Assembly (NCBI GenBank): GCA_040005235.1
Contig: JBDTZG010000007.1
Span: 1 to 64,000 of the forward strand
Length of the DNA stretch: 64,000 bases
Direction of reading: 5' to 3'
Origin: Acidobacteriota bacterium
GTDB lineage: Bacteria > Acidobacteriota > Thermoanaerobaculia > Multivoradales > UBA5704
This document shows positions 1 to 64,000 of this stretch, piece by piece; within the stretch, counting starts at the first letter, position 1; each line of letters starts with the position of its first letter. The translations under genes were made by a program, and so were the position numbers. Below the pieces are notes generated by a model that did no database searches, was not told the DNA's origin, and saw nothing but the letters and a program-made list of their open reading frames with translations.

Positions 1-201
1 CACAGCCTTGCGACGTACCTGATGCCGCTGGACCGGTGGATCCGGATGCGTCTTCGCAGCATCCTGCGCCATCGTCACAAGCGCAAGGGGCGATCCCGAG
101 GACGGGACCACAACCGCTGGCCGAATGCCTTCTTTGCTGAGCAGGGGCTGTACTCCTTCACCACAGCCTTTGCCCAGGCTCGTCAGTCCTCTCGCAGGTA
201 A
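1..201 (+). CDS. ltrA: Group II intron reverse transcriptase/maturase, C-terminal end (partial, begins before window)
   Basis: Frame 1 translates to HSLATYLMPLDRWIRMRLRSILRHRHKRKGRSRGRDHNRWPNAFFAEQGLYSF...RR*, typical of a maturase domain X terminus. Not in the ORF track because the start is outside the window. No endonuclease domain follows. Confidence 0.88.
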   Translation, partial: HSLATYLMPLDRWIRMRLRSILRHRHKRKGRSRGRDHNRWPNAFFAEQGLYSFTTAFAQARQSSRR

Positions 202-295
202 GACCACCGACCGGAGAGCCGGATGCGGGAGATCCGCACGTCCGGTTCGGAGGGAGGGGGGGGCCGGGAACTCAACCGGCTCTCCCTACCCCTAT
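1..295 (+). mobile_element. Group II intron, 3' part (ORF end, domain V, domain VI, 3' splice site)
   Basis: Domain V GAGCCGGATGCGGGAGATCCGCACGTCCGGTTC at 216-248 with AGC triad. Domain VI GGAGGGAGGGG...CTCCCTACCCCTAT has a bulged A and ends in AT at 295. Confidence 0.9.
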
Positions 296-328
296 AAAAT
301 CGTCGGTCACCGGGGCTCGCGTGAGATC

Positions 329-1663
329 CTACCTTGGGGTCGTCAGCTCGATCGGCGCGGCACCGGCGTCCACGCAGTGCGGCCCGCTGCTCGGCTGCGG
401 TGGATTCAGCCTCGCAGCAAAGGCGTTGGGCGTTCCGCGGATCTCGTCGAGGCGCTCGTTCCACCGCACGACCTCCTCGAACGGGATGTCGTTGCGCCGT
501 CGGGTGAAGCTGATCAGGTTGTCGATCTCGGCCAGCGTCTTCTTGGCGGTGATGCCGGCCTTGCCCTGCTCCAGGAAGGCGACGATGGCATCCTTCTCGT
601 CGGCGTTGTTGAGCGACACCACGGCGGGGCTCCAGGCATAGGCGAGGTTCACCGCGTCGGTGTCGGGCACGTGGCCTTGCGCCACCATGTACTCCAGGAA
701 GTCGAAGACGTGGAAAACGTTGTAGATCGTCGTCGTGTACTGGATGTCGTAGATGACGCGGGTGTCCTTGAGCGGATAGGGATTGGCGGCCGAGTACTTC
801 ATCGGATTGGCGAAGGTCTTGACGAACTTAAGGTTGCGGAAGAAATCGTCGTGCCGGAACCCCGTGCGCTGGTACTCGCCCACGGTGCCGAACCCGTCGC
901 AGGAGATCGACAGTTTCACCAGCCGGAAACCCTTCCATAGGTCGACGAACTGCACACCGTGGTGGTCCATCGCCGAGAGGTTCGTGCTGTAGAAGACCGA
1001 GATTTCTTCCTTCCTGCCGCTCTCGTGGAGCCAGGTGAGGAGCCGGAAGTGGTCCGGCATGAGCAGCGGCTCGCCGCCGGCGAAGTAGACGGACTTGACG
1101 CCGCCCAGGTACGGAATCAGATGCTCCACCGTGTTCTCGGGCAGCCGGATCAGCTTCGGCTGCGGCGCCTGCTCGGTCTCGGGGCCCACCATCTGCAGCT
1201 CGTCCTCGTACCACTTGGAGGAGTAGTGGTGGTTGCACATCCGGCACTTCTGGTTGCACAGGTTGGAGAACCGGATGTCGAGGAACTGGATGTCGACGGT
1301 GAGAGTTCCGTCGGGCTCGGGAAGCCCGAAGTCATATTCAGGCTTCTTGAGGAGCTGCCCGGCCTCGCGGCTCGCCTCTTCGTCGACCGGCAGTAAGCGC
1401 GGGCTGACCTCGCCGCGGTCCTCCCGCTCGTAGCACACCTCGCAGACCGGGTTGCGCTCTCCCGCCAGCATGTCGCGGCGGAGCTGCCGCATCGGCTCGG
1501 AGTTCCAGACCTCCTCGACCGAGCGGTCCTTGAGGTTCAGCTTCCCGGGGAAGAACCCCGCGATGCAGCACGGTCTGACCTCGCCGTCCGTTTCGGCGAA
1601 GAGGTGCACGAAGGGCCGATCGCAGAGCGTGTTCGATCGCTTGATCTCGGGGCTGTCGGACAT
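329..1663 (-). CDS. Radical SAM protein with N-terminal twitch/SPASM-like domain
   Basis: N-terminal CDRPF...GEVRPCC...EVWNS...CEVC, followed by the CNQKCRMC radical SAM motif and FAGGEPLL. Confidence 0.85.
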   Translation of the reverse strand: MSDSPEIKRSNTLCDRPFVHLFAETDGEVRPCCIAGFFPGKLNLKDRSVEEVWNSEPMRQLRRDMLAGERNPVCEVCYEREDRGEVSPRLLPVDEEASREAGQLLKKPEYDFGLPEPDGTLTVDIQFLDIRFSNLCNQKCRMCNHHYSSKWYEDELQMVGPETEQAPQPKLIRLPENTVEHLIPYLGGVKSVYFAGGEPLLMPDHFRLLTWLHESGRKEEISVFYSTNLSAMDHHGVQFVDLWKGFRLVKLSISCDGFGTVGEYQRTGFRHDDFFRNLKFVKTFANPMKYSAANPYPLKDTRVIYDIQYTTTIYNVFHVFDFLEYMVAQGHVPDTDAVNLAYAWSPAVVSLNNADEKDAIVAFLEQGKAGITAKKTLAEIDNLISFTRRRNDIPFEEVVRWNERLDEIRGTPNAFAARLNPPQPSSGPHCVDAGAAPIELTTPR

Positions 1664-1783
1664 CAGGTCACTTTAGGCTTTTTTCTTGCAGCGTGTCGAT
1701 TTCGCGGAGTTTCGCTCGACGTCCTGGTAGAGCCGGAGCTTGAAGCCTGGCTCCCAACCGACAAACCCAAAGGAGAAAAGCCC

Positions 1784-2209
1784 ATGCGCGTAATGGTGAT
1801 GGTTAAAGCGACCCAGGATTCCGAAGCCGGCATCATGCCCTCCGAGCAGCTTCTCACTGAGATGGGCGCGTACAACGAAGAGCTGGTGAAAGCGGGCATT
1901 ATGCTCGCGGGCGAGGGGCTGCACCCCAGCTCGAAGGGCGCGCGGGTGAGGTTTTCCGGCGACCAGCGGACGGTGATCGACGGGCCGTTTGCCGAGACCA
2001 AGGAGTTGGTGGCCGGTTATTGGCTCTGGCAGGTGCGGTCGATGGAAGAGGCGATCGAGTGGTTGAAGCGCTGCCCGAACCCGATGCCGGGCGAGTCCGA
2101 GATCGAGATCCGGCCGGTGTTCGAGGCGGAGGATTTCGGCGCGGAGTACACCCCCGAGCTGCGTGAACAGGAGGAGCGCCAGCGGGCGGCGATCGAAGCG
2201 CGGAAGTAG
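1784..2209 (+). CDS. YciI/DGPF-family protein
   Basis: AAGGAG RBS before ATG 1784. Motifs GEGLHPS, VIDGPFAETKELVAGYW and EIRP. Confidence 0.9.
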   Translation: MRVMVMVKATQDSEAGIMPSEQLLTEMGAYNEELVKAGIMLAGEGLHPSSKGARVRFSGDQRTVIDGPFAETKELVAGYWLWQVRSMEEAIEWLKRCPNPMPGESEIEIRPVFEAEDFGAEYTPELREQEERQRAAIEARK

Positions 2210-2269
2210 CGGAAGTAACGGCCGGAGGCACCCCCTCCTTGCGTCGCGGGACCCGGGGTGGTGTGATCG

Positions 2270-3505
2270 GTGGCCATGGCGGCCACCGACACCTTGAATC
2301 TCCCGAACGCCGCGCCCCGGCCGCTCGATGGCATCCGCGTGCTCGAAATGGGCCAGCTGATGGCCGGGCCGTTCGCGGCCACGGTGCTCGCCTATTTCGG
2401 TGCCGAGGTGATCAAGATCGAACCGCCGGGCGAGGGCGACCCGATCCGCACCTGGCGCGTGCTCGACCAGGGAACCTCGCTCTGGTGGTATTCGCTCGGC
2501 CGCAACAAGAAATGCGTGACGCTCGACCTCCGGCAGGAGGAGGGCCGCGACCTCGCACGCCGGCTCATCTCCGACGTGGATGTCCTGATCGAAAACTTCA
2601 AGCCCGGCACGCTTGAAAAATGGGGGCTCGCTCCCGACGAGCTGCGCCGCAGCCACCCGCAACTGTTGATCGCACGGGTTTCCGGCTACGGCCAGACCGG
2701 ACCGTATTCGCTATATCCCGGTTATGCCTCGGTCTGCGAAGGGGTGGGCGGCCTGCGCTACGTGAACGGCCTGCCGGGCGAGGTTCCGATGCGGCCGAAC
2801 CTGTCGCTCGGCGACACCCTCGCCGGGCTCCACGCCGCGCTCGGCATCGCCCTCGCGCTGCTCGACCGCCAGCGGCGAAAGCCGGCGACGGGGCAGACCG
2901 TGGACGTGGCGATCACCGAGTCGGTGTTCAACTGCCTCGAAGCCGTGGTCCCCGAATTCGACCGCTTCGGCCTGATCCGCGCCCCCTCGGGCTCGACCAT
3001 CACCGGCATCGTGCCGAGCAACGCCTATCCGACCCGCGACGGCCGGCACGTGATCCTCGGCGCGAACGGCGAATCGAACTACAAACGGCTGATGCAGGCG
3101 ATCGGCCGCGACGACCTCGGCCTCGACCTCCAGCTCCGGACCAACGCCGGCCGGGTCACCCATATCGCGGAAATCGACGCCGCAATCGCCGCCTGGACGA
3201 GACAACACACGGCCGATGAGGTGATCGCCGCGATGCGAACGGCCGACGTGCCCGCCGGCTCGATCTATAGCGTGGCCGATATGTTCGCCGACCCGCAATA
3301 CCTCGCCCGCGACCTGTTCGAAACGGTCGACACCCCCACCGGGCCGCTCAAAATTCCGGCGATCCTCCCCAAGCTCAACGACACCCCCGGCCGAACCGAA
3401 TGGGCCGGTCCGGCGCTCGGCGCGCACAACCGGGAGATCCTCGGCGGCCGGTTGGGGTTGAGCGATGCGGACCTCGCGGATTTGGCGGCGCGTGGGGTGA
3501 TTTGA
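2270..3505 (+). CDS. CaiB/BaiF family III CoA-transferase
   Basis: PLDGIRVLE, AGPFA, GAEVIKIEPPGEGDP, RNKK, ENFKPG, SGYGQTGP. Confidence 0.93.
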   Translation: MAMAATDTLNLPNAAPRPLDGIRVLEMGQLMAGPFAATVLAYFGAEVIKIEPPGEGDPIRTWRVLDQGTSLWWYSLGRNKKCVTLDLRQEEGRDLARRLISDVDVLIENFKPGTLEKWGLAPDELRRSHPQLLIARVSGYGQTGPYSLYPGYASVCEGVGGLRYVNGLPGEVPMRPNLSLGDTLAGLHAALGIALALLDRQRRKPATGQTVDVAITESVFNCLEAVVPEFDRFGLIRAPSGSTITGIVPSNAYPTRDGRHVILGANGESNYKRLMQAIGRDDLGLDLQLRTNAGRVTHIAEIDAAIAAWTRQHTADEVIAAMRTADVPAGSIYSVADMFADPQYLARDLFETVDTPTGPLKIPAILPKLNDTPGRTEWAGPALGAHNREILGGRLGLSDADLADLAARGVI

Positions 3506-3562
3506 GGGCGACCGCCTCCCAGAACCGTTCCCCGCCGGAAACGAGCCGGGATGACGGGGATT

Positions 3563-4687
3563 CTAACCTCCTCCACCGATCGGGTGAGGCGAAGCGGCGG
3601 CCCCCCCCAGGTCCCGTTGGAGGGTTGTGGTTCCCGAGGCGACTTTTGACGCAAACCGCTGCAAGAAGAGGTCCAAGAAGCTATCGATACCATAGCCGAG
3701 CAGAAACGCGGTCTTCCAGTCGATAGGTTTGTCCGTCGAATAGGCCAGAAGCAGAAAACCTATCCACAGGGAGATAGCCACTTTGAGAAAGGAAATCTCC
3801 TGTACGTGAATTTGCAGGACCCAATCCTGTAGCCCGGACGTGTTCGCCTTGCTGGCTCGGTCCATCTTCAAAAAATCGACCAAGACATGAGCCACCGCTC
3901 CGACCAGGACGAGCGCATAGCCCTGCATGAGACTCGATAGACTCTTTTCGCTCGTACAAATGATCATTCCAAACCAACAGGATGCCCAGACCGCAACGAA
4001 ACCGAAGAGAGCCGCGCTTAAGATCAACCATAGGCTCAAAGTACGCCGCAGCGAGGTCTCTGCCGCCTTGAATATCAACCCATCGCTTAGCGAGACGACG
4101 CCCTTCACCACCGCGGGGTGGGAGTGGATGTAGCGTAGGATAAAAAGCCGATCCTCTATCTCGGGCAATTCGTCGGCAAAGCTTGCGTGAAAGTCGAGAG
4201 CCCCGCCTATCCTCAATTGACTGAGATGCTGTCGGACTCGGTTGGGGATTGTGAGCATCCCACACCAGAGCACGACGCTTTTGAGCTCTTGGGTGATCGC
4301 CGTGAAGTTTTGGAGTGCTTGTTCCGTATCGTCGCCGCTCGTAGGCCAACTCAAAGTAGCACGCTGCCAAGCATTCTCGATGTTGGCGACCGGATCCCCG
4401 TAGAGATCATAAATCTTGACGTACTTGTCCAGCATGCTTCGAACCTCTCGCAGCCGAGATTCGATCTGCCCCCTATTGTCGCGAAAGATTTTTTCATTCC
4501 TCTGGATCGCCGCTTTTACTGCTTGGTCGCGGTTGCTCGGCTCGGCTTGTTCGCTCTTCGCCTTGACCTCGACGGCTATCCTCTGGATGTTCTGGATTTC
4601 CGCCCGTAAATCTCTGATTCTGCCGAATAAGGCTAGGTGCTCATCGGTTATTTCTATGCCGAAAGAGTTCCGGGATTTTTCCGACAT
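3563..4687 (-). CDS. Hypothetical protein with helical N-terminus and about 4 C-terminal TM helices
   Basis: 374-aa ORF with AGGAG RBS. Visibly lower GC than its flanks. Hydrophobic segments in the C-terminal third. Confidence 0.7.
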   Translation of the reverse strand: MSEKSRNSFGIEITDEHLALFGRIRDLRAEIQNIQRIAVEVKAKSEQAEPSNRDQAVKAAIQRNEKIFRDNRGQIESRLREVRSMLDKYVKIYDLYGDPVANIENAWQRATLSWPTSGDDTEQALQNFTAITQELKSVVLWCGMLTIPNRVRQHLSQLRIGGALDFHASFADELPEIEDRLFILRYIHSHPAVVKGVVSLSDGLIFKAAETSLRRTLSLWLILSAALFGFVAVWASCWFGMIICTSEKSLSSLMQGYALVLVGAVAHVLVDFLKMDRASKANTSGLQDWVLQIHVQEISFLKVAISLWIGFLLLAYSTDKPIDWKTAFLLGYGIDSFLDLFLQRFASKVASGTTTLQRDLGGAAASPHPIGGGG

Positions 4688-5105
4688 CGCTTTCTCCTAG
4701 GTCCATTCGTTCGCACTCTCCCTGTGGGTTGGACGGACCTGCCAAAAGAATTCCCCAAGCTCTCGATGACTGGTCACGTCACCTACGGGGACTCCAACGC
4801 CCGGGCAAAGCGGCGGATCGTCGGGCCGACCAGCGGTCGATAGAGGTAAAGCAAGACGATTCCCGGCACGCCACGTCCCCGGTCTTCGAGGGCGATTCGC
4901 GCCCGCGGGTGGCCGCGGCTCGCGCGGGAACCGGTGGGCGACTTGGCTCAAGCCGAAACGCGGAAACTTTTCGATCGCTCGCTGTCTTGGGGGCAGGTTC
5001 GTTGGTGGGGTCAAAGTTCTTTCCCCCGTGACGGAGTTTCTCCACTTCCTCCGCTGATCCAAGTGAGGCCGGGATGAGCCCGGCTTCGACAAGGAGAATC
5101 GGATC

Positions 5106-5540
5106 ATGCGTGGAACGCTCAAGGCTCTTTCTTTCGGACTCATTCTCGTCGGCGGCGCAGCTCTCGCCGCTCGCCCGGCGCAGGCTGTCAACTATTGGCC
5201 CACCGCAAGCCCGTATGCCTGCACCTGGTCGAAACCGAACGCGTCGAACCCCAACGTCATCGACCACGGCGTCTCGACGATCAAGTTCGTCAACATGGTC
5301 GGCGCGGGACCATACGGCGCCGACTACCAGCGCGCCGGGCGGCTCCAAACGACCTATCCGGGCGGCGCGGTGAGCGACGTCGGCGTCAACCTCTGGTGGG
5401 ATTGGTCGGTGGGGGAGAACATCTTCAATCCGCTCCTGACCGACACCGGGGTTCAGTGCCGCCTGCGGACCTCGAACCTCGGCCACACCCTGGTGATCGA
5501 TCTCTGCAACAACGGCGCGGTCCAGAACTGCACCCAGTAG
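5106..5540 (+). CDS. Secreted hypothetical protein
   Basis: AAGGAG RBS, signal peptide ending AQA, four Cys in the mature part, high-GC3 codon usage. Confidence 0.75.
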   Translation: MRGTLKALSFGLILVGGAALAARPAQAVNYWPTASPYACTWSKPNASNPNVIDHGVSTIKFVNMVGAGPYGADYQRAGRLQTTYPGGAVSDVGVNLWWDWSVGENIFNPLLTDTGVQCRLRTSNLGHTLVIDLCNNGAVQNCTQ

Positions 5541-5548
5541 GCCAGATT

Positions 5549-8346
<2,798 letters not shown>

Positions 8347-8350
<4 letters not shown>

Positions 8351-8967
8351 GTCGGAAGCCTGGCGCCCGCCTCGGCCAGCTCGCCTTTAAGCCACGCCCG
8401 CGCCGCGCGCCAATCGCGGGTCACGGTCGCCTCCGACACTTCCAGCACGGCGGCGGTTTCGTCGAGCGTCATGCCGCCGAAGAAGCGCAACTCGACGATC
8501 CTCGCCTGCCGCGCATCGAGGGCGGAAAGCCGTTCGAGCGCCGCATCGAGCGCCAGCACGTCGGCCGCCTCGCCACCCCCTCCCGGTTCGGCCACCCGGT
8601 CCAGCTCGCCCGGTTCCAGCTCCGCGCGTAAGCCCTTGGGCGGCCGACGCCCGGCCTGCGCGCGTCGCGCGCCGTCGACCAGAACCCGCCGTATGGTCTG
8701 AGTGGCGATCGCGAAGAAATGATGGCGGTCGTGGATTTCCAGCGGCCGACGGCCGAACAGGCGGAGGTAGACCTCGTGTACGAGCTCGGTGGTCTGGAAG
8801 GTATGCCCGGGGGATTCGCGGCGCATCTGGCGCGAGGCCAGGCGTTTCATCTCGGCATAAATCAGCGGCAGGAGGTCTTCGAGCGCGCGAGCGTCGCCCG
8901 CCCGCCACTGCTCGAACAGTTGGGAGATCGGTTCGGCGGGAGGGTGCGGGCTCACTAAATCGGCCAT
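8347..8967 (-). CDS. ECF sigma factor, kinase-associated (ECF43-like)
   Basis: W..GD..AL..L.P.IY.E, HTFQTTELVHEVYLRL, ELRFFGGMT..E.A..L.VS..TV.RDW. ATGA overlap with the kinase gene. Confidence 0.92.
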
Positions 8968-9101
8968 CGATGGCCCTCGTGGGTCGGTTCGGGCCGATTT
9001 TGACAGATCGAGGTGAGGGACGGGGGCAGGCAGTAGTGGGATAGGCCTGAGTTGCCGTCGATTCGCTGCTGCGCTAGGGTCCGCAGAGAGGAGGCATAGC
9101 T

Positions 9102-9410
9102 ATGACGGCCTTTCAGCTGGAGGATTCCCGAGGGTTCGAGGCGGCAATCTCGGAGGCTCAAGAGGCGCCAGTTCTGCTGGAGCGCTCGGGTCGTCCCGTC
9201 GCAGTCCTCCTTTCGGTGGAGGAGTACTCAGCCCTTGCCGAAGAGCGGCTGGATAACGAGGCCTACGATCGGCACTTCGGCTCCTTCGAGCGCGGCGAGG
9301 CTCACTTTCTCTCCAACGCGGACTGGCAGGCGATTCGCGAAGGCACCTACGAGTATCCTGATCTGCCGTCGGACGATCTAGCGATTCCACACGACTGCGT
9401 ACGGGCCTGA
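9102..9410 (+). CDS. Phd/YefM-family antitoxin-like protein (no adjacent toxin)
   Basis: GAGG RBS and PVLLERSGRPVAVLLSVEEY motif. Confidence 0.75.
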   Translation: MTAFQLEDSRGFEAAISEAQEAPVLLERSGRPVAVLLSVEEYSALAEERLDNEAYDRHFGSFERGEAHFLSNADWQAIREGTYEYPDLPSDDLAIPHDCVRA

Positions 9411-9581
9411 GTCTCCTGCTCTCCTTTTCGAGGCCCAGTAGTGGCTCCCTCAATTCAGTAAAACTCGGCATTCAATGATAACATGTCAAGCTCATGATGG
9501 TCTGAGAGCGCCCGAGCCGGCATGCTTCTGGCTCAATTTCAAGTCGGGGCTGGCCCAGTGTAGCGACTAGAGAATGGGAAG

Positions 9582-11510
9582 ATGAAGATAGCGTCGATCC
9601 GAATCAAGAATTTCCGCGCCTTCTCGGACATAGAAGTAACCTTCAATAACTATACCTGCCTGGTAGGGCCAAATGGGGTAGGCAAATCCACGATCCTTAG
9701 CGCGCTCAACGTATTTTTTAGGGAAATTGAAGCAATTGGTGGAGGCGCCAGTCAGTTGTCGGCGCAAGATTTCTATCAGATGAATACCTCAGAGCCAATC
9801 GAGATAACCATTGTCTTTACTGGACTCAGCGAGGCTGCGCAGGCAGACTTCTCAGCGTATTGTCGGCACGACAAGTTAGTCATTTCCGCGCTGGCAACGT
9901 TGAACGATAAAACAAGCAAGGGGGAGATTCGGCAATTTGGGCAGCGGTTCGTCATTACAGACTTTGCGCCGTATTTTCGAGCGCTGGACGACAAGATGTC
10001 GGTTTCAAATTTGAAACAGATCTACGCCTCCATCAGGGCGGACTACAGTAATCTGCCGAATGTCCTCACAAAGAGAGAAATGGAACTAGCTCTTCGGAGC
10101 TATGAACAACAGAACGAAGATCAGTGCTCGCTTGTTCGGAGCGACGATCAATTCTATGGTTTTTCACGGGGCACGAACTTGTTGGAGAAATATGTTCAGT
10201 GGGTTTTTGTCCCCGCAGTGAAGGACGCCGTGAGCGAAGAGTCAGAAGGGAAAAGCAATGCACTTGCGAAGCTTCTGGGGCGGTCTGTCCGGTCCAATGT
10301 CAATTTTACCGACGGCATAAGCCGCCTTCGTGCCGATGTCCAGGTGCACTACCGGGGACTACTTGATCAAGGCCAGAGCGCACTGGACGATATATCACTC
10401 TCGCTTGCGGCCAGGTTAGCAGAGTGGTCTCATCCAGATGCCGGATTGAAGCTGCGGTGGAGTCAGGATTTCGACAAATGTATTCGGATTGAGGAGCCAT
10501 TTGCGCGCATTGTTGCCAGCGAAGGAGGGTTCGAAGGCGATCTGGGACGATTCGGGCATGGGCTTCAGCGGTCGTACATCCTAGCGCTACTGCAGGAATT
10601 GATGACAATTGGTGACGTTGGTGCGCCACGGCTGATCCTTGGTTGCGAAGAACCAGAACTATATCAGCATCCGCCTCAGGCTCGCCATCTTTCGGCGGTC
10701 ATGCAAAAACTTAGCGCAAACGGGTCGCAGGTGATCGTCTCGACGCATCATCCTGTCTTTGTATCGGGCGAGGATTTCGAGGATGTGCGGGTGGTTCGTC
10801 GAGACAGAGCGAGTCGTTCCTCTACCGTGATCCAGTCGACCTACGCAGACATTTCTCGGTTACTTGCCGATGCGACTGGTGAAGTGCCCAGGAAGCCGGC
10901 GGGGATTCTCGCTACTGTACATCAAGCCCTACAGACCTCGCTCAGCGAGATGTTCTTCACTCCGAAGTTGGTCCTCGTTGAGGGCCTGGAGGATGTCGCC
11001 TACATTACGACATACTTGAACCTGATGGAGAAGTGGGATGACTTCCGGCGATTTGGTTGCCATACAGTTCCAGTTGGTGGGAAGAGCCAGATGGTTCAGG
11101 CGATTGCGATTGCCAAAAGTTTTACGATTCCCTTCTACGCAGTATTCGACTCCGATAGCGACAAGGAGGACCAAGGTGGCAGCAGAAATAAGCACGAAAA
11201 GGACAACCGTGCACTGCTAACATTGCTTGGCCAGCCAAAGGAAGATTCTATGCCTACGGCCACGCTATGGGGGGATAATTTTGTTGCTTGGAACTCCGAT
11301 ATCTTTGCCATCGTAAGGGCTGACGTTACCAACGGCGCCTGGATCCGCGCACAGGAGCGTGCGGATCAGGATTGCGGACATGGAGGTGGACTGAGAAAGA
11401 ATACTCTGCATATTGGTTCGAGACTCACATATCTCTGGCAGGAAGGACAGCGCTCGTCCAGCCTCGAGAAGCTCTGTGGCAAGCTTCTGGAATTTGGTGG
11501 GCGAGCTTAG
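9582..11510 (+). CDS. OLD-family ATP-dependent endonuclease (ABC ATPase + TOPRIM)
   Basis: IKNFR, Walker A GPNGVGKS, GHGLQR signature, EEPELYQHP, STHHP; TOPRIM LVEGLED and FDSD. Lower GC than flanks. Confidence 0.9.
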   Translation: MKIASIRIKNFRAFSDIEVTFNNYTCLVGPNGVGKSTILSALNVFFREIEAIGGGASQLSAQDFYQMNTSEPIEITIVFTGLSEAAQADFSAYCRHDKLVISALATLNDKTSKGEIRQFGQRFVITDFAPYFRALDDKMSVSNLKQIYASIRADYSNLPNVLTKREMELALRSYEQQNEDQCSLVRSDDQFYGFSRGTNLLEKYVQWVFVPAVKDAVSEESEGKSNALAKLLGRSVRSNVNFTDGISRLRADVQVHYRGLLDQGQSALDDISLSLAARLAEWSHPDAGLKLRWSQDFDKCIRIEEPFARIVASEGGFEGDLGRFGHGLQRSYILALLQELMTIGDVGAPRLILGCEEPELYQHPPQARHLSAVMQKLSANGSQVIVSTHHPVFVSGEDFEDVRVVRRDRASRSSTVIQSTYADISRLLADATGEVPRKPAGILATVHQALQTSLSEMFFTPKLVLVEGLEDVAYITTYLNLMEKWDDFRRFGCHTVPVGGKSQMVQAIAIAKSFTIPFYAVFDSDSDKEDQGGSRNKHEKDNRALLTLLGQPKEDSMPTATLWGDNFVAWNSDIFAIVRADVTNGAWIRAQERADQDCGHGGGLRKNTLHIGSRLTYLWQEGQRSSSLEKLCGKLLEFGGRA

Positions 11511-11571
11511 GCAGGTACTTTTTGACGCATCAATTTATCCACAAACAGAGATCTGGGAAAAGGAGAAAGAG

Positions 11572-11799
11572 ATGGAAAGGTACGGCAATTTGGGAGGCGA
11601 TTCCGGTATAGGAGCGTATGAGTGTGGTCCGGATTTTATCCGAGTACAATTTGGCGATGGATCCGTCTACCTTTACACCTATGCCAGCGCGGGGCAGAGC
11701 AATATTGAACACATGAAGCAGCTTGCCCGAGCTGGGAACGGCCTCAATTCGTTCATTAACAGATCAGTGCGTAATGCCTACGAAAGGAAGGAGCATTAG
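11572..11799 (+). CDS. Small KTSC-like protein
   Basis: AAGGAG RBS. MERYGNLGGDSGIGAYECGPDFIRVQFGDGSVYLY...GNGLNSFINR resembles a KTSC fold (by eye). Confidence 0.7.
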   Translation: MERYGNLGGDSGIGAYECGPDFIRVQFGDGSVYLYTYASAGQSNIEHMKQLARAGNGLNSFINRSVRNAYERKEH

Positions 11800-11935
11800 G
11801 TTCCAGGTGGGCTGGCTCTGAGTTGGGTCTCGGGGTGGCCTTCGACGTGATGTGCAGCGGCGCCGCCTCTCTTGCAGAGACGACGCCTTGCCTTTAGAAG
11901 CACGGGGTGTGTATAGTTAGGTGTACGGAGGGGCC

Positions 11936-12136
11936 ATGAGAACCAACATCGTGCTGGACGACGATCTGATCGACGAGGCGCTCCGCCTTAGCGGAATCAA
12001 GACGAAGAAGGATCTCGTTCACGAGGCTCTTCGTGTGTTTGTCGCCTCGCAGAAGCGAAAGAGCCTCGCGGATCTCAGGGGCAAGATCCGGTTTGCGCCC
12101 GGCTACGACCACAAGGCGCACCGGATCGAGTCGTGA
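11936..12136 (+). CDS. vapB: VapB-family antitoxin
   Basis: MRTNIVLDDDLIDEA...TKKDLVHEALR; overlaps the PIN gene by GTGA. Confidence 0.9.
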   Translation: MRTNIVLDDDLIDEALRLSGIKTKKDLVHEALRVFVASQKRKSLADLRGKIRFAPGYDHKAHRIES

Positions 12137-12534
12137 TCCTGGTCGACACTTCGGTATTGATCGGCTATCTGCGGGGACATAAGTCGCCGACCCTCGACCT
12201 TTTCGATCAGATCGAGCGCGAGCAGGTTCCGTTCGCTTTGCCTGTCGTCTGCTTCCAGGAGGTTCTTCAAGGGGCGCGCGATGAAAAAGAATGGCGCCTC
12301 TTGGAGGACTACCTCGGCGGCCTCGAAATGGTGTCGGAGGCCGATCCGCAAGCCAGCCACAGAGAGGCGGCCCGGATATACTTCGATTGCCGGCGCAAAG
12401 GGATTACCCTCCGCAGCACGATCGACTGCCTGATCGCTCAAATCGCGCTGGAACAAGGCGCGACCCTCCTGCATGACGACACGGACTTCGAGTTGATCCG
12501 CAAGGTTCGGCCACTTCAAACCCTTCACGGCTAG
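12133..12534 (+). CDS. vapC: VapC PIN-domain toxin
   Basis: ILVDTSVLI, EVLQG, STIDCLIA, LLHDDTDF. Confidence 0.93.
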   Translation: MILVDTSVLIGYLRGHKSPTLDLFDQIEREQVPFALPVVCFQEVLQGARDEKEWRLLEDYLGGLEMVSEADPQASHREAARIYFDCRRKGITLRSTIDCLIAQIALEQGATLLHDDTDFELIRKVRPLQTLHG

Positions 12535-12597
12535 ACGTCTCGCGATTCCCCTCGAGCCGAATCTAGCCGGTCCAAACAAACCGGCGGCGTTTGAAAT

Positions 12598-12836
12598 CGG
12601 CCCAACGGGCCGGGAGAGCCCAGCCCAGGGCTGAGGCCGAAGGCCGATGCCCTGGGGGAAAACGATTTATCCCCGCGGCCTGAAAGGCCGCAAGAGATCT
12701 CCGGCATCGGCACGGTACTCGGTTGAGGTCGGGTTTCTAGCGGCCTTTCAGGCCGCCTTTCCATGGGGCCTGCTAACCCAGGGCATCGGCCTTCGGCCTC
12801 AGCCCTGGGCTCGGTTCTCCCGGCCTTTCAGGCCGC
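12598..12836. repeat. REP/REPIN-like nested inverted repeat
   Basis: Perfect 35-bp inverted repeat at 12622-12656 and 12777-12811, an inner GCGGCCTGAAAGGCCGC/GCGGCCTTTCAGGCCGC pair, and outer hairpins. Lies between convergent genes. Confidence 0.85.
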
Positions 12837-12907
12837 GGCAGGGACCCTTCTCGCTCGGCATGGAGATAAATCGATCTTCATAGGCCGGATCGATTCTACC
12901 CGCCCCG

Positions 12908-14230
12908 TCACTCCTCCCACCGAAACCGACTCCAAGCAATCGCCCCAAAAACCACCGCAGAGAGCAGCAAAACCCCAACCGGCGCGAGCGCCCCTTCGAA
13001 GCCCACGCCGCGCCAGGTCATGGCGTCGAAGCCGTCGACCGCCCAGCGGGTGGGGGTCGCCAGGGTGGCGGTTTGGAGCCATTTGGGGAAGATGAAGGAG
13101 GGAATCCAGGCTCCGCCGAGCATGACCAGTAGAAGAACGGCGAGCATTGAGATGCCGCGGGCGGCCTGGGGGGTTTTGCCGAGCGAGGCGATCATCAGGC
13201 CGAAGGCGGCGGCCATCAGGGCGAAGGAAATTGCGACCGCTACGAAGCCTGGGAAGCTGCCGGAAATTCGGACTCCGAAGACGACGAAGGCGAAGGTGAA
13301 CATCACGGTAAAGGTGAGCAGGCCGAGGATCGCCGCCGCGAGCGCTTTGCCCAGGAGCAGCATGCCGCGCGAGACCGGTGCGCCGCGGAGGCGTTTCCAG
13401 ATCCCTTTCTGGCGTTCGAGCAGGATCGCCACCCCCAGGTCGATCGCGGCGAACAGAACGAATTGCACCCCCATTCCGGCGAACGAATGGGCATAACCGT
13501 TGTACTGCACCCCTTCGCGCGCCGTCACTTCCTGAGCGGAGATGTCGAACGGCATCCCCAGTCCGCGCTTCGCGGTGTTCGGGCTACCGTCGGCCGCCGG
13601 CTCGCGCGAGCGGCGGTTCATGTCGAGCGCCCCGGTGAGCAGCTTGCGGAGCGATTCCTGCTCCTCGCCGGACATTCCTGGCGTCGGCTTCTCCAAATCG
13701 CGCAGCTGCGCGTCGAGCATTTTCTCGCCGGTCGGGCCGTTGAACGCCTCGGCGCTCACCGCCTCCATCGCGTGCTGGGTGAGGATTCCGCGCACCATCG
13801 CGAGCTCCCCTGCGTGCGATGGATCGTGAAGCAGGCCGACCACCGGCTTCTTCGCCGTCGGATCGAACAGGCTGCGCGCCGCGGCGTCGCCGAAACCTTT
13901 CGGCAGGACGACCGCCACCGCGGCTTTTCCTTTCCGCACGGCCTCGCGCCCCTCGTCGAGCGTCGCCGGGCGGACCGAGAGCAGAGGATCTCCCCCCAGC
14001 CCGGCGATCACCGCGCGCGACAGCGACGTCCCGTCCTGATCGATCGCGCGGATCTCGATCTTTCCGGTCTCCGGCTTCTTGTCGCCGTTGCCGCCGAACA
14101 GGTAGCCGAAGAACGAGGCGATCGCGATCGGCACCAGGAAGGTCAGCACCATGGCGCGCCGGTCGTGGACGAAGATCTGGAGATCCTTGCGGATCAGGGC
14201 CAGCAGCGCGGTGAGGTTCCCGTTCTTCAT
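12908..14230 (-). CDS. ABC-2 type transporter permease
   Basis: Start MKNGNL at 14230 overlaps the ATPase stop. N-terminal TM, extracytoplasmic loop, ER..G...RL..AP motif and 5 C-terminal TMs. Confidence 0.9.
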   Translation of the reverse strand: MKNGNLTALLALIRKDLQIFVHDRRAMVLTFLVPIAIASFFGYLFGGNGDKKPETGKIEIRAIDQDGTSLSRAVIAGLGGDPLLSVRPATLDEGREAVRKGKAAVAVVLPKGFGDAAARSLFDPTAKKPVVGLLHDPSHAGELAMVRGILTQHAMEAVSAEAFNGPTGEKMLDAQLRDLEKPTPGMSGEEQESLRKLLTGALDMNRRSREPAADGSPNTAKRGLGMPFDISAQEVTAREGVQYNGYAHSFAGMGVQFVLFAAIDLGVAILLERQKGIWKRLRGAPVSRGMLLLGKALAAAILGLLTFTVMFTFAFVVFGVRISGSFPGFVAVAISFALMAAAFGLMIASLGKTPQAARGISMLAVLLLVMLGGAWIPSFIFPKWLQTATLATPTRWAVDGFDAMTWRGVGFEGALAPVGVLLLSAVVFGAIAWSRFRWEE

Positions 14231-15180
14231 GCGTCGCGGAGCCTCCGGCCGGTCATGTGAAGAAAGACGGCTTCGAGATTGCCGCGCTCGCTCGCCAGGT
14301 GCCCGGGCGTAGCGCCGCGCGTCGTGAGCCAACCGAGAACGGAGGCGGTGCCGAGCGACAGATCGGAGAGTGCCACCGTCAATCGGCCGTCCTCGAACGA
14401 AGGTTCGGCCTCTTCGGCCACGCCGGGCAGGGCTTTCAGCTCCGCAAGCGGCAGCTCGGATGCACCTTCGACCTCCACCCGCAGCCGATTGCTCGCCGGG
14501 AGCATTTTGAGCAGCTCGCGCAACGTGCCTTCCGCGATCACCCGGCCCGAATCGACGATCGCGATCCGGTCGCACAGGCGCTCGGCCTCTTCCATGTAGT
14601 GGGTGGTGTAGAGGAGGGCCTTGCCACGGCGGCGCAGCTCCTCCAGGTTGTCGAAGATCGCGTTGCGGCTCTGGGGATCGACCCCCACGGTCGGCTCGTC
14701 GAGCAGCAGAACGGCGGGATCGTGAAGCAGCGCGCCCGCTAGATTAAGCCGCCGCTTCATGCCGCCGCTCATGGTCTTCACCAGATCGCGAGCTCGGTCG
14801 GCCAAGCCGACCAGCTCCAGCGCCGAGCCGATGGCGGATTCCAGCGCCGCCCCGCCCAGACCGTAGAGCGCGCCAAAGAAGCGGAGGTTCGCGAGCGCGG
14901 ACAGCTCGTCGTAGAGCGCCAACTCCTGAGGCACCAGGCCGATCTGCCGCTTGGCCGGATCGGCGTCGCCCGAAATCGCCCGCCCGCCCACCAGGACCCA
15001 CCCCGAATCCGGGGGCAGCAGGCCGCAGAGCATCGAAACCGCAGTGGTCTTGCCCGCGCCGTTCGGGCCGAGCAGGCCGAAGATCTCCCCCGGCGCGAGC
15101 GCAAGCGAAACCCCGGCGACGGCCGGTCGGCCGCTATAAGACTTCGTGAGGTCGCGCGCTTCGAGGAGCGGTGCGGTCAT
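14227..15180 (-). CDS. ABC transporter ATP-binding protein (drug exporter-like)
   Basis: [36 protein letters not shown]. Confidence 0.95.
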
Positions 15181-15267
15181 GGCTCGATTCGGTTGGGTGG
15201 CTGGAGACTACTACGGGGCGGAAGAGGAGGGGTTTCAACGTGCGCCTCTCGTCTACACTTGGTCGCC

Positions 15268-16206
15268 ATGTCCAAGCTCCGCCTCGCCGTGGTCCAAGCC
15301 GAGATCGCCCCCTCGCTCGCCGCGGGGCTTGAGGCGACCGCCGACCTCGCCCGTCGCGCCGCCGCTTCCGGCGCGCAGGTGATCGTCTTCCCCGAGACCT
15401 GGCTGCCTGGCTATCCCGCCTGGCTCGACGTCTGCCGCGACGTGGCGCTCTGGGATCACGAACCGGTGAAGAAAGTCTTCGCCCGGTACGCCGGCGAAAG
15501 CGTCGTAGTCCATGGCTCGAGCGGCCAGGCGCTGGGCGCGATCGCCAAGGAGGTGGGCGCCGTTCTCGTGATCGGGGTTTCGGAAAGGGTGGAGGAGGGG
15601 CCCGGCCGCGGCACGCTCTACAACACGCTGCTCACCTACGGCCCGGACGGCACGCTCCGGAACCATCACCGCAAGCTCATGCCGACCTACACGGAACGGA
15701 TGATCTGGGGGCAAGGCGACGCCGCCGGACTGCGCGCGATCGAGACCTCGGTCGGCCGAGTGGGCGGCTTGATCTGTTGGGAGCATTGGATGCCGCTCGC
15801 CCGCCAGGCGATGCACGAATCGGGAGAGGACCTCCATGTAGCGGCCTGGCCGAACGTCCACGAAATGCTCCAGGTCGCGAGCCGCAGCTACGCCTTCGAA
15901 GGGCGCTGCTACGTCGCCGCCGCGGGCTCGCTCCTGCGAGCGAAGGATCTGCCGCCCGAGTTGGAGCCGCACCCGGCGAAAGTCCAGAGCCCCGAGCAGT
16001 GGATCCTCCGCGGCGGCAGCGCGATCTACGGCCCGGACGGCTTTCCCGTCGTCGAGCCGGTCTTCGACCGAGAAGAGATCCTCGTCGCCGATCTGGATCT
16101 GAACAAAATCAGAGAAGAGAACATGAGCCTCGACGTCGGTGGCCACTACTCGCGGCCCGATCAGTTGTCGTTCGAGGTGCGACGGGGCACGCGCGACGCG
16201 GGATAG
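15268..16206 (+). CDS. Nitrilase (carbon-nitrogen hydrolase family)
   Basis: Catalytic triad motifs VFPE, HRKLMPT and LICWEH; C-terminal DVGGHYSRPD. Confidence 0.92.
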   Translation: MSKLRLAVVQAEIAPSLAAGLEATADLARRAAASGAQVIVFPETWLPGYPAWLDVCRDVALWDHEPVKKVFARYAGESVVVHGSSGQALGAIAKEVGAVLVIGVSERVEEGPGRGTLYNTLLTYGPDGTLRNHHRKLMPTYTERMIWGQGDAAGLRAIETSVGRVGGLICWEHWMPLARQAMHESGEDLHVAAWPNVHEMLQVASRSYAFEGRCYVAAAGSLLRAKDLPPELEPHPAKVQSPEQWILRGGSAIYGPDGFPVVEPVFDREEILVADLDLNKIREENMSLDVGGHYSRPDQLSFEVRRGTRDAG

Positions 16207-16367
16207 GGGGGCGCGGACTCCGGCCGACGGTTTCGCTTTCGCGGCGATCGGTTCTCCCGTTCCCGGCAGCTGTCTGCGGCACGCGCCCACCGGTGTTCGG
16301 AGTCCGGCCACTACTCCTCCGGGTCGTAGGAGTGATCCTAAGCCGCCGCGTACGATTCCGCCGGGCC

Positions 16368-16745
16368 AGCGGAATGTTCCTGAGCGACTGCGGAACATTC
16401 CGCCATATCCGCGGATTGTTCCTGGGGTACGCCGGAACGTTCCTTTGGGCTAGCGGAATTTTCCTGAGGTGCCGCGAAACACTCCTTCAATTACGCGGAA
16501 CATTCCTGGGGATCAGAGGAGTCTTCCTGTAAGACCCCGGAGCACTCCTCTAAACCAGCGGAATATTCCTGAGCTTGCGCGGAACACTCCTCTAGGTAGG
16601 CGGAATGTTCCTGAGTTTCCGCGGAATGCTCCTCTAAGCTAGCGGAATGTTCCTGAGGTTACGCGGAATTCTCCTCTCTACCAGCGGAATGTTCCTGAGA
16701 GGCTGCGGAACCTTCCTGAGATGCTCCGGACCATTCCCCTGGGCC
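16368..16745. repeat. 21-bp tandem array, about 18 degenerate units with palindromic GGAAnnTTCC core
   Basis: Units such as AGCGGAATGTTCCTGAGCGAC, CGCGGAACATTCCTGGGGATC and AGCGGAATGTTCCTGAGGTTA recur every 21 nt. Confidence 0.9.
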
Positions 16746-16990
16746 AGGGGAGTGGTGTTCTGGGACTCGTGCGGGGTGCTCGCGCGCGGCCCATCAATTC
16801 GACCGCTCCAGCACATCCTCTTTTCTATCAGCGAGTTACCTCCGCGCGTCGCGTTGGCGCGTACGCCTGGCGAACCACAACGGCGCGGAACCCGAACGGT
16901 CATGCCCTGGCAAGATCTACCGGTCGTCGACCGGGTCGCCGGGGTGCTCGCGCACCGAAAAGTCCGTTCATCCGCCTCCGCGGCGCGCGT

Positions 16991-17494
16991 GTAGAGGTCG
17001 AAGGGGCTGAATCCCACGTCCTTCGTTCGCTGCGGACTCGCCACAACGTTCCGATGTCCGCTGTCAGATCGGCGCTCGACTTTGCCGAGAGCGAACTGCG
17101 GATCGAACGCCTCTTGCTGAGCGACGAGCTTCGAACGGCGGCCGGTACGGTCTTCTTGGAGCGGCTGGATCAACTGATCGACCTCGGACGCTCCGGGCAG
17201 CTCGCGATCAAGGAGCTGTTGCAGGCGCACCTACAGCGCATCGATCGCGACTTTGGTGGCCTGCCCGTACGGCTGTTCCCCGTCGTATCAATCCGCGGTC
17301 TCGGTGGTCCGAAGCTGGTCGTCATCGATCCTTCAATTTCGTTCGGACGGCCCTACATTGCCGGCAAGGGAGTGAGAACCTCGACCATCGTGGAGCGGCT
17401 CGACTCCGGGGAGTCGAGAAACGATGTCGCTGGGGATTACGGCCTAGAGGATCGGGAGATCGATGAGGCGATCCTCTACGAGCGCGCCGCCTGA
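16991..17494 (+). pseudogene. DUF433/VapB45-like antitoxin, 5'-truncated
   Basis: ESHVLRSLR...IDPSISFGRPYIAGKGVRT...VAGDYGL...EAILYE. The upstream frame is not protein-like and no partner toxin is present. Confidence 0.7.
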
Positions 17495-17509
17495 GCCCAT
17501 CTGTTTTCC

Positions 17510-17636
17510 ACCCAGGCCTCCGACCTGGGCTAACGGCACGCGGCCCTTCAGGCCGCAAATGCACCCGATCCGTCTTTCTTTCTTGCGGCCTGAAGGGCCG
17601 TGTGCTTTTGCTCAGCCCAGGCCATCGGCCTGGGTC
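17510..17636. repeat. REP-like palindrome pair
   Basis: CCCAGG..CCTGGGCT + GCGGCCCTTCAGGCCGC and its inverted copy GCGGCCTGAAGGGCCG...AGCCCAGGCCATCGGCCTGGG, between convergent genes. Confidence 0.8.
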
Positions 17637-17661
17637 CGAGAGTCCAATGCGGCCCCTCCCC

Positions 17662-18228
17662 CTACTCCCGCCCCACCCCCAACGCATCGGCCACCCGGTT
17701 GATGTAATTGAACCACGAGGCGATCAGGGTGATTTGCAGGATTCCCGTGTCGTCGAAGCCGTTCTGCCTCAGGCGGTCGTGATCGGCGGGGCCGAGGGCG
17801 GTGGGGTCTCGGGTGATTTGGACGACGAAATCGAGCATCGCCCGCTCGGCCGGGGTGACGGGGGCTTTCGTGTAGTCGTCGCGGAGGGCGGCGACCAGGG
17901 ATTCATCCAGGGTGACGCGACGCAGAAACTCTGCGTGAGATGCCATTCAGTATTGGCAGCGGTTGACCGTCGAAACGACCGTCGCGATCATTTCGTGCTG
18001 GCGGCGTTCGAGGGGCAGATCCGGGGCCATCATGGCGCCGAAGGCGGCGAAGGAGTGGAAGAGCGCGTCGGGGATCAGGCTGTGCGAGGCGACGATGCCT
18101 TGCGCTCCCGAGGCGATCGCTTGAGCGGGTGTCGCGTATTCGATCGGATAGAGGGCGCGCTGCGCGGCGAGGCCTTGGCGGAGGCGGTCGTCGGCTTCAG
18201 TCGCGGGGATCGTGCGAATCCAAGTCAT
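17662..18228 (-). CDS. AhpD/carboxymuconolactone decarboxylase-family peroxidase-related selenoprotein (Sec at UGA 17949-17947)
   Basis: AGGAG RBS, ATG 18228. Reads ...[27 protein letters not shown]... in one frame, giving CxxU in place of CxxC..H. A hairpin follows the UGA. Confidence 0.85.
17918..17946 (-). promoter_or_regulatory. Putative bacterial SECIS element
   Basis: After UGA: ATGGCATCTC-ACGCAGA-GTT-TCTGCGT, a 7-bp stem with a G-initiated loop 17 nt downstream of the UGA. Confidence 0.7.
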
Positions 18229-18251
18229 GGCGGGTCTCCTTGGGGTCGATC

Positions 18252-20162
18252 TTAGACCTGGCCCGGTCCCAGCCCCACCATCGCCAGCAGTTTGAGCGCG
18301 TTGGTGGTCGGCGCCACCCCTTCGCGCAGCCGGTAGTCGAAGGTCATCGCGGTTTCTCCCTCGCGCTCTTCGAAGCTCTCGCGGAAATGGACGGTGTGGG
18401 CGAGCCGGGACAGTTCGGGCAGCTCGGCGAGGGCGAGATCGTGGGTGGAAATCGCGCCGATCGCCCCGGCGGCGAGCAGGCGGAGCAGGATCTCTCGTAC
18501 GGCGATCTGCCGCTCGGCGCTGTTGGTGCCGCGGAGGATCTCGTCGAGAAGATAAAGGAGGGTGCGCCCTTCTTGGCGCGCAGCCTCGGCTTGGTCGACG
18601 ATGCTCCGGATGCGTTGCAGCTCGGCCAAGAAGAAAGAGACGCCGGAGGCGAGCGAATCTTCGACCAGAATGCTGGTGCCGAGCGTCACCGGCGGCAAGC
18701 TCAACGCGCGCGCAGCGACCGGCCCTCCGGCCTGAGCGAGAACGACGTTCGTGCCGAGCGAGCGGAGGAGCGTGCTTTTGCCCGACATGTTCGAACCGGT
18801 CACGAGCAGGAACGTCCCGGCCGGGCCGACCTCTACGTCGTTGCCCACCCGCTCGGCGTCGGCAAGCAGCGGATGACCGAGATCGACCGCCCGGATCGTT
18901 AGACTCTGCGTTAGACCTTGCGATACCGGGTTCGTCGCCCCGGCCGCATCGGCTCCATCGAGGATCTCGGGGAACGTCCACTCCGGCTGATCGTGGGAGA
19001 GGGTGGCGAGCGCGGCGAGCGTTTCGATCTCTCCGAGCGCGGCGAGCCAGCCTCTCGCGCGGCGGCCGGCGCTCACCTGCCAGCGCTCCAAGCGTTCGAG
19101 CGCGTGGAAATCCCAGAGGAACAGGCTTTGGAGCACGAAATGGGTCGGCGCCGAAAGGCGCACGTCGGCCAGGGCCAGCCGGCGGCGCAGGAGGTCGATC
19201 TGGCCGTAGGCGGAGACCCCTTCGGTGGTCGTCGCTTCGAGCAGGGCGGTGAACTTGGGGGATGTCGAGCTTCGCCTTTCGAGCAACCGGAAGAGGGCGG
19301 CGTAGCTGACGAAATCGCGCTCCCGGGCCGCGACCGAATCGAAGGCGTGGTGGAACGGCTTGGCGACCGCGAAGGAAAAGGTGAAGTTCAGGAGCGGCAG
19401 GATCGACCAGACCGAAAACGGCACGAGGCCGGCAATCACGAACCCCAGCAGCACGACGGTCGCGACCGCGGAAAAACGGGCGAGATAGAGAAGGAAGGGG
19501 CGCCGCAGCAGCCAGGGCTCGCCCTCCGCCCAGGCGAGGAACGGCTCGATGTCGGGGTTCGCCTCGTCCATCGTCCGCGCTTCGAGCTCCAGCGACTGGC
19601 GCAGCTCGATCTCGGGCGCCAGCTCGCGCACCGCCTGTTGCCGGGCGCGGATCTCAGGCGGAGACGCGGGGGCCGAAAGCCACCGGACGAGCGTTTGCCG
19701 GCCGGGCGGGGTGCGCGCGGTGCCCAGCAGTTGGGCGAGCGAAGCGCGGCCGAACAGGCCGAGATCGCGCGCGAGCGGTGAATCGGTCGCGGGTAGGGTT
19801 GTGAGTGGCAGGGCTTGCCAATCGCGGGCGATCCGGGCGAGCGCTTCTTCCTGGATCTTCCCCAGCTCGCGCCGCCGCTTCTCTTCGCGGATCACCTTTT
19901 CGTGGTTCCCCAGCAGGGCGAGGAAGACCGTGAGGGCGACCGCCGCGCCGCCGATCGGAAATCGGAGCGTCCAGGGCTCCGAGGCCTTGGCTACGACCGC
20001 GACCAGGCAGCCGACGAACGCCAAGGCCGCGATCAGGCGGGCGACGGAAAAACGGAACGACCGGCGCGCGAAGACCTTCTCCTCCGCCCGGAAACGATCG
20101 CGGCGTCCGGCATAGAGGGGAAAGAGGGGAGAAGGAGAGGGAAGAGGGTCGGTGGCGCTCAC
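18252..20162 (-). CDS. Membrane-anchored MutS domain V ATPase
   Basis: N-terminal TMs, HPLL...VGND, TGSNMSGKSTLLR, DSL..G.S.F.AEL, LLDEILRGTN, STHD. GTG start inferred. Confidence 0.88.
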   Translation of the reverse strand: MSATDPLPSPSPLFPLYAGRRDRFRAEEKVFARRSFRFSVARLIAALAFVGCLVAVVAKASEPWTLRFPIGGAAVALTVFLALLGNHEKVIREEKRRRELGKIQEEALARIARDWQALPLTTLPATDSPLARDLGLFGRASLAQLLGTARTPPGRQTLVRWLSAPASPPEIRARQQAVRELAPEIELRQSLELEARTMDEANPDIEPFLAWAEGEPWLLRRPFLLYLARFSAVATVVLLGFVIAGLVPFSVWSILPLLNFTFSFAVAKPFHHAFDSVAARERDFVSYAALFRLLERRSSTSPKFTALLEATTTEGVSAYGQIDLLRRRLALADVRLSAPTHFVLQSLFLWDFHALERLERWQVSAGRRARGWLAALGEIETLAALATLSHDQPEWTFPEILDGADAAGATNPVSQGLTQSLTIRAVDLGHPLLADAERVGNDVEVGPAGTFLLVTGSNMSGKSTLLRSLGTNVVLAQAGGPVAARALSLPPVTLGTSILVEDSLASGVSFFLAELQRIRSIVDQAEAARQEGRTLLYLLDEILRGTNSAERQIAVREILLRLLAAGAIGAISTHDLALAELPELSRLAHTVHFRESFEEREGETAMTFDYRLREGVAPTTNALKLLAMVGLGPGQV

Positions 20163-20208
20163 CCGCGGATGGTAACGGTTTTGGCCAAACCGAATAAGAT
20201 CGCGCGCC

Positions 20209-20946
20209 ATGCTCTTCGCCCTGCTCGCCCTGCAAGTCGCCGGAGGCGTTCCCCCGCCGGCCCCCGCGCAGCCGGCCCCGACGACCCCGGTTGAAGCCGT
20301 CTGTCCTTGCCGGCCGCGGGTGGTGGGTGCCGCTTCGGAGCCGCCTCTCGGCATGACCAAGGACGCCGTGGGACTGCCGGTTCTAGTCGCCTGCGGCGAC
20401 CTTTCCGAGCGCCTGGCGCCCGACCGGGCGCGGGCCGAAGAGGTCGCGGTCTACGCCTGCGGCACGCCCGAGCCGATCCTGTCGCTCAGCCCGTTGGATT
20501 CCGCCGAGGTACACGAGGTGCCGGGCGGTCTGGAAGTCTTCGAGCTGGCGAGCTGGCCGTTCGGCAAAGGGGGGGAGTGGATCGACGTGCCGGTCTGGAA
20601 GGACGCCGTCGCGGTCTTTCCCGATCTGGGGCCGCGGGTCGAGCGCACGTTGGTGTTCGAGCCGCCGCGCCTTTCCGCCGAGGAGATCCGCGCCGCGGTC
20701 GCCGGCTACGCAGCCTGGCTGCGCAAGCCGGACGCCGTCGAAGACCCGGAGGCTATGGCCGGCCGGGTCCTAGCCGCGGCGCTCGCCGGCAACGCCGAAG
20801 CGCGCCACGCGCTCTCCAGCTGGGACTCCGAGACCCGGGTGGACGACGATCTCTCGGAAACCTGGACCGACGCCTCGCAGCTCTATCAGGCCTACGCCGC
20901 GGCGACGGGCAAGGTGCCGGTGCTGGAGGACAAGGGGAAGAGGTGA
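20209..20946 (+). CDS. Secreted hypothetical protein
   Basis: Hydrophobic N-terminus, Pro-rich linker, high GC3. Confidence 0.7.
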   Translation: MLFALLALQVAGGVPPPAPAQPAPTTPVEAVCPCRPRVVGAASEPPLGMTKDAVGLPVLVACGDLSERLAPDRARAEEVAVYACGTPEPILSLSPLDSAEVHEVPGGLEVFELASWPFGKGGEWIDVPVWKDAVAVFPDLGPRVERTLVFEPPRLSAEEIRAAVAGYAAWLRKPDAVEDPEAMAGRVLAAALAGNAEARHALSSWDSETRVDDDLSETWTDASQLYQAYAAATGKVPVLEDKGKR

Positions 20947-20971
20947 GGGGGCGAACGGCAGCCATGTTCAA

Positions 20972-21004
20972 CCCAGGGCGTTAGCCCAGGCCAACGGCCT
21001 GGGT
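20972..21004. repeat. Single REP-like palindrome
   Basis: CGTTAGCCCAGGCCAACGGCCTGGGT is identical to part of the 25440-25570 element. Confidence 0.7.
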
Positions 21005-21086
21005 GCGGTGGTCGCCGGGTCAGGGCGTGCGCCTCATCCCCGGGGGGTACCGCAACCTGCCGGTTCGAGATACCGTACAGACAGCC

Positions 21087-22409
21087 ATGAATTTCAACTT
21101 CCTCATCACCCCCCTATCCTTCGCCTTTGCACTCGGAGTCATTGTCTTCGTCCATGAGGCCGGCCATTTGCTGGTCGCCAAGGCGTTCGGTGTCCGGGTG
21201 CTCACTTTCTCGCTCGGGTTCGGCAAGCGCCTCTGGGGCTTCCGCAAGGGCGAAACCGACTATCGGCTCTCCCTGGTGCCGCTCGGCGGCTACGTCCGGC
21301 TCGGCGGCGAAAACCCCGACGAGGTGACCGACGACCCGCGCGAGTTCCTGAACAAGCCGCGCTGGCAGCGCATCCTGGTCTATCTGGCCGGTCCGGTGAT
21401 GAACATCATCCTGGCGATCCTGCTATTCGCCGGCCTGTTCATGGCCGGGATCGAGGTGCCGAACCTCTCCGTCATTCCGTCCGAGGTGGGTACCGTGATG
21501 AAGGGCTCCTCGGCCGAACAGGCCGGATTGCAGCGGGGCGACGTGATCCTGGCGATCAACGGCAAGCCGTCCAGCACTTGGGAGGATGCGAGCTTCGCGC
21601 TCGCCACCTCGCCGAACCGGCCGGTCGCCCTGCACCTGCAACGCGGCGCGAAAATCTTCGATGCGACGGTGACGCCGAAGCTCGATCCGCACTACCAGAT
21701 CGGCGACACCGCGGGCATCGCGCCGAAAGTCCGGCCGCAACTGATCAAGATCCTCGAAAAGACCCCGGCTGAAGCCGCGGGCTTCGAATTGGGCGACGAG
21801 ATCTGGGCGGTCGATGGCTTGGCGATCGCGGATTCTGCGGCGTTCGTCGCCTACATCGAGGGGAAGGCCGGCAAGAAGGTCGACATCGAGGTCCGTCGCG
21901 GTTCGACGCGGCGAACGATCTCGGTGACCCCCCGGAACGAGAGCGGCAAGGGGAAGATCGGCGTCGGTCTCGGCTTCTTCCAGCACTACCCGCCGGGCGA
22001 GGCGCTGCGCGAGAGCGTGATCTTCAACTGGCGGATCTGCGTCCAGACGTTCGACGTGATCGGCAAACTGATCACGCGCAAAGTGCCCCCGGGCGGAGCC
22101 CTCGCCGGCCCGCTCGAAATCGCCAAAGAGACGGGCGCCGCGGCGCGGGTCGGCTTCAAGCACCTGCTCTACATCATGGGGTTCATCAGCATTTCGATCG
22201 CGCTTTTGAACCTGATGCCGATCCCGATCCTGGACGGCGGCCAGATCACCATTCTGCTGTTCGAAAGCGTGATCCGGCGCGACCTGTCCGCGCGCTTCAA
22301 GGAGATCGTGATTCAGGTGGGCTTCGTCATGGTGCTTCTGCTGATGGCGATGGTGATCTGGTTCGACATCAAGAAGAGCCTGCCACCGGGATTGCTTCCC
22401 GGCTCGTAG
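21087..22409 (+). CDS. rseP: RIP metalloprotease RseP with two PDZ domains
   Basis: HEAGH, FSLGFG, PLGGYV, AGP..N, NLMPIPILDGG. Confidence 0.95.
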   Translation: MNFNFLITPLSFAFALGVIVFVHEAGHLLVAKAFGVRVLTFSLGFGKRLWGFRKGETDYRLSLVPLGGYVRLGGENPDEVTDDPREFLNKPRWQRILVYLAGPVMNIILAILLFAGLFMAGIEVPNLSVIPSEVGTVMKGSSAEQAGLQRGDVILAINGKPSSTWEDASFALATSPNRPVALHLQRGAKIFDATVTPKLDPHYQIGDTAGIAPKVRPQLIKILEKTPAEAAGFELGDEIWAVDGLAIADSAAFVAYIEGKAGKKVDIEVRRGSTRRTISVTPRNESGKGKIGVGLGFFQHYPPGEALRESVIFNWRICVQTFDVIGKLITRKVPPGGALAGPLEIAKETGAAARVGFKHLLYIMGFISISIALLNLMPIPILDGGQITILLFESVIRRDLSARFKEIVIQVGFVMVLLLMAMVIWFDIKKSLPPGLLPGS

Positions 22410-22441
22410 GGACGCAAGAAAGGCGCGAAAGAACGAACCCC

Positions 22442-22951
22442 GTGCGCGGACCGGCGATCGGCGAAACCGCCCCGAACTTCGACCTTTCGTCGACCGAAGG
22501 GGTGCTCCTGATGCTGCGCGACGAGTGCGTCCATTCCGCGCTCGTCGTCTATCTCGCCCCGGCACTCGATGAGGGGGCAAAGCTCGACCTCGCCGCGCTC
22601 GGCCGAGCCCAGGATGCCCTGGGCCGGCTGCGCGCCCGGCCGCTCGCGATCTTGAAGGCCCCAATGCCGCAGTTGCTCGCGGCGCAGAAAGAGCTGGGCC
22701 TGCTCTACCCCTTGCTCCACGACGATCGCGCCTTCCTGCCGGCCTACGGCGTCGAGGCGGAAACGGGAGCCGAGCCCGCGCTGTTTCTGATCGACCGCGG
22801 CCAGAACGTGCTCTGGAAGGCGAATCCGGCGGGATCGGTCGAAGCGGTGTTGCCCGCGCTGCTCGCGAAGCTCAAGGCGTTGCCAAGGACTAGGCCGAGC
22901 TTCCCGCGCAAGGTAATCAACCGGGTGGTGGAGCGCTGGGTTGGGCGGTAA
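22442..22951 (+). CDS. AhpC/TSA redoxin-fold protein lacking the peroxidatic Cys motif
   Basis: IGETAPNFDLSSTEG, YPLLHD, AYGV, PALFLIDR. No PxxxTxxC or CxxC. Confidence 0.7.
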   Translation: MRGPAIGETAPNFDLSSTEGVLLMLRDECVHSALVVYLAPALDEGAKLDLAALGRAQDALGRLRARPLAILKAPMPQLLAAQKELGLLYPLLHDDRAFLPAYGVEAETGAEPALFLIDRGQNVLWKANPAGSVEAVLPALLAKLKALPRTRPSFPRKVINRVVERWVGR

Positions 22952-22963
22952 AAGCTGTCGTCT

Positions 22964-23341
22964 TCAAACTGCCGCAAGCCACCGACCGGCGGCGAAGCCG
23001 AGCAGGCCGGCTATCAGGCAGCCGAAAACCGTGACGCTCAAGTTCGCGAAGGCGACCAGCCAGGCGCTGTCCTGGAGAGCCTTGAGCGTCTCGTAATTGA
23101 ACGTCGAGTAGGTGGTGAAGCCGCCCATCACTCCGGTGGTCAGTGCCAGGCGAAGCGTCGGCGAGAGGGACGTCGAACCGACCGCCATCAGCAGGCCGAG
23201 CAGGAACGAGCCGATCGTGTTGACCGCGAGCGTACCCCAAGGGAATCCGGGGCCGGCGGTGCGCAAGATCCAACCCGAAAGCAGATAGCGGGCCGCGGTT
23301 CCCACCGCGCCGCCGAGCGAGATCCAGAGCAGACGCACCAT
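22964..23341 (-). CDS. crcB: Fluoride efflux channel
   Basis: GGAVGTAARY, FPWGTLAVN, GVMGGFTTYSTFNYE. Confidence 0.95.
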   Translation of the reverse strand: MVRLLWISLGGAVGTAARYLLSGWILRTAGPGFPWGTLAVNTIGSFLLGLLMAVGSTSLSPTLRLALTTGVMGGFTTYSTFNYETLKALQDSAWLVAFANLSVTVFGCLIAGLLGFAAGRWLAAV

Positions 23342-23432
23342 GTCGGGCGAGTATACCGGCCGGGAAGAGCCGTCGGTTCCGGAGTGTTATCTTGACCTTC
23401 GGTCCAAATAGACCGTCTTTCCGGAGATTCGA

Positions 23433-25415
23433 TTGAGCGACGAAACCACGACGGCGCCTTCTCCTCTTACCCGTTCGCCGCGTACCGGCCTCTATGGCGG
23501 GCAGGTCTCGTCCCGTCGCGCCAAGGCCGCCGCGGCCGGTGCCACACAGGAGAAGAAGGCCAAGAAGCCCCCCTCGCTCAAACTGGCTTTGCGCGATGCC
23601 GCCGCCTTGGTCAAGGCGCGCAAAGGGCGGCTGGCACTGGGCATTCTTCTCATGTTGATCAGCCGTCTGGCCGGCCTGGTCCTGCCCGGCACGACTAAAT
23701 TTCTGCTCGACGACGTGATCGGCAAGAGCAACCGGGCGCTCCTGCTACCGCTGGTCCTTACCGCGATCGTCGCCACCGTGATTCAGGCGACGACCTCGTT
23801 TTCGCTCTCCCAACTGCTCGGCAAGGCGGCTCAGCGCTCGATCACCGACATGCGCCGGAGGATCCAGCGCCACGTCGGCCGGCTGACCGTCGCCTACTAC
23901 GACCAGACGAAATCGGGCGCGCTGCTCTCGCGGGTGATGAACGACGCCGAGGGTCTACGCAACCTGGTCGGCAGCGGCCTGGTCGACCTGATCGGCGGCA
24001 TGGTCACCGCGACGTTCGCGCTCGCCATCCTGCTCGCCTTGAACGCCCGGCTGACGGTTCTCGTGCTCGGCGTCCTGTCGCTGTTCGCGGTGGTGATGTT
24101 CATGGCGTTTTCAACCCTTCGCCCGCTGTTCCGCGAGCGGTCGAAGATCAACGCCGAGGTCGCTGGCCGGCTCTCCGAAACCCTATCCGGCGCGCGCGTG
24201 GTCAAAGCCTACGGCGCCGAGCGGCGCGAGGCGCTGGTGTTCGCCAAAGGGGTTCACCTTCTGTTTAGGAACGTCGCCAAGACGATCACGGGGATGTCGG
24301 CGATCGGCACGGTGTCCACCCTGCTGGTCGGCCTCGCGAGCGTGATGATCATGTGGATCGGCGGCGGCGACGTGCTCTCCGGACGGATGACCGTCGGGTC
24401 GTTCTTCTCGTTCACCCTCTACCTCGGCCTGCTGGTCGGTCCGATCGCTCAGATCGTCTCGATCGGCAGCCAGCTCACGGAGGCGTTCGCGGGCCTCGAG
24501 CGGATTCGCGAGATCCTGGGCGAGAAGCGCGAGGACGAAGGGGACGAAAAGCGCCGGCCGCTCGGGGTGGTCGAAGGACGGGTGGAATTCCAGCACGTCG
24601 GCTTCGAATACAAAGAGGACGCGCCGGTCCTGCACGACGTCTCATTCGTCGCCGAGCCGGGGACTTCAACCGCGCTGGTCGGCCATTCGGGTTCAGGGAA
24701 AAGCACGATGATCGGCCTGGTCGCCGCGTTCCATAAACCGACCGAGGGGAAAATCCTGGTCGATGGCCGCGACTTGGGCGAGATCCGCCTCGCCGACTAT
24801 CGCTCGCAGCTCGGGGTCGTGTTCCAGGACAATTTCCTGTTCGACGGCACGGTGCTCGAAAACATCGCCTACGCCCGGCCGGACTCGGCCAGAGAAGAGA
24901 TCCTGCGCGCCGGCCAGATCGCCCACTGCGAGGAGTTCGTCGCCCGCCTGCCCGACGGCTGGGCCACGGTGGTGGGCGAGCGGGGCGTCAAGCTCTCGGG
25001 CGGAGAGCGCCAGCGGGTGGCGATCGCCCGCGCGATCCTCGCCGATCCGCGCATCCTGATCCTCGACGAGGCGACCTCCTCGCTCGACAGCGAGAGCGAA
25101 TTCCTGATCCAGCAGGGCCTGGCCGAGCTGATGCGCGGCCGGACCACGTTCGTGATCGCCCACCGGCTCTCGACCATTCGCCGCGCCGACACGATCCTGG
25201 TCCTCGAAGCGGGAAGGATCATCGAGCGCGGCAAGCACGAGGATCTACTCGCCCTGGGCGGGCGGTACCACGCCCTCTACACCCGCCAATACGACTTGGA
25301 GGCGAACCTGTTCAGGAACCCCGGCGAGACGGAAGAGAAGAAGAAAGAGGCCGAAGAGCGCAAACCGGAGCTGGTCGGGGCGGGCGGGATGTCGTTGTCG
25401 ATGCGGACGGATTGA
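23433..25415 (+). CDS. ABC exporter, fused TMD-ATPase (MsbA/MdlB-like)
   Basis: Six TMs, GHSGSGKS, LSGGERQR, ILDEATS, IAHRLST. TTG start with GGAG RBS. Confidence 0.93.
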   Translation: MSDETTTAPSPLTRSPRTGLYGGQVSSRRAKAAAAGATQEKKAKKPPSLKLALRDAAALVKARKGRLALGILLMLISRLAGLVLPGTTKFLLDDVIGKSNRALLLPLVLTAIVATVIQATTSFSLSQLLGKAAQRSITDMRRRIQRHVGRLTVAYYDQTKSGALLSRVMNDAEGLRNLVGSGLVDLIGGMVTATFALAILLALNARLTVLVLGVLSLFAVVMFMAFSTLRPLFRERSKINAEVAGRLSETLSGARVVKAYGAERREALVFAKGVHLLFRNVAKTITGMSAIGTVSTLLVGLASVMIMWIGGGDVLSGRMTVGSFFSFTLYLGLLVGPIAQIVSIGSQLTEAFAGLERIREILGEKREDEGDEKRRPLGVVEGRVEFQHVGFEYKEDAPVLHDVSFVAEPGTSTALVGHSGSGKSTMIGLVAAFHKPTEGKILVDGRDLGEIRLADYRSQLGVVFQDNFLFDGTVLENIAYARPDSAREEILRAGQIAHCEEFVARLPDGWATVVGERGVKLSGGERQRVAIARAILADPRILILDEATSSLDSESEFLIQQGLAELMRGRTTFVIAHRLSTIRRADTILVLEAGRIIERGKHEDLLALGGRYHALYTRQYDLEANLFRNPGETEEKKKEAEERKPELVGAGGMSLSMRTD

Positions 25416-25439
25416 GGCAAGGGTTCTACGGCCGGCCCA

Positions 25440-25570
25440 GGTTACCCAGGCCGTTAGCCTGGGCTGACGTGACACGGCCCTTCAGGCCGTAAATTACACG
25501 ATACGCTGAATTTTGGCGGCGGCCTGAAGGGCCGCGTATTCGTTAGCCCAGGCCAACGGCCTGGGTGGAA
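25440..25570. repeat. REP-like palindrome pair
   Basis: ACCCAGGCCGTTAGCCTGGGCT..CGGCCCTTCAGGCCG and inverted CGGCCTGAAGGGCCG..AGCCCAGGCCAACGGCCTGGGT, between convergent genes. Confidence 0.82.
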
Positions 25571-25613
25571 TGGCCTGGGCGGCCTGGGTCGGCACGGGGC
25601 CGGAGTTCCCCTC

Positions 25614-26438
25614 CTACGGCCGGCCCCAAAGCTTCTTTTCGTCTTTCGGGGCCGCCGCCTTGCGCCGGCCGCCTCGGGCTTGGACCTCCGCGACCTCGGC
25701 AAGGGTGGGGGCCAGGGCTGCGCGCTGAATTTCCACGAGCTGGCCGATGCCTCCGAGGGCTAGATCGACCAGGCGGTCCATCTCGTCGCGGCGGAACGCG
25801 CGCTTTTCTCCCGTACCTTGAATCTCGACCAGTTGGCCGTCGGCCGTTGCGACCACGTTCATGTCGACCTCGGCGGCTTGATCCTCGATGTATTCGAGGT
25901 CGAGCAGGGGGTTGCCGTCCAAAATGCCGACCGAGACCGCAGCGAGCGGCGAGACCAGCGGCCAGGCTGCGATGTCGCCGGTGAGGTAGAGCCGCGCGCA
26001 CGCCAGAGCTAGCGCCACATAGGCGCCGGTGATCGCCGCGGTTCGGGTTCCGCCGTCGGCCTGGAGCACGTCGCAATCGAGGGTGATCGTCCGGTCGGGC
26101 ATCGCGGTCGTATCGACCACGGCGCGCAGGCTACGGCCGATCAGGCGTTGGATTTCGGAGGTCCGGCCGCTCGGCCGGCCCTTGTCGACCTCGCGGCCGG
26201 AACGGGTATGGGTAGCGCGCGGCAGCATCGAATATTCGGCGGTCACCCAGCCGCGGCCGGAATCGCGAAGGAACGAGGGGACCCGGTTTTCGACACTCGC
26301 GGCGACCAGCACCCGCGTGTCGCCGACCTCGATCAGCGCCGAACCCTCGGCGAATTTTTGCGCATTCAGCTGGAGATTTACCGGCCGCAGCGCATTCGCC
26401 GCGCGGCCATTGGGACGAAGAATCGGAGTTTCGCTCAT
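25614..26438 (-). CDS. rph: Ribonuclease PH
   Basis: [54 protein letters not shown]. Confidence 0.97.
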
Positions 26439-26550
26439 CGGCCGATTGTAGCGGCTGGCAGCGTCTGACGCCGAGGTCCGTCAGATCTTCCCGCCGCCAA
26501 GCGAATATGATGGAAGAAGCGGGTCGCATCGACCCGGGGGGATTTTCACC

Positions 26551-27015
26551 ATGACCAAGAATCCGAAGCCTTTCCTGTTTGCCCTCGTCGTCCTCGCGGC
26601 GGCCACGCTTTCGATTGCCGCGGCGCCCAAGCCGACGCCGGACGACCTGGCGTTTACCGACGTGCAGGCCCAGTCGGTCGAGTTCATCGGCTATTACAAA
26701 ACGATCCAGCTGACCTCCGAGCAGGAGGCGATCAAAAAGGCGGCGCTCACCCAATTGCCGGCCCCTTGCTGCACCGAGAACACCGCTTATACCTGCTGCT
26801 GCCCGTGCAACATGGCGAAAAGCACTTGGGGCCTGGCGGCCTATCTGATCACCCAGAAGGGGTACGACGCCGAGCGCCTGAAGACCAAGGTCGCCGAGTG
26901 GCACAAGTTCATCAACCCGGCGGGATTCTCGGGCAACGTTTGCTCAACCGGCGGTTGCGGCCGGGCGTTCTCCAAGAACGGCTGCGGGGGGATGGGGGCG
27001 ACGGTCACGCCGTAG
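26551..27015 (+). CDS. Secreted Cys-rich hypothetical protein
   Basis: Signal peptide and nine Cys (PCC, TCCCPC, CSTGGC, GCGG). Confidence 0.8.
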   Translation: MTKNPKPFLFALVVLAAATLSIAAAPKPTPDDLAFTDVQAQSVEFIGYYKTIQLTSEQEAIKKAALTQLPAPCCTENTAYTCCCPCNMAKSTWGLAAYLITQKGYDAERLKTKVAEWHKFINPAGFSGNVCSTGGCGRAFSKNGCGGMGATVTP

Positions 27016-27052
27016 CACGGCACAACCGGGCGCTGGGGGATATCATCCGCCG

Positions 27053-27775
27053 ATGGCCTGGTATCGCGAATGGTTCGGGGACGAGTATCTGGAGCTCTAC
27101 GCGAACCGTGACGAGAGCGAGGCCATCGGGCACGTCGATTTCGTCGAAAAGACGCTCGGGAGCGGCCCTTCCCGCCCCCGGGCGGTGCTCGATCTGGCCT
27201 GCGGCGCCGGGCGGCATACCGCGGCTCTCCGGCGGCGCGGTTTTCGGGCGCTGGGTGTCGACCTTTCGGTCACTCTGCTGATCCGCGGCCAGGTGCCCTG
27301 CGTCGCGGGCGACATGCGCTCTCTGCCGTTTGCCGACGGCAGTTTCACCTGGGTGCTCAATTTTTTCACCTCGTTCGGCTACTTCGAGAGCGAGCGCGAG
27401 AACTTCCTGGTCTTGGGCGAGATCGGCCGGCTGCTTCAATCCGAGGGCCGTTTTTTGATCGACCTGATGAATCCCCATTTTGCGCTCGCGAATTTGAACC
27501 CGCGGGAAGTGCAGAACGTAGAAGGACGGCGGGTCGAGATCGATCGCTGGTACGACGCCGCGAGCCAGCGGCTGAACAAGCGGATCCGCGTCGTGCCCGA
27601 CGACGGACCCGCGCGGACTTATCTGGAGAGCGTGCGGGCCTACCAGCCGGAGGAGGTGACCGCCGGCCTCCGCTGGGTGGGCTTGGCGCTCGATGATCTC
27701 TACGGCAGTTTTCGAGGGGAACCTTACGATCGTGACAGCGAACGCCTCATCCTCGTCGGGCACAAGCCCGTCTGA
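27053..27775 (+). CDS. Class I SAM-dependent methyltransferase (candidate bacillithiol N-methyltransferase, NmbA-like)
   Basis: VLDLACGAGRH, GVDLS, GDMR, FTSFGYF. Overlaps bshC. Confidence 0.88.
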   Translation: MAWYREWFGDEYLELYANRDESEAIGHVDFVEKTLGSGPSRPRAVLDLACGAGRHTAALRRRGFRALGVDLSVTLLIRGQVPCVAGDMRSLPFADGSFTWVLNFFTSFGYFESERENFLVLGEIGRLLQSEGRFLIDLMNPHFALANLNPREVQNVEGRRVEIDRWYDAASQRLNKRIRVVPDDGPARTYLESVRAYQPEEVTAGLRWVGLALDDLYGSFRGEPYDRDSERLILVGHKPV

Positions 27776-29462
27776 CCTACAGACCCTCGAATCCGATCCG
27801 GCCGCGCTCCGAACACTCGCGCCGCTCGACCTCGTGGCGAACAGCCTTCTGCCGCCGATTCCGGTGGCGTTCCTTGGCCGAAGGGAGCTGGATCTTCTCG
27901 CGCCGCTCCGCTTTGCGCATCCCGACGCGCCGGCCGCGTTGCCGCAGAGGCCGAGCCCCGATCGGGTCGATCTCAGAGAGAAGCTTGCGGCGGGTCTCGC
28001 GACGGCGAACCGGGCCTACGGCCATCCGGCGGCAGATGCCCTGGCCGAGAAGCTCGCCGATCCCCGCACCCGGGTGGTCGCGACCGGCCAGCAGCCCGGG
28101 CTGTTCGGGGGACCGCTGTACGCCCTGTCGAAGATGGTCGCCGCGTCGCGCTGGGCGGCGAAGCTCGAAGCGGCGGGGGAGCCCGCGGTCGCCGTCTTCT
28201 GGGTCGCGACCGAAGATCACGATTGGGCGGAGGTGGCGCAGACGACGCTGCTCGCCCAAGGCGGCCTGCGCCGGTTCGACCTTGGGCCCGACCCGGAGCC
28301 GCTCGCCCCGCTCGGTACCCGGACGCTGGGGCCGGAAATGGCGCGGGTCCACGCCGAGATCGCCGAGGCCTTCCCCGGCCCGACGTTTGCGGCCTGGCGC
28401 GAGACGCTCGCCCGCTGGTACCGCCCCGAAGCCCGGTTCGGCGAGGCGTTCTGCCGCCTGATGGCGCACCTGCTCGGCCCCCGATGTCCGCTGCTGCTCG
28501 ATGCGATGCTGCCGGAATTGAAGACCGCGGAACGGCCGCACCTGCGCCGGCTGGTCGAGGAGCGGGTGGCGCTCGAAGCCGCCTACGCCGCGCAGGACGC
28601 CGAGATCGAGCGCCGCGGCCTGCCGCTCCAGGTGGCGCCGCAACGGGGGCTCTCGCCTCTGTTCCTCTACACCCACGGCGAACGGCGGCGGATCGAATGG
28701 CGCGGCGCGGACCGCTATGCCCTGCGGGGACGAGGCGGGCGCGACGAGGAGTTTCCGGTCGAGCAGTTGCTCGCCGCGATCGACGAAAACCCGGGGGTGG
28801 TGAGCCCCGGCGTACTCGCCCGGCCGGCGATTCAGGACGCCGTGCTGGGCACCTCGATCCTGCTGCTGGGGCCGGGCGAGATGTCGTATATCCCCCAGGT
28901 CGTTCCAGCCTACCGGACGCTGGGGATCGAAGGTCCGGCCGTGGCGCTCCGGCCGCAGGTGACCCTGGTCGAAACCGCCACCCGCGGCCGCCTCACGGCG
29001 CTCGACCTGACGTTTTCGCGCATCGTCGCCGACCCGGGGCTGGTCGAACGGCGGCTCGCCGAGCGCGGCGGCGGCGAGTTCGTTGCGCCGGTTCGCGACC
29101 AGATCGCCGCGCTGCTCGAGAGCTTAAACCCCCTTGCCGTGGCGGTCGATCCGAGCCTCGACAAGCCGTTGGAGAAGACTCGCGAGCAGGCGCTCCGCGG
29201 CCTCGACCTGTTCGCCGACAAAGTGCGCGCCTCGGCCGCGCGGAAGAACGAGGTCGAAGCGCGTCGCGCCGGCCAACTGCTCGACCTCCTCCGTCCGAAC
29301 GGCAAGCTTCAGGAGCGCGAGCTGTCGTCGGCGCAATTCGCGACCCGGGCGATGGAAAGCGCCGGGGAGGCGCTCTGGCAGGGGATGGATCTCGATCCGC
29401 GCCGGCTCCAGGCGATCGAGCTGCCGCCCCCGCCGCCGCAGGGCACGGGAGGTGGGTCATGA
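27693..29462 (+). CDS. bshC: Bacillithiol biosynthesis cysteine-adding enzyme (start uncertain, GTG 27732 possible)
   Basis: VATGQQPGLFGGPLY..K, VFWVATEDHDWAEV, SPGVLARP..QD, GPGE..Y, P.GKLQER. Confidence 0.92.
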   Translation: MISTAVFEGNLTIVTANASSSSGTSPSDLQTLESDPAALRTLAPLDLVANSLLPPIPVAFLGRRELDLLAPLRFAHPDAPAALPQRPSPDRVDLREKLAAGLATANRAYGHPAADALAEKLADPRTRVVATGQQPGLFGGPLYALSKMVAASRWAAKLEAAGEPAVAVFWVATEDHDWAEVAQTTLLAQGGLRRFDLGPDPEPLAPLGTRTLGPEMARVHAEIAEAFPGPTFAAWRETLARWYRPEARFGEAFCRLMAHLLGPRCPLLLDAMLPELKTAERPHLRRLVEERVALEAAYAAQDAEIERRGLPLQVAPQRGLSPLFLYTHGERRRIEWRGADRYALRGRGGRDEEFPVEQLLAAIDENPGVVSPGVLARPAIQDAVLGTSILLLGPGEMSYIPQVVPAYRTLGIEGPAVALRPQVTLVETATRGRLTALDLTFSRIVADPGLVERRLAERGGGEFVAPVRDQIAALLESLNPLAVAVDPSLDKPLEKTREQALRGLDLFADKVRASAARKNEVEARRAGQLLDLLRPNGKLQERELSSAQFATRAMESAGEALWQGMDLDPRRLQAIELPPPPPQGTGGGS

Positions 29463-30196
29463 AACTGGACGTTTTGGCGATCGGTGCCCATCCGGACGAC
29501 GTCGAGCTGGGTTGCGGCGGCACCGTCGCTTCGATGGCCCGGGCGGGCCGGTCGGTCGGCATCCTTCATTTAACCCGCGGCGAGGCCGGAACCCGCGGTA
29601 CGCCGGAAGAGCGGCGGCTCGAAGCGGAAGAGGCGGCCCAGGCGCTCGGGGCGGTCGAGCTGCGGTTCTTGGATTGCGGCGATGGCTCGCTGCGCTCCGG
29701 CCCGGAGGAAGAGGACGCGCTGATCGAGGTGCTGCGCGAGCTGCGCCCGGACATGGTGCTCAGCCCCACCCCCTACGACCGCCATCCCGATCACATTCGC
29801 GCCCACCGGCTGGTGCAGGCGGTCGGTTTCTATGCCGGCCTTAGGGCGCGCGGCTCGAAAGCGCACCCGACCCACCGGCCGGCGGCGGTCTTTTCCTACA
29901 TGCAGCACGATTCGTTCGAGCCGGACTTCGTGGTCGACGTCTCGCACGTCTGGGAGGCGAAGATCGCGAGCCTCGCCGCTCACCGCTCGCAGATCCATCT
30001 TCCGGGCGCTCCGGCGTCCGCCGAGGCGGGCGGGCCGGTCACCAAGGTTTCGACTCCTGAATTCTATTTTGCGATGGAGGGCCGGGCGCGCCACTACGGC
30101 AACCTGATCGGCGCCACCTACGGCGAGCCGTTCTGGAGCCCGCTCCCTCTGGCGGTGCGCGATCCGTTCTCGATCCTGCCGGGAGGTGTTCGTTGA
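29459..30196 (+). CDS. bshB1: GlcNAc-malate deacetylase (PIG-L family)
   Basis: LAIGAHPDDVELGCGG, LTRGEAGTRG, DRHPDH, H.SQ. Sits between bshC and bshA. Confidence 0.93.
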   Translation: MKLDVLAIGAHPDDVELGCGGTVASMARAGRSVGILHLTRGEAGTRGTPEERRLEAEEAAQALGAVELRFLDCGDGSLRSGPEEEDALIEVLRELRPDMVLSPTPYDRHPDHIRAHRLVQAVGFYAGLRARGSKAHPTHRPAAVFSYMQHDSFEPDFVVDVSHVWEAKIASLAAHRSQIHLPGAPASAEAGGPVTKVSTPEFYFAMEGRARHYGNLIGATYGEPFWSPLPLAVRDPFSILPGGVR

Positions 30197-31326
30197 AGAT
30201 CGGCATCAGCTGCTACCCGACCTACGGCGGCTCAGGGATCGTCGCGACCGAGCTGGCGATGGCGCTTGCCGAGGCGGGCGACGAGGTCCACGTGATCTCG
30301 TACGCGCTCCCCTCGCGCCTCACCTTCACCAGCTCGCGGATCTACTTCCACGAAGTGGTGGTGCCGCGCTACCCGTTGTTCGAATATCCCCCCTATTCGC
30401 TGGCGCTGGCGACCAAGATGGTCGAGGTCGCGCGCCACCAGAAGCTCGACGTGATGCACGTCCATTACGCCGTGCCGAACGCCGTCTCCGCCGTGCTCGC
30501 GCGGCAGATTCTGGCGCCCCAGCCGCTGCCTGTGGTGACCACCCTGCACGGCACGGACGTCACCCTGGTGGGCAACGATCCGAATTACCTCGAAACCACC
30601 CGCTACGGCATCGTCCAGAGCGACGCGGTGACCGCGGTGTCGGAATCGCTCCGCCTGCAGACGGTCGAGCAGCTCGGCGTGCTCACCAAGACGATTCACG
30701 TGGTGCCGAACTTCATCGACCCCGCCCGCTTCGACGCGGTCCGCGGCACGGAAGGGGCGCGCCGCTGGGCGAAACCGGGCGAGCGGACGCTGGTCCACAT
30801 CTCGAACTTCCGGCCCGTGAAAAGGGTGCTCGACGTGGTCGAGATCTTCGAGCGGGTCCATCGCAATGTGCGCTCGCGCCTGATCCTGGTGGGAGACGGG
30901 CCGGAGCGCGGCAAGGTCGAGCAAATCTGCCGCGAGCGCGATCTCTGCCACGCGATCACATTCATCGGCAGCCTCCCTTTGATCGAAGAGATCCTGGTCG
31001 GGGCCGATCTCTTCCTGCTGCCGTCCGAGACCGAGTCGTTCGGCTTGGCGGCGCTCGAAGCGATGAGCTGCGAGGTGCCGGTGATCGCGACCACCGCGGG
31101 CGGCCTGCCCGAAGTGGTGATCGACGGCGAGACCGGCTATCTGCGCCCGGTGGGCGACGTGGACGCGATGGCCGCCGCGGCGCTCGACCTCCTTTCCGAC
31201 GAGCCGAAACGTTTGGCGTTCGCCGCGGCGGGGCGGAAGCTCGCGGTCGACAAGTTCGCTCAGGACGTGATCGTCGGCCACTATCGCGAGCTGTACCTGC
31301 GGGTCGTCGCCGACGCCAACTCGTAA
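30193..31326 (+). CDS. bshA: N-acetyl-alpha-D-glucosaminyl L-malate synthase
   Basis: KIGISCYPTYGGSGIVATEL, YPLFEYPPY, HVHYAVP, TTLHGTDVT, HISNFRPVKR, ESFGLAALEA. Confidence 0.96.
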   Translation: MKIGISCYPTYGGSGIVATELAMALAEAGDEVHVISYALPSRLTFTSSRIYFHEVVVPRYPLFEYPPYSLALATKMVEVARHQKLDVMHVHYAVPNAVSAVLARQILAPQPLPVVTTLHGTDVTLVGNDPNYLETTRYGIVQSDAVTAVSESLRLQTVEQLGVLTKTIHVVPNFIDPARFDAVRGTEGARRWAKPGERTLVHISNFRPVKRVLDVVEIFERVHRNVRSRLILVGDGPERGKVEQICRERDLCHAITFIGSLPLIEEILVGADLFLLPSETESFGLAALEAMSCEVPVIATTAGGLPEVVIDGETGYLRPVGDVDAMAAAALDLLSDEPKRLAFAAAGRKLAVDKFAQDVIVGHYRELYLRVVADANS

Positions 31327-31504
31327 GGCCGGGCCGGCGCTCGCCGGTTTGCGGCTCGAACCGGTGGCGCCGTAACAGGAAGGCTCTCCACGACGCCAGG
31401 AGTCCTGGCACGGTTGTCCGCCCCCGGTCGATGGCGTATGCTCAGCTCGCCAGAAACGTCGGACACATAAGGTTTTTCCGGACCTCTGAAAGGAGAGCCC
31501 TGAG

Positions 31505-31891
31505 ATGAGTGAGCCCCTACCTCCCCCGCCGCCGCCGAGTTATGCGCCGCCCCCCCCGCCACCGGCCGGCGGAGCGAGCAGCAACAAGACGGTGATGCTC
31601 GTGCTCTCCTACCTCGGATTGCTCGCGATCATCCCGTTCGTGGTCGAGAAGGACGACAAAGAGGTCCAGTGGCACGCCAAGCACGGGCTGGTGATCTGCG
31701 TGCTCTGGGTCGCCGTCAGCCTGGTCTTCTTCGTCCTCGCCCACATTCCGTTCCTCGGCTGCCTCGCGGGCTTGATCTCGATCTTCATTCCGATCGGAAT
31801 GCTGATCCTGGCCGTCCTCTGCATCATGAAGGCGGTCAACGGCCAACGGTTCATCATCCCCGGCGTGAGCCAGTACGCCGACAAATTCTGA
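31505..31891 (+). CDS. DUF4870-like membrane protein
   Basis: AAGGAG RBS, Pro-rich N-terminus, LSYLG...HAK.G, three TMs, KA..G..F.IP. Confidence 0.8.
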   Translation: MSEPLPPPPPPSYAPPPPPPAGGASSNKTVMLVLSYLGLLAIIPFVVEKDDKEVQWHAKHGLVICVLWVAVSLVFFVLAHIPFLGCLAGLISIFIPIGMLILAVLCIMKAVNGQRFIIPGVSQYADKF

Positions 31892-31905
31892 TCTGGAGGC
31901 TTTGA

Positions 31906-32214
31906 ATGTCGATTCCGATCGCACCTCCGCCCATGCAGGCCAAGGCGAGCAGCCAGGCGACCACCGCAATGATCGTGGGGATCGTCGGCGTCATCTGCTG
32001 CGGTCTCGCCGCGCCGTTCGCCTGGTACCTCGGCAACAAAGAGCTGCAGCTGATCGCCGCAGGTCAGTCCTCTCCCGCAGGTGAGGGCGCGGCGAAAACC
32101 GGCAAGATTCTCGGCATGGTCGGCTCGGCCCTGCTGGTTCTCGGCCTGGCCTGGGTCTTCATCGGCGGCGGAATGGCCATCGTCCAAGCCATGGCGGCCA
32201 ACGCCGGGAAGTAA
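31906..32214 (+). CDS. DUF4190-like membrane protein
   Basis: GGAGG RBS; two TMs with G...L..I......GEG.A..G.ILG. Confidence 0.78.
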   Translation: MSIPIAPPPMQAKASSQATTAMIVGIVGVICCGLAAPFAWYLGNKELQLIAAGQSSPAGEGAAKTGKILGMVGSALLVLGLAWVFIGGGMAIVQAMAANAGK

Positions 32215-32219
32215 CACCT

Positions 32220-32627
32220 CTGACCCTACGCTCCCTTCGGCCGCTCGCCCCGTGGGTCCTGGTCGGACTCGGCGGGTGGGCGGCCTTCGCCGTCCTTGCC
32301 GCCTGGCAGCCGACGGGGGGCGCCGAGAATTCGATCTGCCTGTTCCGCCGCGCGACCGGCCTACCCTGCCCGGGTTGCGGCTTGACCCGGGGCTTCGCGG
32401 CGCTCGCCAAGGGGCATTTCGGCCAGGCTTTCGCGTTCCACCCGTTCGTCTACGTGATCGCGCTCGAAGCGCTCGCCGGCTGGCTCGCTTGGGGATGGTT
32501 CGCGGCGAAGGGACGCCCGTGGCCGGAGAGCTGGTCGCGGCGGGCCGGACCGGTCGTCACCGGCCACGTCGCCGCATTGCTCGCGCTTTGGCTCGGCCGC
32601 CTCGCGACCGGCACCCTCCCCTGGTAG
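32220..32627 (+). CDS. DUF2752 membrane protein (start probably CTG 32220)
   Basis: The frame upstream of the track's TTG encodes a TM and ICLFRRATGLPCPGCGLTRGF, the DUF2752 signature. Confidence 0.8.
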   Translation: MTLRSLRPLAPWVLVGLGGWAAFAVLAAWQPTGGAENSICLFRRATGLPCPGCGLTRGFAALAKGHFGQAFAFHPFVYVIALEALAGWLAWGWFAAKGRPWPESWSRRAGPVVTGHVAALLALWLGRLATGTLPW

Positions 32628-32637
32628 GCTCCGCGCC

Positions 32638-32952
32638 GTGGCCATGATCACCCGGCGCCGCGCCTTTCTCGGCGCGATCCTTTTCTTCGTTCTGCTCGCC
32701 CTCGACCAGCTTCAACGGCCGGAGCATCAGGTATCCGCGAACTTCCTGCTCTTGGCGATTCACGGCTACCAGGCGACGCTCTCCAAAGCGATGCCCGCGC
32801 TCGGGGTCCGCTGCCGCTTCACCCCCTCGTGCAGCCATTACGGCGAAGGGGCGATCCGCAAATACGGTGCGGTGATGGGCTCGATCCGCACCGCCGGAAG
32901 GATCGCCCGCTGCGGCCCGTGGACGCCGCTCGGGACTTACGATCCGCCTTGA
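32638..32952 (+). CDS. yidD: Membrane protein insertion efficiency factor
   Basis: YQ..LS, CRFTPSCSHY...AI.KYG, RI.RCGPW...YDP. Confidence 0.92.
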   Translation: MAMITRRRAFLGAILFFVLLALDQLQRPEHQVSANFLLLAIHGYQATLSKAMPALGVRCRFTPSCSHYGEGAIRKYGAVMGSIRTAGRIARCGPWTPLGTYDPP

Positions 32953-32991
32953 GGTTGACAGGGGAGGCGGCGGACGGCGATGCTCGCGTGC

Positions 32992-33528
32992 ATGGCCGAC
33001 GATCGATTGGATTATCAGGAGCTGGTGCGCGAGGCGTTGCGCGATGTCGTAAGGCGCTGCATGGAGGTCGTGGCCGAAGAGGGTGGGCTGCCGGGCGACC
33101 ATTTCTTCTACGTGAGTTTCCGCTCCAGCTTCCCCGGGGTGCGCATCCCGGCGTTCCTCCGCGATAGCTATCCGGACGAGGTGACGATCATCCTTCAGCA
33201 TCAGTTCTGGGACCTGGAGGTCGATCGCGAGGCGTTTTCCGTCTCGCTCAACTTCAACGCCTCGCGCCAGCGGGTCACCGTGCCCTACGAGGCTCTCACC
33301 TCGTTCGTCGATCCGTCGGCGGAATTCGGCCTGCGCTTCGGCCCGGTCGAGCCGGAAGAGGCGAAGGGGACGGAGGTCCGCGGGCCGCGCTCCATCGATC
33401 GGGGAACCCCGGGCGAAAACCGGCCGGCCGGCGTCCCTACGAACGTTCCCGAACCGGTCGGCGCCCCGGCGGGCGACGGCGGCAAAATCGCGGGCGTCCT
33501 GCCGTTCGATCCCTCTCGTCGCCGGTGA
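32992..33528 (+). CDS. sspB: ClpXP adaptor SspB (alphaproteobacterial type)
   Basis: LPGDHFFYVSF, YPDEVTIILQHQFWDL, FVDPSAEFGLRF. Confidence 0.88.
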   Translation: MADDRLDYQELVREALRDVVRRCMEVVAEEGGLPGDHFFYVSFRSSFPGVRIPAFLRDSYPDEVTIILQHQFWDLEVDREAFSVSLNFNASRQRVTVPYEALTSFVDPSAEFGLRFGPVEPEEAKGTEVRGPRSIDRGTPGENRPAGVPTNVPEPVGAPAGDGGKIAGVLPFDPSRRR

Positions 33529-33668
33529 CTTGGGACCAACGTCCGTAGCGAGCGGCGGCACCGTCCTGCCGGGGATGACAGGTTTCGGGTAAGCGCGGGC
33601 GGCGATTCGTGGCATCGGCTTTGCTGTTTCGTTCCTGCGCAGGTTTCATTTCCCGGAGGAACATCGTC

Positions 33669-34727
33669 ATGAAGGCCCGTGGTTTCGCCCCTTTGATTCC
33701 TACGCTCGTTTTCGCGGCGCTCGCCGCGTGCTCGCCTCAGCAGGCTTCGAAATCCGGTGCGGAAGAGTCGCCCGCGCCGGTCGCGATCGCTCAGACTTCG
33801 CCCGCCCCGGCCTCTGAAGTCGTCTCCGAGGCGGATGCCCGCACCCATGACGAGCTGGGGGCCGGCCATGAGGTGGCGCCCGCCGAGCCCGCTCCGGAAC
33901 CCTCGCCTTCGGTGGATCTCAAAGCGGCGGATCTCGAAGCGAAGGAACGCGAGCTGGCCCGCCGCGAGCGCGACCTGCGCGCCCGTGAGGCCCGGGTTGC
34001 GAGAACGGCGATCCCGAAGCCGGCGCGCGACGTGGCTCCGAAACCGGCACCGGAACCGGCCCCGGCCGAGCCGGAGGCGATCGCCCCGGAAGACTCCGAG
34101 AACCCGGAGATCGCCGAAGGCACCGAGCCGGGAGACGATGCGGATCGCGGCTACGACTCAGAGCCTGCCGATCAGCCGGAGCCCGAGCGCGCGCCCCCGG
34201 TCACCGTGCCAGCTGGAGCGCACCTGACGGTCGAGCTTCTCGGCGGTCTGTCGAGTGCCACCGCAAAGACCGGCGACACCTTCCGGGTTCGGGTCGCTCG
34301 GGACGTCGGTGTCGACGGCGAGACCGTCATTCCTGAAGGGGCGGAGGTCCAGGGCGTGGTCGGCGAGGCCTCGGGTGCCCGCCGCGGCTCGCCCGCGCGG
34401 CTGGAGCTGCGGTTCACCGACCTGGTGCTCCCTGACGGCGAGACCCTGCCGATCCACGCCGTGCTGCAGCAGATCGGCGAGCAAGCCTCGCCCGGCCGCA
34501 AGGCGGCGGCGGTGGGCGGCGGTGCGGCGGCCGGAGCGGTGCTCGGCCGGGCCCTGAGCGGCAGCGGGTCGCGCGGCGCGGGAACCGTGATCGGCGCGCT
34601 GGTGGGCGCCCTCGCCGGCGCGGCGATCGCTTCGCACTCGACACCCGAGCAGATCGAGATCCCGGCGGGGACCCTGATGGTCCTGAAACTCGATCGCGAC
34701 GCGGAGATCGGCGGCGGCGCGCGGTAA
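33669..34727 (+). CDS. Lipoprotein with Pro/Glu-rich linker, beta domain and glycine zipper
   Basis: GGAGG RBS, lipobox LAAC, VPAG..L...L...LSS.TA..GD.F, GGGAAAGAVLG...GALVGALAG. Confidence 0.78.
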   Translation: MKARGFAPLIPTLVFAALAACSPQQASKSGAEESPAPVAIAQTSPAPASEVVSEADARTHDELGAGHEVAPAEPAPEPSPSVDLKAADLEAKERELARRERDLRAREARVARTAIPKPARDVAPKPAPEPAPAEPEAIAPEDSENPEIAEGTEPGDDADRGYDSEPADQPEPERAPPVTVPAGAHLTVELLGGLSSATAKTGDTFRVRVARDVGVDGETVIPEGAEVQGVVGEASGARRGSPARLELRFTDLVLPDGETLPIHAVLQQIGEQASPGRKAAAVGGGAAAGAVLGRALSGSGSRGAGTVIGALVGALAGAAIASHSTPEQIEIPAGTLMVLKLDRDAEIGGGAR

Positions 34728-34741
34728 AGGTTGAAGTTTGA

Positions 34742-34770
34742 TTGACACGACCCTCACCCTCGGTTAGCCT
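34742..34770 (+). promoter_or_regulatory. Sigma70-type promoter of the metH leader
   Basis: TTGACA, 17 nt spacer, TAGCCT, ending 7 nt before riboswitch P1. Confidence 0.7.
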
Positions 34771-34777
34771 CTCGGCA

Positions 34778-34908
34778 GCATTGCGAGAGGCTCCGCCGAA
34801 AGCGCGGGGCACGGCAACCTGGGGCGGACACCCAAGGTGCCATCCTGTTCGGAAGTCGGGTCGAACCCGAACGGGGATGCGGCCGATTCGAAAGAGTCGG
34901 CAACGAAC
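34778..34908 (+). ncRNA. SAM riboswitch (SAM-I/IV-like)
   Basis: P1 GCAT/ATGC; P3 GGCAACC-TGGG..CCCA-AGGTGCC; 3' hairpin GCCGATTC-GAAA-GAGTCGGC; tail CGAAC complementary to GTTCG after P3. Upstream of metH. Confidence 0.8.
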
Positions 34909-34925
34909 TGTCCGCGGCGCACGAT

Positions 34926-34963
34926 AAGCCCGTTCTCGCGATGTTTGGCGATGCGGGCTTTTT
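34926..34963 (+). terminator. Intrinsic terminator (riboswitch expression platform)
   Basis: AAGCCCG...CGGGCTTTTT stem plus U-tract, located before the metH start. Confidence 0.72.
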
Positions 34964-34987
34964 CGTTGGCCCGGGAAAGTACAGGCC

Positions 34988-37900
34988 GTGATGGCAACCG
35001 TTCCCGTCGTACCCGTGGAAATTCCGATCCCTCCGATTCCGGCGGATCTCGAAACCCGCCGCGATCTGCTGATCCGAGCGCTCGCCGAGCGCATTCTGGT
35101 GCTCGACGGCGCCACCGGCACGGCGCTCCAGGCGGCGGACCTCACCGCCGCGGATTTCGGCGGGCCGGAGCTCGAAGGGTGCAACGAGAACCTCTGCCGC
35201 ATCCGGCCGGACGTCGTCGACGGCGTCCACGAGCGCTACCTGAAAGCGGGCTGCGACATCGTCGAAACCGACTCGTTCGGCGGCACGCCCCTGGTGCTGG
35301 CCGAATACGGCTTAGCCTCCGATGCCTTCGAGCTGAACCGCCTCTCCGCTGCGATCGCCCGCACGGCCTGCGCGCGCTGGGACTCAACCCAGAAGCCGCG
35401 ATTCGTCGCGGGCTCGATGGGGCCGACGACGCGAGCGATCTCGGTCACCGGCAACGTCACCTTCGAAGAGCTTCAGGAGACCTTCCGGATTCAGGCGCTC
35501 GGCCTGATGGCGGGCGGTGCCGACTATCTGTTGCTCGAAACCGCGCAGGACACCCGCAACGTCAAGGCCGGCCTGATCGGCATCGAAGAAGCGTTTACCC
35601 AGGCCGGTTGGCGGATTTCGGTCGCGGTCTCCGCGACGTTCGAGACCACGGGCACGCTGCTCGGCGGCCAGGACGCCGAAGCGCTGGTCGCGTCGGTCGC
35701 CCACGCCGACCTGCTCTATCTGGGGATCAACTGCGCAACCGGCCCGGAGCGGATGACCGATCCCCTGCGGACGCTCGCCGAGCTAGCTCAGGTGCGGGTG
35801 GCCTGCGTGCCGAACGCGGGGCTCCCCGACGAGGAAGGCTGCTACCGCGAAGGCCCCGAGGTGTTCGAGAAGGTGTTCGGCCGCTTTCTGGACGCCGGCT
35901 GGCTCAACGTGGTGGGCGGCTGCTGCGGCACGACCGACGCCCACGTCCGCTCGCTGGTCGCCCTGGTCGAGGGGCGCAAGCCCCGCGCCGTGCCGCACCA
36001 TCATCGGGCGTGGGTCTCCGGCCTCGAAGCGGTCGAGCTGACCGACGACAACCGGCCGCTCCTGGTGGGCGAGCGGACGAACGTGCTCGGCAGCCGGAAG
36101 TTCAAGCGGCTGATCGCCTCCGGCGAGATCGAAGCCGCCGCGGAGGTTGGCCGTGCCCAGGTCCGGGCGGGCGCCCAGGTGCTCGACGTCTGCCTTCAAG
36201 ATCCCGACCGCGACGAGCGCGGCGACGTCGAGGCGTTTCTTGGCCGGCTGATTCGCCTGGTCAAGGCGCCCCTGATGATCGATTCGACCGACGCGGTGGT
36301 GATGGCGCGGGCGCTCACCTACTGCCAGGGCAAGTCGATTCTCAACTCGATCAACCTCGAAGACGGCCGCGTCCGCTTCGACCGGGTGGTGCCGATGGCG
36401 AAGAGCTTCGGCGCCGCGCTGGTGGTCGGCACGATCGACGAGAAGGGAATGGCGGTCACGGTCGAACGGAAAGTCGAGATCGCGCAGCGCAGCTTCCATC
36501 TGCTCACCGACGAGTTTCGCATCCCGCCCGAGGACATCTGGTGGGACGCGCTGGTCTTCCCTTGCGGCACGGGCGACGCGGCCTACATCGGCTCGGCGGC
36601 CCAGACCATCGCGGGGGTGGCGGCGCTCAAAGAACAGTTCCCGGAGGCCAAGACGATCTTGGGCGTTTCCAATGTCAGCTTCGGCCTGCCGGAGGCCGGG
36701 CGCGAGGTGCTCAACTCGGTCTTCCTCTACCACGCGACCAAAGCCGGGCTCGACGCGGCGATCGTCAACACCGAAAAACTCGCCCGCTACGCCGACATCC
36801 CGGAAGAGGAGCGCGCGCTCGCCGAGGCGCTGATCTTCCTACCACCCGGCGATGTCGAAGGATCGGAGCGGGCGATCACCGAGTTCACCGCCTACTTCCG
36901 CGGCCGGACCGGAACCGCAGCGCGCACCACGTCGCGCGCCGAGCTGCCGCTCGAACAGCGGATCGCCCGCGCGGTAGTCGAAGGCTCAAAGGAGGGGCTC
37001 GAAGCCGATCTCGAAGCGGCCCTCGCCGATCCGCGCTGGCCCGCGCCGCTCGACCTGATCAACGGCCCGCTGATGGCCGGCATGGCCGAGGTCGGCCGCC
37101 TGTTCAACGACAACCAGCTGATCGTGGCGGAGGTCCTCCAGAGCGCCGAGGTGATGAAGGCTGCGGTGTCGTTTCTCGAATTGCGGATGGAAAAAGTCGA
37201 AGGGAGCACGCGCGGCAAGATTCTGCTCGCAACGGTCAAAGGGGACGTCCACGACATCGGCAAGAACCTGGTCGACATCATCTTGTCGAACAACGGGTTC
37301 CAAGTCATCAACCTGGGGATCAAGGTGCCGTCCGAGAGGCTGATCGACGCCGTCCGCGAGCACAAGCCCGACCTGATCGGCCTCTCCGGCCTGCTGGTCA
37401 AATCGGCGCAGCAGATGGTGATCACGGCGGACGACCTGAAGGTCGCGGGGATCGACCTCCCGTTGATCGTCGGCGGCGCCGCGCTCACCCGGAGGTTCAC
37501 CCATCGGAAGATCGCGATGGCCTACGGCGGATTGTGTACCTACGCCAAGGACGCCATGCACGGCCTGTCGCTGGTCGAGCGCCTGACCGACCCGGCGGCG
37601 CGCCCGGCGCTCGAACGCGAGGTGGCCGAGATCCAAGCCGCCGACCGGGTGGATGCGGTCGAGTCCTCCGCGCCGAGCGAGGGAAGCACGGCGGCGCCCG
37701 TGATCGTCCGTCGCGATTTGATCGCACCTCCTCCGCCCGATTTCGAGCGCCATGTGGAAGATCTCGATCTCGATAAGGTCTGGAGCTTCTTGAATCCGCA
37801 GATGGTCTACGGCAAACACCTCGGCCTGCGCGGCTCGGTCAAGAAGCTCGAAGAGGCGGGGGACGAGCGGCTGGCGAAGCTGCGTGCCTTGATCGAGGAG

Positions 37901-38494
37901 CTTCAGGAAATCGGGCGCGGAGGCGCGATCCACGCTCGCGCGGTCTGGCGTTTCTTCCCTGCCGAGGCGGAAGGGGACCGGATTACCTTGCGCTGCCCAG
38001 GGACCGGTGGGGTCGCCGCCGAATGGACCTTTCCGCGTCAGGCGCGCGATGGAGGCTTGTGCCTTTCGGACTACGTGCTGCCGAACGATTCGATCGCCCT
38101 GTTCGTCACCACCGCGGGAGAAGGAGTCCGCGAGCGGGTCGAGACCTGGAAAAACAACGGCGAATATCTAAAAAGCCACGCCTTCGCGGCGCTCGCTCTA
38201 GAAACCGCCGAAGCCGCCGCCGAATATCTGCACCACAGGTTGCGCGCCGAATGGGGTTTCCCCGCCCCCCCCGATCTTTCGATGACCGATCAACTCGCCG
38301 CCCGCTACCGAGGCAAGCGCTACAGCTTCGGTTACCCGGCTTGTCCCGACCTCGCTTTTCAGCGCCAACTGTTTACCGCGCTCTCGCCCGAAGAGATCGG
38401 CGTACATCTCACCGAGGGCGACATGATGGACCCGGAGGCGAGCGTCTCGGCGCTGGTTTTGGAGCATCCGGATGCTCGGTATTTTGGGGTGTGA
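34988..38494 (+). CDS. metH: B12-dependent methionine synthase
   Basis: VLDGATGT, GINCATGP, GGCCGTT, VGERTN..GS, ATVKGDVHDIGKN, RYSFGYPACP. Confidence 0.97.
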   Translation: MMATVPVVPVEIPIPPIPADLETRRDLLIRALAERILVLDGATGTALQAADLTAADFGGPELEGCNENLCRIRPDVVDGVHERYLKAGCDIVETDSFGGTPLVLAEYGLASDAFELNRLSAAIARTACARWDSTQKPRFVAGSMGPTTRAISVTGNVTFEELQETFRIQALGLMAGGADYLLLETAQDTRNVKAGLIGIEEAFTQAGWRISVAVSATFETTGTLLGGQDAEALVASVAHADLLYLGINCATGPERMTDPLRTLAELAQVRVACVPNAGLPDEEGCYREGPEVFEKVFGRFLDAGWLNVVGGCCGTTDAHVRSLVALVEGRKPRAVPHHHRAWVSGLEAVELTDDNRPLLVGERTNVLGSRKFKRLIASGEIEAAAEVGRAQVRAGAQVLDVCLQDPDRDERGDVEAFLGRLIRLVKAPLMIDSTDAVVMARALTYCQGKSILNSINLEDGRVRFDRVVPMAKSFGAALVVGTIDEKGMAVTVERKVEIAQRSFHLLTDEFRIPPEDIWWDALVFPCGTGDAAYIGSAAQTIAGVAALKEQFPEAKTILGVSNVSFGLPEAGREVLNSVFLYHATKAGLDAAIVNTEKLARYADIPEEERALAEALIFLPPGDVEGSERAITEFTAYFRGRTGTAARTTSRAELPLEQRIARAVVEGSKEGLEADLEAALADPRWPAPLDLINGPLMAGMAEVGRLFNDNQLIVAEVLQSAEVMKAAVSFLELRMEKVEGSTRGKILLATVKGDVHDIGKNLVDIILSNNGFQVINLGIKVPSERLIDAVREHKPDLIGLSGLLVKSAQQMVITADDLKVAGIDLPLIVGGAALTRRFTHRKIAMAYGGLCTYAKDAMHGLSLVERLTDPAARPALEREVAEIQAADRVDAVESSAPSEGSTAAPVIVRRDLIAPPPPDFERHVEDLDLDKVWSFLNPQMVYGKHLGLRGSVKKLEEAGDERLAKLRALIEELQEIGRGGAIHARAVWRFFPAEAEGDRITLRCPGTGGVAAEWTFPRQARDGGLCLSDYVLPNDSIALFVTTAGEGVRERVETWKNNGEYLKSHAFAALALETAEAAAEYLHHRLRAEWGFPAPPDLSMTDQLAARYRGKRYSFGYPACPDLAFQRQLFTALSPEEIGVHLTEGDMMDPEASVSALVLEHPDARYFGV

Positions 38495-38507
38495 GGTCGC
38501 TGCAGGG

Positions 38508-38693
38508 TTATGCGCGCCTCAACACCGTTTCTTCTCGTTCCAGGTGCAGCCGAGACAGTTTCTCCTTGGCTGCAGCGGCGCGAAGTCGATAGAACGCGAT
38601 CAGCTCCTCGGCAGACAGGTTCTTGGTTTCTTCATATAGCTCATCGCGAATTCGGCGCACCCAACCGACCGCGTCGATTTCATGATCTTCCAT
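38508..38693 (-). CDS. Small helical protein of the type found downstream of PIN toxins
   Basis: DAV..VRRIRDELYEETK.LS.EE.I.FY pattern; overlaps a PIN C-terminal remnant. Confidence 0.65.
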   Translation of the reverse strand: MEDHEIDAVGWVRRIRDELYEETKNLSAEELIAFYRLRAAAAKEKLSRLHLEREETVLRRA

Positions 38694-38730
38694 AGCTCGT
38701 CACCTCGCGGGGTGAGTAGATCTGCGCAGG
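38680..38730 (-). pseudogene. C-terminal remnant of a PIN-like gene
   Basis: Reads AQIYSPREVTSYGRS*, resembling the I.SP.EV terminus of PIN proteins. Very short. Confidence 0.4.
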
Positions 38731-38747
38731 CCGGATTTACCTACCCT

Positions 38748-39020
38748 CTATGCCGCCCGGAGTGGAAGGTAGTCCTGCTCGCCCAAAGGCAGCTCGCCGA
38801 GGTCCGATAGAAGCTGGTTGAGGCGCCCAAGAGCCACCGCCTGTGGGGCAGTGATCTCGACCCCCAAGGGTCGTCCGTTCGAGGAGTAGTCCACGACCAG
38901 CAGTCCGTCCGATGACGCCGCGGTCCTGGTGCTCCTCTGGCCGGTCGGATGCGATAGGTGCAGATACGCCGCAAAGGGACGACCTTTTCGGTAGGTGATC
39001 TGTAAGGTTCGTTCCGTCAT
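38748..39020 (-). CDS. DUF2283-family protein
   Basis: AAYLHL...S.RT......LVVDY...GRPLGVEI. Confidence 0.78.
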   Translation of the reverse strand: MTERTLQITYRKGRPFAAYLHLSHPTGQRSTRTAASSDGLLVVDYSSNGRPLGVEITAPQAVALGRLNQLLSDLGELPLGEQDYLPLRAA

Positions 39021-39222
39021 TCGGACACCTCGTACATAGTCACGACGACGAGCAAAGCCAGTTCAGGATCCGGCTCGACGATCACGATCCACGGGCGCCG
39101 CGCCTTACGGGTGTAGATCATGAATCGACCTTCGACCACGCCGGGCTCGAAGCGCGCGGCGCGCTCCAGCATAGCCCGAACTTCGATCTCGGTCACACCC
39201 CGCTGCTCCATCCGCAGCTCGG
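39017..39222 (-). pseudogene. DUF4258-family (RelE/BrnT-like) gene, apparently 5'-truncated
   Basis: ELRMEQRGVTEIEV...W.VIVEPD....LVVVT.Y with ATGA coupling to DUF2283. The expected H before ..RM..R is replaced by AT-richer DNA. Confidence 0.62.
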
Positions 39223-39345
39223 CAGGACATACAATTGAGTATGTTCCATTAATGCGAACGCAGCTACCGAAATCGACGGAGTGAGACCGGAGCGGTTTTA
39301 GTCAGCATCGTTCGCGTAGCGAAGCCCCGACTCACTTCGGTCTTG

Positions 39346-39975
39346 TCACGCTGGTTTTTTGTTCGCCGGTCCACCCGTATCTAACGCCACATTTCTTACT
39401 ATCTGCACGCACTTCCAAACATCGCCCGAATCACATGAGACCCTTGCGAAATAGGTTACAACCCACGCTTGCGCATGAAAAGTGCGATAAGTTTGGAACC
39501 GCCCTGTCTCACCCGTGTCAACGACAGCGACTCGCAATGCACCATCGGTCAGCTCCAGAGAATCTTTCCAGTGATCGATAGTGTCTATTGGCTGAGACCC
39601 TGACTCGTCGCTTACGAGGACTGCAACAGCGGGCCGGGGATTCCAGATAGCACTTCCTCCAACGTTCTTGAGTGACAGCGAAATCGTATGCAGCATGAGG
39701 CCGCTAGGTAGTGAGTGGACACAGACATTCAGATCTAGCTCTGCGCGGGTAGCGAGCGTGCGTCCATGGAAGAAGCGGAAATATGACAAGACAGCACCAA
39801 CTATAACAACAATGATATTGACAAAACTAGATGTTGCATCTAGCGCTTCCTTGTGCGCTTTAAGCGTATCCCATGTGATAATGCCTGACTTGATCAAGTT
39901 TGCTACACTCAGTACGAGGATAGCAACACTCAGAAATGCAATCGCAAGCCCCCGACGGCGTCCTGACCAGATCAT
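39346..39975 (-). CDS. Low-GC hypothetical protein with two N-terminal TMs
   Basis: 209-aa ORF with atypical codon usage. Confidence 0.7.
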   Translation of the reverse strand: MIWSGRRRGLAIAFLSVAILVLSVANLIKSGIITWDTLKAHKEALDATSSFVNIIVVIVGAVLSYFRFFHGRTLATRAELDLNVCVHSLPSGLMLHTISLSLKNVGGSAIWNPRPAVAVLVSDESGSQPIDTIDHWKDSLELTDGALRVAVVDTGETGRFQTYRTFHAQAWVVTYFARVSCDSGDVWKCVQIVRNVALDTGGPANKKPA

Positions 39976-39979
39976 TTAT

Positions 39980-40078
39980 TCACCTGAAAAAAAGAACGCC
40001 CAAGACGACCAAAATACCAGTAAGAAAAATGATTACCCAAAAGTTGATGACTCGTGTCTGCTTACGCGCCATGGCCAC
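39980..40078 (-). CDS. Small single-TM peptide (30-32 aa)
   Basis: AGGAGG 8 nt before GTG. (MA)MARKQTRVINFWVIIFLTGILVVLGVLFFR*, ending 4 nt before the next ATG. Confidence 0.6.
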   Translation of the reverse strand: MAMARKQTRVINFWVIIFLTGILVVLGVLFFR

Positions 40079-40659
40079 GGTGACTTCCTCCTAAGGAGTT
40101 ACGGGTTGCCGAGAGTGTTCAACTTTTAAGCTCGCGCCAAATCCTACCTGCCTATAACCACCCATATCGCCCAGCAGTGTCGGAGGCATACGAAGTGCCT
40201 GCGCTACGATGCGCTGCCTTACCGTTTCCTTGAATTTCTAACCTATGCCGACGCTACCTCCAAATGGTCTTGGTTGTCAAAGCAAGATCTCTACCTCGAC
40301 GGTGAACAACGCGCGTCGAGCGTTCTGACCCCGCACTCGTCGCCCGCCGCAATTTGGCGGCGCGCGGCGTCGTCAGGGTGGATCAGAGGGGTGGCGACTC
40401 CTGGTCGCCACCGCTGCTTCGGCACGTTGGCGAAGATCGAATACAGAGAGTTTGATCCGCTGGCGTCATCAGGGCGAACGGGTATTCGAGAGACAGGGCG
40501 GCATTGCGCTGCGACGTCTCGTGCGAGGGCGTGAAGCCCGCGACCGGATCCAATCCGGACGGCGCCATTCTCTCGGAACGAATTCCAAGTTGCCGGACGC
40601 GGTCGGAAAGGCGTCGGAGCAGTAGGAGCCGATTGGGATAGCGGAGTCGCATCACGACC

Positions 40660-41040
40660 TCAGACCCTCTCCACCATGACGTCATGTGCATATTGAGCGA
40701 GAGCGCCGAGATCTCCGACATCCGAGGTCAGCACTGTTCCGCCTGGCTCGGCCAAGGCGACTACGAGCGCATCGACGGCCGAGCCTCGCCGCGCTAGGGT
40801 GCGTAACTGCGCTGCTCTCCGCGCCAGCGGTTCGCCGATCTCCTCCACGATGTCGCACGACTTGAGAAGGCTGTTCGGGAGAGCGTCGCGGCCCGGATGC
40901 CCTTGTAGACACTCCACGAGAACGATGGAGGGAACGAGGGGCGGCCAAAGTCCCACTCCGCGCAGCGTCGAGATTAGAGCTGTGACTTGCCGAGACCGTT
41001 CGGCCAAGCGGCTGACACCGCCCGAATCGAGAACCAGCAA
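40660..41040 (-). CDS. vapC: PIN-domain toxin
   Basis: LVLDSGG, VPSIVLVE, SAVDALVV, VLTSDVGD. Confidence 0.85.
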   Translation of the reverse strand: MLVLDSGGVSRLAERSRQVTALISTLRGVGLWPPLVPSIVLVECLQGHPGRDALPNSLLKSCDIVEEIGEPLARRAAQLRTLARRGSAVDALVVALAEPGGTVLTSDVGDLGALAQYAHDVMVERV

Positions 41041-41045
41041 GACGG

Positions 41046-41294
41046 TCAGCCCACCTTGCGTGCGGGTTGTCGCGCAATCCGCCGCACGATGGTGGCAGCA
41101 TGCGCGCGCTCCGCTTCAGAAGGTGGTCCCACCTCGGCGATCAGATCCGCAATGTAACGGTCGGTTTCGGCGAGCAGGTCCTGTCGTCGCAATTCCGCGC
41201 GTAGAGCCTTCTGAAGTAGCTCTGAGGCCGGAAGACCGCGGGCTTTCACCAGCTCGTACAGATCTTCGGGAAGGTAAACTTGCATGCGGGCCAT
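41046..41294 (-). CDS. RHH antitoxin (CcdA/VapB-like)
   Basis: MARMQVYLPEDLYELVKARGLPASELLQKAL; directly upstream of the PIN gene. Confidence 0.82.
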   Translation of the reverse strand: MARMQVYLPEDLYELVKARGLPASELLQKALRAELRRQDLLAETDRYIADLIAEVGPPSEAERAHAATIVRRIARQPARKVG

Positions 41295-41340
41295 GCGCCT
41301 AAGTATACGCCCACGATAGCCGCGAGTGGCCGCTGCAACT

Positions 41341-41640
41341 GCGGTTCTGGATCCGATAGCGGTGTTTCGGGACGGCGAGTGCCATTCCGCAGCCGAAAGC
41401 CGCTTTCCGGGATGGCGAACGCTATTTCAGAGCCGAAAGCCGCGTTGCGGGACCGCGGCCGCAATTCTGGGACGGATAGCCGCTTCCTGGGACGGATAGC
41501 CGCGTCCTGGGACCGATAGCCGCTTGCTAGGACCGATAGCCGCGTTCTGGGACCGATAGCCGCTTTTCAGGACGGATAGCCGCGTATTGGGACGGATAGC
41601 CGCTTCCTGGGACGGTTCGCGGAGAATCGGGACGGCGTTG
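41341..41640. repeat. 20-bp tandem array (GGACSGATAGCCGCKTYCTG), about 7 conserved plus about 7 degenerate units
   Basis: GGGACGGATAGCCGC and GGACCGATAGCCGC recur exactly every 20 nt at 41469-41615. Confidence 0.92.
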
Positions 41641-42091
41641 AGAATTCAGACGCGTCCAGCGGTTTTTCGCGGCGTGAATGCGCTTTCGATCCTGGCTCCC
41701 TCTCGATCCCGCGGTATGTGGCGAGTTCCCGCCGTTGTTTCGGCGGAGGCCGCCGCGATCTGGAGTTTTGGGGCTCGCTCACGTGTTCCGCCTGGCACTC
41801 GTTTTGCTAAAAGCCTGGCCTTTGGCCGGCTCTTGCGCCGATTCGACACGCGGGTAACGGTGTCGGTCTCTCGGGCGCCGAAGTTTCTGTCGTGGCGATG
41901 TAACCGTTTGCAGTTTCTGACGTAGAACAGATGGCAGGCGGGGTTCGGATCGCTCCAACGAGCATCCTTGCCTCCTAAGATTTTCTCCCCGAGCTCCTCC
42001 GCAAGGTGCCTCCGAGAGGGCGAACCGCCTTCTCGATGGCGGGTTACGCCCTAGCCTCGCCTGCCCTTTTCCATTGAAAGGATCGAAGGTC

Positions 42092-42757
42092 ATGTCGTTC
42101 TCTTTACGCCTCCTGTTTCGGGGCTCTAGCCTCTTTGTGCCTTCTCCCCGCGGCGACGGTCTCTACGCTCTGCTCTGCCCTCGGAGCAGCGGCGCCAATC
42201 CGCGCCTCCGTTTCGACCCGCAGGACCTCGCCGAGGGGGGCGCCGAAGAGTCGCTGCTCGGCGGGTCGGCGCGGCCGGCCGGGCTGACCGCAGGCTTTTG
42301 GCCTCTGGCGGGGGCCGACCTCTCGCTCGTCGCCTCTACGATGGGCGAGCCCGCGAAGATCCCGGGCATCGAGCTCGAATCCAACCTAGAGGCCGATCTC
42401 GCCTCGGCCGGGCTCGGGCTTCACTGTCTGGCGCCGCGGCTCGGCGGAACGGCCGCCCTCGCCGCGGCGGGGCTCGGCGCCCGGCTGCGGCTTCCTCTGG
42501 GAACCCTAGGCGCCTGGTCCGCGAGCGGTTGGCAGCGGCTGCGGACGGGCTGGCTCTTCCGAGGCGACACGGCCGGCGGGTGCGCTTTCTTCCTGGCGGA
42601 AATCTCTGTCGATGCGCTGGAGATCGAAGACCTCGAAGCCGGCCGCACCCTCCGGCTCGCGCCGCACGCGCGCCGGATGTTGGAGCTGGAAATCGAGCCT
42701 GCCGAAGCGGCCCCTGCCTTTGCGCTGGAGGAGGGGGAGCTGGCAGGCGTTGGTTGA
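42092..42757 (+). CDS. Hypothetical protein
   Basis: AAGG-type RBS and a plausible beta-rich sequence MSFSLRLLFRGSSLFVP. No family recognised. Confidence 0.55.
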   Translation: MSFSLRLLFRGSSLFVPSPRGDGLYALLCPRSSGANPRLRFDPQDLAEGGAEESLLGGSARPAGLTAGFWPLAGADLSLVASTMGEPAKIPGIELESNLEADLASAGLGLHCLAPRLGGTAALAAAGLGARLRLPLGTLGAWSASGWQRLRTGWLFRGDTAGGCAFFLAEISVDALEIEDLEAGRTLRLAPHARRMLELEIEPAEAAPAFALEEGELAGVG

Positions 42758-42865
42758 TCGCAAAAACGAAAGTTTGGCGCAACTTTTGCTCCTTGCTCGC
42801 GTAATCTGCGGCGGTCTTCGATACTCCGTGGCCGCAACGGATTCGCAACGAGGAGGAAGAACGGC

Positions 42866-43273
42866 ATGAGCTATCCCCTGGAGGAAATCGAGGGTATCGG
42901 TCCGGCCTACGCCGCAAAGCTCGGAAACATCGGTATCAAGACGACCTCCACCCTGCTCAAGCGGTGCGCGGACCCCAAGGGCCGCAAGCGAATCTCGGCC
43001 GAGAGCGGCGTCTCTGAAGAGCTGCTGCTCAAGTGGGCCAATCTGGCCGATTTGATGCGCGTTCGCGGGGTCGGCCGGCAGTATGCGGAGCTGCTGGAAG
43101 GGGCGGGGATCGACTCGGTCAAGGAGCTGCGGACCCGGCGGCCGAGCCACCTGGCGGTCAAGATGGCCGAGGTCAACGCGGTGCGGAAACTGACCCGGCG
43201 CATCCCGATCCCGAGCATGATCGAGGAGTGGATCGAGCTCGCGGCGAAGCTCGCGCCGGTCATTACGTACTGA
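42866..43273 (+). CDS. DUF4332 helix-hairpin-helix protein
   Basis: AGGAGG RBS, IEGIGP.Y..KL, W...ADLMRV.GVG.QY.ELLE.AG.D.V.EL. Confidence 0.88.
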   Translation: MSYPLEEIEGIGPAYAAKLGNIGIKTTSTLLKRCADPKGRKRISAESGVSEELLLKWANLADLMRVRGVGRQYAELLEGAGIDSVKELRTRRPSHLAVKMAEVNAVRKLTRRIPIPSMIEEWIELAAKLAPVITY

Positions 43274-43311
43274 TCGTGTAAGTCCTTTTTGTAGTCTTTA
43301 CCGAATCCTCG

Positions 43312-44523
43312 TCATTCGCGCCAGTCGCCGAGGGGTAGGATCTCGCACCGCGCGCCGGCCGGCTGTGGCGGGGCGCCCGCTCGAACCCGCACCAGGGCGG
43401 TGCCGAGCGCAAAGGCGCCGAGGTCGTGCGATCCGCGCGAAAGATTCGGCGTGGCGCGGATTGCACCCGAAGAGAAGGTCACCGCCGCGGTCAGGAAGCG
43501 ATCGCGGGCCCCCGTGCCGGGGAGAGGCGCCTCAAGCTCCGCCGCGAGCGCGCCGTGCCAGAAGCCGTCGGGCACGCCGAGCCAACGCCGGAGCGCCGGG
43601 CGGACGAACAGCCAGAAACAGGCCATGACGGACGCCGGGTTGCCCGGCAGGCCGAATACGATGCCGCCGTCGTGGACTGCGAAGACCAGCGGTTGCCCCG
43701 GCTGGATCGCCACCTTGTCGAGCACGATCCGGCAGCCGAGCCGGGTGAGCACGCCCTCGACCAGATCGTGCTCGCCCATCGAGACCCCGCCGCACAAAAG
43801 CAGCACGTCGTAGCCGAGGCCGCGCTCGATCCGGGCCGAAAGCTCCTCCTGCCGATCCGGCGCGATGCCCAACGAGTCGGCGGCGAGTCCGAACGAGCGG
43901 CAAGCCGCGAGCAGGAAATCGGTGTGCGAATCGCGCAATTGGCCCGGTCCGGGCTCGAGCTCGGGCGGCACCACCTCGTCGCCGGTCGCAAGGATCGCGA
44001 CGGTCGGCGGCCGGACCACCGGGATGTCGCCGTAGCCGTGGGTGGCGAGCAAGGAGAGCGCGCCCGGGCCGAGGCGGGCTCCGGCGGGAAACAGGGGGTC
44101 CCCTGCGCGCTGGATCTCGCCGCGGCGGCGAATGTGGTCGCCCGCGGCCGGGGCGGCGCGAGAGATCACCCGGTCGCTTCCGCCGTCGGTCTGCTCAACC
44201 GGGATCACCCGGTCGGCGCCCTCCGGGATGGGGGCGCCGGTCATGATCCGGACCGCGGCGCCGGCCGGCAGGACGAAGCCCGGCGGATCGCCCGCGCGGA
44301 TCGCCCCGACCACCGTCGTCGGCTCGCCGCCGGGAGCGAAATCTCCCCCCAGCGCATACCCGTCCATCGCCGAGACATCCGAGGCGGGCACGTCCACCCG
44401 TGCCGCCAAGGCTTCCGCGAGCGTCCGGCCCGCCGCCTGGCGGCGCGGCAGCGAAAGCGTCTGCGGCTGGCGGCGGTCAAGCTCCCGGGCGATCCGTGCC
44501 CAGGCTTCCTCGGGGGCGATCAT
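43312..44523 (-). CDS. moeA: Molybdopterin molybdenumtransferase
   Basis: SAMDGYA, RIMTGAPIPEGAD, ATGDEV, GGVSMG..D, PG.P, GLPGNPAS. Confidence 0.95.
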   Translation of the reverse strand: MIAPEEAWARIARELDRRQPQTLSLPRRQAAGRTLAEALAARVDVPASDVSAMDGYALGGDFAPGGEPTTVVGAIRAGDPPGFVLPAGAAVRIMTGAPIPEGADRVIPVEQTDGGSDRVISRAAPAAGDHIRRRGEIQRAGDPLFPAGARLGPGALSLLATHGYGDIPVVRPPTVAILATGDEVVPPELEPGPGQLRDSHTDFLLAACRSFGLAADSLGIAPDRQEELSARIERGLGYDVLLLCGGVSMGEHDLVEGVLTRLGCRIVLDKVAIQPGQPLVFAVHDGGIVFGLPGNPASVMACFWLFVRPALRRWLGVPDGFWHGALAAELEAPLPGTGARDRFLTAAVTFSSGAIRATPNLSRGSHDLGAFALGTALVRVRAGAPPQPAGARCEILPLGDWRE

Positions 44524-44600
44524 GAGTGGGGGCTCCTCAGGGCGACTTAAACGACGGTCTCCAATGGTATCCTTCGCGCGATCCGAAAAGAGAGCGGGGC

Positions 44601-45449
44601 ATGATGCAGTCGCAAACGGAGGCAGACCTCCCCCCCACCGAGGAAGCTTCGTTTCAATACCGTGGCAGCCTGTCCGAGGTCGCCCTGCCGGAGATCCTCT
44701 ACACGATCGACCGTTTTCAGGTGCCGGGGCAGATGGAAGCCTGGCGCGAAGGATCGGTCAAGAAGATTTTTCTGCGCGAAGGCAACGTCGTTTCGGCCAG
44801 CTCGTCCGATCTCGTCGACAGTCTCGGCCATCACCTGGAGCGCAGCGGCCTGCTGACGCCCCAGGCGGTCGCCGAGGCGATGGAAGAGCGTCGGCAGACC
44901 AACCGGCGGCTCGGGGTGCTGCTGATCGAGCGCGGTCTGCTCACCCCGGCGCAGGTGTATCAGGCGATCCGCCAGCAGGTCGAGGGGATCGTCTGGAGCC
45001 TGTTCGACTGGCCGGACGGCGAGATCCGATTCAAGATCGGCGGTTTTCGGACGCCGGACGCGGTCCGCATCCAGCTGCCCATGCGCCAGGTGATCCTGCG
45101 CGGCATCGAACGGTCGCAAAACGCCAAGACCCTGGTCGCCCGGCTGGGCCGCAAAGAAACGGTGTTCGAGGCCTGCTTCCGCACCGAGGATCTGATCGAA
45201 ACCGCGCTCGACACCGACGAGATGCGCCTGCTGGAGCTGGTCGATGGTCGCCGCACCCTGTTCGACATCTGCACCCAGGGACCCCGGGGGGTGGCGGAAA
45301 ACGGCAAGCTGCTCTACGCTTTTGCCGCGCTGCAGTTGATCCGCCGGTGCGAGGTGCCCGCGGCGCCGGTCGCGGAGCCCCCCCTCGACGAGGGCACGGG
45401 GGCGATCCGCATCCGGTTCAAGACCGCCACCCCCAAGCCCGGCCCCTGA
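44601..45449 (+). CDS. DUF4388 (PatA-N-like) domain protein
   Basis: GSLSEVALPEIL, IFLREGNVV.A.S, LG..L...GLLT, LF.W.DG...F. Confidence 0.82.
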   Translation: MMQSQTEADLPPTEEASFQYRGSLSEVALPEILYTIDRFQVPGQMEAWREGSVKKIFLREGNVVSASSSDLVDSLGHHLERSGLLTPQAVAEAMEERRQTNRRLGVLLIERGLLTPAQVYQAIRQQVEGIVWSLFDWPDGEIRFKIGGFRTPDAVRIQLPMRQVILRGIERSQNAKTLVARLGRKETVFEACFRTEDLIETALDTDEMRLLELVDGRRTLFDICTQGPRGVAENGKLLYAFAALQLIRRCEVPAAPVAEPPLDEGTGAIRIRFKTATPKPGP

Positions 45450-45485
45450 AGCGCCGCCCTACCCCCTTCGAGGAGTCGCTCCAAG

Positions 45486-45845
45486 ATGCCGATCTACGAA
45501 TACCAATGCCTGGTGTGCGGCACGCGCACCGAGCACCTGCAAAAGATGTCCGATCCCCCTCTGCCGGCCTGTCCAAAATGCGGCGGCGAGGTGAAGAAGC
45601 TGATCTCCTCCCCGGCGTTTCAATTCAAGGGGAGTGGCTGGTACGCCACCGATTACGCAGGCAAGAGCGGCGCCGGTAAACCCGAGTCCTCCTCGTCCGA
45701 GGCGAAAGACGCGAAATCGGATGCCGCCAAGAGCGAGAAGAGCGATGGCGGCTCTTCGAGCTCGTCGAGCTCGTCGGAGAGCAAGCCGGAAACCAAGAGC
45801 GAGGCCAAGCCCGAAAAGAAGGACACCGCGCCGAAAGTGGACTGA
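45486..45845 (+). CDS. FmdB-family zinc-ribbon protein
   Basis: MPIYEYQC..CG, CPKCGG, FKGSGWYATDY, low-complexity tail. Confidence 0.92.
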   Translation: MPIYEYQCLVCGTRTEHLQKMSDPPLPACPKCGGEVKKLISSPAFQFKGSGWYATDYAGKSGAGKPESSSSEAKDAKSDAAKSEKSDGGSSSSSSSSESKPETKSEAKPEKKDTAPKVD

Positions 45846-45879
45846 ATCGGCCGTTCGGTGTCGACCACCTGACGCTCGC

Positions 45880-46012
45880 CTGCACAATCGCAATGCACCT
45901 CTGCGCGGGCGCTGTGCACGACTGCAATCTCCCGGCGCACCTGTGCACTCCGCCGGAGCACAACGGCAGAGTTCCAGCGCAGAGGTGCAAAATCCGGGGG
46001 CACCTCTGCAAA
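45880..46012. repeat. Degenerate 21-bp periodic array
   Basis: GCACCTCTGC-like motif at 45895, 45916, 45937, 45958, 45979 and 46000. Confidence 0.7.
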
Positions 46013-46056
46013 ACCGGATTCCACCGGCTTTCAGGCGCCTTGCACCCGGAATCCGC

Positions 46057-46086
46057 TTGACTATTCATGCAGCTTCATGCAGTATC
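46057..46086 (+). promoter_or_regulatory. arg operon promoter with ARG-box-like operator
   Basis: TTGACT, 17 nt, CAGTAT, overlapped by TGACTATTCATGCA and TGCAGCTTCATGCA, upstream of argR. Confidence 0.6.
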
Positions 46087-46147
46087 CGCCGCATTCTTTT
46101 GCGCGCAGCGCTGTTCTGCGCGAGTAGCGCGCGATGGGAGCCCTAGC

Positions 46148-46612
46148 ATGAGCCCTGAAGACGATCTGCACCGAGACCGACGCCGCGTGATCCTGGATCT
46201 TCTCCGGGCGCGCCGGGTCGCGAACCAGCTGGAGCTGGTGGGGCTGCTTGGTCTCCAGGGGATTGAGGCGACGCAGTCGAGCGTCAGCCGCGATCTGCGG
46301 TTTCTCGGGGTGGCGAAAGTCGCCGGGCACTACGTGGCGCCCACGGGCGACGTGCCGGCCGGGGCAGATTTCGGGCCGATCGGCCGCTTCGTCCATGGCG
46401 CGCGGACGGCGGGACCGAATCTGATCGTGCTTGAAACCGCGGTCGGTACGGCGCAGACGGTGGCGATCGCGATCGATCGCTCCGGCTGGCCCGAGGTGGT
46501 GGGTACTTTGGCGGGCGACGACACGATCTTCGTCGCCACCGCGAACGCGCGGGATCAACAGCGGTTCCTTCGTCATCTGGACCTTTTGCGGGAGGAACAC
46601 ATCCATGGCTGA
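46148..46612 (+). CDS. argR: Arginine repressor
   Basis: NQLELV..L...[31 protein letters not shown]. Confidence 0.95.
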
Positions 46613-47867
46613 TACGACTGAGACGACTGAGAGGACGGCGATTCCTGGTCTCGATCCGCGCCGCGGCGAGCCGATCGTCCTGGCGTTTTCCGGCGGGCTC
46701 GATACGTCGTACTGCATCCCCTGGCTCGCCGAGAGCTACGGCCGGCCGGTGGTGACGGTGACGGTCGATACCGGCGGGCTCGATTCCGCGGCGGCCGACG
46801 AGTTGGCCGAACGTTCGCGCGCTCTCGGGGCCGTGGCGCACCACCGCATCGAGGCTAGGACCGAATTCTTCGACCGGGTGCTCCGGTTCCTGATCCTCGG
46901 AAATGTCCGGCGGGGTCAGCTCTATCCGCTCTGCGTCGGCGCCGAGCGGTCAATCCAGGCGCAGGCCGTCGCCCACGCCGCGGCGGGGCTGGGCTCGCGC
47001 ACGGTGGCCCACGGCTGCACCGCGGCGGGCAACGACCAGGTCCGGTTCGAGGTGGCGCTCCGGACGCTCGCCCCGAGCCTCGAAATCCTCGCTCCGGTGC
47101 GCGACCATCCCCGGCCGCGGGCTTCGCAGGTGGCGTATCTCCAGGCGAAGAATCTGCCGATTCCGCCGTTCGGCGCCGCCTATTCGATCAATCGCGGCCT
47201 GTGGGGGACGACGATCGGCGGCCAGGAAACGCTTACGAGCGAAGGCACGATCCCCGAGGAGGCGTGGGTGCTGTCGCACGGCGCTTTCGACGATCCGCGC
47301 CCCGCGGCTTTCCATCGGCTCGGATTCGTGCGCGGCATTCCGACCTCGTGGGACGGCGAGAACCTCGCGCCCGTCGAGCTGATCGAGCGGATCGAGCGCG
47401 AGGCGGCGCCGTATGCGATCGGCCGAGGAATCCATCTCGGCGACACGATTCTCGGCACCAAGGGGCGGGTGGCGTTCGAGGCGCCGGCCGCGGAAGTGCT
47501 GCTCGTCGCCCACCGCGAGCTGGAGAAACTGACCCTCACCGGCCGGCAGCAGCGGGTGAAGGAAACCGTCGCCGCCACCTATGGCGATCTGGTCCACGAG
47601 GGGCAGCATCTCGATCCGGTCTGCCGCGACATCGAGGCGCTGTTGCTGTCTTCCCAGGAGCGGGTGACGGGAGAGGTGCGGCTGCGCTTCCGGCCGGGCA
47701 ACCTGTTCGTCGAGGGGGTTGTGTCGTCCTTTTCGTTGCTCGCCGCCACGCGCGGCGTCTACGGTGAGGCGGCGGGGGAGTGGACATCGGAGGATGCACG
47801 GGGCTTGTCGCGTTTGGCGGCTCTTCCCGGCATGCTCCATCGGCGGGCCGGTTCGGAGGACCTCTAA
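46605..47867 (+). CDS. argG: Argininosuccinate synthase
   Basis: [45 protein letters not shown]. Confidence 0.95.
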
Positions 47868-48953
47868 ATGAAAGCCGTGATTCTCGACAAGATCGCATCG
47901 GTGACCCGCACCTGCCGCTTGAAGCGAGAGGTGCTCACCAGCTCGGAGATTCCCTGCCGCGAGGGGATCGTGGTCGCCGTGCGCGTGCTGACCGACAAGA
48001 CGACCTATAACCAGATGGAGCTGCCGAGCGGCCGGATGGCTCTGGTGAAGAAAGGCGACGTGATCGCCGGTGCGCTCGGCCACCGTCAGGCGCTGTTCGG
48101 CTATTCCGGGCACCTGCCCGACCACCTGGTGCCGGGCGACAAGGTCCAGCTGCTCAACATCGGCGGCGTGATCGGCATCTGCGATTCGATCAATCCGGAC
48201 CTGGGGCCGCCGTTCGAGGCCGAGGTGATCGGCGCCGTCCTGTCGTTCCCGTTCCTGGGCGAGCGGGTGGGCGTGCCGGCGCGGATCGGCGAACGGCCGC
48301 TCGACCTTTCCGCTCCGTTGGAGGCGGCCGGGGTGCCGGTGATCGCGCTCGTCGGCTCGTGCATGAACAGCGGCAAGACCGCGGCGGCCTGCACCTTGAT
48401 CCGCCATCTGACCCACGCCGGCTACACGGTCGACGCGTTCAAGGCGACCGGCGTGTCGCTGCGCCGCGACATCCTGGCGATGGAGGACGCGGGCGCCCGG
48501 ACGACGGCGATCTTCACCGACTTCGGCGTCGTTTCGACCTCGGGGGTGAACGCCGCCGCGGTCACCCGGACGATGCTCACCCAACTCGCCGCCGGCAAAC
48601 CCGAGGCGATCATGGTCGAGCTGGGCGATGGGCTGCTCGGCGCCTACGGAGTAGACGCGATCCTCGACGACGAGGAGGTGAAGAAGGCTTTCACCGCGGT
48701 GATCCTGGCAGCGAACGATCCCGTAGCCGCGTGGGGCGGCGTGCGCCTGCTGCGCGAGCGGTTCGGCGTCGAGCCGGTGGCGGTGACCGGACCCGCGACC
48801 GACAACCTGGTGGGCACCCGGATCATCGAGGAGACGGTGGGCGTGCCGGCGATCAACGCCCGCACCGAAGGGGAGCGGCTCGCCAAGCTGGTCCGCTCGC
48901 GTTTGATGCCGTACGACCCCGCGCGCGTCGCGGGCGGGGAGCTCGCATCATGA
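47868..48953 (+). CDS. DUF1611/DgcN-like P-loop protein; candidate alternative N-acylglutamate synthase
   Basis: P-loop VGSCMNSGKT, K.TG....RD...M.DAGA.....F.D.G..ST, VELGDGL. Starts right after the argG stop and overlaps argC. Function is inferred. Confidence 0.75.
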   Translation: MKAVILDKIASVTRTCRLKREVLTSSEIPCREGIVVAVRVLTDKTTYNQMELPSGRMALVKKGDVIAGALGHRQALFGYSGHLPDHLVPGDKVQLLNIGGVIGICDSINPDLGPPFEAEVIGAVLSFPFLGERVGVPARIGERPLDLSAPLEAAGVPVIALVGSCMNSGKTAAACTLIRHLTHAGYTVDAFKATGVSLRRDILAMEDAGARTTAIFTDFGVVSTSGVNAAAVTRTMLTQLAAGKPEAIMVELGDGLLGAYGVDAILDDEEVKKAFTAVILAANDPVAAWGGVRLLRERFGVEPVAVTGPATDNLVGTRIIEETVGVPAINARTEGERLAKLVRSRLMPYDPARVAGGELAS

Positions 48954-50029
48954 TCTCTTCCCACCACACGGCACGCACAGTGGTGATCGGCGGCTCGGGC
49001 TACGTTGCGGGCGAGCTGCTGCGGCTGCTCGCCGTCCATCCGTTCCTGCGCGACCTGGCGGTGATTTCCGAGAGCAAGCCGGGCACGCGGATCGAGGAGG
49101 CGTTTCCGCATCTCGAAGGGGCGTATCCCGATTTGAAGTTCCTGGGGACCGATGCGCTGCCGCGGCTGTTCGCCGAGAACGAGACGGTCGCGGTTTTTTC
49201 GGCCGCGCCCCACGGTGCGTCGGCGCCGCTCGTCGATTCGCTGCTCCTTAATGCCGAGCATGCGGGCGCGCGCGTGCGGTTGGTCGATCTGTCGGCCGAT
49301 TTCCGCTTTCCCGATGCCGGAAGCTACGAGCAGGTTTACGGCCACCCGCACGGCGCGCCGGGGCGGCTGGCTGAATTCGTCTCTGCCGTGCCCGAGCACT
49401 TGGCCGAAGCGCCGCTCGGGCGGGTCTCCCATCCGGGATGTTTCACCACGTCGGTTCTGCTCGCCTCGGTGCCTCTCCTTTCTCTTGGGCTGATCGAGCC
49501 GCGATTCACCGTGGTCGCGGTCACCGGCAGCACGGGCGCCGGGCGAACGCCGACCGCCACCACCCACCACCCGGAGCGGCGCAGCAACCTGTTCGCCTAC
49601 AACCCGCTCGGCCATCGCCACGAGCCCGAGATGCGGCTTCACGCGGGCAAGGCCGCCGGCCGGCCGGTCGAGATCGCATTCGTGCCGCAGTCCGGACCGT
49701 ACGCCCGCGGTATCTACGCGACGATCCAGGCCCGCCTGGCGAGGCCGGTCGATCTGGAAGAGATGGTGGCGGGGGTGGCGCAGTTTTACGCCGGCTCGCC
49801 GTTCGTCAAAGTCGCCCCGGCGGGCGGCAAACCGCCGCGGCTGCAAGACGTCGCCGGCACCAACCGGGCGCTGCTCTCGTTCGCACTGCGCGGCGAGGAT
49901 CTGGTCGCGTTCTCGACCCTCGACAACCTGGTCAAAGGCGCGGCCGGCGGCGCGGTGCAGTGGATGAACCGGTTGCTCGATCTGCCCGAGGTCGCAGGGT
50001 TGGCGCAGCCGGGGTTGGGCTGGATCTAA
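48950..50029 (+). CDS. argC: N-acetyl-gamma-glutamyl-phosphate reductase
   Basis: GGSGYVAGELLRLL..HP, DLSADFR, PGCF.T, G.TGAG, HRH.PE, DNLVKGAAG.AVQ.MN. Confidence 0.95.
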   Translation: MISSHHTARTVVIGGSGYVAGELLRLLAVHPFLRDLAVISESKPGTRIEEAFPHLEGAYPDLKFLGTDALPRLFAENETVAVFSAAPHGASAPLVDSLLLNAEHAGARVRLVDLSADFRFPDAGSYEQVYGHPHGAPGRLAEFVSAVPEHLAEAPLGRVSHPGCFTTSVLLASVPLLSLGLIEPRFTVVAVTGSTGAGRTPTATTHHPERRSNLFAYNPLGHRHEPEMRLHAGKAAGRPVEIAFVPQSGPYARGIYATIQARLARPVDLEEMVAGVAQFYAGSPFVKVAPAGGKPPRLQDVAGTNRALLSFALRGEDLVAFSTLDNLVKGAAGGAVQWMNRLLDLPEVAGLAQPGLGWI

Positions 50030-50065
50030 AAGATTTTCGAACGGCAGATCAAGAAGGGGAACGAG

Positions 50066-51268
50066 ATGGTCGAGCTTGAAACAGCACCGGCGAAAGCCGC
50101 CGAAGACGAAGCCCGCTGGCTGCTGCCGGTCTACGCCCAGCTGCCGGTCGAGCCGGTGAGCGGATCGGGTGTCGTGCTCAAGACCCGCGACGGCCGCGAG
50201 CTGCTCGATTTCTACGGCGGCCACGCGGTGGCTCTCCTCGGTTACGGCCATCCGCGCCTGCTGGCGGCGCTGGCCGCCCAAGCGGAGACGATGTTCTTCC
50301 AGAGCAACCTGGTGCCGCTCGAAGTGCGCGCCCGCGCGGCGCACGCCCTGGTCTCGTTCGCTCCCAAGGGATTGACGCGGGCGTTCCTGGTCAACAGCGG
50401 CGCCGAGGCGAACGAGAACGCGTTGCGCCTCGCGATCCGGCAGACCGGACGCGGCCGGGTGATCGCTCTTGAAGGGAGCTTCCACGGCCGCACCGCGGCG
50501 GCGGCGGCGGTCACCTGGGGGTCGGAGAAATGGGCCGCCTTCCCCTCGAATCCGTTTGAAGTCGAGTTCGTGCCGGTCGGCGATCTGGACGCGCTGGAGC
50601 GCGCTCTCCAACCTCGCGGTGAGGGCGATTCCGGCGTCGCCGCTTTGATCCTCGAACCGGTGCAGGGGATGGCCGGCGCGGTCGATCTCGGCGCTTCGTA
50701 CCTGTCTGCCGCGCGCGAATTGACCCAAGCCGCCGGGGCGCTGCTGATCTTCGACGAGGTCCAGTGTGGCATGGGCCGCACCGGCCAGCCGTTCGCGGCG
50801 CAGCTCCATGGCGTCACCCCGGATCTGCTGACCACGGCCAAGGGCCTCGCGGGCGGATTTCCCGCCGCCGCGGTGCTGGTCTCGGATGCGGCGGCGGCGG
50901 GTTTGAAGAAAGGTGATCTCGGCACCACGTTCGGCGGCGGGCCGCTCGCCTGCGCATTGATCGAGGCGACGATCGGCGCGATCGAAGAAGAGGATCTGCT
51001 CGCCCGGGTGCGACGGCTCTCCGCTCGCCTGCGGTCCGAATGCCTGGGCGGCGTCGTGACTTCCGTTCAGGGCGCCGGTTTTCTGCTCGGCCTGCGCTGC
51101 GTCCGTCCGGCCAAAGAGGTGCAGGCCGAGCTGCTCGATCGCGGCCTGATGACCGGCACCAGCGCCGACCCGTACGTGCTGCGGCTGCTGCCGCCGCTGG
51201 TGCTCGAAGACGCCCATGTGGACGCGCTGGTCGCGGCGCTTCGCGAGCTGCCCGGGGCTTCTGCATGA
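50066..51268 (+). CDS. argD: Acyl-ornithine aminotransferase (class III PLP)
   Basis: NSGAEANE, SFHGRT, EPVQG, FDEVQCGMGRTG, AKGLAGG, GTTFGG.PLA. Confidence 0.92.
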   Translation: MVELETAPAKAAEDEARWLLPVYAQLPVEPVSGSGVVLKTRDGRELLDFYGGHAVALLGYGHPRLLAALAAQAETMFFQSNLVPLEVRARAAHALVSFAPKGLTRAFLVNSGAEANENALRLAIRQTGRGRVIALEGSFHGRTAAAAAVTWGSEKWAAFPSNPFEVEFVPVGDLDALERALQPRGEGDSGVAALILEPVQGMAGAVDLGASYLSAARELTQAAGALLIFDEVQCGMGRTGQPFAAQLHGVTPDLLTTAKGLAGGFPAAAVLVSDAAAAGLKKGDLGTTFGGGPLACALIEATIGAIEEEDLLARVRRLSARLRSECLGGVVTSVQGAGFLLGLRCVRPAKEVQAELLDRGLMTGTSADPYVLRLLPPLVLEDAHVDALVAALRELPGASA

Positions 51269-52320
51269 AGCGCTTCGTCTCGCTTTCCGAGCACTCGGGC
51301 GAAGAGATCGGCGAGCTGCTGGCGCTAGCCTCGCGGCTGGAGAAGCATTCCGATCCGGCGGCGCTCTCTCGCACGTTGCCGGGCAAAGTTCTCGGGCTGC
51401 TGTTCTTCAACCCGTCGCTCCGGACGCTTTCGAGTTTCCAGGCGGGCATGGCGCGGCTCGGCGGCTCGTGCTTCGTGATCTCGCCCGGTCAGGGGAGCTG
51501 GCAGCTCGAAACCCGCACGGGAGTCGTCATGGACGGTGCGGCGGCCGAGCACGTGCGCGAGGCGATTCCGGTGCTCGCGGGCTACGCCCATGCGCTCGGC
51601 ATCCGGTCGTTCGCGGGCGGGACGGATCTCCATGCCGATCTTTCCGATGCGACGTTCGCCGCGATGGCCGCGACGCTCGAAGCGTCATACCCCGTACCGT
51701 TGATCAACCTCGAGTCGGCGATCGACCACCCGTGCCAGGCGCTTGGCGATTGGAAGACGCTCGACGATCTGGGCGTTCCTGCGGGCGGCAAGCTCGTGCT
51801 CAGCTGGGCGCGTCATCCCAAGCCGCTTCCGCTCGCGGTGCCCGCGACCGTAGTGCAGATGGCCGCGGCGCGCGGCATGGACGTGACGGTGCTGCGGCCC
51901 GACGAATACGCGCTTCCCGAGCCGCTGATGGCGCGCGCCCGGGCCTCGGCCGCCCTTTCCGGCGGAACGGTTTCTGAGACCGCGGATCGGGAGGCGGCGA
52001 TTGCCGGAGCGCACGTGATCTACGCCAAGTCGTGGGCTTCCGCCAAGCACTACGGCGATCTGGCAATGGAAACCGAGCTGCGCGCCCGCTACTCCGACTG
52101 GACGGTCGACGAGTCGTGGTTCCGCCCGGCGGCGCCCGGCGCGCACTTTCTTCACTGCCTGCCGGTGCGGCGGAACGTGGTGGTCGCGGACGAAGTGCTG
52201 GACGGGCCGCGGAGCGCCGTATTGCCCCAAGCCCACAATCGGATGTGGGCGCAGATGGCGGTGTTGCATCGAATGTTGGGCGGGTTGGCCGGCTTGGCCG
52301 GACAGGAGGGAGCCGCATGA
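51265..52320 (+). CDS. argF: N-acyl-ornithine carbamoyltransferase (ArgF'; AOTCase/SOTCase family)
   Basis: FFNPSLRT, W.LE...G.VMDG...EH..E, HPCQ, HPKPLP, YAKSW, HCLPVRRN. Confidence 0.92.
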   Translation: MKRFVSLSEHSGEEIGELLALASRLEKHSDPAALSRTLPGKVLGLLFFNPSLRTLSSFQAGMARLGGSCFVISPGQGSWQLETRTGVVMDGAAAEHVREAIPVLAGYAHALGIRSFAGGTDLHADLSDATFAAMAATLEASYPVPLINLESAIDHPCQALGDWKTLDDLGVPAGGKLVLSWARHPKPLPLAVPATVVQMAAARGMDVTVLRPDEYALPEPLMARARASAALSGGTVSETADREAAIAGAHVIYAKSWASAKHYGDLAMETELRARYSDWTVDESWFRPAAPGAHFLHCLPVRRNVVVADEVLDGPRSAVLPQAHNRMWAQMAVLHRMLGGLAGLAGQEGAA

Positions 52321-53240
52321 ATCACCACGATTCGAACCTAGAAGTCGCAGGCTTGAAGCTCGCGATTCCGTATATCCGCCTCTATCAGGGCAAGACCTTC
52401 GTGATCAAAGCCGGCGGCGGCGCGTTCGCCGACGAGCGGACCACGATCGCGCTGCTCGAACAGGTGGAGATCCTCCATCGGCTCGGCGTGCGGGTGGTGC
52501 TCGTCCACGGCGGCGGGCCGCAAGCCTCGGCGCTCGCCGCGATCTTGGGCGCTTCGGTCGAGTTCAAGGCCGGCCGCCGGGTCACCGATCCGGTCTCGCT
52601 CGATGCCGCGACGATGGTGTTGAACGGCGCGGTCAACACGCAGATCCTCGCCCTCTGCCGCCGGGTGGGCGTACCGGCGGTGGGCCTTTCGGGCGTGGAC
52701 GCCGGCCTGATCGTCGCGCGCCGCCGGCCGCCGGTCGAGGTGGACGGCGAGACCGTCGATTACGGCCTGGTGGGCGACGTGATTCGGGTCGATCCCAAAG
52801 TGGTGCTGGCCCAGCTCGACGCGGGGCTGGTGCCGGTCGTGAGCCCGATCTCGGCCGACGAGGCGGGCGGCCTGCTGAACGTCAACGCCGACACGGTCGC
52901 CGCCCGGCTCGCGGTCGCTCTTTCTGCCGAGAAGCTGATCGTTCTGACCGGCGCCGCCGGCATTCTCGAACGCGAGGAGGACGCGGGGTCGCGGATCTCC
53001 TACACCGACCTCGCGGGGCTCGCCGAGCTGAACAGCAAAGGGGCGCTCGGCGCCGGCATGCGGCCTAAAGCGGCGGCGATCGAGCAGGCGTTGCTCCAGG
53101 GAGTCCGGCGGGTTCACGTGATCTCGCAGACCGCTCCCGACGCGCTGCTGCGCGAGGTGTTCACCAACGAGGGGAGCGGCACCCTTGTGGTGGCCGACAT
53201 CCACGCCCTCTCCCCTGCCGAGCTGGCGGCCGCGGGTTAG
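52317..53240 (+). CDS. argB: Acylglutamate kinase (no fused GNAT domain)
   Basis: PYI..Y.GKTFVIK.GG, VHGGGPQ, GRRVTD, NVNAD, GMRPK, EVFT..G.GT; 307 aa. Confidence 0.94.
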   Translation: MNHHDSNLEVAGLKLAIPYIRLYQGKTFVIKAGGGAFADERTTIALLEQVEILHRLGVRVVLVHGGGPQASALAAILGASVEFKAGRRVTDPVSLDAATMVLNGAVNTQILALCRRVGVPAVGLSGVDAGLIVARRRPPVEVDGETVDYGLVGDVIRVDPKVVLAQLDAGLVPVVSPISADEAGGLLNVNADTVAARLAVALSAEKLIVLTGAAGILEREEDAGSRISYTDLAGLAELNSKGALGAGMRPKAAAIEQALLQGVRRVHVISQTAPDALLREVFTNEGSGTLVVADIHALSPAELAAAG

Positions 53241-53249
53241 GCCGGATCA

Positions 53250-54353
53250 GTGAACGCTACCCCCTCGCCTGCGGACGTTCTCGCGCTCCACCGGCTCGCG
53301 GTCTCGACCCCTTCGGTTTCCGGCGACGAAGGTCCTCTCGCCGAGCACATGGGCGCCTGGCTCGGAGCGCGCGGTGCATGGGTCGAGCGCCTGGGAAACA
53401 CTCTGCTCGCGATCTACGAGAGCGAAATCCCGGGGGCGTCGCCGACCGCGCCGATCATTCTCCTCGACACCCATCTCGACACCGTGCCCCCCGCGCCCGG
53501 TTGGTCCCGCGATCCGTTCGCGGCGACCGTCGAGGAGGGGCGCGTCTACGGTCTCGGGTCGAACGACGCCAAAGCCTCGGTCGCGGCGATGTCGGCGGCA
53601 TTCGTCGCCTGTCTCGGCCGGCCGCTGCCGTTCACCTTGGCCCTTGCGTTGGTCGAGCAGGAAGAGACGAAGGGTCTGGGCACCGAACGCGTGCTCGCGG
53701 CGCTTGAACAGCGCGGCCGGCGCCTCGCGAGCGCGATCGTCGGCGAGCCGACGGGGCTCGACGTAGCGGTCGCCCAGAAGGGGCTGATGGTTTTAGAGCT
53801 GGTTGCCCGCGGCGACGCCTGCCACGCGGCCCACGCCAAATCGCTCGGCGCTCGAAACGCGGCGCGCGAGTTGGCGCGCGACCTGCTCGCGCTGGAAGCG
53901 ATCGAATTCCCCATCCACGAGGCGCTGGGGCCGGTCACCGTCGAGCCGACCCAGCTGCGCGCCGGCACCGCGCGCAACGTCCTCCCCGCCGAGGCGGCGG
54001 CGTTGCTCGACGTGCGGACCACGCCCGCCATCTCGCCGGAAGAAATCGCGCTCGCGATCGGCGGGGCGGTGGGCGCCGAGATCCGCGTGCTCTCCGACCG
54101 CCTCCGGCCGCGTGCGACTCCCGAAGATTCGCCGCTGCTGGCCGCCGTTCTCTCCGTCCGTCCGGTCGCGCGGCTGTACGGGTCGCCGACGCTCTCCGAT
54201 TGGGCGCTGATCGACGCGCCCGCGATCAAATGCGGCCCCGGCCGGTCCGAGCGCTCGCACCGGGTGGACGAGTACGTCGAAGAGGAAGAAATCCTCGCCG
54301 GGGTGCGGTTCTACGGCGAGTTGATCGATGCGCTCGCCCGAGGGTGGCGATGA
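53250..54353 (+). CDS. argE: M20 deacylase (acyl-ornithine/acyl-citrulline deacylase)
   Basis: PSVSGDE, THLDTV, GLGSNDAK, EE, GEPT, HAAH, GPG.S..SH..DEY. Confidence 0.9.
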   Translation: MNATPSPADVLALHRLAVSTPSVSGDEGPLAEHMGAWLGARGAWVERLGNTLLAIYESEIPGASPTAPIILLDTHLDTVPPAPGWSRDPFAATVEEGRVYGLGSNDAKASVAAMSAAFVACLGRPLPFTLALALVEQEETKGLGTERVLAALEQRGRRLASAIVGEPTGLDVAVAQKGLMVLELVARGDACHAAHAKSLGARNAARELARDLLALEAIEFPIHEALGPVTVEPTQLRAGTARNVLPAEAAALLDVRTTPAISPEEIALAIGGAVGAEIRVLSDRLRPRATPEDSPLLAAVLSVRPVARLYGSPTLSDWALIDAPAIKCGPGRSERSHRVDEYVEEEEILAGVRFYGELIDALARGWR

Positions 54354-55555
54354 CCCGGCTCTGGGATAAAGGCGTGCCGCTCGACGAGCGGGTGCTCCGC
54401 TACACCGCGGGCGAGGACCACGCCCTGGATGAGCGGCTGGTCGCTTACGACGTCCGCGCCTCGATCGCTCACGCCGAGATGCTGACCGGACAAAAGCTAT
54501 TGGCGGAAGAAGATCTCGCCGCAATCCGCGCCGGCCTCGAAGCGCTGGGCGCCGAGCACGCCGCGGGAGCGTGGCGGATCGAGCTGGCGGACGAGGATTG
54601 CCACACCGCGCTCGAACGGCGGCTCACCGAACGAATCGGCGAAGCCGGCGCGCGCATCCACCTCGGCCGTTCGCGGAACGACCAGGTGCTCGCGGCGTTA
54701 CGCATCTATTTGCGCGACGCGGTGGCGAATCTGGCCGAAGGTGCCCGGGCGATCGGTTCGGCGCTCGACGATCTCGCCGCGCGCCATTCGGACGTTGCGC
54801 TCTCCGGCTACACCCACATGCAGCCGGCCATGCCGAGCACCGTGGCGCTCTGGGCCGGCGGCTTCGCGAGCGAGCTGCGCGACGACGCGGAAGGGTTCGA
54901 GGCGGCGCTCCGGCGGATCGACAAAAATCCGCTCGGCTCCGCCGCCGGCTACGGCGTCCCCGCCATTCTGCCGATCGACCGCGAATCAACGCGAGAGAAG
55001 CTCGGCTTCCGCGAGATCCACCAGCCCGTGACCGCCGTCCAGCTCTCTCGCGGCAAGGCCGAAGCGCAGGTGCTGTTCGAGGTCGCCCTTCTGCTCCAGG
55101 ACTGCGGCCGGCTGGCCGCCGATCTCGTCCTCTTCTCGATGAAAGAGCTGGGCTTCGTGAGCCTGCCGGCCGAGATGACAACCGGCTCGTCGATCATGCC
55201 CCAGAAGCGCAACCCGGACGTCTTCGAGCTGATCCGAGCCCGCACCGCAGCGGGCCACGCGGGCCTGCTCGAAGCGCTCGCGATTCCGGCCAAGCTCCCG
55301 TCGGGATACCACCGCGATCTCCAATTGCTCAAAGCTCCCCTCTTTCGCGGCATCGACCTCGCGCTCGAAACTGGCGCGATCCTCGCTCACGCGCTCCCCG
55401 GCGTCCGCTTCCACCCGGAGAAGATTCATCTCGATCCGGAGCTGTCCGCGGCGGAAGACGCCTATCGGCTGGTGCTCGAAGAGGGGATCCCGTTCCGCGA
55501 GGCCTATGCCCGGGTGGCGGCGGGGCTGGCGCACGATAAGATGCCGAAACGCTGA
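54350..55555 (+). CDS. argH: Argininosuccinate lyase
   Basis: RLWDKG, IH.GRSRNDQV, GYTHMQ.AMP, TGSSIMPQKRNPD, GY.RDLQ, PFREAY. Confidence 0.95.
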   Translation: MTRLWDKGVPLDERVLRYTAGEDHALDERLVAYDVRASIAHAEMLTGQKLLAEEDLAAIRAGLEALGAEHAAGAWRIELADEDCHTALERRLTERIGEAGARIHLGRSRNDQVLAALRIYLRDAVANLAEGARAIGSALDDLAARHSDVALSGYTHMQPAMPSTVALWAGGFASELRDDAEGFEAALRRIDKNPLGSAAGYGVPAILPIDRESTREKLGFREIHQPVTAVQLSRGKAEAQVLFEVALLLQDCGRLAADLVLFSMKELGFVSLPAEMTTGSSIMPQKRNPDVFELIRARTAAGHAGLLEALAIPAKLPSGYHRDLQLLKAPLFRGIDLALETGAILAHALPGVRFHPEKIHLDPELSAAEDAYRLVLEEGIPFREAYARVAAGLAHDKMPKR

Positions 55556-55629
55556 CCTTGGCTAAGCACGATCCGCGCTCACACCCTTCCGGCGTAGGTG
55601 TGTCCGTTGTCAGCATGAAGAGACCGGTC

Positions 55630-58302
55630 ATGAAGAAAATCTGCTGGGCCTTGGCGCTTGCCGCCGCGCTCTCGCCGTCCGCCTCTTGGGCACTCAGCCC
55701 GTACCTGGTTGCAGATCTCGACCCCGGCTTTTTCAGCGCCGGCTCGCAGCCGTACGGTTTCGTTTCGCTGGGATCGCGGGTGGTCTTCCAGATCCTCGAA
55801 AAGCCGGTGCTTTGGGGCACCGCGGGCGTGTTGGATGATCCGGTTCCCCTGGGTCCTCCGAATTTGCGGGTCGATACGGCTCCCGTGGCTGCCGGGGGAC
55901 GCGGGTATTTTAACGGCTGCGACGGCAGCGACTGCGGTTTCTACGCCACCGACGGCACACCCGCGGGGACTCGGCGGCTCCTCCGCTTCCGGTTCGCTTC
56001 GTTCTTTACGCCCGAGGCGGTGGCGCCGGCCGGACTGCCGCGCACCCTGGTCATTTTGAGCGCCGAAAACGGCCCTACGCTCTGGCGCACCGATGGCACC
56101 CCCGCGGGCACACGTAAGGTCGGGGCGCCCGCGCGTGCGCGCCGCCTGCGCGAGCTGACCGAATTCCGCGGCAAAGGTTGGTTCTTCGCCGATCTGCCGA
56201 ACGCGCCCGGGGCGCTCCTGTCCTCCGACGGCCTGGCGGCCGGCACCCGGCGAATCGGCACATCGACGCTCGGGTCCGGTTTCACAACGCTCGGTGGACG
56301 GCTGCTGTTCTACGCCGACCAGGGCATCTGGGCGAGCGACGGCACGGCGGCCGGCACCGGCCGGCTCGCGGCCCTGCCCGGCCTCGACCCCAGCTTTAGG
56401 CCGCCGATCGTCGCCGCGGGCGGCCGCGCCTTCTTCTTTTACCTCGGCGGGGGCGAACGGGAGCTTTGGACCACCGACGGCACCCCCGAGGGCACGCGCC
56501 GGGTCAAGGCGGTCGCGGGTGATGGCCGGAACGATCTTCGGGCGCTCGGCGCGAAAGTCGGGTTCGTCGGTTTCGACGCGGCCCGCGGCGCGGAGCTTTG
56601 GACGAGCGACGGCACGGCCGCGGGCACCCGGCAAGCCAAGGACCTCTGCCCCGGCCCGTGCAGCGGGGTTTCCGAGCTGGGTCCCTCGGCGCTCGGAAAG
56701 ATCTGGCTCGCTGGAACGACCCCCGATCGCGGCCTGGAGGTCTGGACCAGCGACCTTTCACCTGCCGGCACCCGCCAGCTGCGCGACCTGTGCGCGGGGG
56801 CCTGCTCCAGCGATCCACGCCAGTGGCGGGCGGCCGGAGGGCGGATGTATTTCCTCGCCCGCGTCGATTTCGTCGAGCGCCTGATCGCGAGCGACGGCAC
56901 GGCGGCGGGCACTCTGGCCGTCGGGGTCCCTGCGCGCGCCGCCCGAACGCTCGACGCCGTACCGCTCGGCGCGGCCCTGGTCTTCGTGGGATACGGCGCC
57001 GCGCAGGGCGAAGAGCCCTGGATTTCGGACGGTACTGCCGCGGGCACGCGGCTGCTCGCCGATCTCGACTCCGCCAACCTGGCCGGCTCCTACCCGCTCT
57101 CCTATGCCGAAGCCGGGGGCCGGCCGTTCTTCTTCGCCTTCGATGGCATCCTAACGACCTGGCTCTGGACCACCGACGGCACCGCCGAGGGAACCCGGGT
57201 CGCCTACGAATTGCCGGACGAGCTTTGCCTGGAAGAGATCGGCCGGACCGCCGAGGCCGGCGGGCGGCTCGTGGCCTTCCTGGAGATGTGCGAAGAGGAT
57301 CGTCTGTTCGAGGTGGTGGGAAGCGACGGCACCCCGGCCGGCAGCGGGCCGCTCCTGCCCGCGGGCGTGTTCGGCGACGGCCGCTTCGTGCCTGCGGGCG
57401 GCCAGGTGTTGTTCAGCGCCTTCGACGAGGTCCACGGCTTCGAGCTCTGGTCGACCGACGGCACTCCCGGCGGAACTACGCGGCTCTCCGATTTCGTTCT
57501 TCCCGATCCGTTTCGTCCCGAAGGCGCGGGATTCCCGATGTTCTTCTCTTTCGGAGACCGTGCGGTCGTTCCCGTGCTCTCGGTGGCTGGCGGCGAGGAG
57601 CTTTGGATCTCGGACGGTACCGCAGCCGGCACCCGCCCGCTCCACGAGGTCTTCCCCTTTCTGGAGGCGCCGCTCGAAAATGCCAAAAGCGCGACTGCGG
57701 CGCTCGACGGCCGGTTCTACTTCGTCGCCGCTGCGCCGGGGGATGCCGCGGCGACGCTTTGGAGTACCGATCTCTCCGCCTCGGGCACGCGATCGGTCGG
57801 GCCGCTCGATCTCTCGCGCGCCGAGGCGGGCGGTTGGTCGCTCTTCCCGCTCGGCGTCAAGCTCCTCCTCTCCGGTTCTTCGACCACGCTGGGGCAAACG
57901 CTCTGGACCAGCGACGGAACCGCCGCTGGAACGCGCCTGGTCGGCGCCCAGCCCATCAGCTCGCTCCTGGCGCCGGTCGCATTCTCGAACCGCCTCTGGT
58001 TTCAAAACGAATTCGGCGAGCTGTGGTCGACCGACGGCACGACCGAGGGCACGAAGATCTTCGAGATCGACGGCGGGCCTCTGTTCCCTCTGGCGCTCGC
58101 CCCGTTCGCCGGCCGTTTGATCCTCTCCTCGCGCCAGGGCTTTTTCGCGAGCGACGGAACCGCCGCGGGCACCGTGCGGATTGACCTGCCGGGTCCCGCG
58201 GGTCCCTACCCGGGCTCGCTGCTACCGGTGGGGGACCGGCTCTACTTTAGGTGGGACGACCTCGTGCATGGCGCCGAGCCCTGGGCGCTTCGCCCCGATT
58301 GA
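55630..58302 (+). CDS. Secreted ELWxxDGT-repeat beta-propeller protein
   Basis: Signal peptide and many ELW(T/S)(S/T)DGT.AGT repeats. Confidence 0.92.
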   Translation: MKKICWALALAAALSPSASWALSPYLVADLDPGFFSAGSQPYGFVSLGSRVVFQILEKPVLWGTAGVLDDPVPLGPPNLRVDTAPVAAGGRGYFNGCDGSDCGFYATDGTPAGTRRLLRFRFASFFTPEAVAPAGLPRTLVILSAENGPTLWRTDGTPAGTRKVGAPARARRLRELTEFRGKGWFFADLPNAPGALLSSDGLAAGTRRIGTSTLGSGFTTLGGRLLFYADQGIWASDGTAAGTGRLAALPGLDPSFRPPIVAAGGRAFFFYLGGGERELWTTDGTPEGTRRVKAVAGDGRNDLRALGAKVGFVGFDAARGAELWTSDGTAAGTRQAKDLCPGPCSGVSELGPSALGKIWLAGTTPDRGLEVWTSDLSPAGTRQLRDLCAGACSSDPRQWRAAGGRMYFLARVDFVERLIASDGTAAGTLAVGVPARAARTLDAVPLGAALVFVGYGAAQGEEPWISDGTAAGTRLLADLDSANLAGSYPLSYAEAGGRPFFFAFDGILTTWLWTTDGTAEGTRVAYELPDELCLEEIGRTAEAGGRLVAFLEMCEEDRLFEVVGSDGTPAGSGPLLPAGVFGDGRFVPAGGQVLFSAFDEVHGFELWSTDGTPGGTTRLSDFVLPDPFRPEGAGFPMFFSFGDRAVVPVLSVAGGEELWISDGTAAGTRPLHEVFPFLEAPLENAKSATAALDGRFYFVAAAPGDAAATLWSTDLSASGTRSVGPLDLSRAEAGGWSLFPLGVKLLLSGSSTTLGQTLWTSDGTAAGTRLVGAQPISSLLAPVAFSNRLWFQNEFGELWSTDGTTEGTKIFEIDGGPLFPLALAPFAGRLILSSRQGFFASDGTAAGTVRIDLPGPAGPYPGSLLPVGDRLYFRWDDLVHGAEPWALRPD

Positions 58303-58335
58303 CCTCGACGATTCGAATCCAGGAGTGAAGACGCC

Positions 58336-61020
58336 ATGAATTTCCGCCGCTCGATCCTCGCCGTTCTCGGCGTCGCTTTTCTCTTTCTCGCCGCCAGCAT
58401 TCCCGCGCGGGCGCTTGTCCCGTACCGCGTCGCCGACATCGATCCCACCTTCCGGAGCGTCGGATCGGACCCCAACCGCTTCGTGCGGGTCGGCGCCCGC
58501 TCGCTGTTCGTGGCCACCACGCCCGGCGTCGGCCTCTGGTCGAGCGACGGCACCGCGCCGGGCACGGTGCGTCTGGTGCGCAACCAGGTTTCGATCGAGC
58601 ACTTGGTCGCAACAGGAGACCTCGCCTTTTTCATCGCCTGCGACCCGACGCTCTGCCGCCTTTACTCCGCCGACGGCACGGTGGGCGGAACGCGAGCGAT
58701 CGCGTCGCCGTTCGTTTCGGCGTCGCCCGCCGCGGTCGCCGCCGGGCCGCGCCGAATTTATTTCGCCCGGCAGACCCCCGCCTTGGGCAGCGAGCTGTGG
58801 ACCAGCGACGGCACGCTCGCAGGCACCCGCCTGGTCAAGGATCTGGCGTCCGGCCCCGGCGGCTCCACGCCGAGCCGGCTGGTCTGGTTCCGCGGCCGCC
58901 TCTGGTTCTTCGCGCTCGATGGCCTCTGGACGAGCGACGGCACGGCCTCCGGCACGCGGCGAATCGCCACGGTCGGCAGCGCTTTCCAGGCCTCCTCGGC
59001 CGGCTCGCGGCTGCTGTTTTTCGCGGCGGCGGCGGGCAGCCCCCAGGCGCGTCTCTGGTCGAGCGACGGCACGGCCGCGGGGACGCGCGTTCTGGCGGGT
59101 GTCGCTCCGGTGGAGTCTGCCACGGTGCGGCCGTTCGGTTCGACCGCGACCGAAGCGTTTTTCTTCATCTCGCGGGAAGATCCGGCCGACGCCCGCCAGG
59201 AGCTGTGGGCGAGCGACGGGACGCCGGCCCGCACCCGCAAGCTCGCGAGGTTCGAGGCGGGCAACGCCGCAACGCCGTTTCTCGTCGTCGGTTCGCGGGT
59301 CGGATTCCTCGCTTACGACTCCGAGCACGGCCGGGAGCTTTGGGCGAGCGATGGCAAACCCGGCGGGACGCGCTCCCTCGACATCTGCCCGGGCAACTGC
59401 GATGGCGTGGAAAGACTCGGAGTTTCCGACGGCCTCCGGATCTGGTTTGCCGGCGACGACGGAGTTCACCGCTCCGAGCCCTGGATCAGCGACCTCACGC
59501 CGGCCGGGACCCGTCTGATCAAGGACATCGTCCCCCTCTCCACGTCGAACCCTGAAGGGTTTATTGCGGAGGGAGGCAAGGCGTATTTCATCGCGAGCGG
59601 CTTGGCGGAAGAGGCGCTCTGGACCAGCGACGGCACCGCCGCCGGTACGTTCCGGATCGTGCGCCCGGCCGAGGACGTGTTTTTCTCGCTCGGGCTCGGG
59701 ACGATCGTCGGTGGCCGGGTCTTCTTCCGGATGGACGACTCTGTGCACGGCGCCGAGCCGTGGGTCTCCGACGGCACCGCGGCGGGATCGGCGCTGGTCG
59801 CCGACCTCGACCCGAGCCAGGACGGCGGCTCGGCCCCGCACCAGTTGAGCGCCGGGGGCGCGCGTTGCTTCTTTTTCGCCAACGCAAAATTCGGCGAGCG
59901 CGAGACGGAACTCTGGTCGTCGGACGGCACGGCGGCGGGGACCGCTTTTCTGGAGCGATTCGAATTCGGCTTCGAGCTGATCGCCCAGGCCGACCTGGGA
60001 TCGCGCGTCGCGCTGGTCGAAGGCCGGGGCGGGGTCGAAATCTGGCTCAGCGACGGGACCGCGGACGGCACCTTTATCGCCCACGGCAATGATGTGTACC
60101 CGACCGGCAGGATTCGCGCGGTCGGCAGCCGGCTCTTCTTCGAAGCGTCGGACAGCGATCACGGCGATGAGCTGTGGACCACGGACGGCACCCCGGCGGG
60201 GACCCTGCGGCTCACCGACTTCACGAATCCCGAGCCGTTCACCGACACTTTCAACTTCCAACGCGCCGCCTTCCGAGTCCTGGGGGATCGCCTCGTGTTC
60301 CTCGCCGCCGACGCCTTCGGCCGCTTCGAGCCTTGGATCTCGGACGGCACGATCGGCGGCACCCGCCATCTCGGCGAGGTTTATCCCGCGATCGCCGCGC
60401 CGCTCGCCGAGCTGTCGAGCGAGATCGTGCCGGTCGGTAACCGCTACTTCTTCGTCTCGGGCGAAGAGACCACCGTCGACCCCGGCCTTTGGGTCACCGA
60501 CCTCACGGCGGCCGGAACGAAAAGAATCGGCGATCTGCGCGATCCGCAAGGTCGGTGGGTGGCCGAGGCAGGGCTCTTCGCGCTCGGCTCGCGGGCGATC
60601 CTTTTCTACCAGGGGCAATTCGACGACGTGGGCTTCGTGACGAGCGACGGCACCACGCTCACGCCAGGGGCCGGCGTCGGGCTCCCCTTCGGCGTTACGC
60701 CCGTCCTTTGGGGCAGCCGCCTCGTCTTTCGCGCAGAGGACGGTCTTTACGCCACCGATGGCACCCCCTCCGGAACCGTGCAGCTCCACGGAGCCAACGG
60801 CCAGGAGATCCGCGCCACCGCCTACGCCCTGATCGGCGGCCGGCTCGCCTACCTTGCCGCCGACGGCATCTGGGAGACCAACGGCACCCCGGCGGGCACG
60901 AAGCGGCTCCTCGCCCCGCGCGAAGGCCAGACTCTCGACTTCGTCCGCGCGGGCGATCGCATCTTCTTCCCCTGGTACGACAAGGCGACCGGGGTCGAGC
61001 TTTGGGCGCTGCGGCCTTAG
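58336..61020 (+). CDS. Secreted ELWxxDGT-repeat protein (tandem paralog)
   Basis: AGGAG RBS, signal peptide ARA, same repeat order and WALRP terminus as the previous gene. Confidence 0.93.
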   Translation: MNFRRSILAVLGVAFLFLAASIPARALVPYRVADIDPTFRSVGSDPNRFVRVGARSLFVATTPGVGLWSSDGTAPGTVRLVRNQVSIEHLVATGDLAFFIACDPTLCRLYSADGTVGGTRAIASPFVSASPAAVAAGPRRIYFARQTPALGSELWTSDGTLAGTRLVKDLASGPGGSTPSRLVWFRGRLWFFALDGLWTSDGTASGTRRIATVGSAFQASSAGSRLLFFAAAAGSPQARLWSSDGTAAGTRVLAGVAPVESATVRPFGSTATEAFFFISREDPADARQELWASDGTPARTRKLARFEAGNAATPFLVVGSRVGFLAYDSEHGRELWASDGKPGGTRSLDICPGNCDGVERLGVSDGLRIWFAGDDGVHRSEPWISDLTPAGTRLIKDIVPLSTSNPEGFIAEGGKAYFIASGLAEEALWTSDGTAAGTFRIVRPAEDVFFSLGLGTIVGGRVFFRMDDSVHGAEPWVSDGTAAGSALVADLDPSQDGGSAPHQLSAGGARCFFFANAKFGERETELWSSDGTAAGTAFLERFEFGFELIAQADLGSRVALVEGRGGVEIWLSDGTADGTFIAHGNDVYPTGRIRAVGSRLFFEASDSDHGDELWTTDGTPAGTLRLTDFTNPEPFTDTFNFQRAAFRVLGDRLVFLAADAFGRFEPWISDGTIGGTRHLGEVYPAIAAPLAELSSEIVPVGNRYFFVSGEETTVDPGLWVTDLTAAGTKRIGDLRDPQGRWVAEAGLFALGSRAILFYQGQFDDVGFVTSDGTTLTPGAGVGLPFGVTPVLWGSRLVFRAEDGLYATDGTPSGTVQLHGANGQEIRATAYALIGGRLAYLAADGIWETNGTPAGTKRLLAPREGQTLDFVRAGDRIFFPWYDKATGVELWALRP

Positions 61021-61151
61021 GAAAGGATGGCCCGGAGACTTGGAAACTCGTCAGTCCCGCGCGGCGGCGGGCCGAATGTGCGACCGATTCTCGCGTCTAG
61101 ATCCTTAGAATAGGTCGCACCTCTCGCATTTCAACGGTTTGGAGGACGCCC

Positions 61152-63332
61152 ATGCCGCCGGTGTTCAAGAACATTTCCTGGAATTTGTCGGGCCTCATGG
61201 ATGCGATCTCTTCGGGCCACATCGGCTTGCCCGACCTGCAACGCCCCTTTGTCTGGCCGAACAAGAAGGCCCGGGATCTCTTCGACTCGATGTACCGCGG
61301 CTACCCGGTCGGCTACTTCCTGTTTTGGGAGAACGCCGGCTCGGGCGGACATGCCATCGGAGAAGGCTCCAAGCAGATGGCCGCCCAGCTCCTGGTGATC
61401 GACGGACAGCAGCGCTTGACGTCTCTTTACGCGGTGCTCCGCGGTCAGCCGGTCAAGCGGCAGGACTTCTCGGTCGAGAACATTCAAATCGCCTTCCGGC
61501 CGTTCGACGGCTCGTTCGAGGTGGCTGACGCCGCGATCCGCAAGGACGCCTCATGGATTCCCGACATCTCGGTGATCTGGAAGCCGGACACGGACCTGTT
61601 CGAGCTGGCGAGCGATTACCTGGAACGCCTCGCGGCGGTGCGGGAGGTCACGAACGAGGATCGGCGCGCGAGCCAGCAGGCGATCATGCGGGTGAGCCAA
61701 CTCGCGAACTTCCCGTTCACGGCCCTGGCGCTCGAAGGGGATCTCGACGAAGAGCAGGTGGCCGACGTCTTCGTTCGGATCAACAGCAAGGGGACGCCGC
61801 TCAATCAGGCAGACTTCATTCTGACGCTGATGTCGGTGTTCAAGGAGGCGCAGCGGGTGGAGCTGGAGACCTTCTGCCAATTCGCGCGGATTCCGGCGCA
61901 CGCGGGAGCCTCGCCGTTCAACCGCTTCCTCGAACCGGATCCCGATCACCTCCTCCGGGTGAGCGTCGGCCTCGGTTTCCGGCGCGCCCGCCTTTTGCAC
62001 GTCTATTCGATCCTGCGCGGCAAGGATTTGGAGACCGGAGTTTTCACGCCCGAGCGCCGGGACCGGCAGTTCGCCGTGCTGGACCAGGCGCAAGCCGCGA
62101 CGCTCAATCTCCAAAATTGGCACGACTTCTGGAGATGCCTGTTGCGGGCGGGCTTCCAGAGCGGCTCGATGGTCACCTCGAAGAACGCCATTCTGTACGC
62201 CTATACCTTCTTCCTCATCGGCAAGCGCGATTTCAAGGTCGATCATCATCGGCTGCGCAACACGATCGCTCGCTGGTTCTTCTTCGTTTCCTTGACCGGC
62301 CGATACACCGATTCGACCGAGACCAAGATGGAGCAGGATCTCGCCGATCTGCGCGACATTTCGACCGGAGAGCAGTTTGTCGCTCACCTCGAACGGGTGA
62401 TGACGTCGACGCTCACGCGCGACTACTGGAGCTTCACGCTGCCGACCGAGCTCACCTCCTCGTCGGCGCGAAGCCCGGCGCTGTCGGCATACCACGCGGC
62501 CCTCAACCTGCTCGACGCGCGGGCCTTGTTCTCGACGTTGCGCGTCCGGGACCTGCTCGACCCCGCGGCCCGGGGAAAGCGGGCGACGCTCGAACGGCAC
62601 CATCTCTTCCCCAAGGCTTACCTGCAGAAACTCGGCACCGATAGCCGCCGCGATACGAACCAGATCGCGAACTACGCTCTGATCGAGTGGCCGGACAACT
62701 CGGAGGTCGGCAAAAGGCCGCCACGGGAGTACTTCCCTCTCCTGATCGCCGGAAAGTCCGCCGAGGAGATCCAGCGGATGGCGTTCTGGCACGCGCTTCC
62801 CAAGGGTTGGGAAAAAATGGAGTACTCCCGGTTCCTCGAAGAACGCCGGAAGCTGATGGCCCAGGTGGTCCAGGCGGGCTTCGACAGCTTGGCCTCAGCA
62901 TCCCTGCAAGGGTTCGAGCCGGCGGCCGATATGCCGGCCGAAGCGGAAGGCACGGAAAGCTTGGCCGATCAGGCGTTGAGCCTGTTGGAACCTGAAGCGG
63001 CTGAATATTTTCAGGAGCTGCTCGCCGAGCCCCTGATCGCGCTGGAGCGCTTGCGCGCCGAGGTCCGCGGCTACGTGGCGAAGCTCGAAAGCCTGGCGGC
63101 GTACGAATCGGGCCTGGACATCGACCGCGCGCGGCGGATCGGCGACCGCTGTCTTCATCTACTCGAGACCCCGGGCCGAAGCGAAGACGAAATTCGGCTG
63201 GTACAGGCCGCGGTATCGCATTTCACCGTGGAGGACGACCTCGCCTCGGATCTCGGACCGAACGGTTTCCTGGACGACGAAGCCGCCGTGGCGGCGGTCG
63301 AGGCGGTCCTTCGGAGCCGGCGCGCGGCGTGA
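61152..63332 (+). CDS. Fused GmrSD-family (DUF262 + HNH) type IV restriction-like nuclease with extra C-terminal domain
   Basis: LPDLQRPFVW, GYPVG..LFW, IDGQQRLTSL, F.RINS.G; HNH region ERHHLFPK...IANY.....DN. Confidence 0.88.
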   Translation: MPPVFKNISWNLSGLMDAISSGHIGLPDLQRPFVWPNKKARDLFDSMYRGYPVGYFLFWENAGSGGHAIGEGSKQMAAQLLVIDGQQRLTSLYAVLRGQPVKRQDFSVENIQIAFRPFDGSFEVADAAIRKDASWIPDISVIWKPDTDLFELASDYLERLAAVREVTNEDRRASQQAIMRVSQLANFPFTALALEGDLDEEQVADVFVRINSKGTPLNQADFILTLMSVFKEAQRVELETFCQFARIPAHAGASPFNRFLEPDPDHLLRVSVGLGFRRARLLHVYSILRGKDLETGVFTPERRDRQFAVLDQAQAATLNLQNWHDFWRCLLRAGFQSGSMVTSKNAILYAYTFFLIGKRDFKVDHHRLRNTIARWFFFVSLTGRYTDSTETKMEQDLADLRDISTGEQFVAHLERVMTSTLTRDYWSFTLPTELTSSSARSPALSAYHAALNLLDARALFSTLRVRDLLDPAARGKRATLERHHLFPKAYLQKLGTDSRRDTNQIANYALIEWPDNSEVGKRPPREYFPLLIAGKSAEEIQRMAFWHALPKGWEKMEYSRFLEERRKLMAQVVQAGFDSLASASLQGFEPAADMPAEAEGTESLADQALSLLEPEAAEYFQELLAEPLIALERLRAEVRGYVAKLESLAAYESGLDIDRARRIGDRCLHLLETPGRSEDEIRLVQAAVSHFTVEDDLASDLGPNGFLDDEAAVAAVEAVLRSRRAA

Positions 63333-63387
63333 CGGAGTGGCCACCGGCGCTACATGCACCGCGGCTTGGCAGATCCGCCGTATTGGG

Positions 63388-63490
63388 CTAACTGTCCTGT
63401 GTGCGACCGAGCTTCTCCAGCTGCTCGATGTCCGCTAGATCTTGGAGCCGCCCGGAAGCCCGCTTGTTCGTGATGATGTGGGCTCGCGTG
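63388..63490 (-). pseudogene. C-terminal remnant of a nucleotidyltransferase-like gene
   Basis: RAHIITNKRASGRLQDLADIEQLEKLGRTQDS* matches the K.A.GR.(K/Q)D..D terminus of small NTase-fold proteins. No upstream coding continuation. Confidence 0.6.
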
Positions 63491-63642
63491 GGGCTCCGCT
63501 ATCCGCGGCTGCGATTCGCTTTCGGCGTAGCCGAACACGATTCCACGGCCGGGAGCCTCTTTCCGAGCCGGATAGCCCCGACCCAGCGTCGCGAGCCGAT
63601 TTCCGAGGCCGCGGCCTCCTATCGGCGTCTGCGATTCCGATT

Positions 63643-63862
63643 TCGGGACCGCCGCTCCTGTACGGGACCTACATTCCAATTCGGGGACCGCTGATCCAGT
63701 CCTGGGACCGCTGATCCGATTCCGGGACCGTAGATCCGATACCGGGACCGCTGATCCGATTCCGGGACCGTAGATCCGATCCCGGGACCGCTGATCCGAT
63801 CCCGGGACCGTAATTCCGATTCTGGGACGGATAGGTGCTATCCGGGGCGAATAGCCGCTATC
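63643..63862. repeat. 20-bp tandem array (GGGACCGYWGATCCGATWCC), about 10 units
   Basis: GGGACC recurs every 20 nt from 63644 to 63824, with alternating CTGA/TAGA variants. Confidence 0.92.
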
Positions 63863-64000
63863 CACGGCTTAAGGCGGCTATCCGAGAGCGGAAGCGGCTT
63901 TATGGGGGCAGGAAATCGCTCGGAATCACCACCTCGCAGGGTAGCGAGCGGAAATCGCGATCGAGGGTTAAGAGTGGGCAATTCTCGGCCGCGGCCAGTG

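Follow-up and report, generated by a model that had tools for sequence, protein, structure and literature searches.

How does a bacterium acylate glutamate for arginine synthesis when its arginine operon encodes none of the enzymes known to do so? Among the steps of bacterial arginine synthesis, glutamate acylation has for long been the least settled, with several unrelated solutions and a gap in many genomes. The window analysed here, a stretch of 64,000 nucleotides from an Acidobacteriota bacterium, contains a case in point. An earlier note, made from the sequence alone, had read part of it as a tightly coupled operon of nine genes, argR-argG-X-argC-argD-argF'-argB-argE-argH, lacking argA and argJ but carrying one unassigned gene, X, as a candidate for the missing step. 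Pfam and NCBIfam profile searches confirmed this order, with all nine genes on the + strand (Table 1). The argG gene starts inside the end of argR, at an ATG with GGGAGGA in front of it, the ATG of X follows directly upon the argG TAA with GGAGGA 7 nt upstream, and ATGA stop/start overlaps occur at the X/argC, argD/argF', argF'/argB and argE/argH junctions. In the NCBIfam search, ArgR reached 93.6 bits against TIGR01529, which is under the cut-off of that model, and all matches of the argE-type gene to ArgE/DapE families were under their equivalog cut-offs.

Table 1. Genes of the arginine operon (46148-55555), with likely limits
Gene and product	Coordinates	Strand	Basis and remarks
argR, arginine repressor	46148..46612	+	PF01316, PF02863; alternative start 46067
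argG, argininosuccinate synthase	46605..47867	+	PF00764, PF20979
X, candidate N-succinyl-L-glutamate synthase, 361 aa	47868..48953	+	model, phyletic pattern, synteny
argC, N-acyl-gamma-glutamyl-phosphate reductase	48950..50029	+	TIGR01850, 280.2 bits (cut-off 233.6)
argD, N-acylornithine aminotransferase	50066..51268	+	PF00202, 305 bits; NF002874/TIGR00707 best NCBIfam matches
argF', knotted N-acylornithine carbamoyltransferase	51265..52320	+	NF003384, 340.9 bits (cut-off 288)
argB, N-acylglutamate kinase	52317..53240	+	TIGR00761, 192.7 bits; PF00696
argE-type M20 deacylase	53250..54353	+	PF01546, PF07687
argH, argininosuccinate lyase	54350..55555	+	TIGR00838, 288.7 bits, above cut-off; Lyase_1

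Known synthases are missing not only from the operon but from the entire host genome, that of a soil bacterium, which is Thermoanaerobaculia-like and 100% complete with 0.33% contamination. Profile searches found neither ArgJ nor a classical ArgA in it; TIGR01890 picks up only the kinase part of ArgB, aligning over model positions 2-279. As the earlier note had stated, neither ArgB nor ArgH carries a GNAT fusion: in the Pfam search PF00696 is the sole match of ArgB, which has no acyltransferase domain and ends about 37 residues past the kinase domain, and Lyase_1 is the sole domain of ArgH. The absence extends to NAT-type and short GNAT synthases, as profile searches of the genome detected no NAT domain and gave a best score of 20.3 bits against the short synthase NF005921 (cut-off 180). 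A homologue of the GNAT found in Bacteroidota arginine operons was likewise not detected with a query that matched 22 of 61 Bacteroidota genomes. Many generic GNATs occur in every genome, and the absence concerns the synthase types named here.

X itself belongs to a large family: clustering at 90% leaves more than 7,000 proteins, and clustering at 50% leaves 1,472 clusters. From 498 relatives we kept 80 loci, which by record title comprise 66 Proteobacteria (21 of them Steroidobacteraceae), 11 Acidobacteriota, 2 Planctomycetota and 1 Rhodothermales. Since argC follows X within 600 nt in all 80 and argG precedes it in 77, the operon arrangement is not due to chance. ArgB was found in every complete cluster. 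The deacylase gene argE is missing from 67 of the 80 loci, mostly proteobacterial ones, and this could suggest that X catalyses another step, for example the deacylation of N-acylcitrulline in argE-less operons or a second kinase reaction. We consider this very improbable, for X coexists with an ArgE-type gene in the host operon, in 13 of the 80 loci and in two of three Bacteroidota clusters, it tracks the loss of a GNAT rather than that of ArgE, as described below, it accompanies ArgB in every complete cluster, and the conserved residues of its P-loop fold show no hydrolase metal site.

The distribution of X relative to known synthases was followed in 301 Acidobacteriota genomes, each at least 90% complete. 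ArgC is present in 193 of them, arg-type X in 81 (79 full-length at 366 bits or more, 2 fragmentary), all 81 with ArgC, and ArgJ in 90, 89 of them with ArgC. Arg-type X and ArgJ occur together in none of the 301 genomes, and a paralogous tier of X (about 180-220 bits), found outside arg clusters and split from arg-type X by a score gap that was chosen after its overlap with ArgJ had been seen, occurs with ArgJ in three of nine; related genomes are non-independent samples in all such counts. Unpublished genomes account for three of the entries, G023 and G048 with arg-type X and G145 with a paralogue and ArgJ, and without them the counts become 79 for arg-type X and two of eight for the paralogue overlap. 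Because families f7, f31 and f51 contain both the X and the ArgJ state, in different genera, the switch between them took place more than once, the case of f7 depending on G023.

Classical ArgA gave a similar picture. In a subsample of 75 genomes, none of 17 X genomes had an ArgA match over the cut-off, and the GNAT part of the ArgA model found a match in a single one (G020, 36 bits, on another contig); among 16 ArgJ genomes of the same subsample, this part matched in 13, and in 8 within 600 nt of argJ. In other phyla, five X genomes contained neither ArgJ nor ArgA over the cut-off. The anticorrelation of X operons with argA/argJ, which the earlier note had suggested looking for, is thus seen, and the co-occurrence it had named as speaking against its proposal was not observed. 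In 22 of the 193 ArgC-positive genomes both X and ArgJ are absent, and two of the four examined proved to be lysine (LysX/LysY) clusters. Two Acidobacteriota genomes, G171 and G277, possess an argR-argC-argD-argF'-argB cluster without X, ArgJ or a cluster GNAT. There must hence be synthases that go unrecognised, and X genomes might conceal one as well.

X accompanies the succinyl-type operon as a whole, and its exclusion of ArgJ could therefore reflect operon type rather than function. This objection is answered in Bacteroidota only, because here X and a GNAT replace each other inside one and the same operon type. Among 61 Bacteroidota genomes, 26 have the ArgF' type of the host; 19 of these contain only the operon GNAT, 6 only X, one both and none neither, so that X and the operon GNAT are nearly complementary. 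The single genome with both, G340, has X in the operon and the GNAT elsewhere. At six Bacteroidota loci, the GNAT lies directly upstream of argG in all three clusters without X, and in all three with X the latter is located between argG and argC and the cluster GNAT is absent. ArgE is retained in both cluster types, an ArgE-type gene being present in two of the three X clusters, and the presence of X follows the loss of the GNAT, not the loss of ArgE.

These patterns also bear on the possibility that X serves the succinyl-type pathway as an accessory NTPase, while an unrecognised acyltransferase elsewhere makes the acylglutamate. X could, for example, assist in assembly or metal insertion, or act on ArgB or ArgC as a subunit with a regulatory or arginine-sensing function. 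The clusters of G171 and G277 indicate that hidden synthases are real, G340 retains a GNAT beside X, generic GNATs are plentiful, and the best fold matches of X include SRP/FtsY and HypB, SIMIBI proteins with regulatory and chaperone functions. Nevertheless, we regard accessory roles of all these kinds, taken jointly, as improbable: 25 of 26 Bacteroidota genomes have either X or the operon GNAT, the one in exchange for the other, and both cluster types retain ArgE, ArgA is absent from all 17 X genomes and a match to its GNAT part from 16 of them, and the invariant and near-invariant positions of a 54-member and a 17-member alignment include neither the guanine motif NKxD nor a conserved Cys/His metal cluster. 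Since X persists in the 67 loci lacking argE, it is not an ArgE chaperone.

What kind of protein, then, is X? In profile searches X stays below the cut-off of every Pfam and NCBIfam family, and it has no GNAT or NAT match. Both motifs that had been spotted by eye, the P-loop and VE.GDG, are present in the translation, as GSCMNSGKT (residues 163-171) and VELGDG (residues 250-255). The AF2 model (pLDDT 94.7) consists of an all-beta N-domain (residues ~1-130), for which Foldseek found no look-alike in the PDB, and a SIMIBI P-loop C-domain (residues ~155-350) similar to SRP GTPases/FtsY, HypB and the dethiobiotin synthetase BioD (Foldseek E-values of 4e-7 to 9e-6, probability 1.0). Profile searches place X near FtsY, BioD and MobB (E-values of 2e-4 to 1e-2), and besides the SIMIBI fold the C-domain has the other hallmarks of SIMIBI P-loop proteins, a Walker A motif GxxxxGK[ST] and a Walker B strand that ends in an acidic residue. 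In 54 diverse family members, G169 and K170 of Walker A, K192, E251 of the Walker-B-like VELGDG, and D284 are invariant, and T171 is kept in at least 90%. In a profile search, K192, within the majority motif KLTG, lines up with the conserved lysine that follows strand 2 in the dethiobiotin synthetase of M. tuberculosis (VAVCKPVQTG).

X had initially been described as DUF1611/DgcN-like, after a D-glutamate acetyltransferase that we take to be a DUF1611 protein using acetyl-CoA. This description holds for the P-loop domain at the C-terminus, which is remotely related to DUF1611_C at the profile-profile level: hhalign, run with 54 X-family against 22 DUF1611 sequences, aligned residues 154-351 of X with 160-361 of DUF1611 over 179 columns (88.6%, E-value 2.6e-6), with the P-loop GT..GK and the E-G-x-G strand in register, but found nothing with a single-sequence template. 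It does not hold for the whole protein. X gave no match to PF07755 at E-values up to 10 (gathering cut-off 25 bits) and was not picked in a search of the whole genome with this family at E-values up to 1; orthologues in G304 and G305 scored 19.4 and 17.2 bits, and one paralogue barely exceeded the cut-off with 26.2 bits. No DUF1611 structure was among the 50 Foldseek matches listed for X. Moreover, the N-domain of X is all-beta, whereas DUF1611_N (PF17396; 72 bits in a true member) is Rossmann-like, and true DUF1611 genes exist at separate loci in the X genomes G301, G023, G085, G097 and G120. Some Atlas clusters of X relatives carry the automatic name DUF1611.

The identity of the acyl group is suggested by ArgF'. 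In an alignment to PDB chains of the X. campestris N-acetylornithine carbamoyltransferase (AOTCase), the host ArgF' has A94, P189 and V306 in place of E92, N185 and K302. Following the published residue rule that separates succinyl-type from acetyl-type carbamoyltransferases, with V, I or E as the succinyl set at the third position (PMC4581275), the host ArgF' appears to be succinyl-type, in agreement with succinylated intermediates. Of 71 ArgF' loci, 37 show APA, 28 show APV and 6 a partial pattern, and none has the AOTCase-type E/N/K; the alanine found at the third position in 37 loci lies outside the published set.

We infer the catalytic role, acyl group and mechanism of X from these comparisons. 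Given that the complete host genome contains no known synthase, that X and ArgJ overlap in none of 301 genomes and that X and the operon GNAT are nearly complementary in Bacteroidota, X probably takes the place of ArgA/ArgJ, a proposal of the earlier note that was supported by every comparative test run. It would thus N-acylate L-glutamate and commit it to arginine, most likely as N-succinyl-L-glutamate, the job done elsewhere by ArgA, ArgJ or the operon-linked GNAT. N-succinyl-L-glutamate would then be converted to citrulline by ArgB, ArgC, ArgD, the succinyl-type ArgF' and the ArgE-type deacylase, and citrulline to arginine by ArgG and ArgH. By analogy with the reported activity of DgcN, we favour transfer from succinyl-CoA, in which the P-loop would hold the phosphates of CoA or of a nucleotide, and glutamate would be held by the novel beta domain.

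It is conceivable that X fills the same role with a different chemistry, as an ATP-dependent ligase of succinate (or acetate) and L-glutamate that dispenses with a CoA thioester; to this we assign a minor share of the probability given to the acylating role. The acid would be converted to an acyl phosphate, which the amine of glutamate would then attack, as in dethiobiotin synthetase, CobQ/CobB and CTP synthase. The P-loop lineage of these enzymes works via acyl or carbamoyl phosphates, and dethiobiotin synthetases rank with the best matches of X in both sequence and fold. K170 and E251 are invariant and T171 nearly so, and K192, which aligns with the conserved lysine of the M. tuberculosis enzyme, faces a gap or a non-lysine column in the hhalign alignment with DUF1611. 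On the other hand, succinyl-CoA is a cheap and abundant donor, all known synthases for glutamate acylation use acyl-CoA in the account of a review of these enzymes (PMC4490483), and the sole characterised distant relative, DgcN, is cited as a D-glutamate acetyltransferase (GapMind 2026, PMC13759103). The specific form in which X is a CoA-independent, ATP-driven succinate:L-glutamate ligase, its P-loop making succinyl phosphate and its beta-domain presenting glutamate, seems to us rather unlikely. Were it true, acyl-phosphate chemistry rather than an acyl-CoA transferase would drive the committing step of arginine synthesis in at least four phyla, and succinate released by the deacylase could be re-used directly.

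The X family appears to fill the synthase gap in many, mostly uncultured, soil and sediment bacteria. If its acylating role is confirmed, a fold never before seen in this function will join the known synthases, pathway predictors will no longer call the carriers of X arginine auxotrophs, and metagenome surveys will have reason not to count X genes as the D-glutamate gene dgcN. Woeseiales and Rhodothermia, both taxa with X, are reported to carry dgcN in a survey of 2025.

With the known synthases, that is ArgA, NAT-type ArgA/B, the short GNAT, ArgJ and the Bacteroidota GNAT, X shares its proposed role and its place in the operon, being exclusive with ArgJ (0/81) and nearly so with the Bacteroidota GNAT (both in 1/26). 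It differs from them in its architecture, a P-loop and a novel beta domain rather than a GNAT or the Ntn fold of ArgJ, and sequence similarity to them was not found. SIMIBI enzymes such as BioD, CobQ/CbiA, MobB and the SRP GTPases have the fold and Walker A motif of its C-domain, and BioD also aligns with X at the lysine after strand 2 and at the acidic position in the E-G-x-G strand. However, identities are only 12-20%, X has an additional N-domain of 150 residues, and query-normalised TM-scores do not exceed 0.40 because only half of X aligns. A glutamate-acylating role for such a protein is not a new idea: GapMind 2026 (PMC13759103) independently predicts the same role, as unconfirmed and with succinyl as the acyl group, for ACG33_RS14135 (A0A127FCT3) of Steroidobacter, described there as an uncharacterised arg-cluster gene for a very distant homologue of the D-glutamate acetyltransferase, in a genome without ArgA and with a succinyl-type pathway. 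In the 21 Steroidobacteraceae-titled loci, the gene that occupies this operon position shares 61-67% identity with X, and X and ACG33_RS14135 are putative orthologues. The protein described here, however, comes from Acidobacteriota, and its operon, unlike most proteobacterial X loci, keeps argE.

The arginine region of the window (G+C ~0.68-0.70) encodes, on the plus strand between 46148 and 55555, ArgR, ArgG, X, ArgC, ArgD, the knotted N-acylornithine carbamoyltransferase ArgF', ArgB, an ArgE-type M20 deacylase and ArgH, as identified by HMM searches. GC3-based gene calling chose an antisense ORF over argC-argD, which we did not adopt; gene limits were therefore taken from HMM matches and start codons. 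On this basis the tightly coupled gene order described in the earlier note is real: the argG stop is followed by the ATG of X without a gap, and ATGA overlaps occur at four gene junctions of the operon. A Pfam search detected no additional domain in ArgB or ArgH, in agreement with the claim that neither carries a GNAT fusion, and both motifs that had been noticed by eye are present in the X translation (GSCMNSGKT at residues 163-171 and VELGDG at 250-255).

Genes of the arginine operon in the window, and X paralogues found outside arginine clusters in other Acidobacteriota
Feature	Position	Strand	Basis
argR	46148 (or 46067)-46612	+	HMM match, start-codon inspection
argG	46605-47867	+	HMM match, start-codon inspection
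X	47868-48953	+	start-codon inspection; without assigned family
argC	48950-50029	+	HMM match, start-codon inspection
argD	50066-51268	+	HMM match, start-codon inspection
argF'	51265-52320	+	HMM match, start-codon inspection
argB	52317-53240	+	HMM match, start-codon inspection
argE (M20 deacylase type)	53250-54353	+	HMM match, start-codon inspection
argH	54350-55555	+	HMM match, start-codon inspection
low-tier X paralogue, locus L120 (genome G002)	6002-7015		family profile, ~200-224 bits
low-tier X paralogue, locus L122 (genome G089)	5940-7172		family profile, ~200-224 bits
low-tier X paralogue, locus L123 (genome G037)	5983-7041		family profile, ~200-224 bits

Downstream of argH, on the same strand, two large ORFs without a Pfam match at E <=1e-4 (55558-58302, 914 aa; 58336-61020, 894 aa) come immediately after the operon. 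The next gene (61152-63332) encodes a protein of 726 aa bearing the restriction-endonuclease domain GmrSD_N (DUF262); the stretch 55558-63332 may be a defence island. Elsewhere in the window, positions 214-295 (+) score 57.5 bits with Rfam RF00029 (group II catalytic intron, domains V-VI), above its gathering score of 40, and G+C is low at 10001-12000 (0.53) and 38001-40000 (0.57) relative to the window norm of ~0.65-0.70.

The reported absence of argA and argJ was borne out in the window's genome, which comprises 6.22 Mb and is 100% complete with 0.33% contamination. ArgJ was not found, the classical ArgA model (TIGR01890) matched the ArgB kinase part only (model positions 2-279), the NAT domain PF04768 was not found, and the short mycobacterial-type synthase NF005921 scored no higher than 20.3 bits (cut-off 180). 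Nor was there a homologue at E <=0.001 of the operon GNAT, the acyltransferase of Bacteroidota arginine clusters, in a search whose query matched 22 of 61 genomes. These searches were directed at the named synthase types rather than at every generic GNAT.

X itself falls below every Pfam and NCBIfam cut-off, its top matches being MobB at 18.5 and 19.9 bits. Its family nevertheless extends to more than 7,205 proteins at E <=0.001 among 8,000 candidates scored (90% clustering), forming 1,472 clusters at 50% identity; none of the 120 relatives listed carries a Pfam domain, and their source names, where given, read only 'hypothetical protein'. The nearest homologues belong, as named by their sources, to Thermoanaerobaculia (Acidobacteriota). 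Alignment A1, made of 54 varied full-length proteins of the family (27-63% identity to X), shows P84, G169, K170, K192, E251 and D284 as invariant, and X is a real and strongly conserved feature. The AlphaFold2 model computed with this alignment (pLDDT 94.7, pTM 0.91) comprises an all-beta region (residues 1-~130) and an alpha/beta P-loop domain (~155-350). In a Foldseek search of the PDB the C-domain alone was matched, by SRP/FtsY GTPases, HypB and dethiobiotin synthetase (E 4e-7 to 9e-6, probability 1.0, query-normalised TM <=0.40, identity 12-20%). A profile search of PDB sequences likewise yielded P-loop neighbours only (FtsY, BioD and MobB, E 2e-4 to 1e-2), and a single-sequence search of the same sequences nothing meaningful. 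Folded alone, the N-domain reached a pLDDT of 70.4, lower than in the full model; Foldseek returned 0 matches to it in the PDB at E <=0.001, and the Atlas gave only an unnamed fragment cluster at 0.86, with no named look-alike. A role of X as deacylase or metallochaperone was rejected. We also set aside as evidence 15 longer proteins and P0195, which join X to ArgG, ArgC, ArgD or ArgB; every such fusion forms a single-member cluster, most join operon neighbours, and they are probably gene-call run-ons.

The earlier description of X as DUF1611/DgcN-like holds for its P-loop C-domain at the profile-profile level, but not for the protein as a whole. When A1 was compared by hhalign with A3, an alignment of 22 genuine DUF1611 proteins (from Acidobacteriota and one proteobacterium), X 154-351 aligned with DUF1611 160-361 across 179 columns at a probability of 88.6% (E 2.6e-6); this signal appeared only with the 22-sequence alignment, a single DUF1611 sequence giving 0.4%. 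X lies under the PF07755 cut-off and was not picked up when the whole genome was searched with PF07755 at E <=1. Its orthologues from two further genomes reach 17-19 bits, in the P-loop part only, one X paralogue narrowly exceeds the cut-off at 26.2 bits, and several Atlas clusters containing relatives of X bear the automatic name DUF1611. While a true DUF1611 protein has a Rossmann-like PF17396 N-domain, X has a beta N-domain instead, and X genomes carry true DUF1611 genes at separate loci. X is therefore a separate family, and its P-loop domain a remote relative of DUF1611_C.

The operon position of X is conserved. We collected the best 80 of 498 confirmed relatives, on one-genome-per-species contigs; these are thus the closest relatives, recorded as 11 Acidobacteriota, 2 Planctomycetota, 1 Rhodothermales and 66 Proteobacteria (21 of them Steroidobacteraceae). 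In all 80 loci argC follows X within 600 nt, and in 77 argG precedes X, with argG missing despite upstream room in two and one locus ended by a contig edge; argE lies within the locus in 13 of 80. The position between argG and argC is shared by farther relatives (39-42% identity) at three loci from Bacteroidota.

Among 301 Acidobacteriota genomes, each at least 90% complete, ArgC (TIGR01850, E <=1e-40) was found in 193. X-family matches fell into two score tiers separated by a gap, the boundary between arg-type X and paralogues being set after the data were seen: 79 genomes had full-length matches of at least 366 bits, with two more fragmentary, and nine had matches of only ~200-224 bits. All 81 arg-type X genomes contain ArgC. 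ArgJ occurs in 90 of the 301 genomes, 89 of these with ArgC, and together with arg-type X in none of the 301. Families f7, f31 and f51 each include both X genera and ArgJ genera, and five same-order relatives without X lack ArgC too. The low-tier genomes differ in that six of nine are without ArgC and three of nine have ArgJ; in three low-tier loci the neighbours include no arg genes and encode a P-type ATPase, a flavin reductase, a YheC/D ATP-grasp protein and a CarboxypepD_reg protein. These contexts gave no clue to the paralogues' function; one paralogue is divergent from the YheC/D-type gene at a distance of ~240 nt. Without three unpublished genomes counted in these figures (G023, G048 and G145), arg-type X genomes number 79, the paralogue/ArgJ overlap is 2/8 and the f7 example is lost. 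NAT occurs in two of the 301 genomes, neither an X genome, and the Bacteroidota-type GNAT in none. In a 75-genome subsample, classical ArgA exceeded its cut-off in one genome. The coexistence of argA or argJ with X, which the earlier note had named as evidence against its proposal, was not seen for arg-type X: ArgJ was present in 0 of 81 arg-type X genomes, and ArgA over cut-off in 0 of the 17 X genomes of the subsample. The GNAT part of ArgA was matched in one of these 17 (36 bits, on a different contig) and in 13 of 16 ArgJ genomes, in eight of them <=600 nt from argJ. Such stand-alone ORFs near argJ, in ArgJ-type clusters such as G014:C63:6340-8075, G027:C13:75051-76837 and G070:C1:1591259-1593006, presumably encode a short anaplerotic N-acetylglutamate synthase. 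Frequent in-frame TGA flags in ArgC of ArgJ-type genomes had suggested selenocysteine, which we rejected: tblastn showed a TGA in one of four loci, at the C-terminal end and hence taken as the natural stop, and the other three alignments end before any TGA.

Counting against a first-step role for X are 22 ArgC-positive genomes with neither X nor ArgJ. Of four such loci read, two are LysX/homocitrate-synthase lysine clusters (L133, G010:C298; L134, G004:C1), whose strong TIGR01850 'ArgC' matches are LysY-type genes; both contain a LysX ATP-grasp gene, L133 a homocitrate synthase and L134 an isocitrate/isopropylmalate-type dehydrogenase. ArgC counts therefore slightly overstate the number of genomes with arginine synthesis. 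A fifth such genome, G047, has a GNAT ~80 nt downstream of argB. The other two loci (L131, G171:C1; L132, G277:C16) are argC-argD-argF'-argB clusters, with argR detected in L132 only; they too speak against the role, since these genomes have no X and no ArgJ, and no GNAT was found within the cluster. Both come from a genus in whose remaining members X is present. The flanking ORFs scanned include an ABC transporter ATPase in both loci, and SecG and PGK in L132.

Outside Acidobacteriota, five X genomes were searched whole (as recorded, three proteobacterial or Chromatiales, one Rhodothermales and one Planctomycetota); none has ArgJ and none ArgA over cut-off, the strong ArgA matches being ArgB. 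In a sample of 61 Bacteroidota genomes, for which completeness was not reported, the ArgF' type occurs in 26, arg-type X in 7 and the operon GNAT in 22 (the match in G335 has two stops). The 26 genomes with the ArgF' type comprise 19 with GNAT only, 6 with X only, one with both and none with neither. A GNAT (PF00583) lies directly upstream of argG in all three X-less clusters read, and in all three X clusters read X stands between argG and argC and GNAT is absent; ArgE is present in three of three and two of three, respectively. Such a distribution is typical of one gene taking over another's function. The one genome with both, G340, argues against that role for X; it may represent a transitional state, or X and GNAT may not be fully redundant. 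Its X lies in the arg cluster (C1:3174687-3175697), and an operon-type GNAT, 70% identical, 1.7 Mb off (C1:1439482-1440039).

The acyl group can be judged from ArgF'. According to a review of transcarbamylases (PMC4581275), acetylornithine enzymes are recognised by E92, N185 and K302 (X. campestris numbering), and succinylornithine enzymes by A/S/P/V/Q, P and V/I/E at those positions. In a PDB alignment with X. campestris chains, A94, P189 and V306 of the window's ArgF' fall at these positions. The mapping assumes a 20-residue tag offset and is supported by the chains differing among themselves exactly there, as engineered mutants would. Of 71 loci, 37 read APA at these positions, 28 read APV and 6 show a partial pattern; Ala in third place lies outside the published succinyl set. 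No locus has E/N/K, and the NCBIfam name 'N-acetylornithine carbamoyltransferase' is thus probably too narrow here. These residues make a succinyl pathway the better reading than an acetyl one for this operon.

Elimination, synteny and two independent complementarity patterns lend good support to the earlier proposal that X is a glutamate N-acylating enzyme replacing ArgA or ArgJ; X probably catalyses this first step, most likely as a succinylation. On a conservative reading, X would transfer succinyl from succinyl-CoA to glutamate. An ATP-dependent ligation, which we consider rather unlikely, would also be in keeping with the conservation of the Walker residues and with K192, a second lysine like that of BioD.

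According to GapMind 2026 (PLoS Genet, 12 Nov 2026, PMC13759103; also a 2024 bioRxiv preprint), ArgA is missing in Steroidobacter denitrificans, and the arginine cluster of Steroidobacter and relatives contains ACG33_RS14135, a very distant homolog of a D-glutamate acetyltransferase, for which the paper puts forward glutamate succinylation as a predicted role. From taxon, position and description we infer that X is equivalent to this protein. Literature searches on DUF1611 and on DgcN with D-glutamate yielded no other treatment of the predicted role, and a P-loop enzyme is unmentioned in the abstract of a 2015 review of synthases for glutamate acylation (PMC4490483). A 2025 trench-metagenome survey reports that dgcN is common in Woeseiales and Rhodothermia (PMC12363236); X occurs in Woeseiaceae and Rhodothermales loci, and some of the dgcN counts in that survey might be X-family genes. 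The role we assign to X restates the published prediction for a related protein, to which the window contributes a member of a further phylum; the present analysis adds statistics on mutual exclusion, the displacement of the GNAT, a succinyl-type ArgF' signature seen in several phyla, and a model of two domains of which the N-domain is unmatched.
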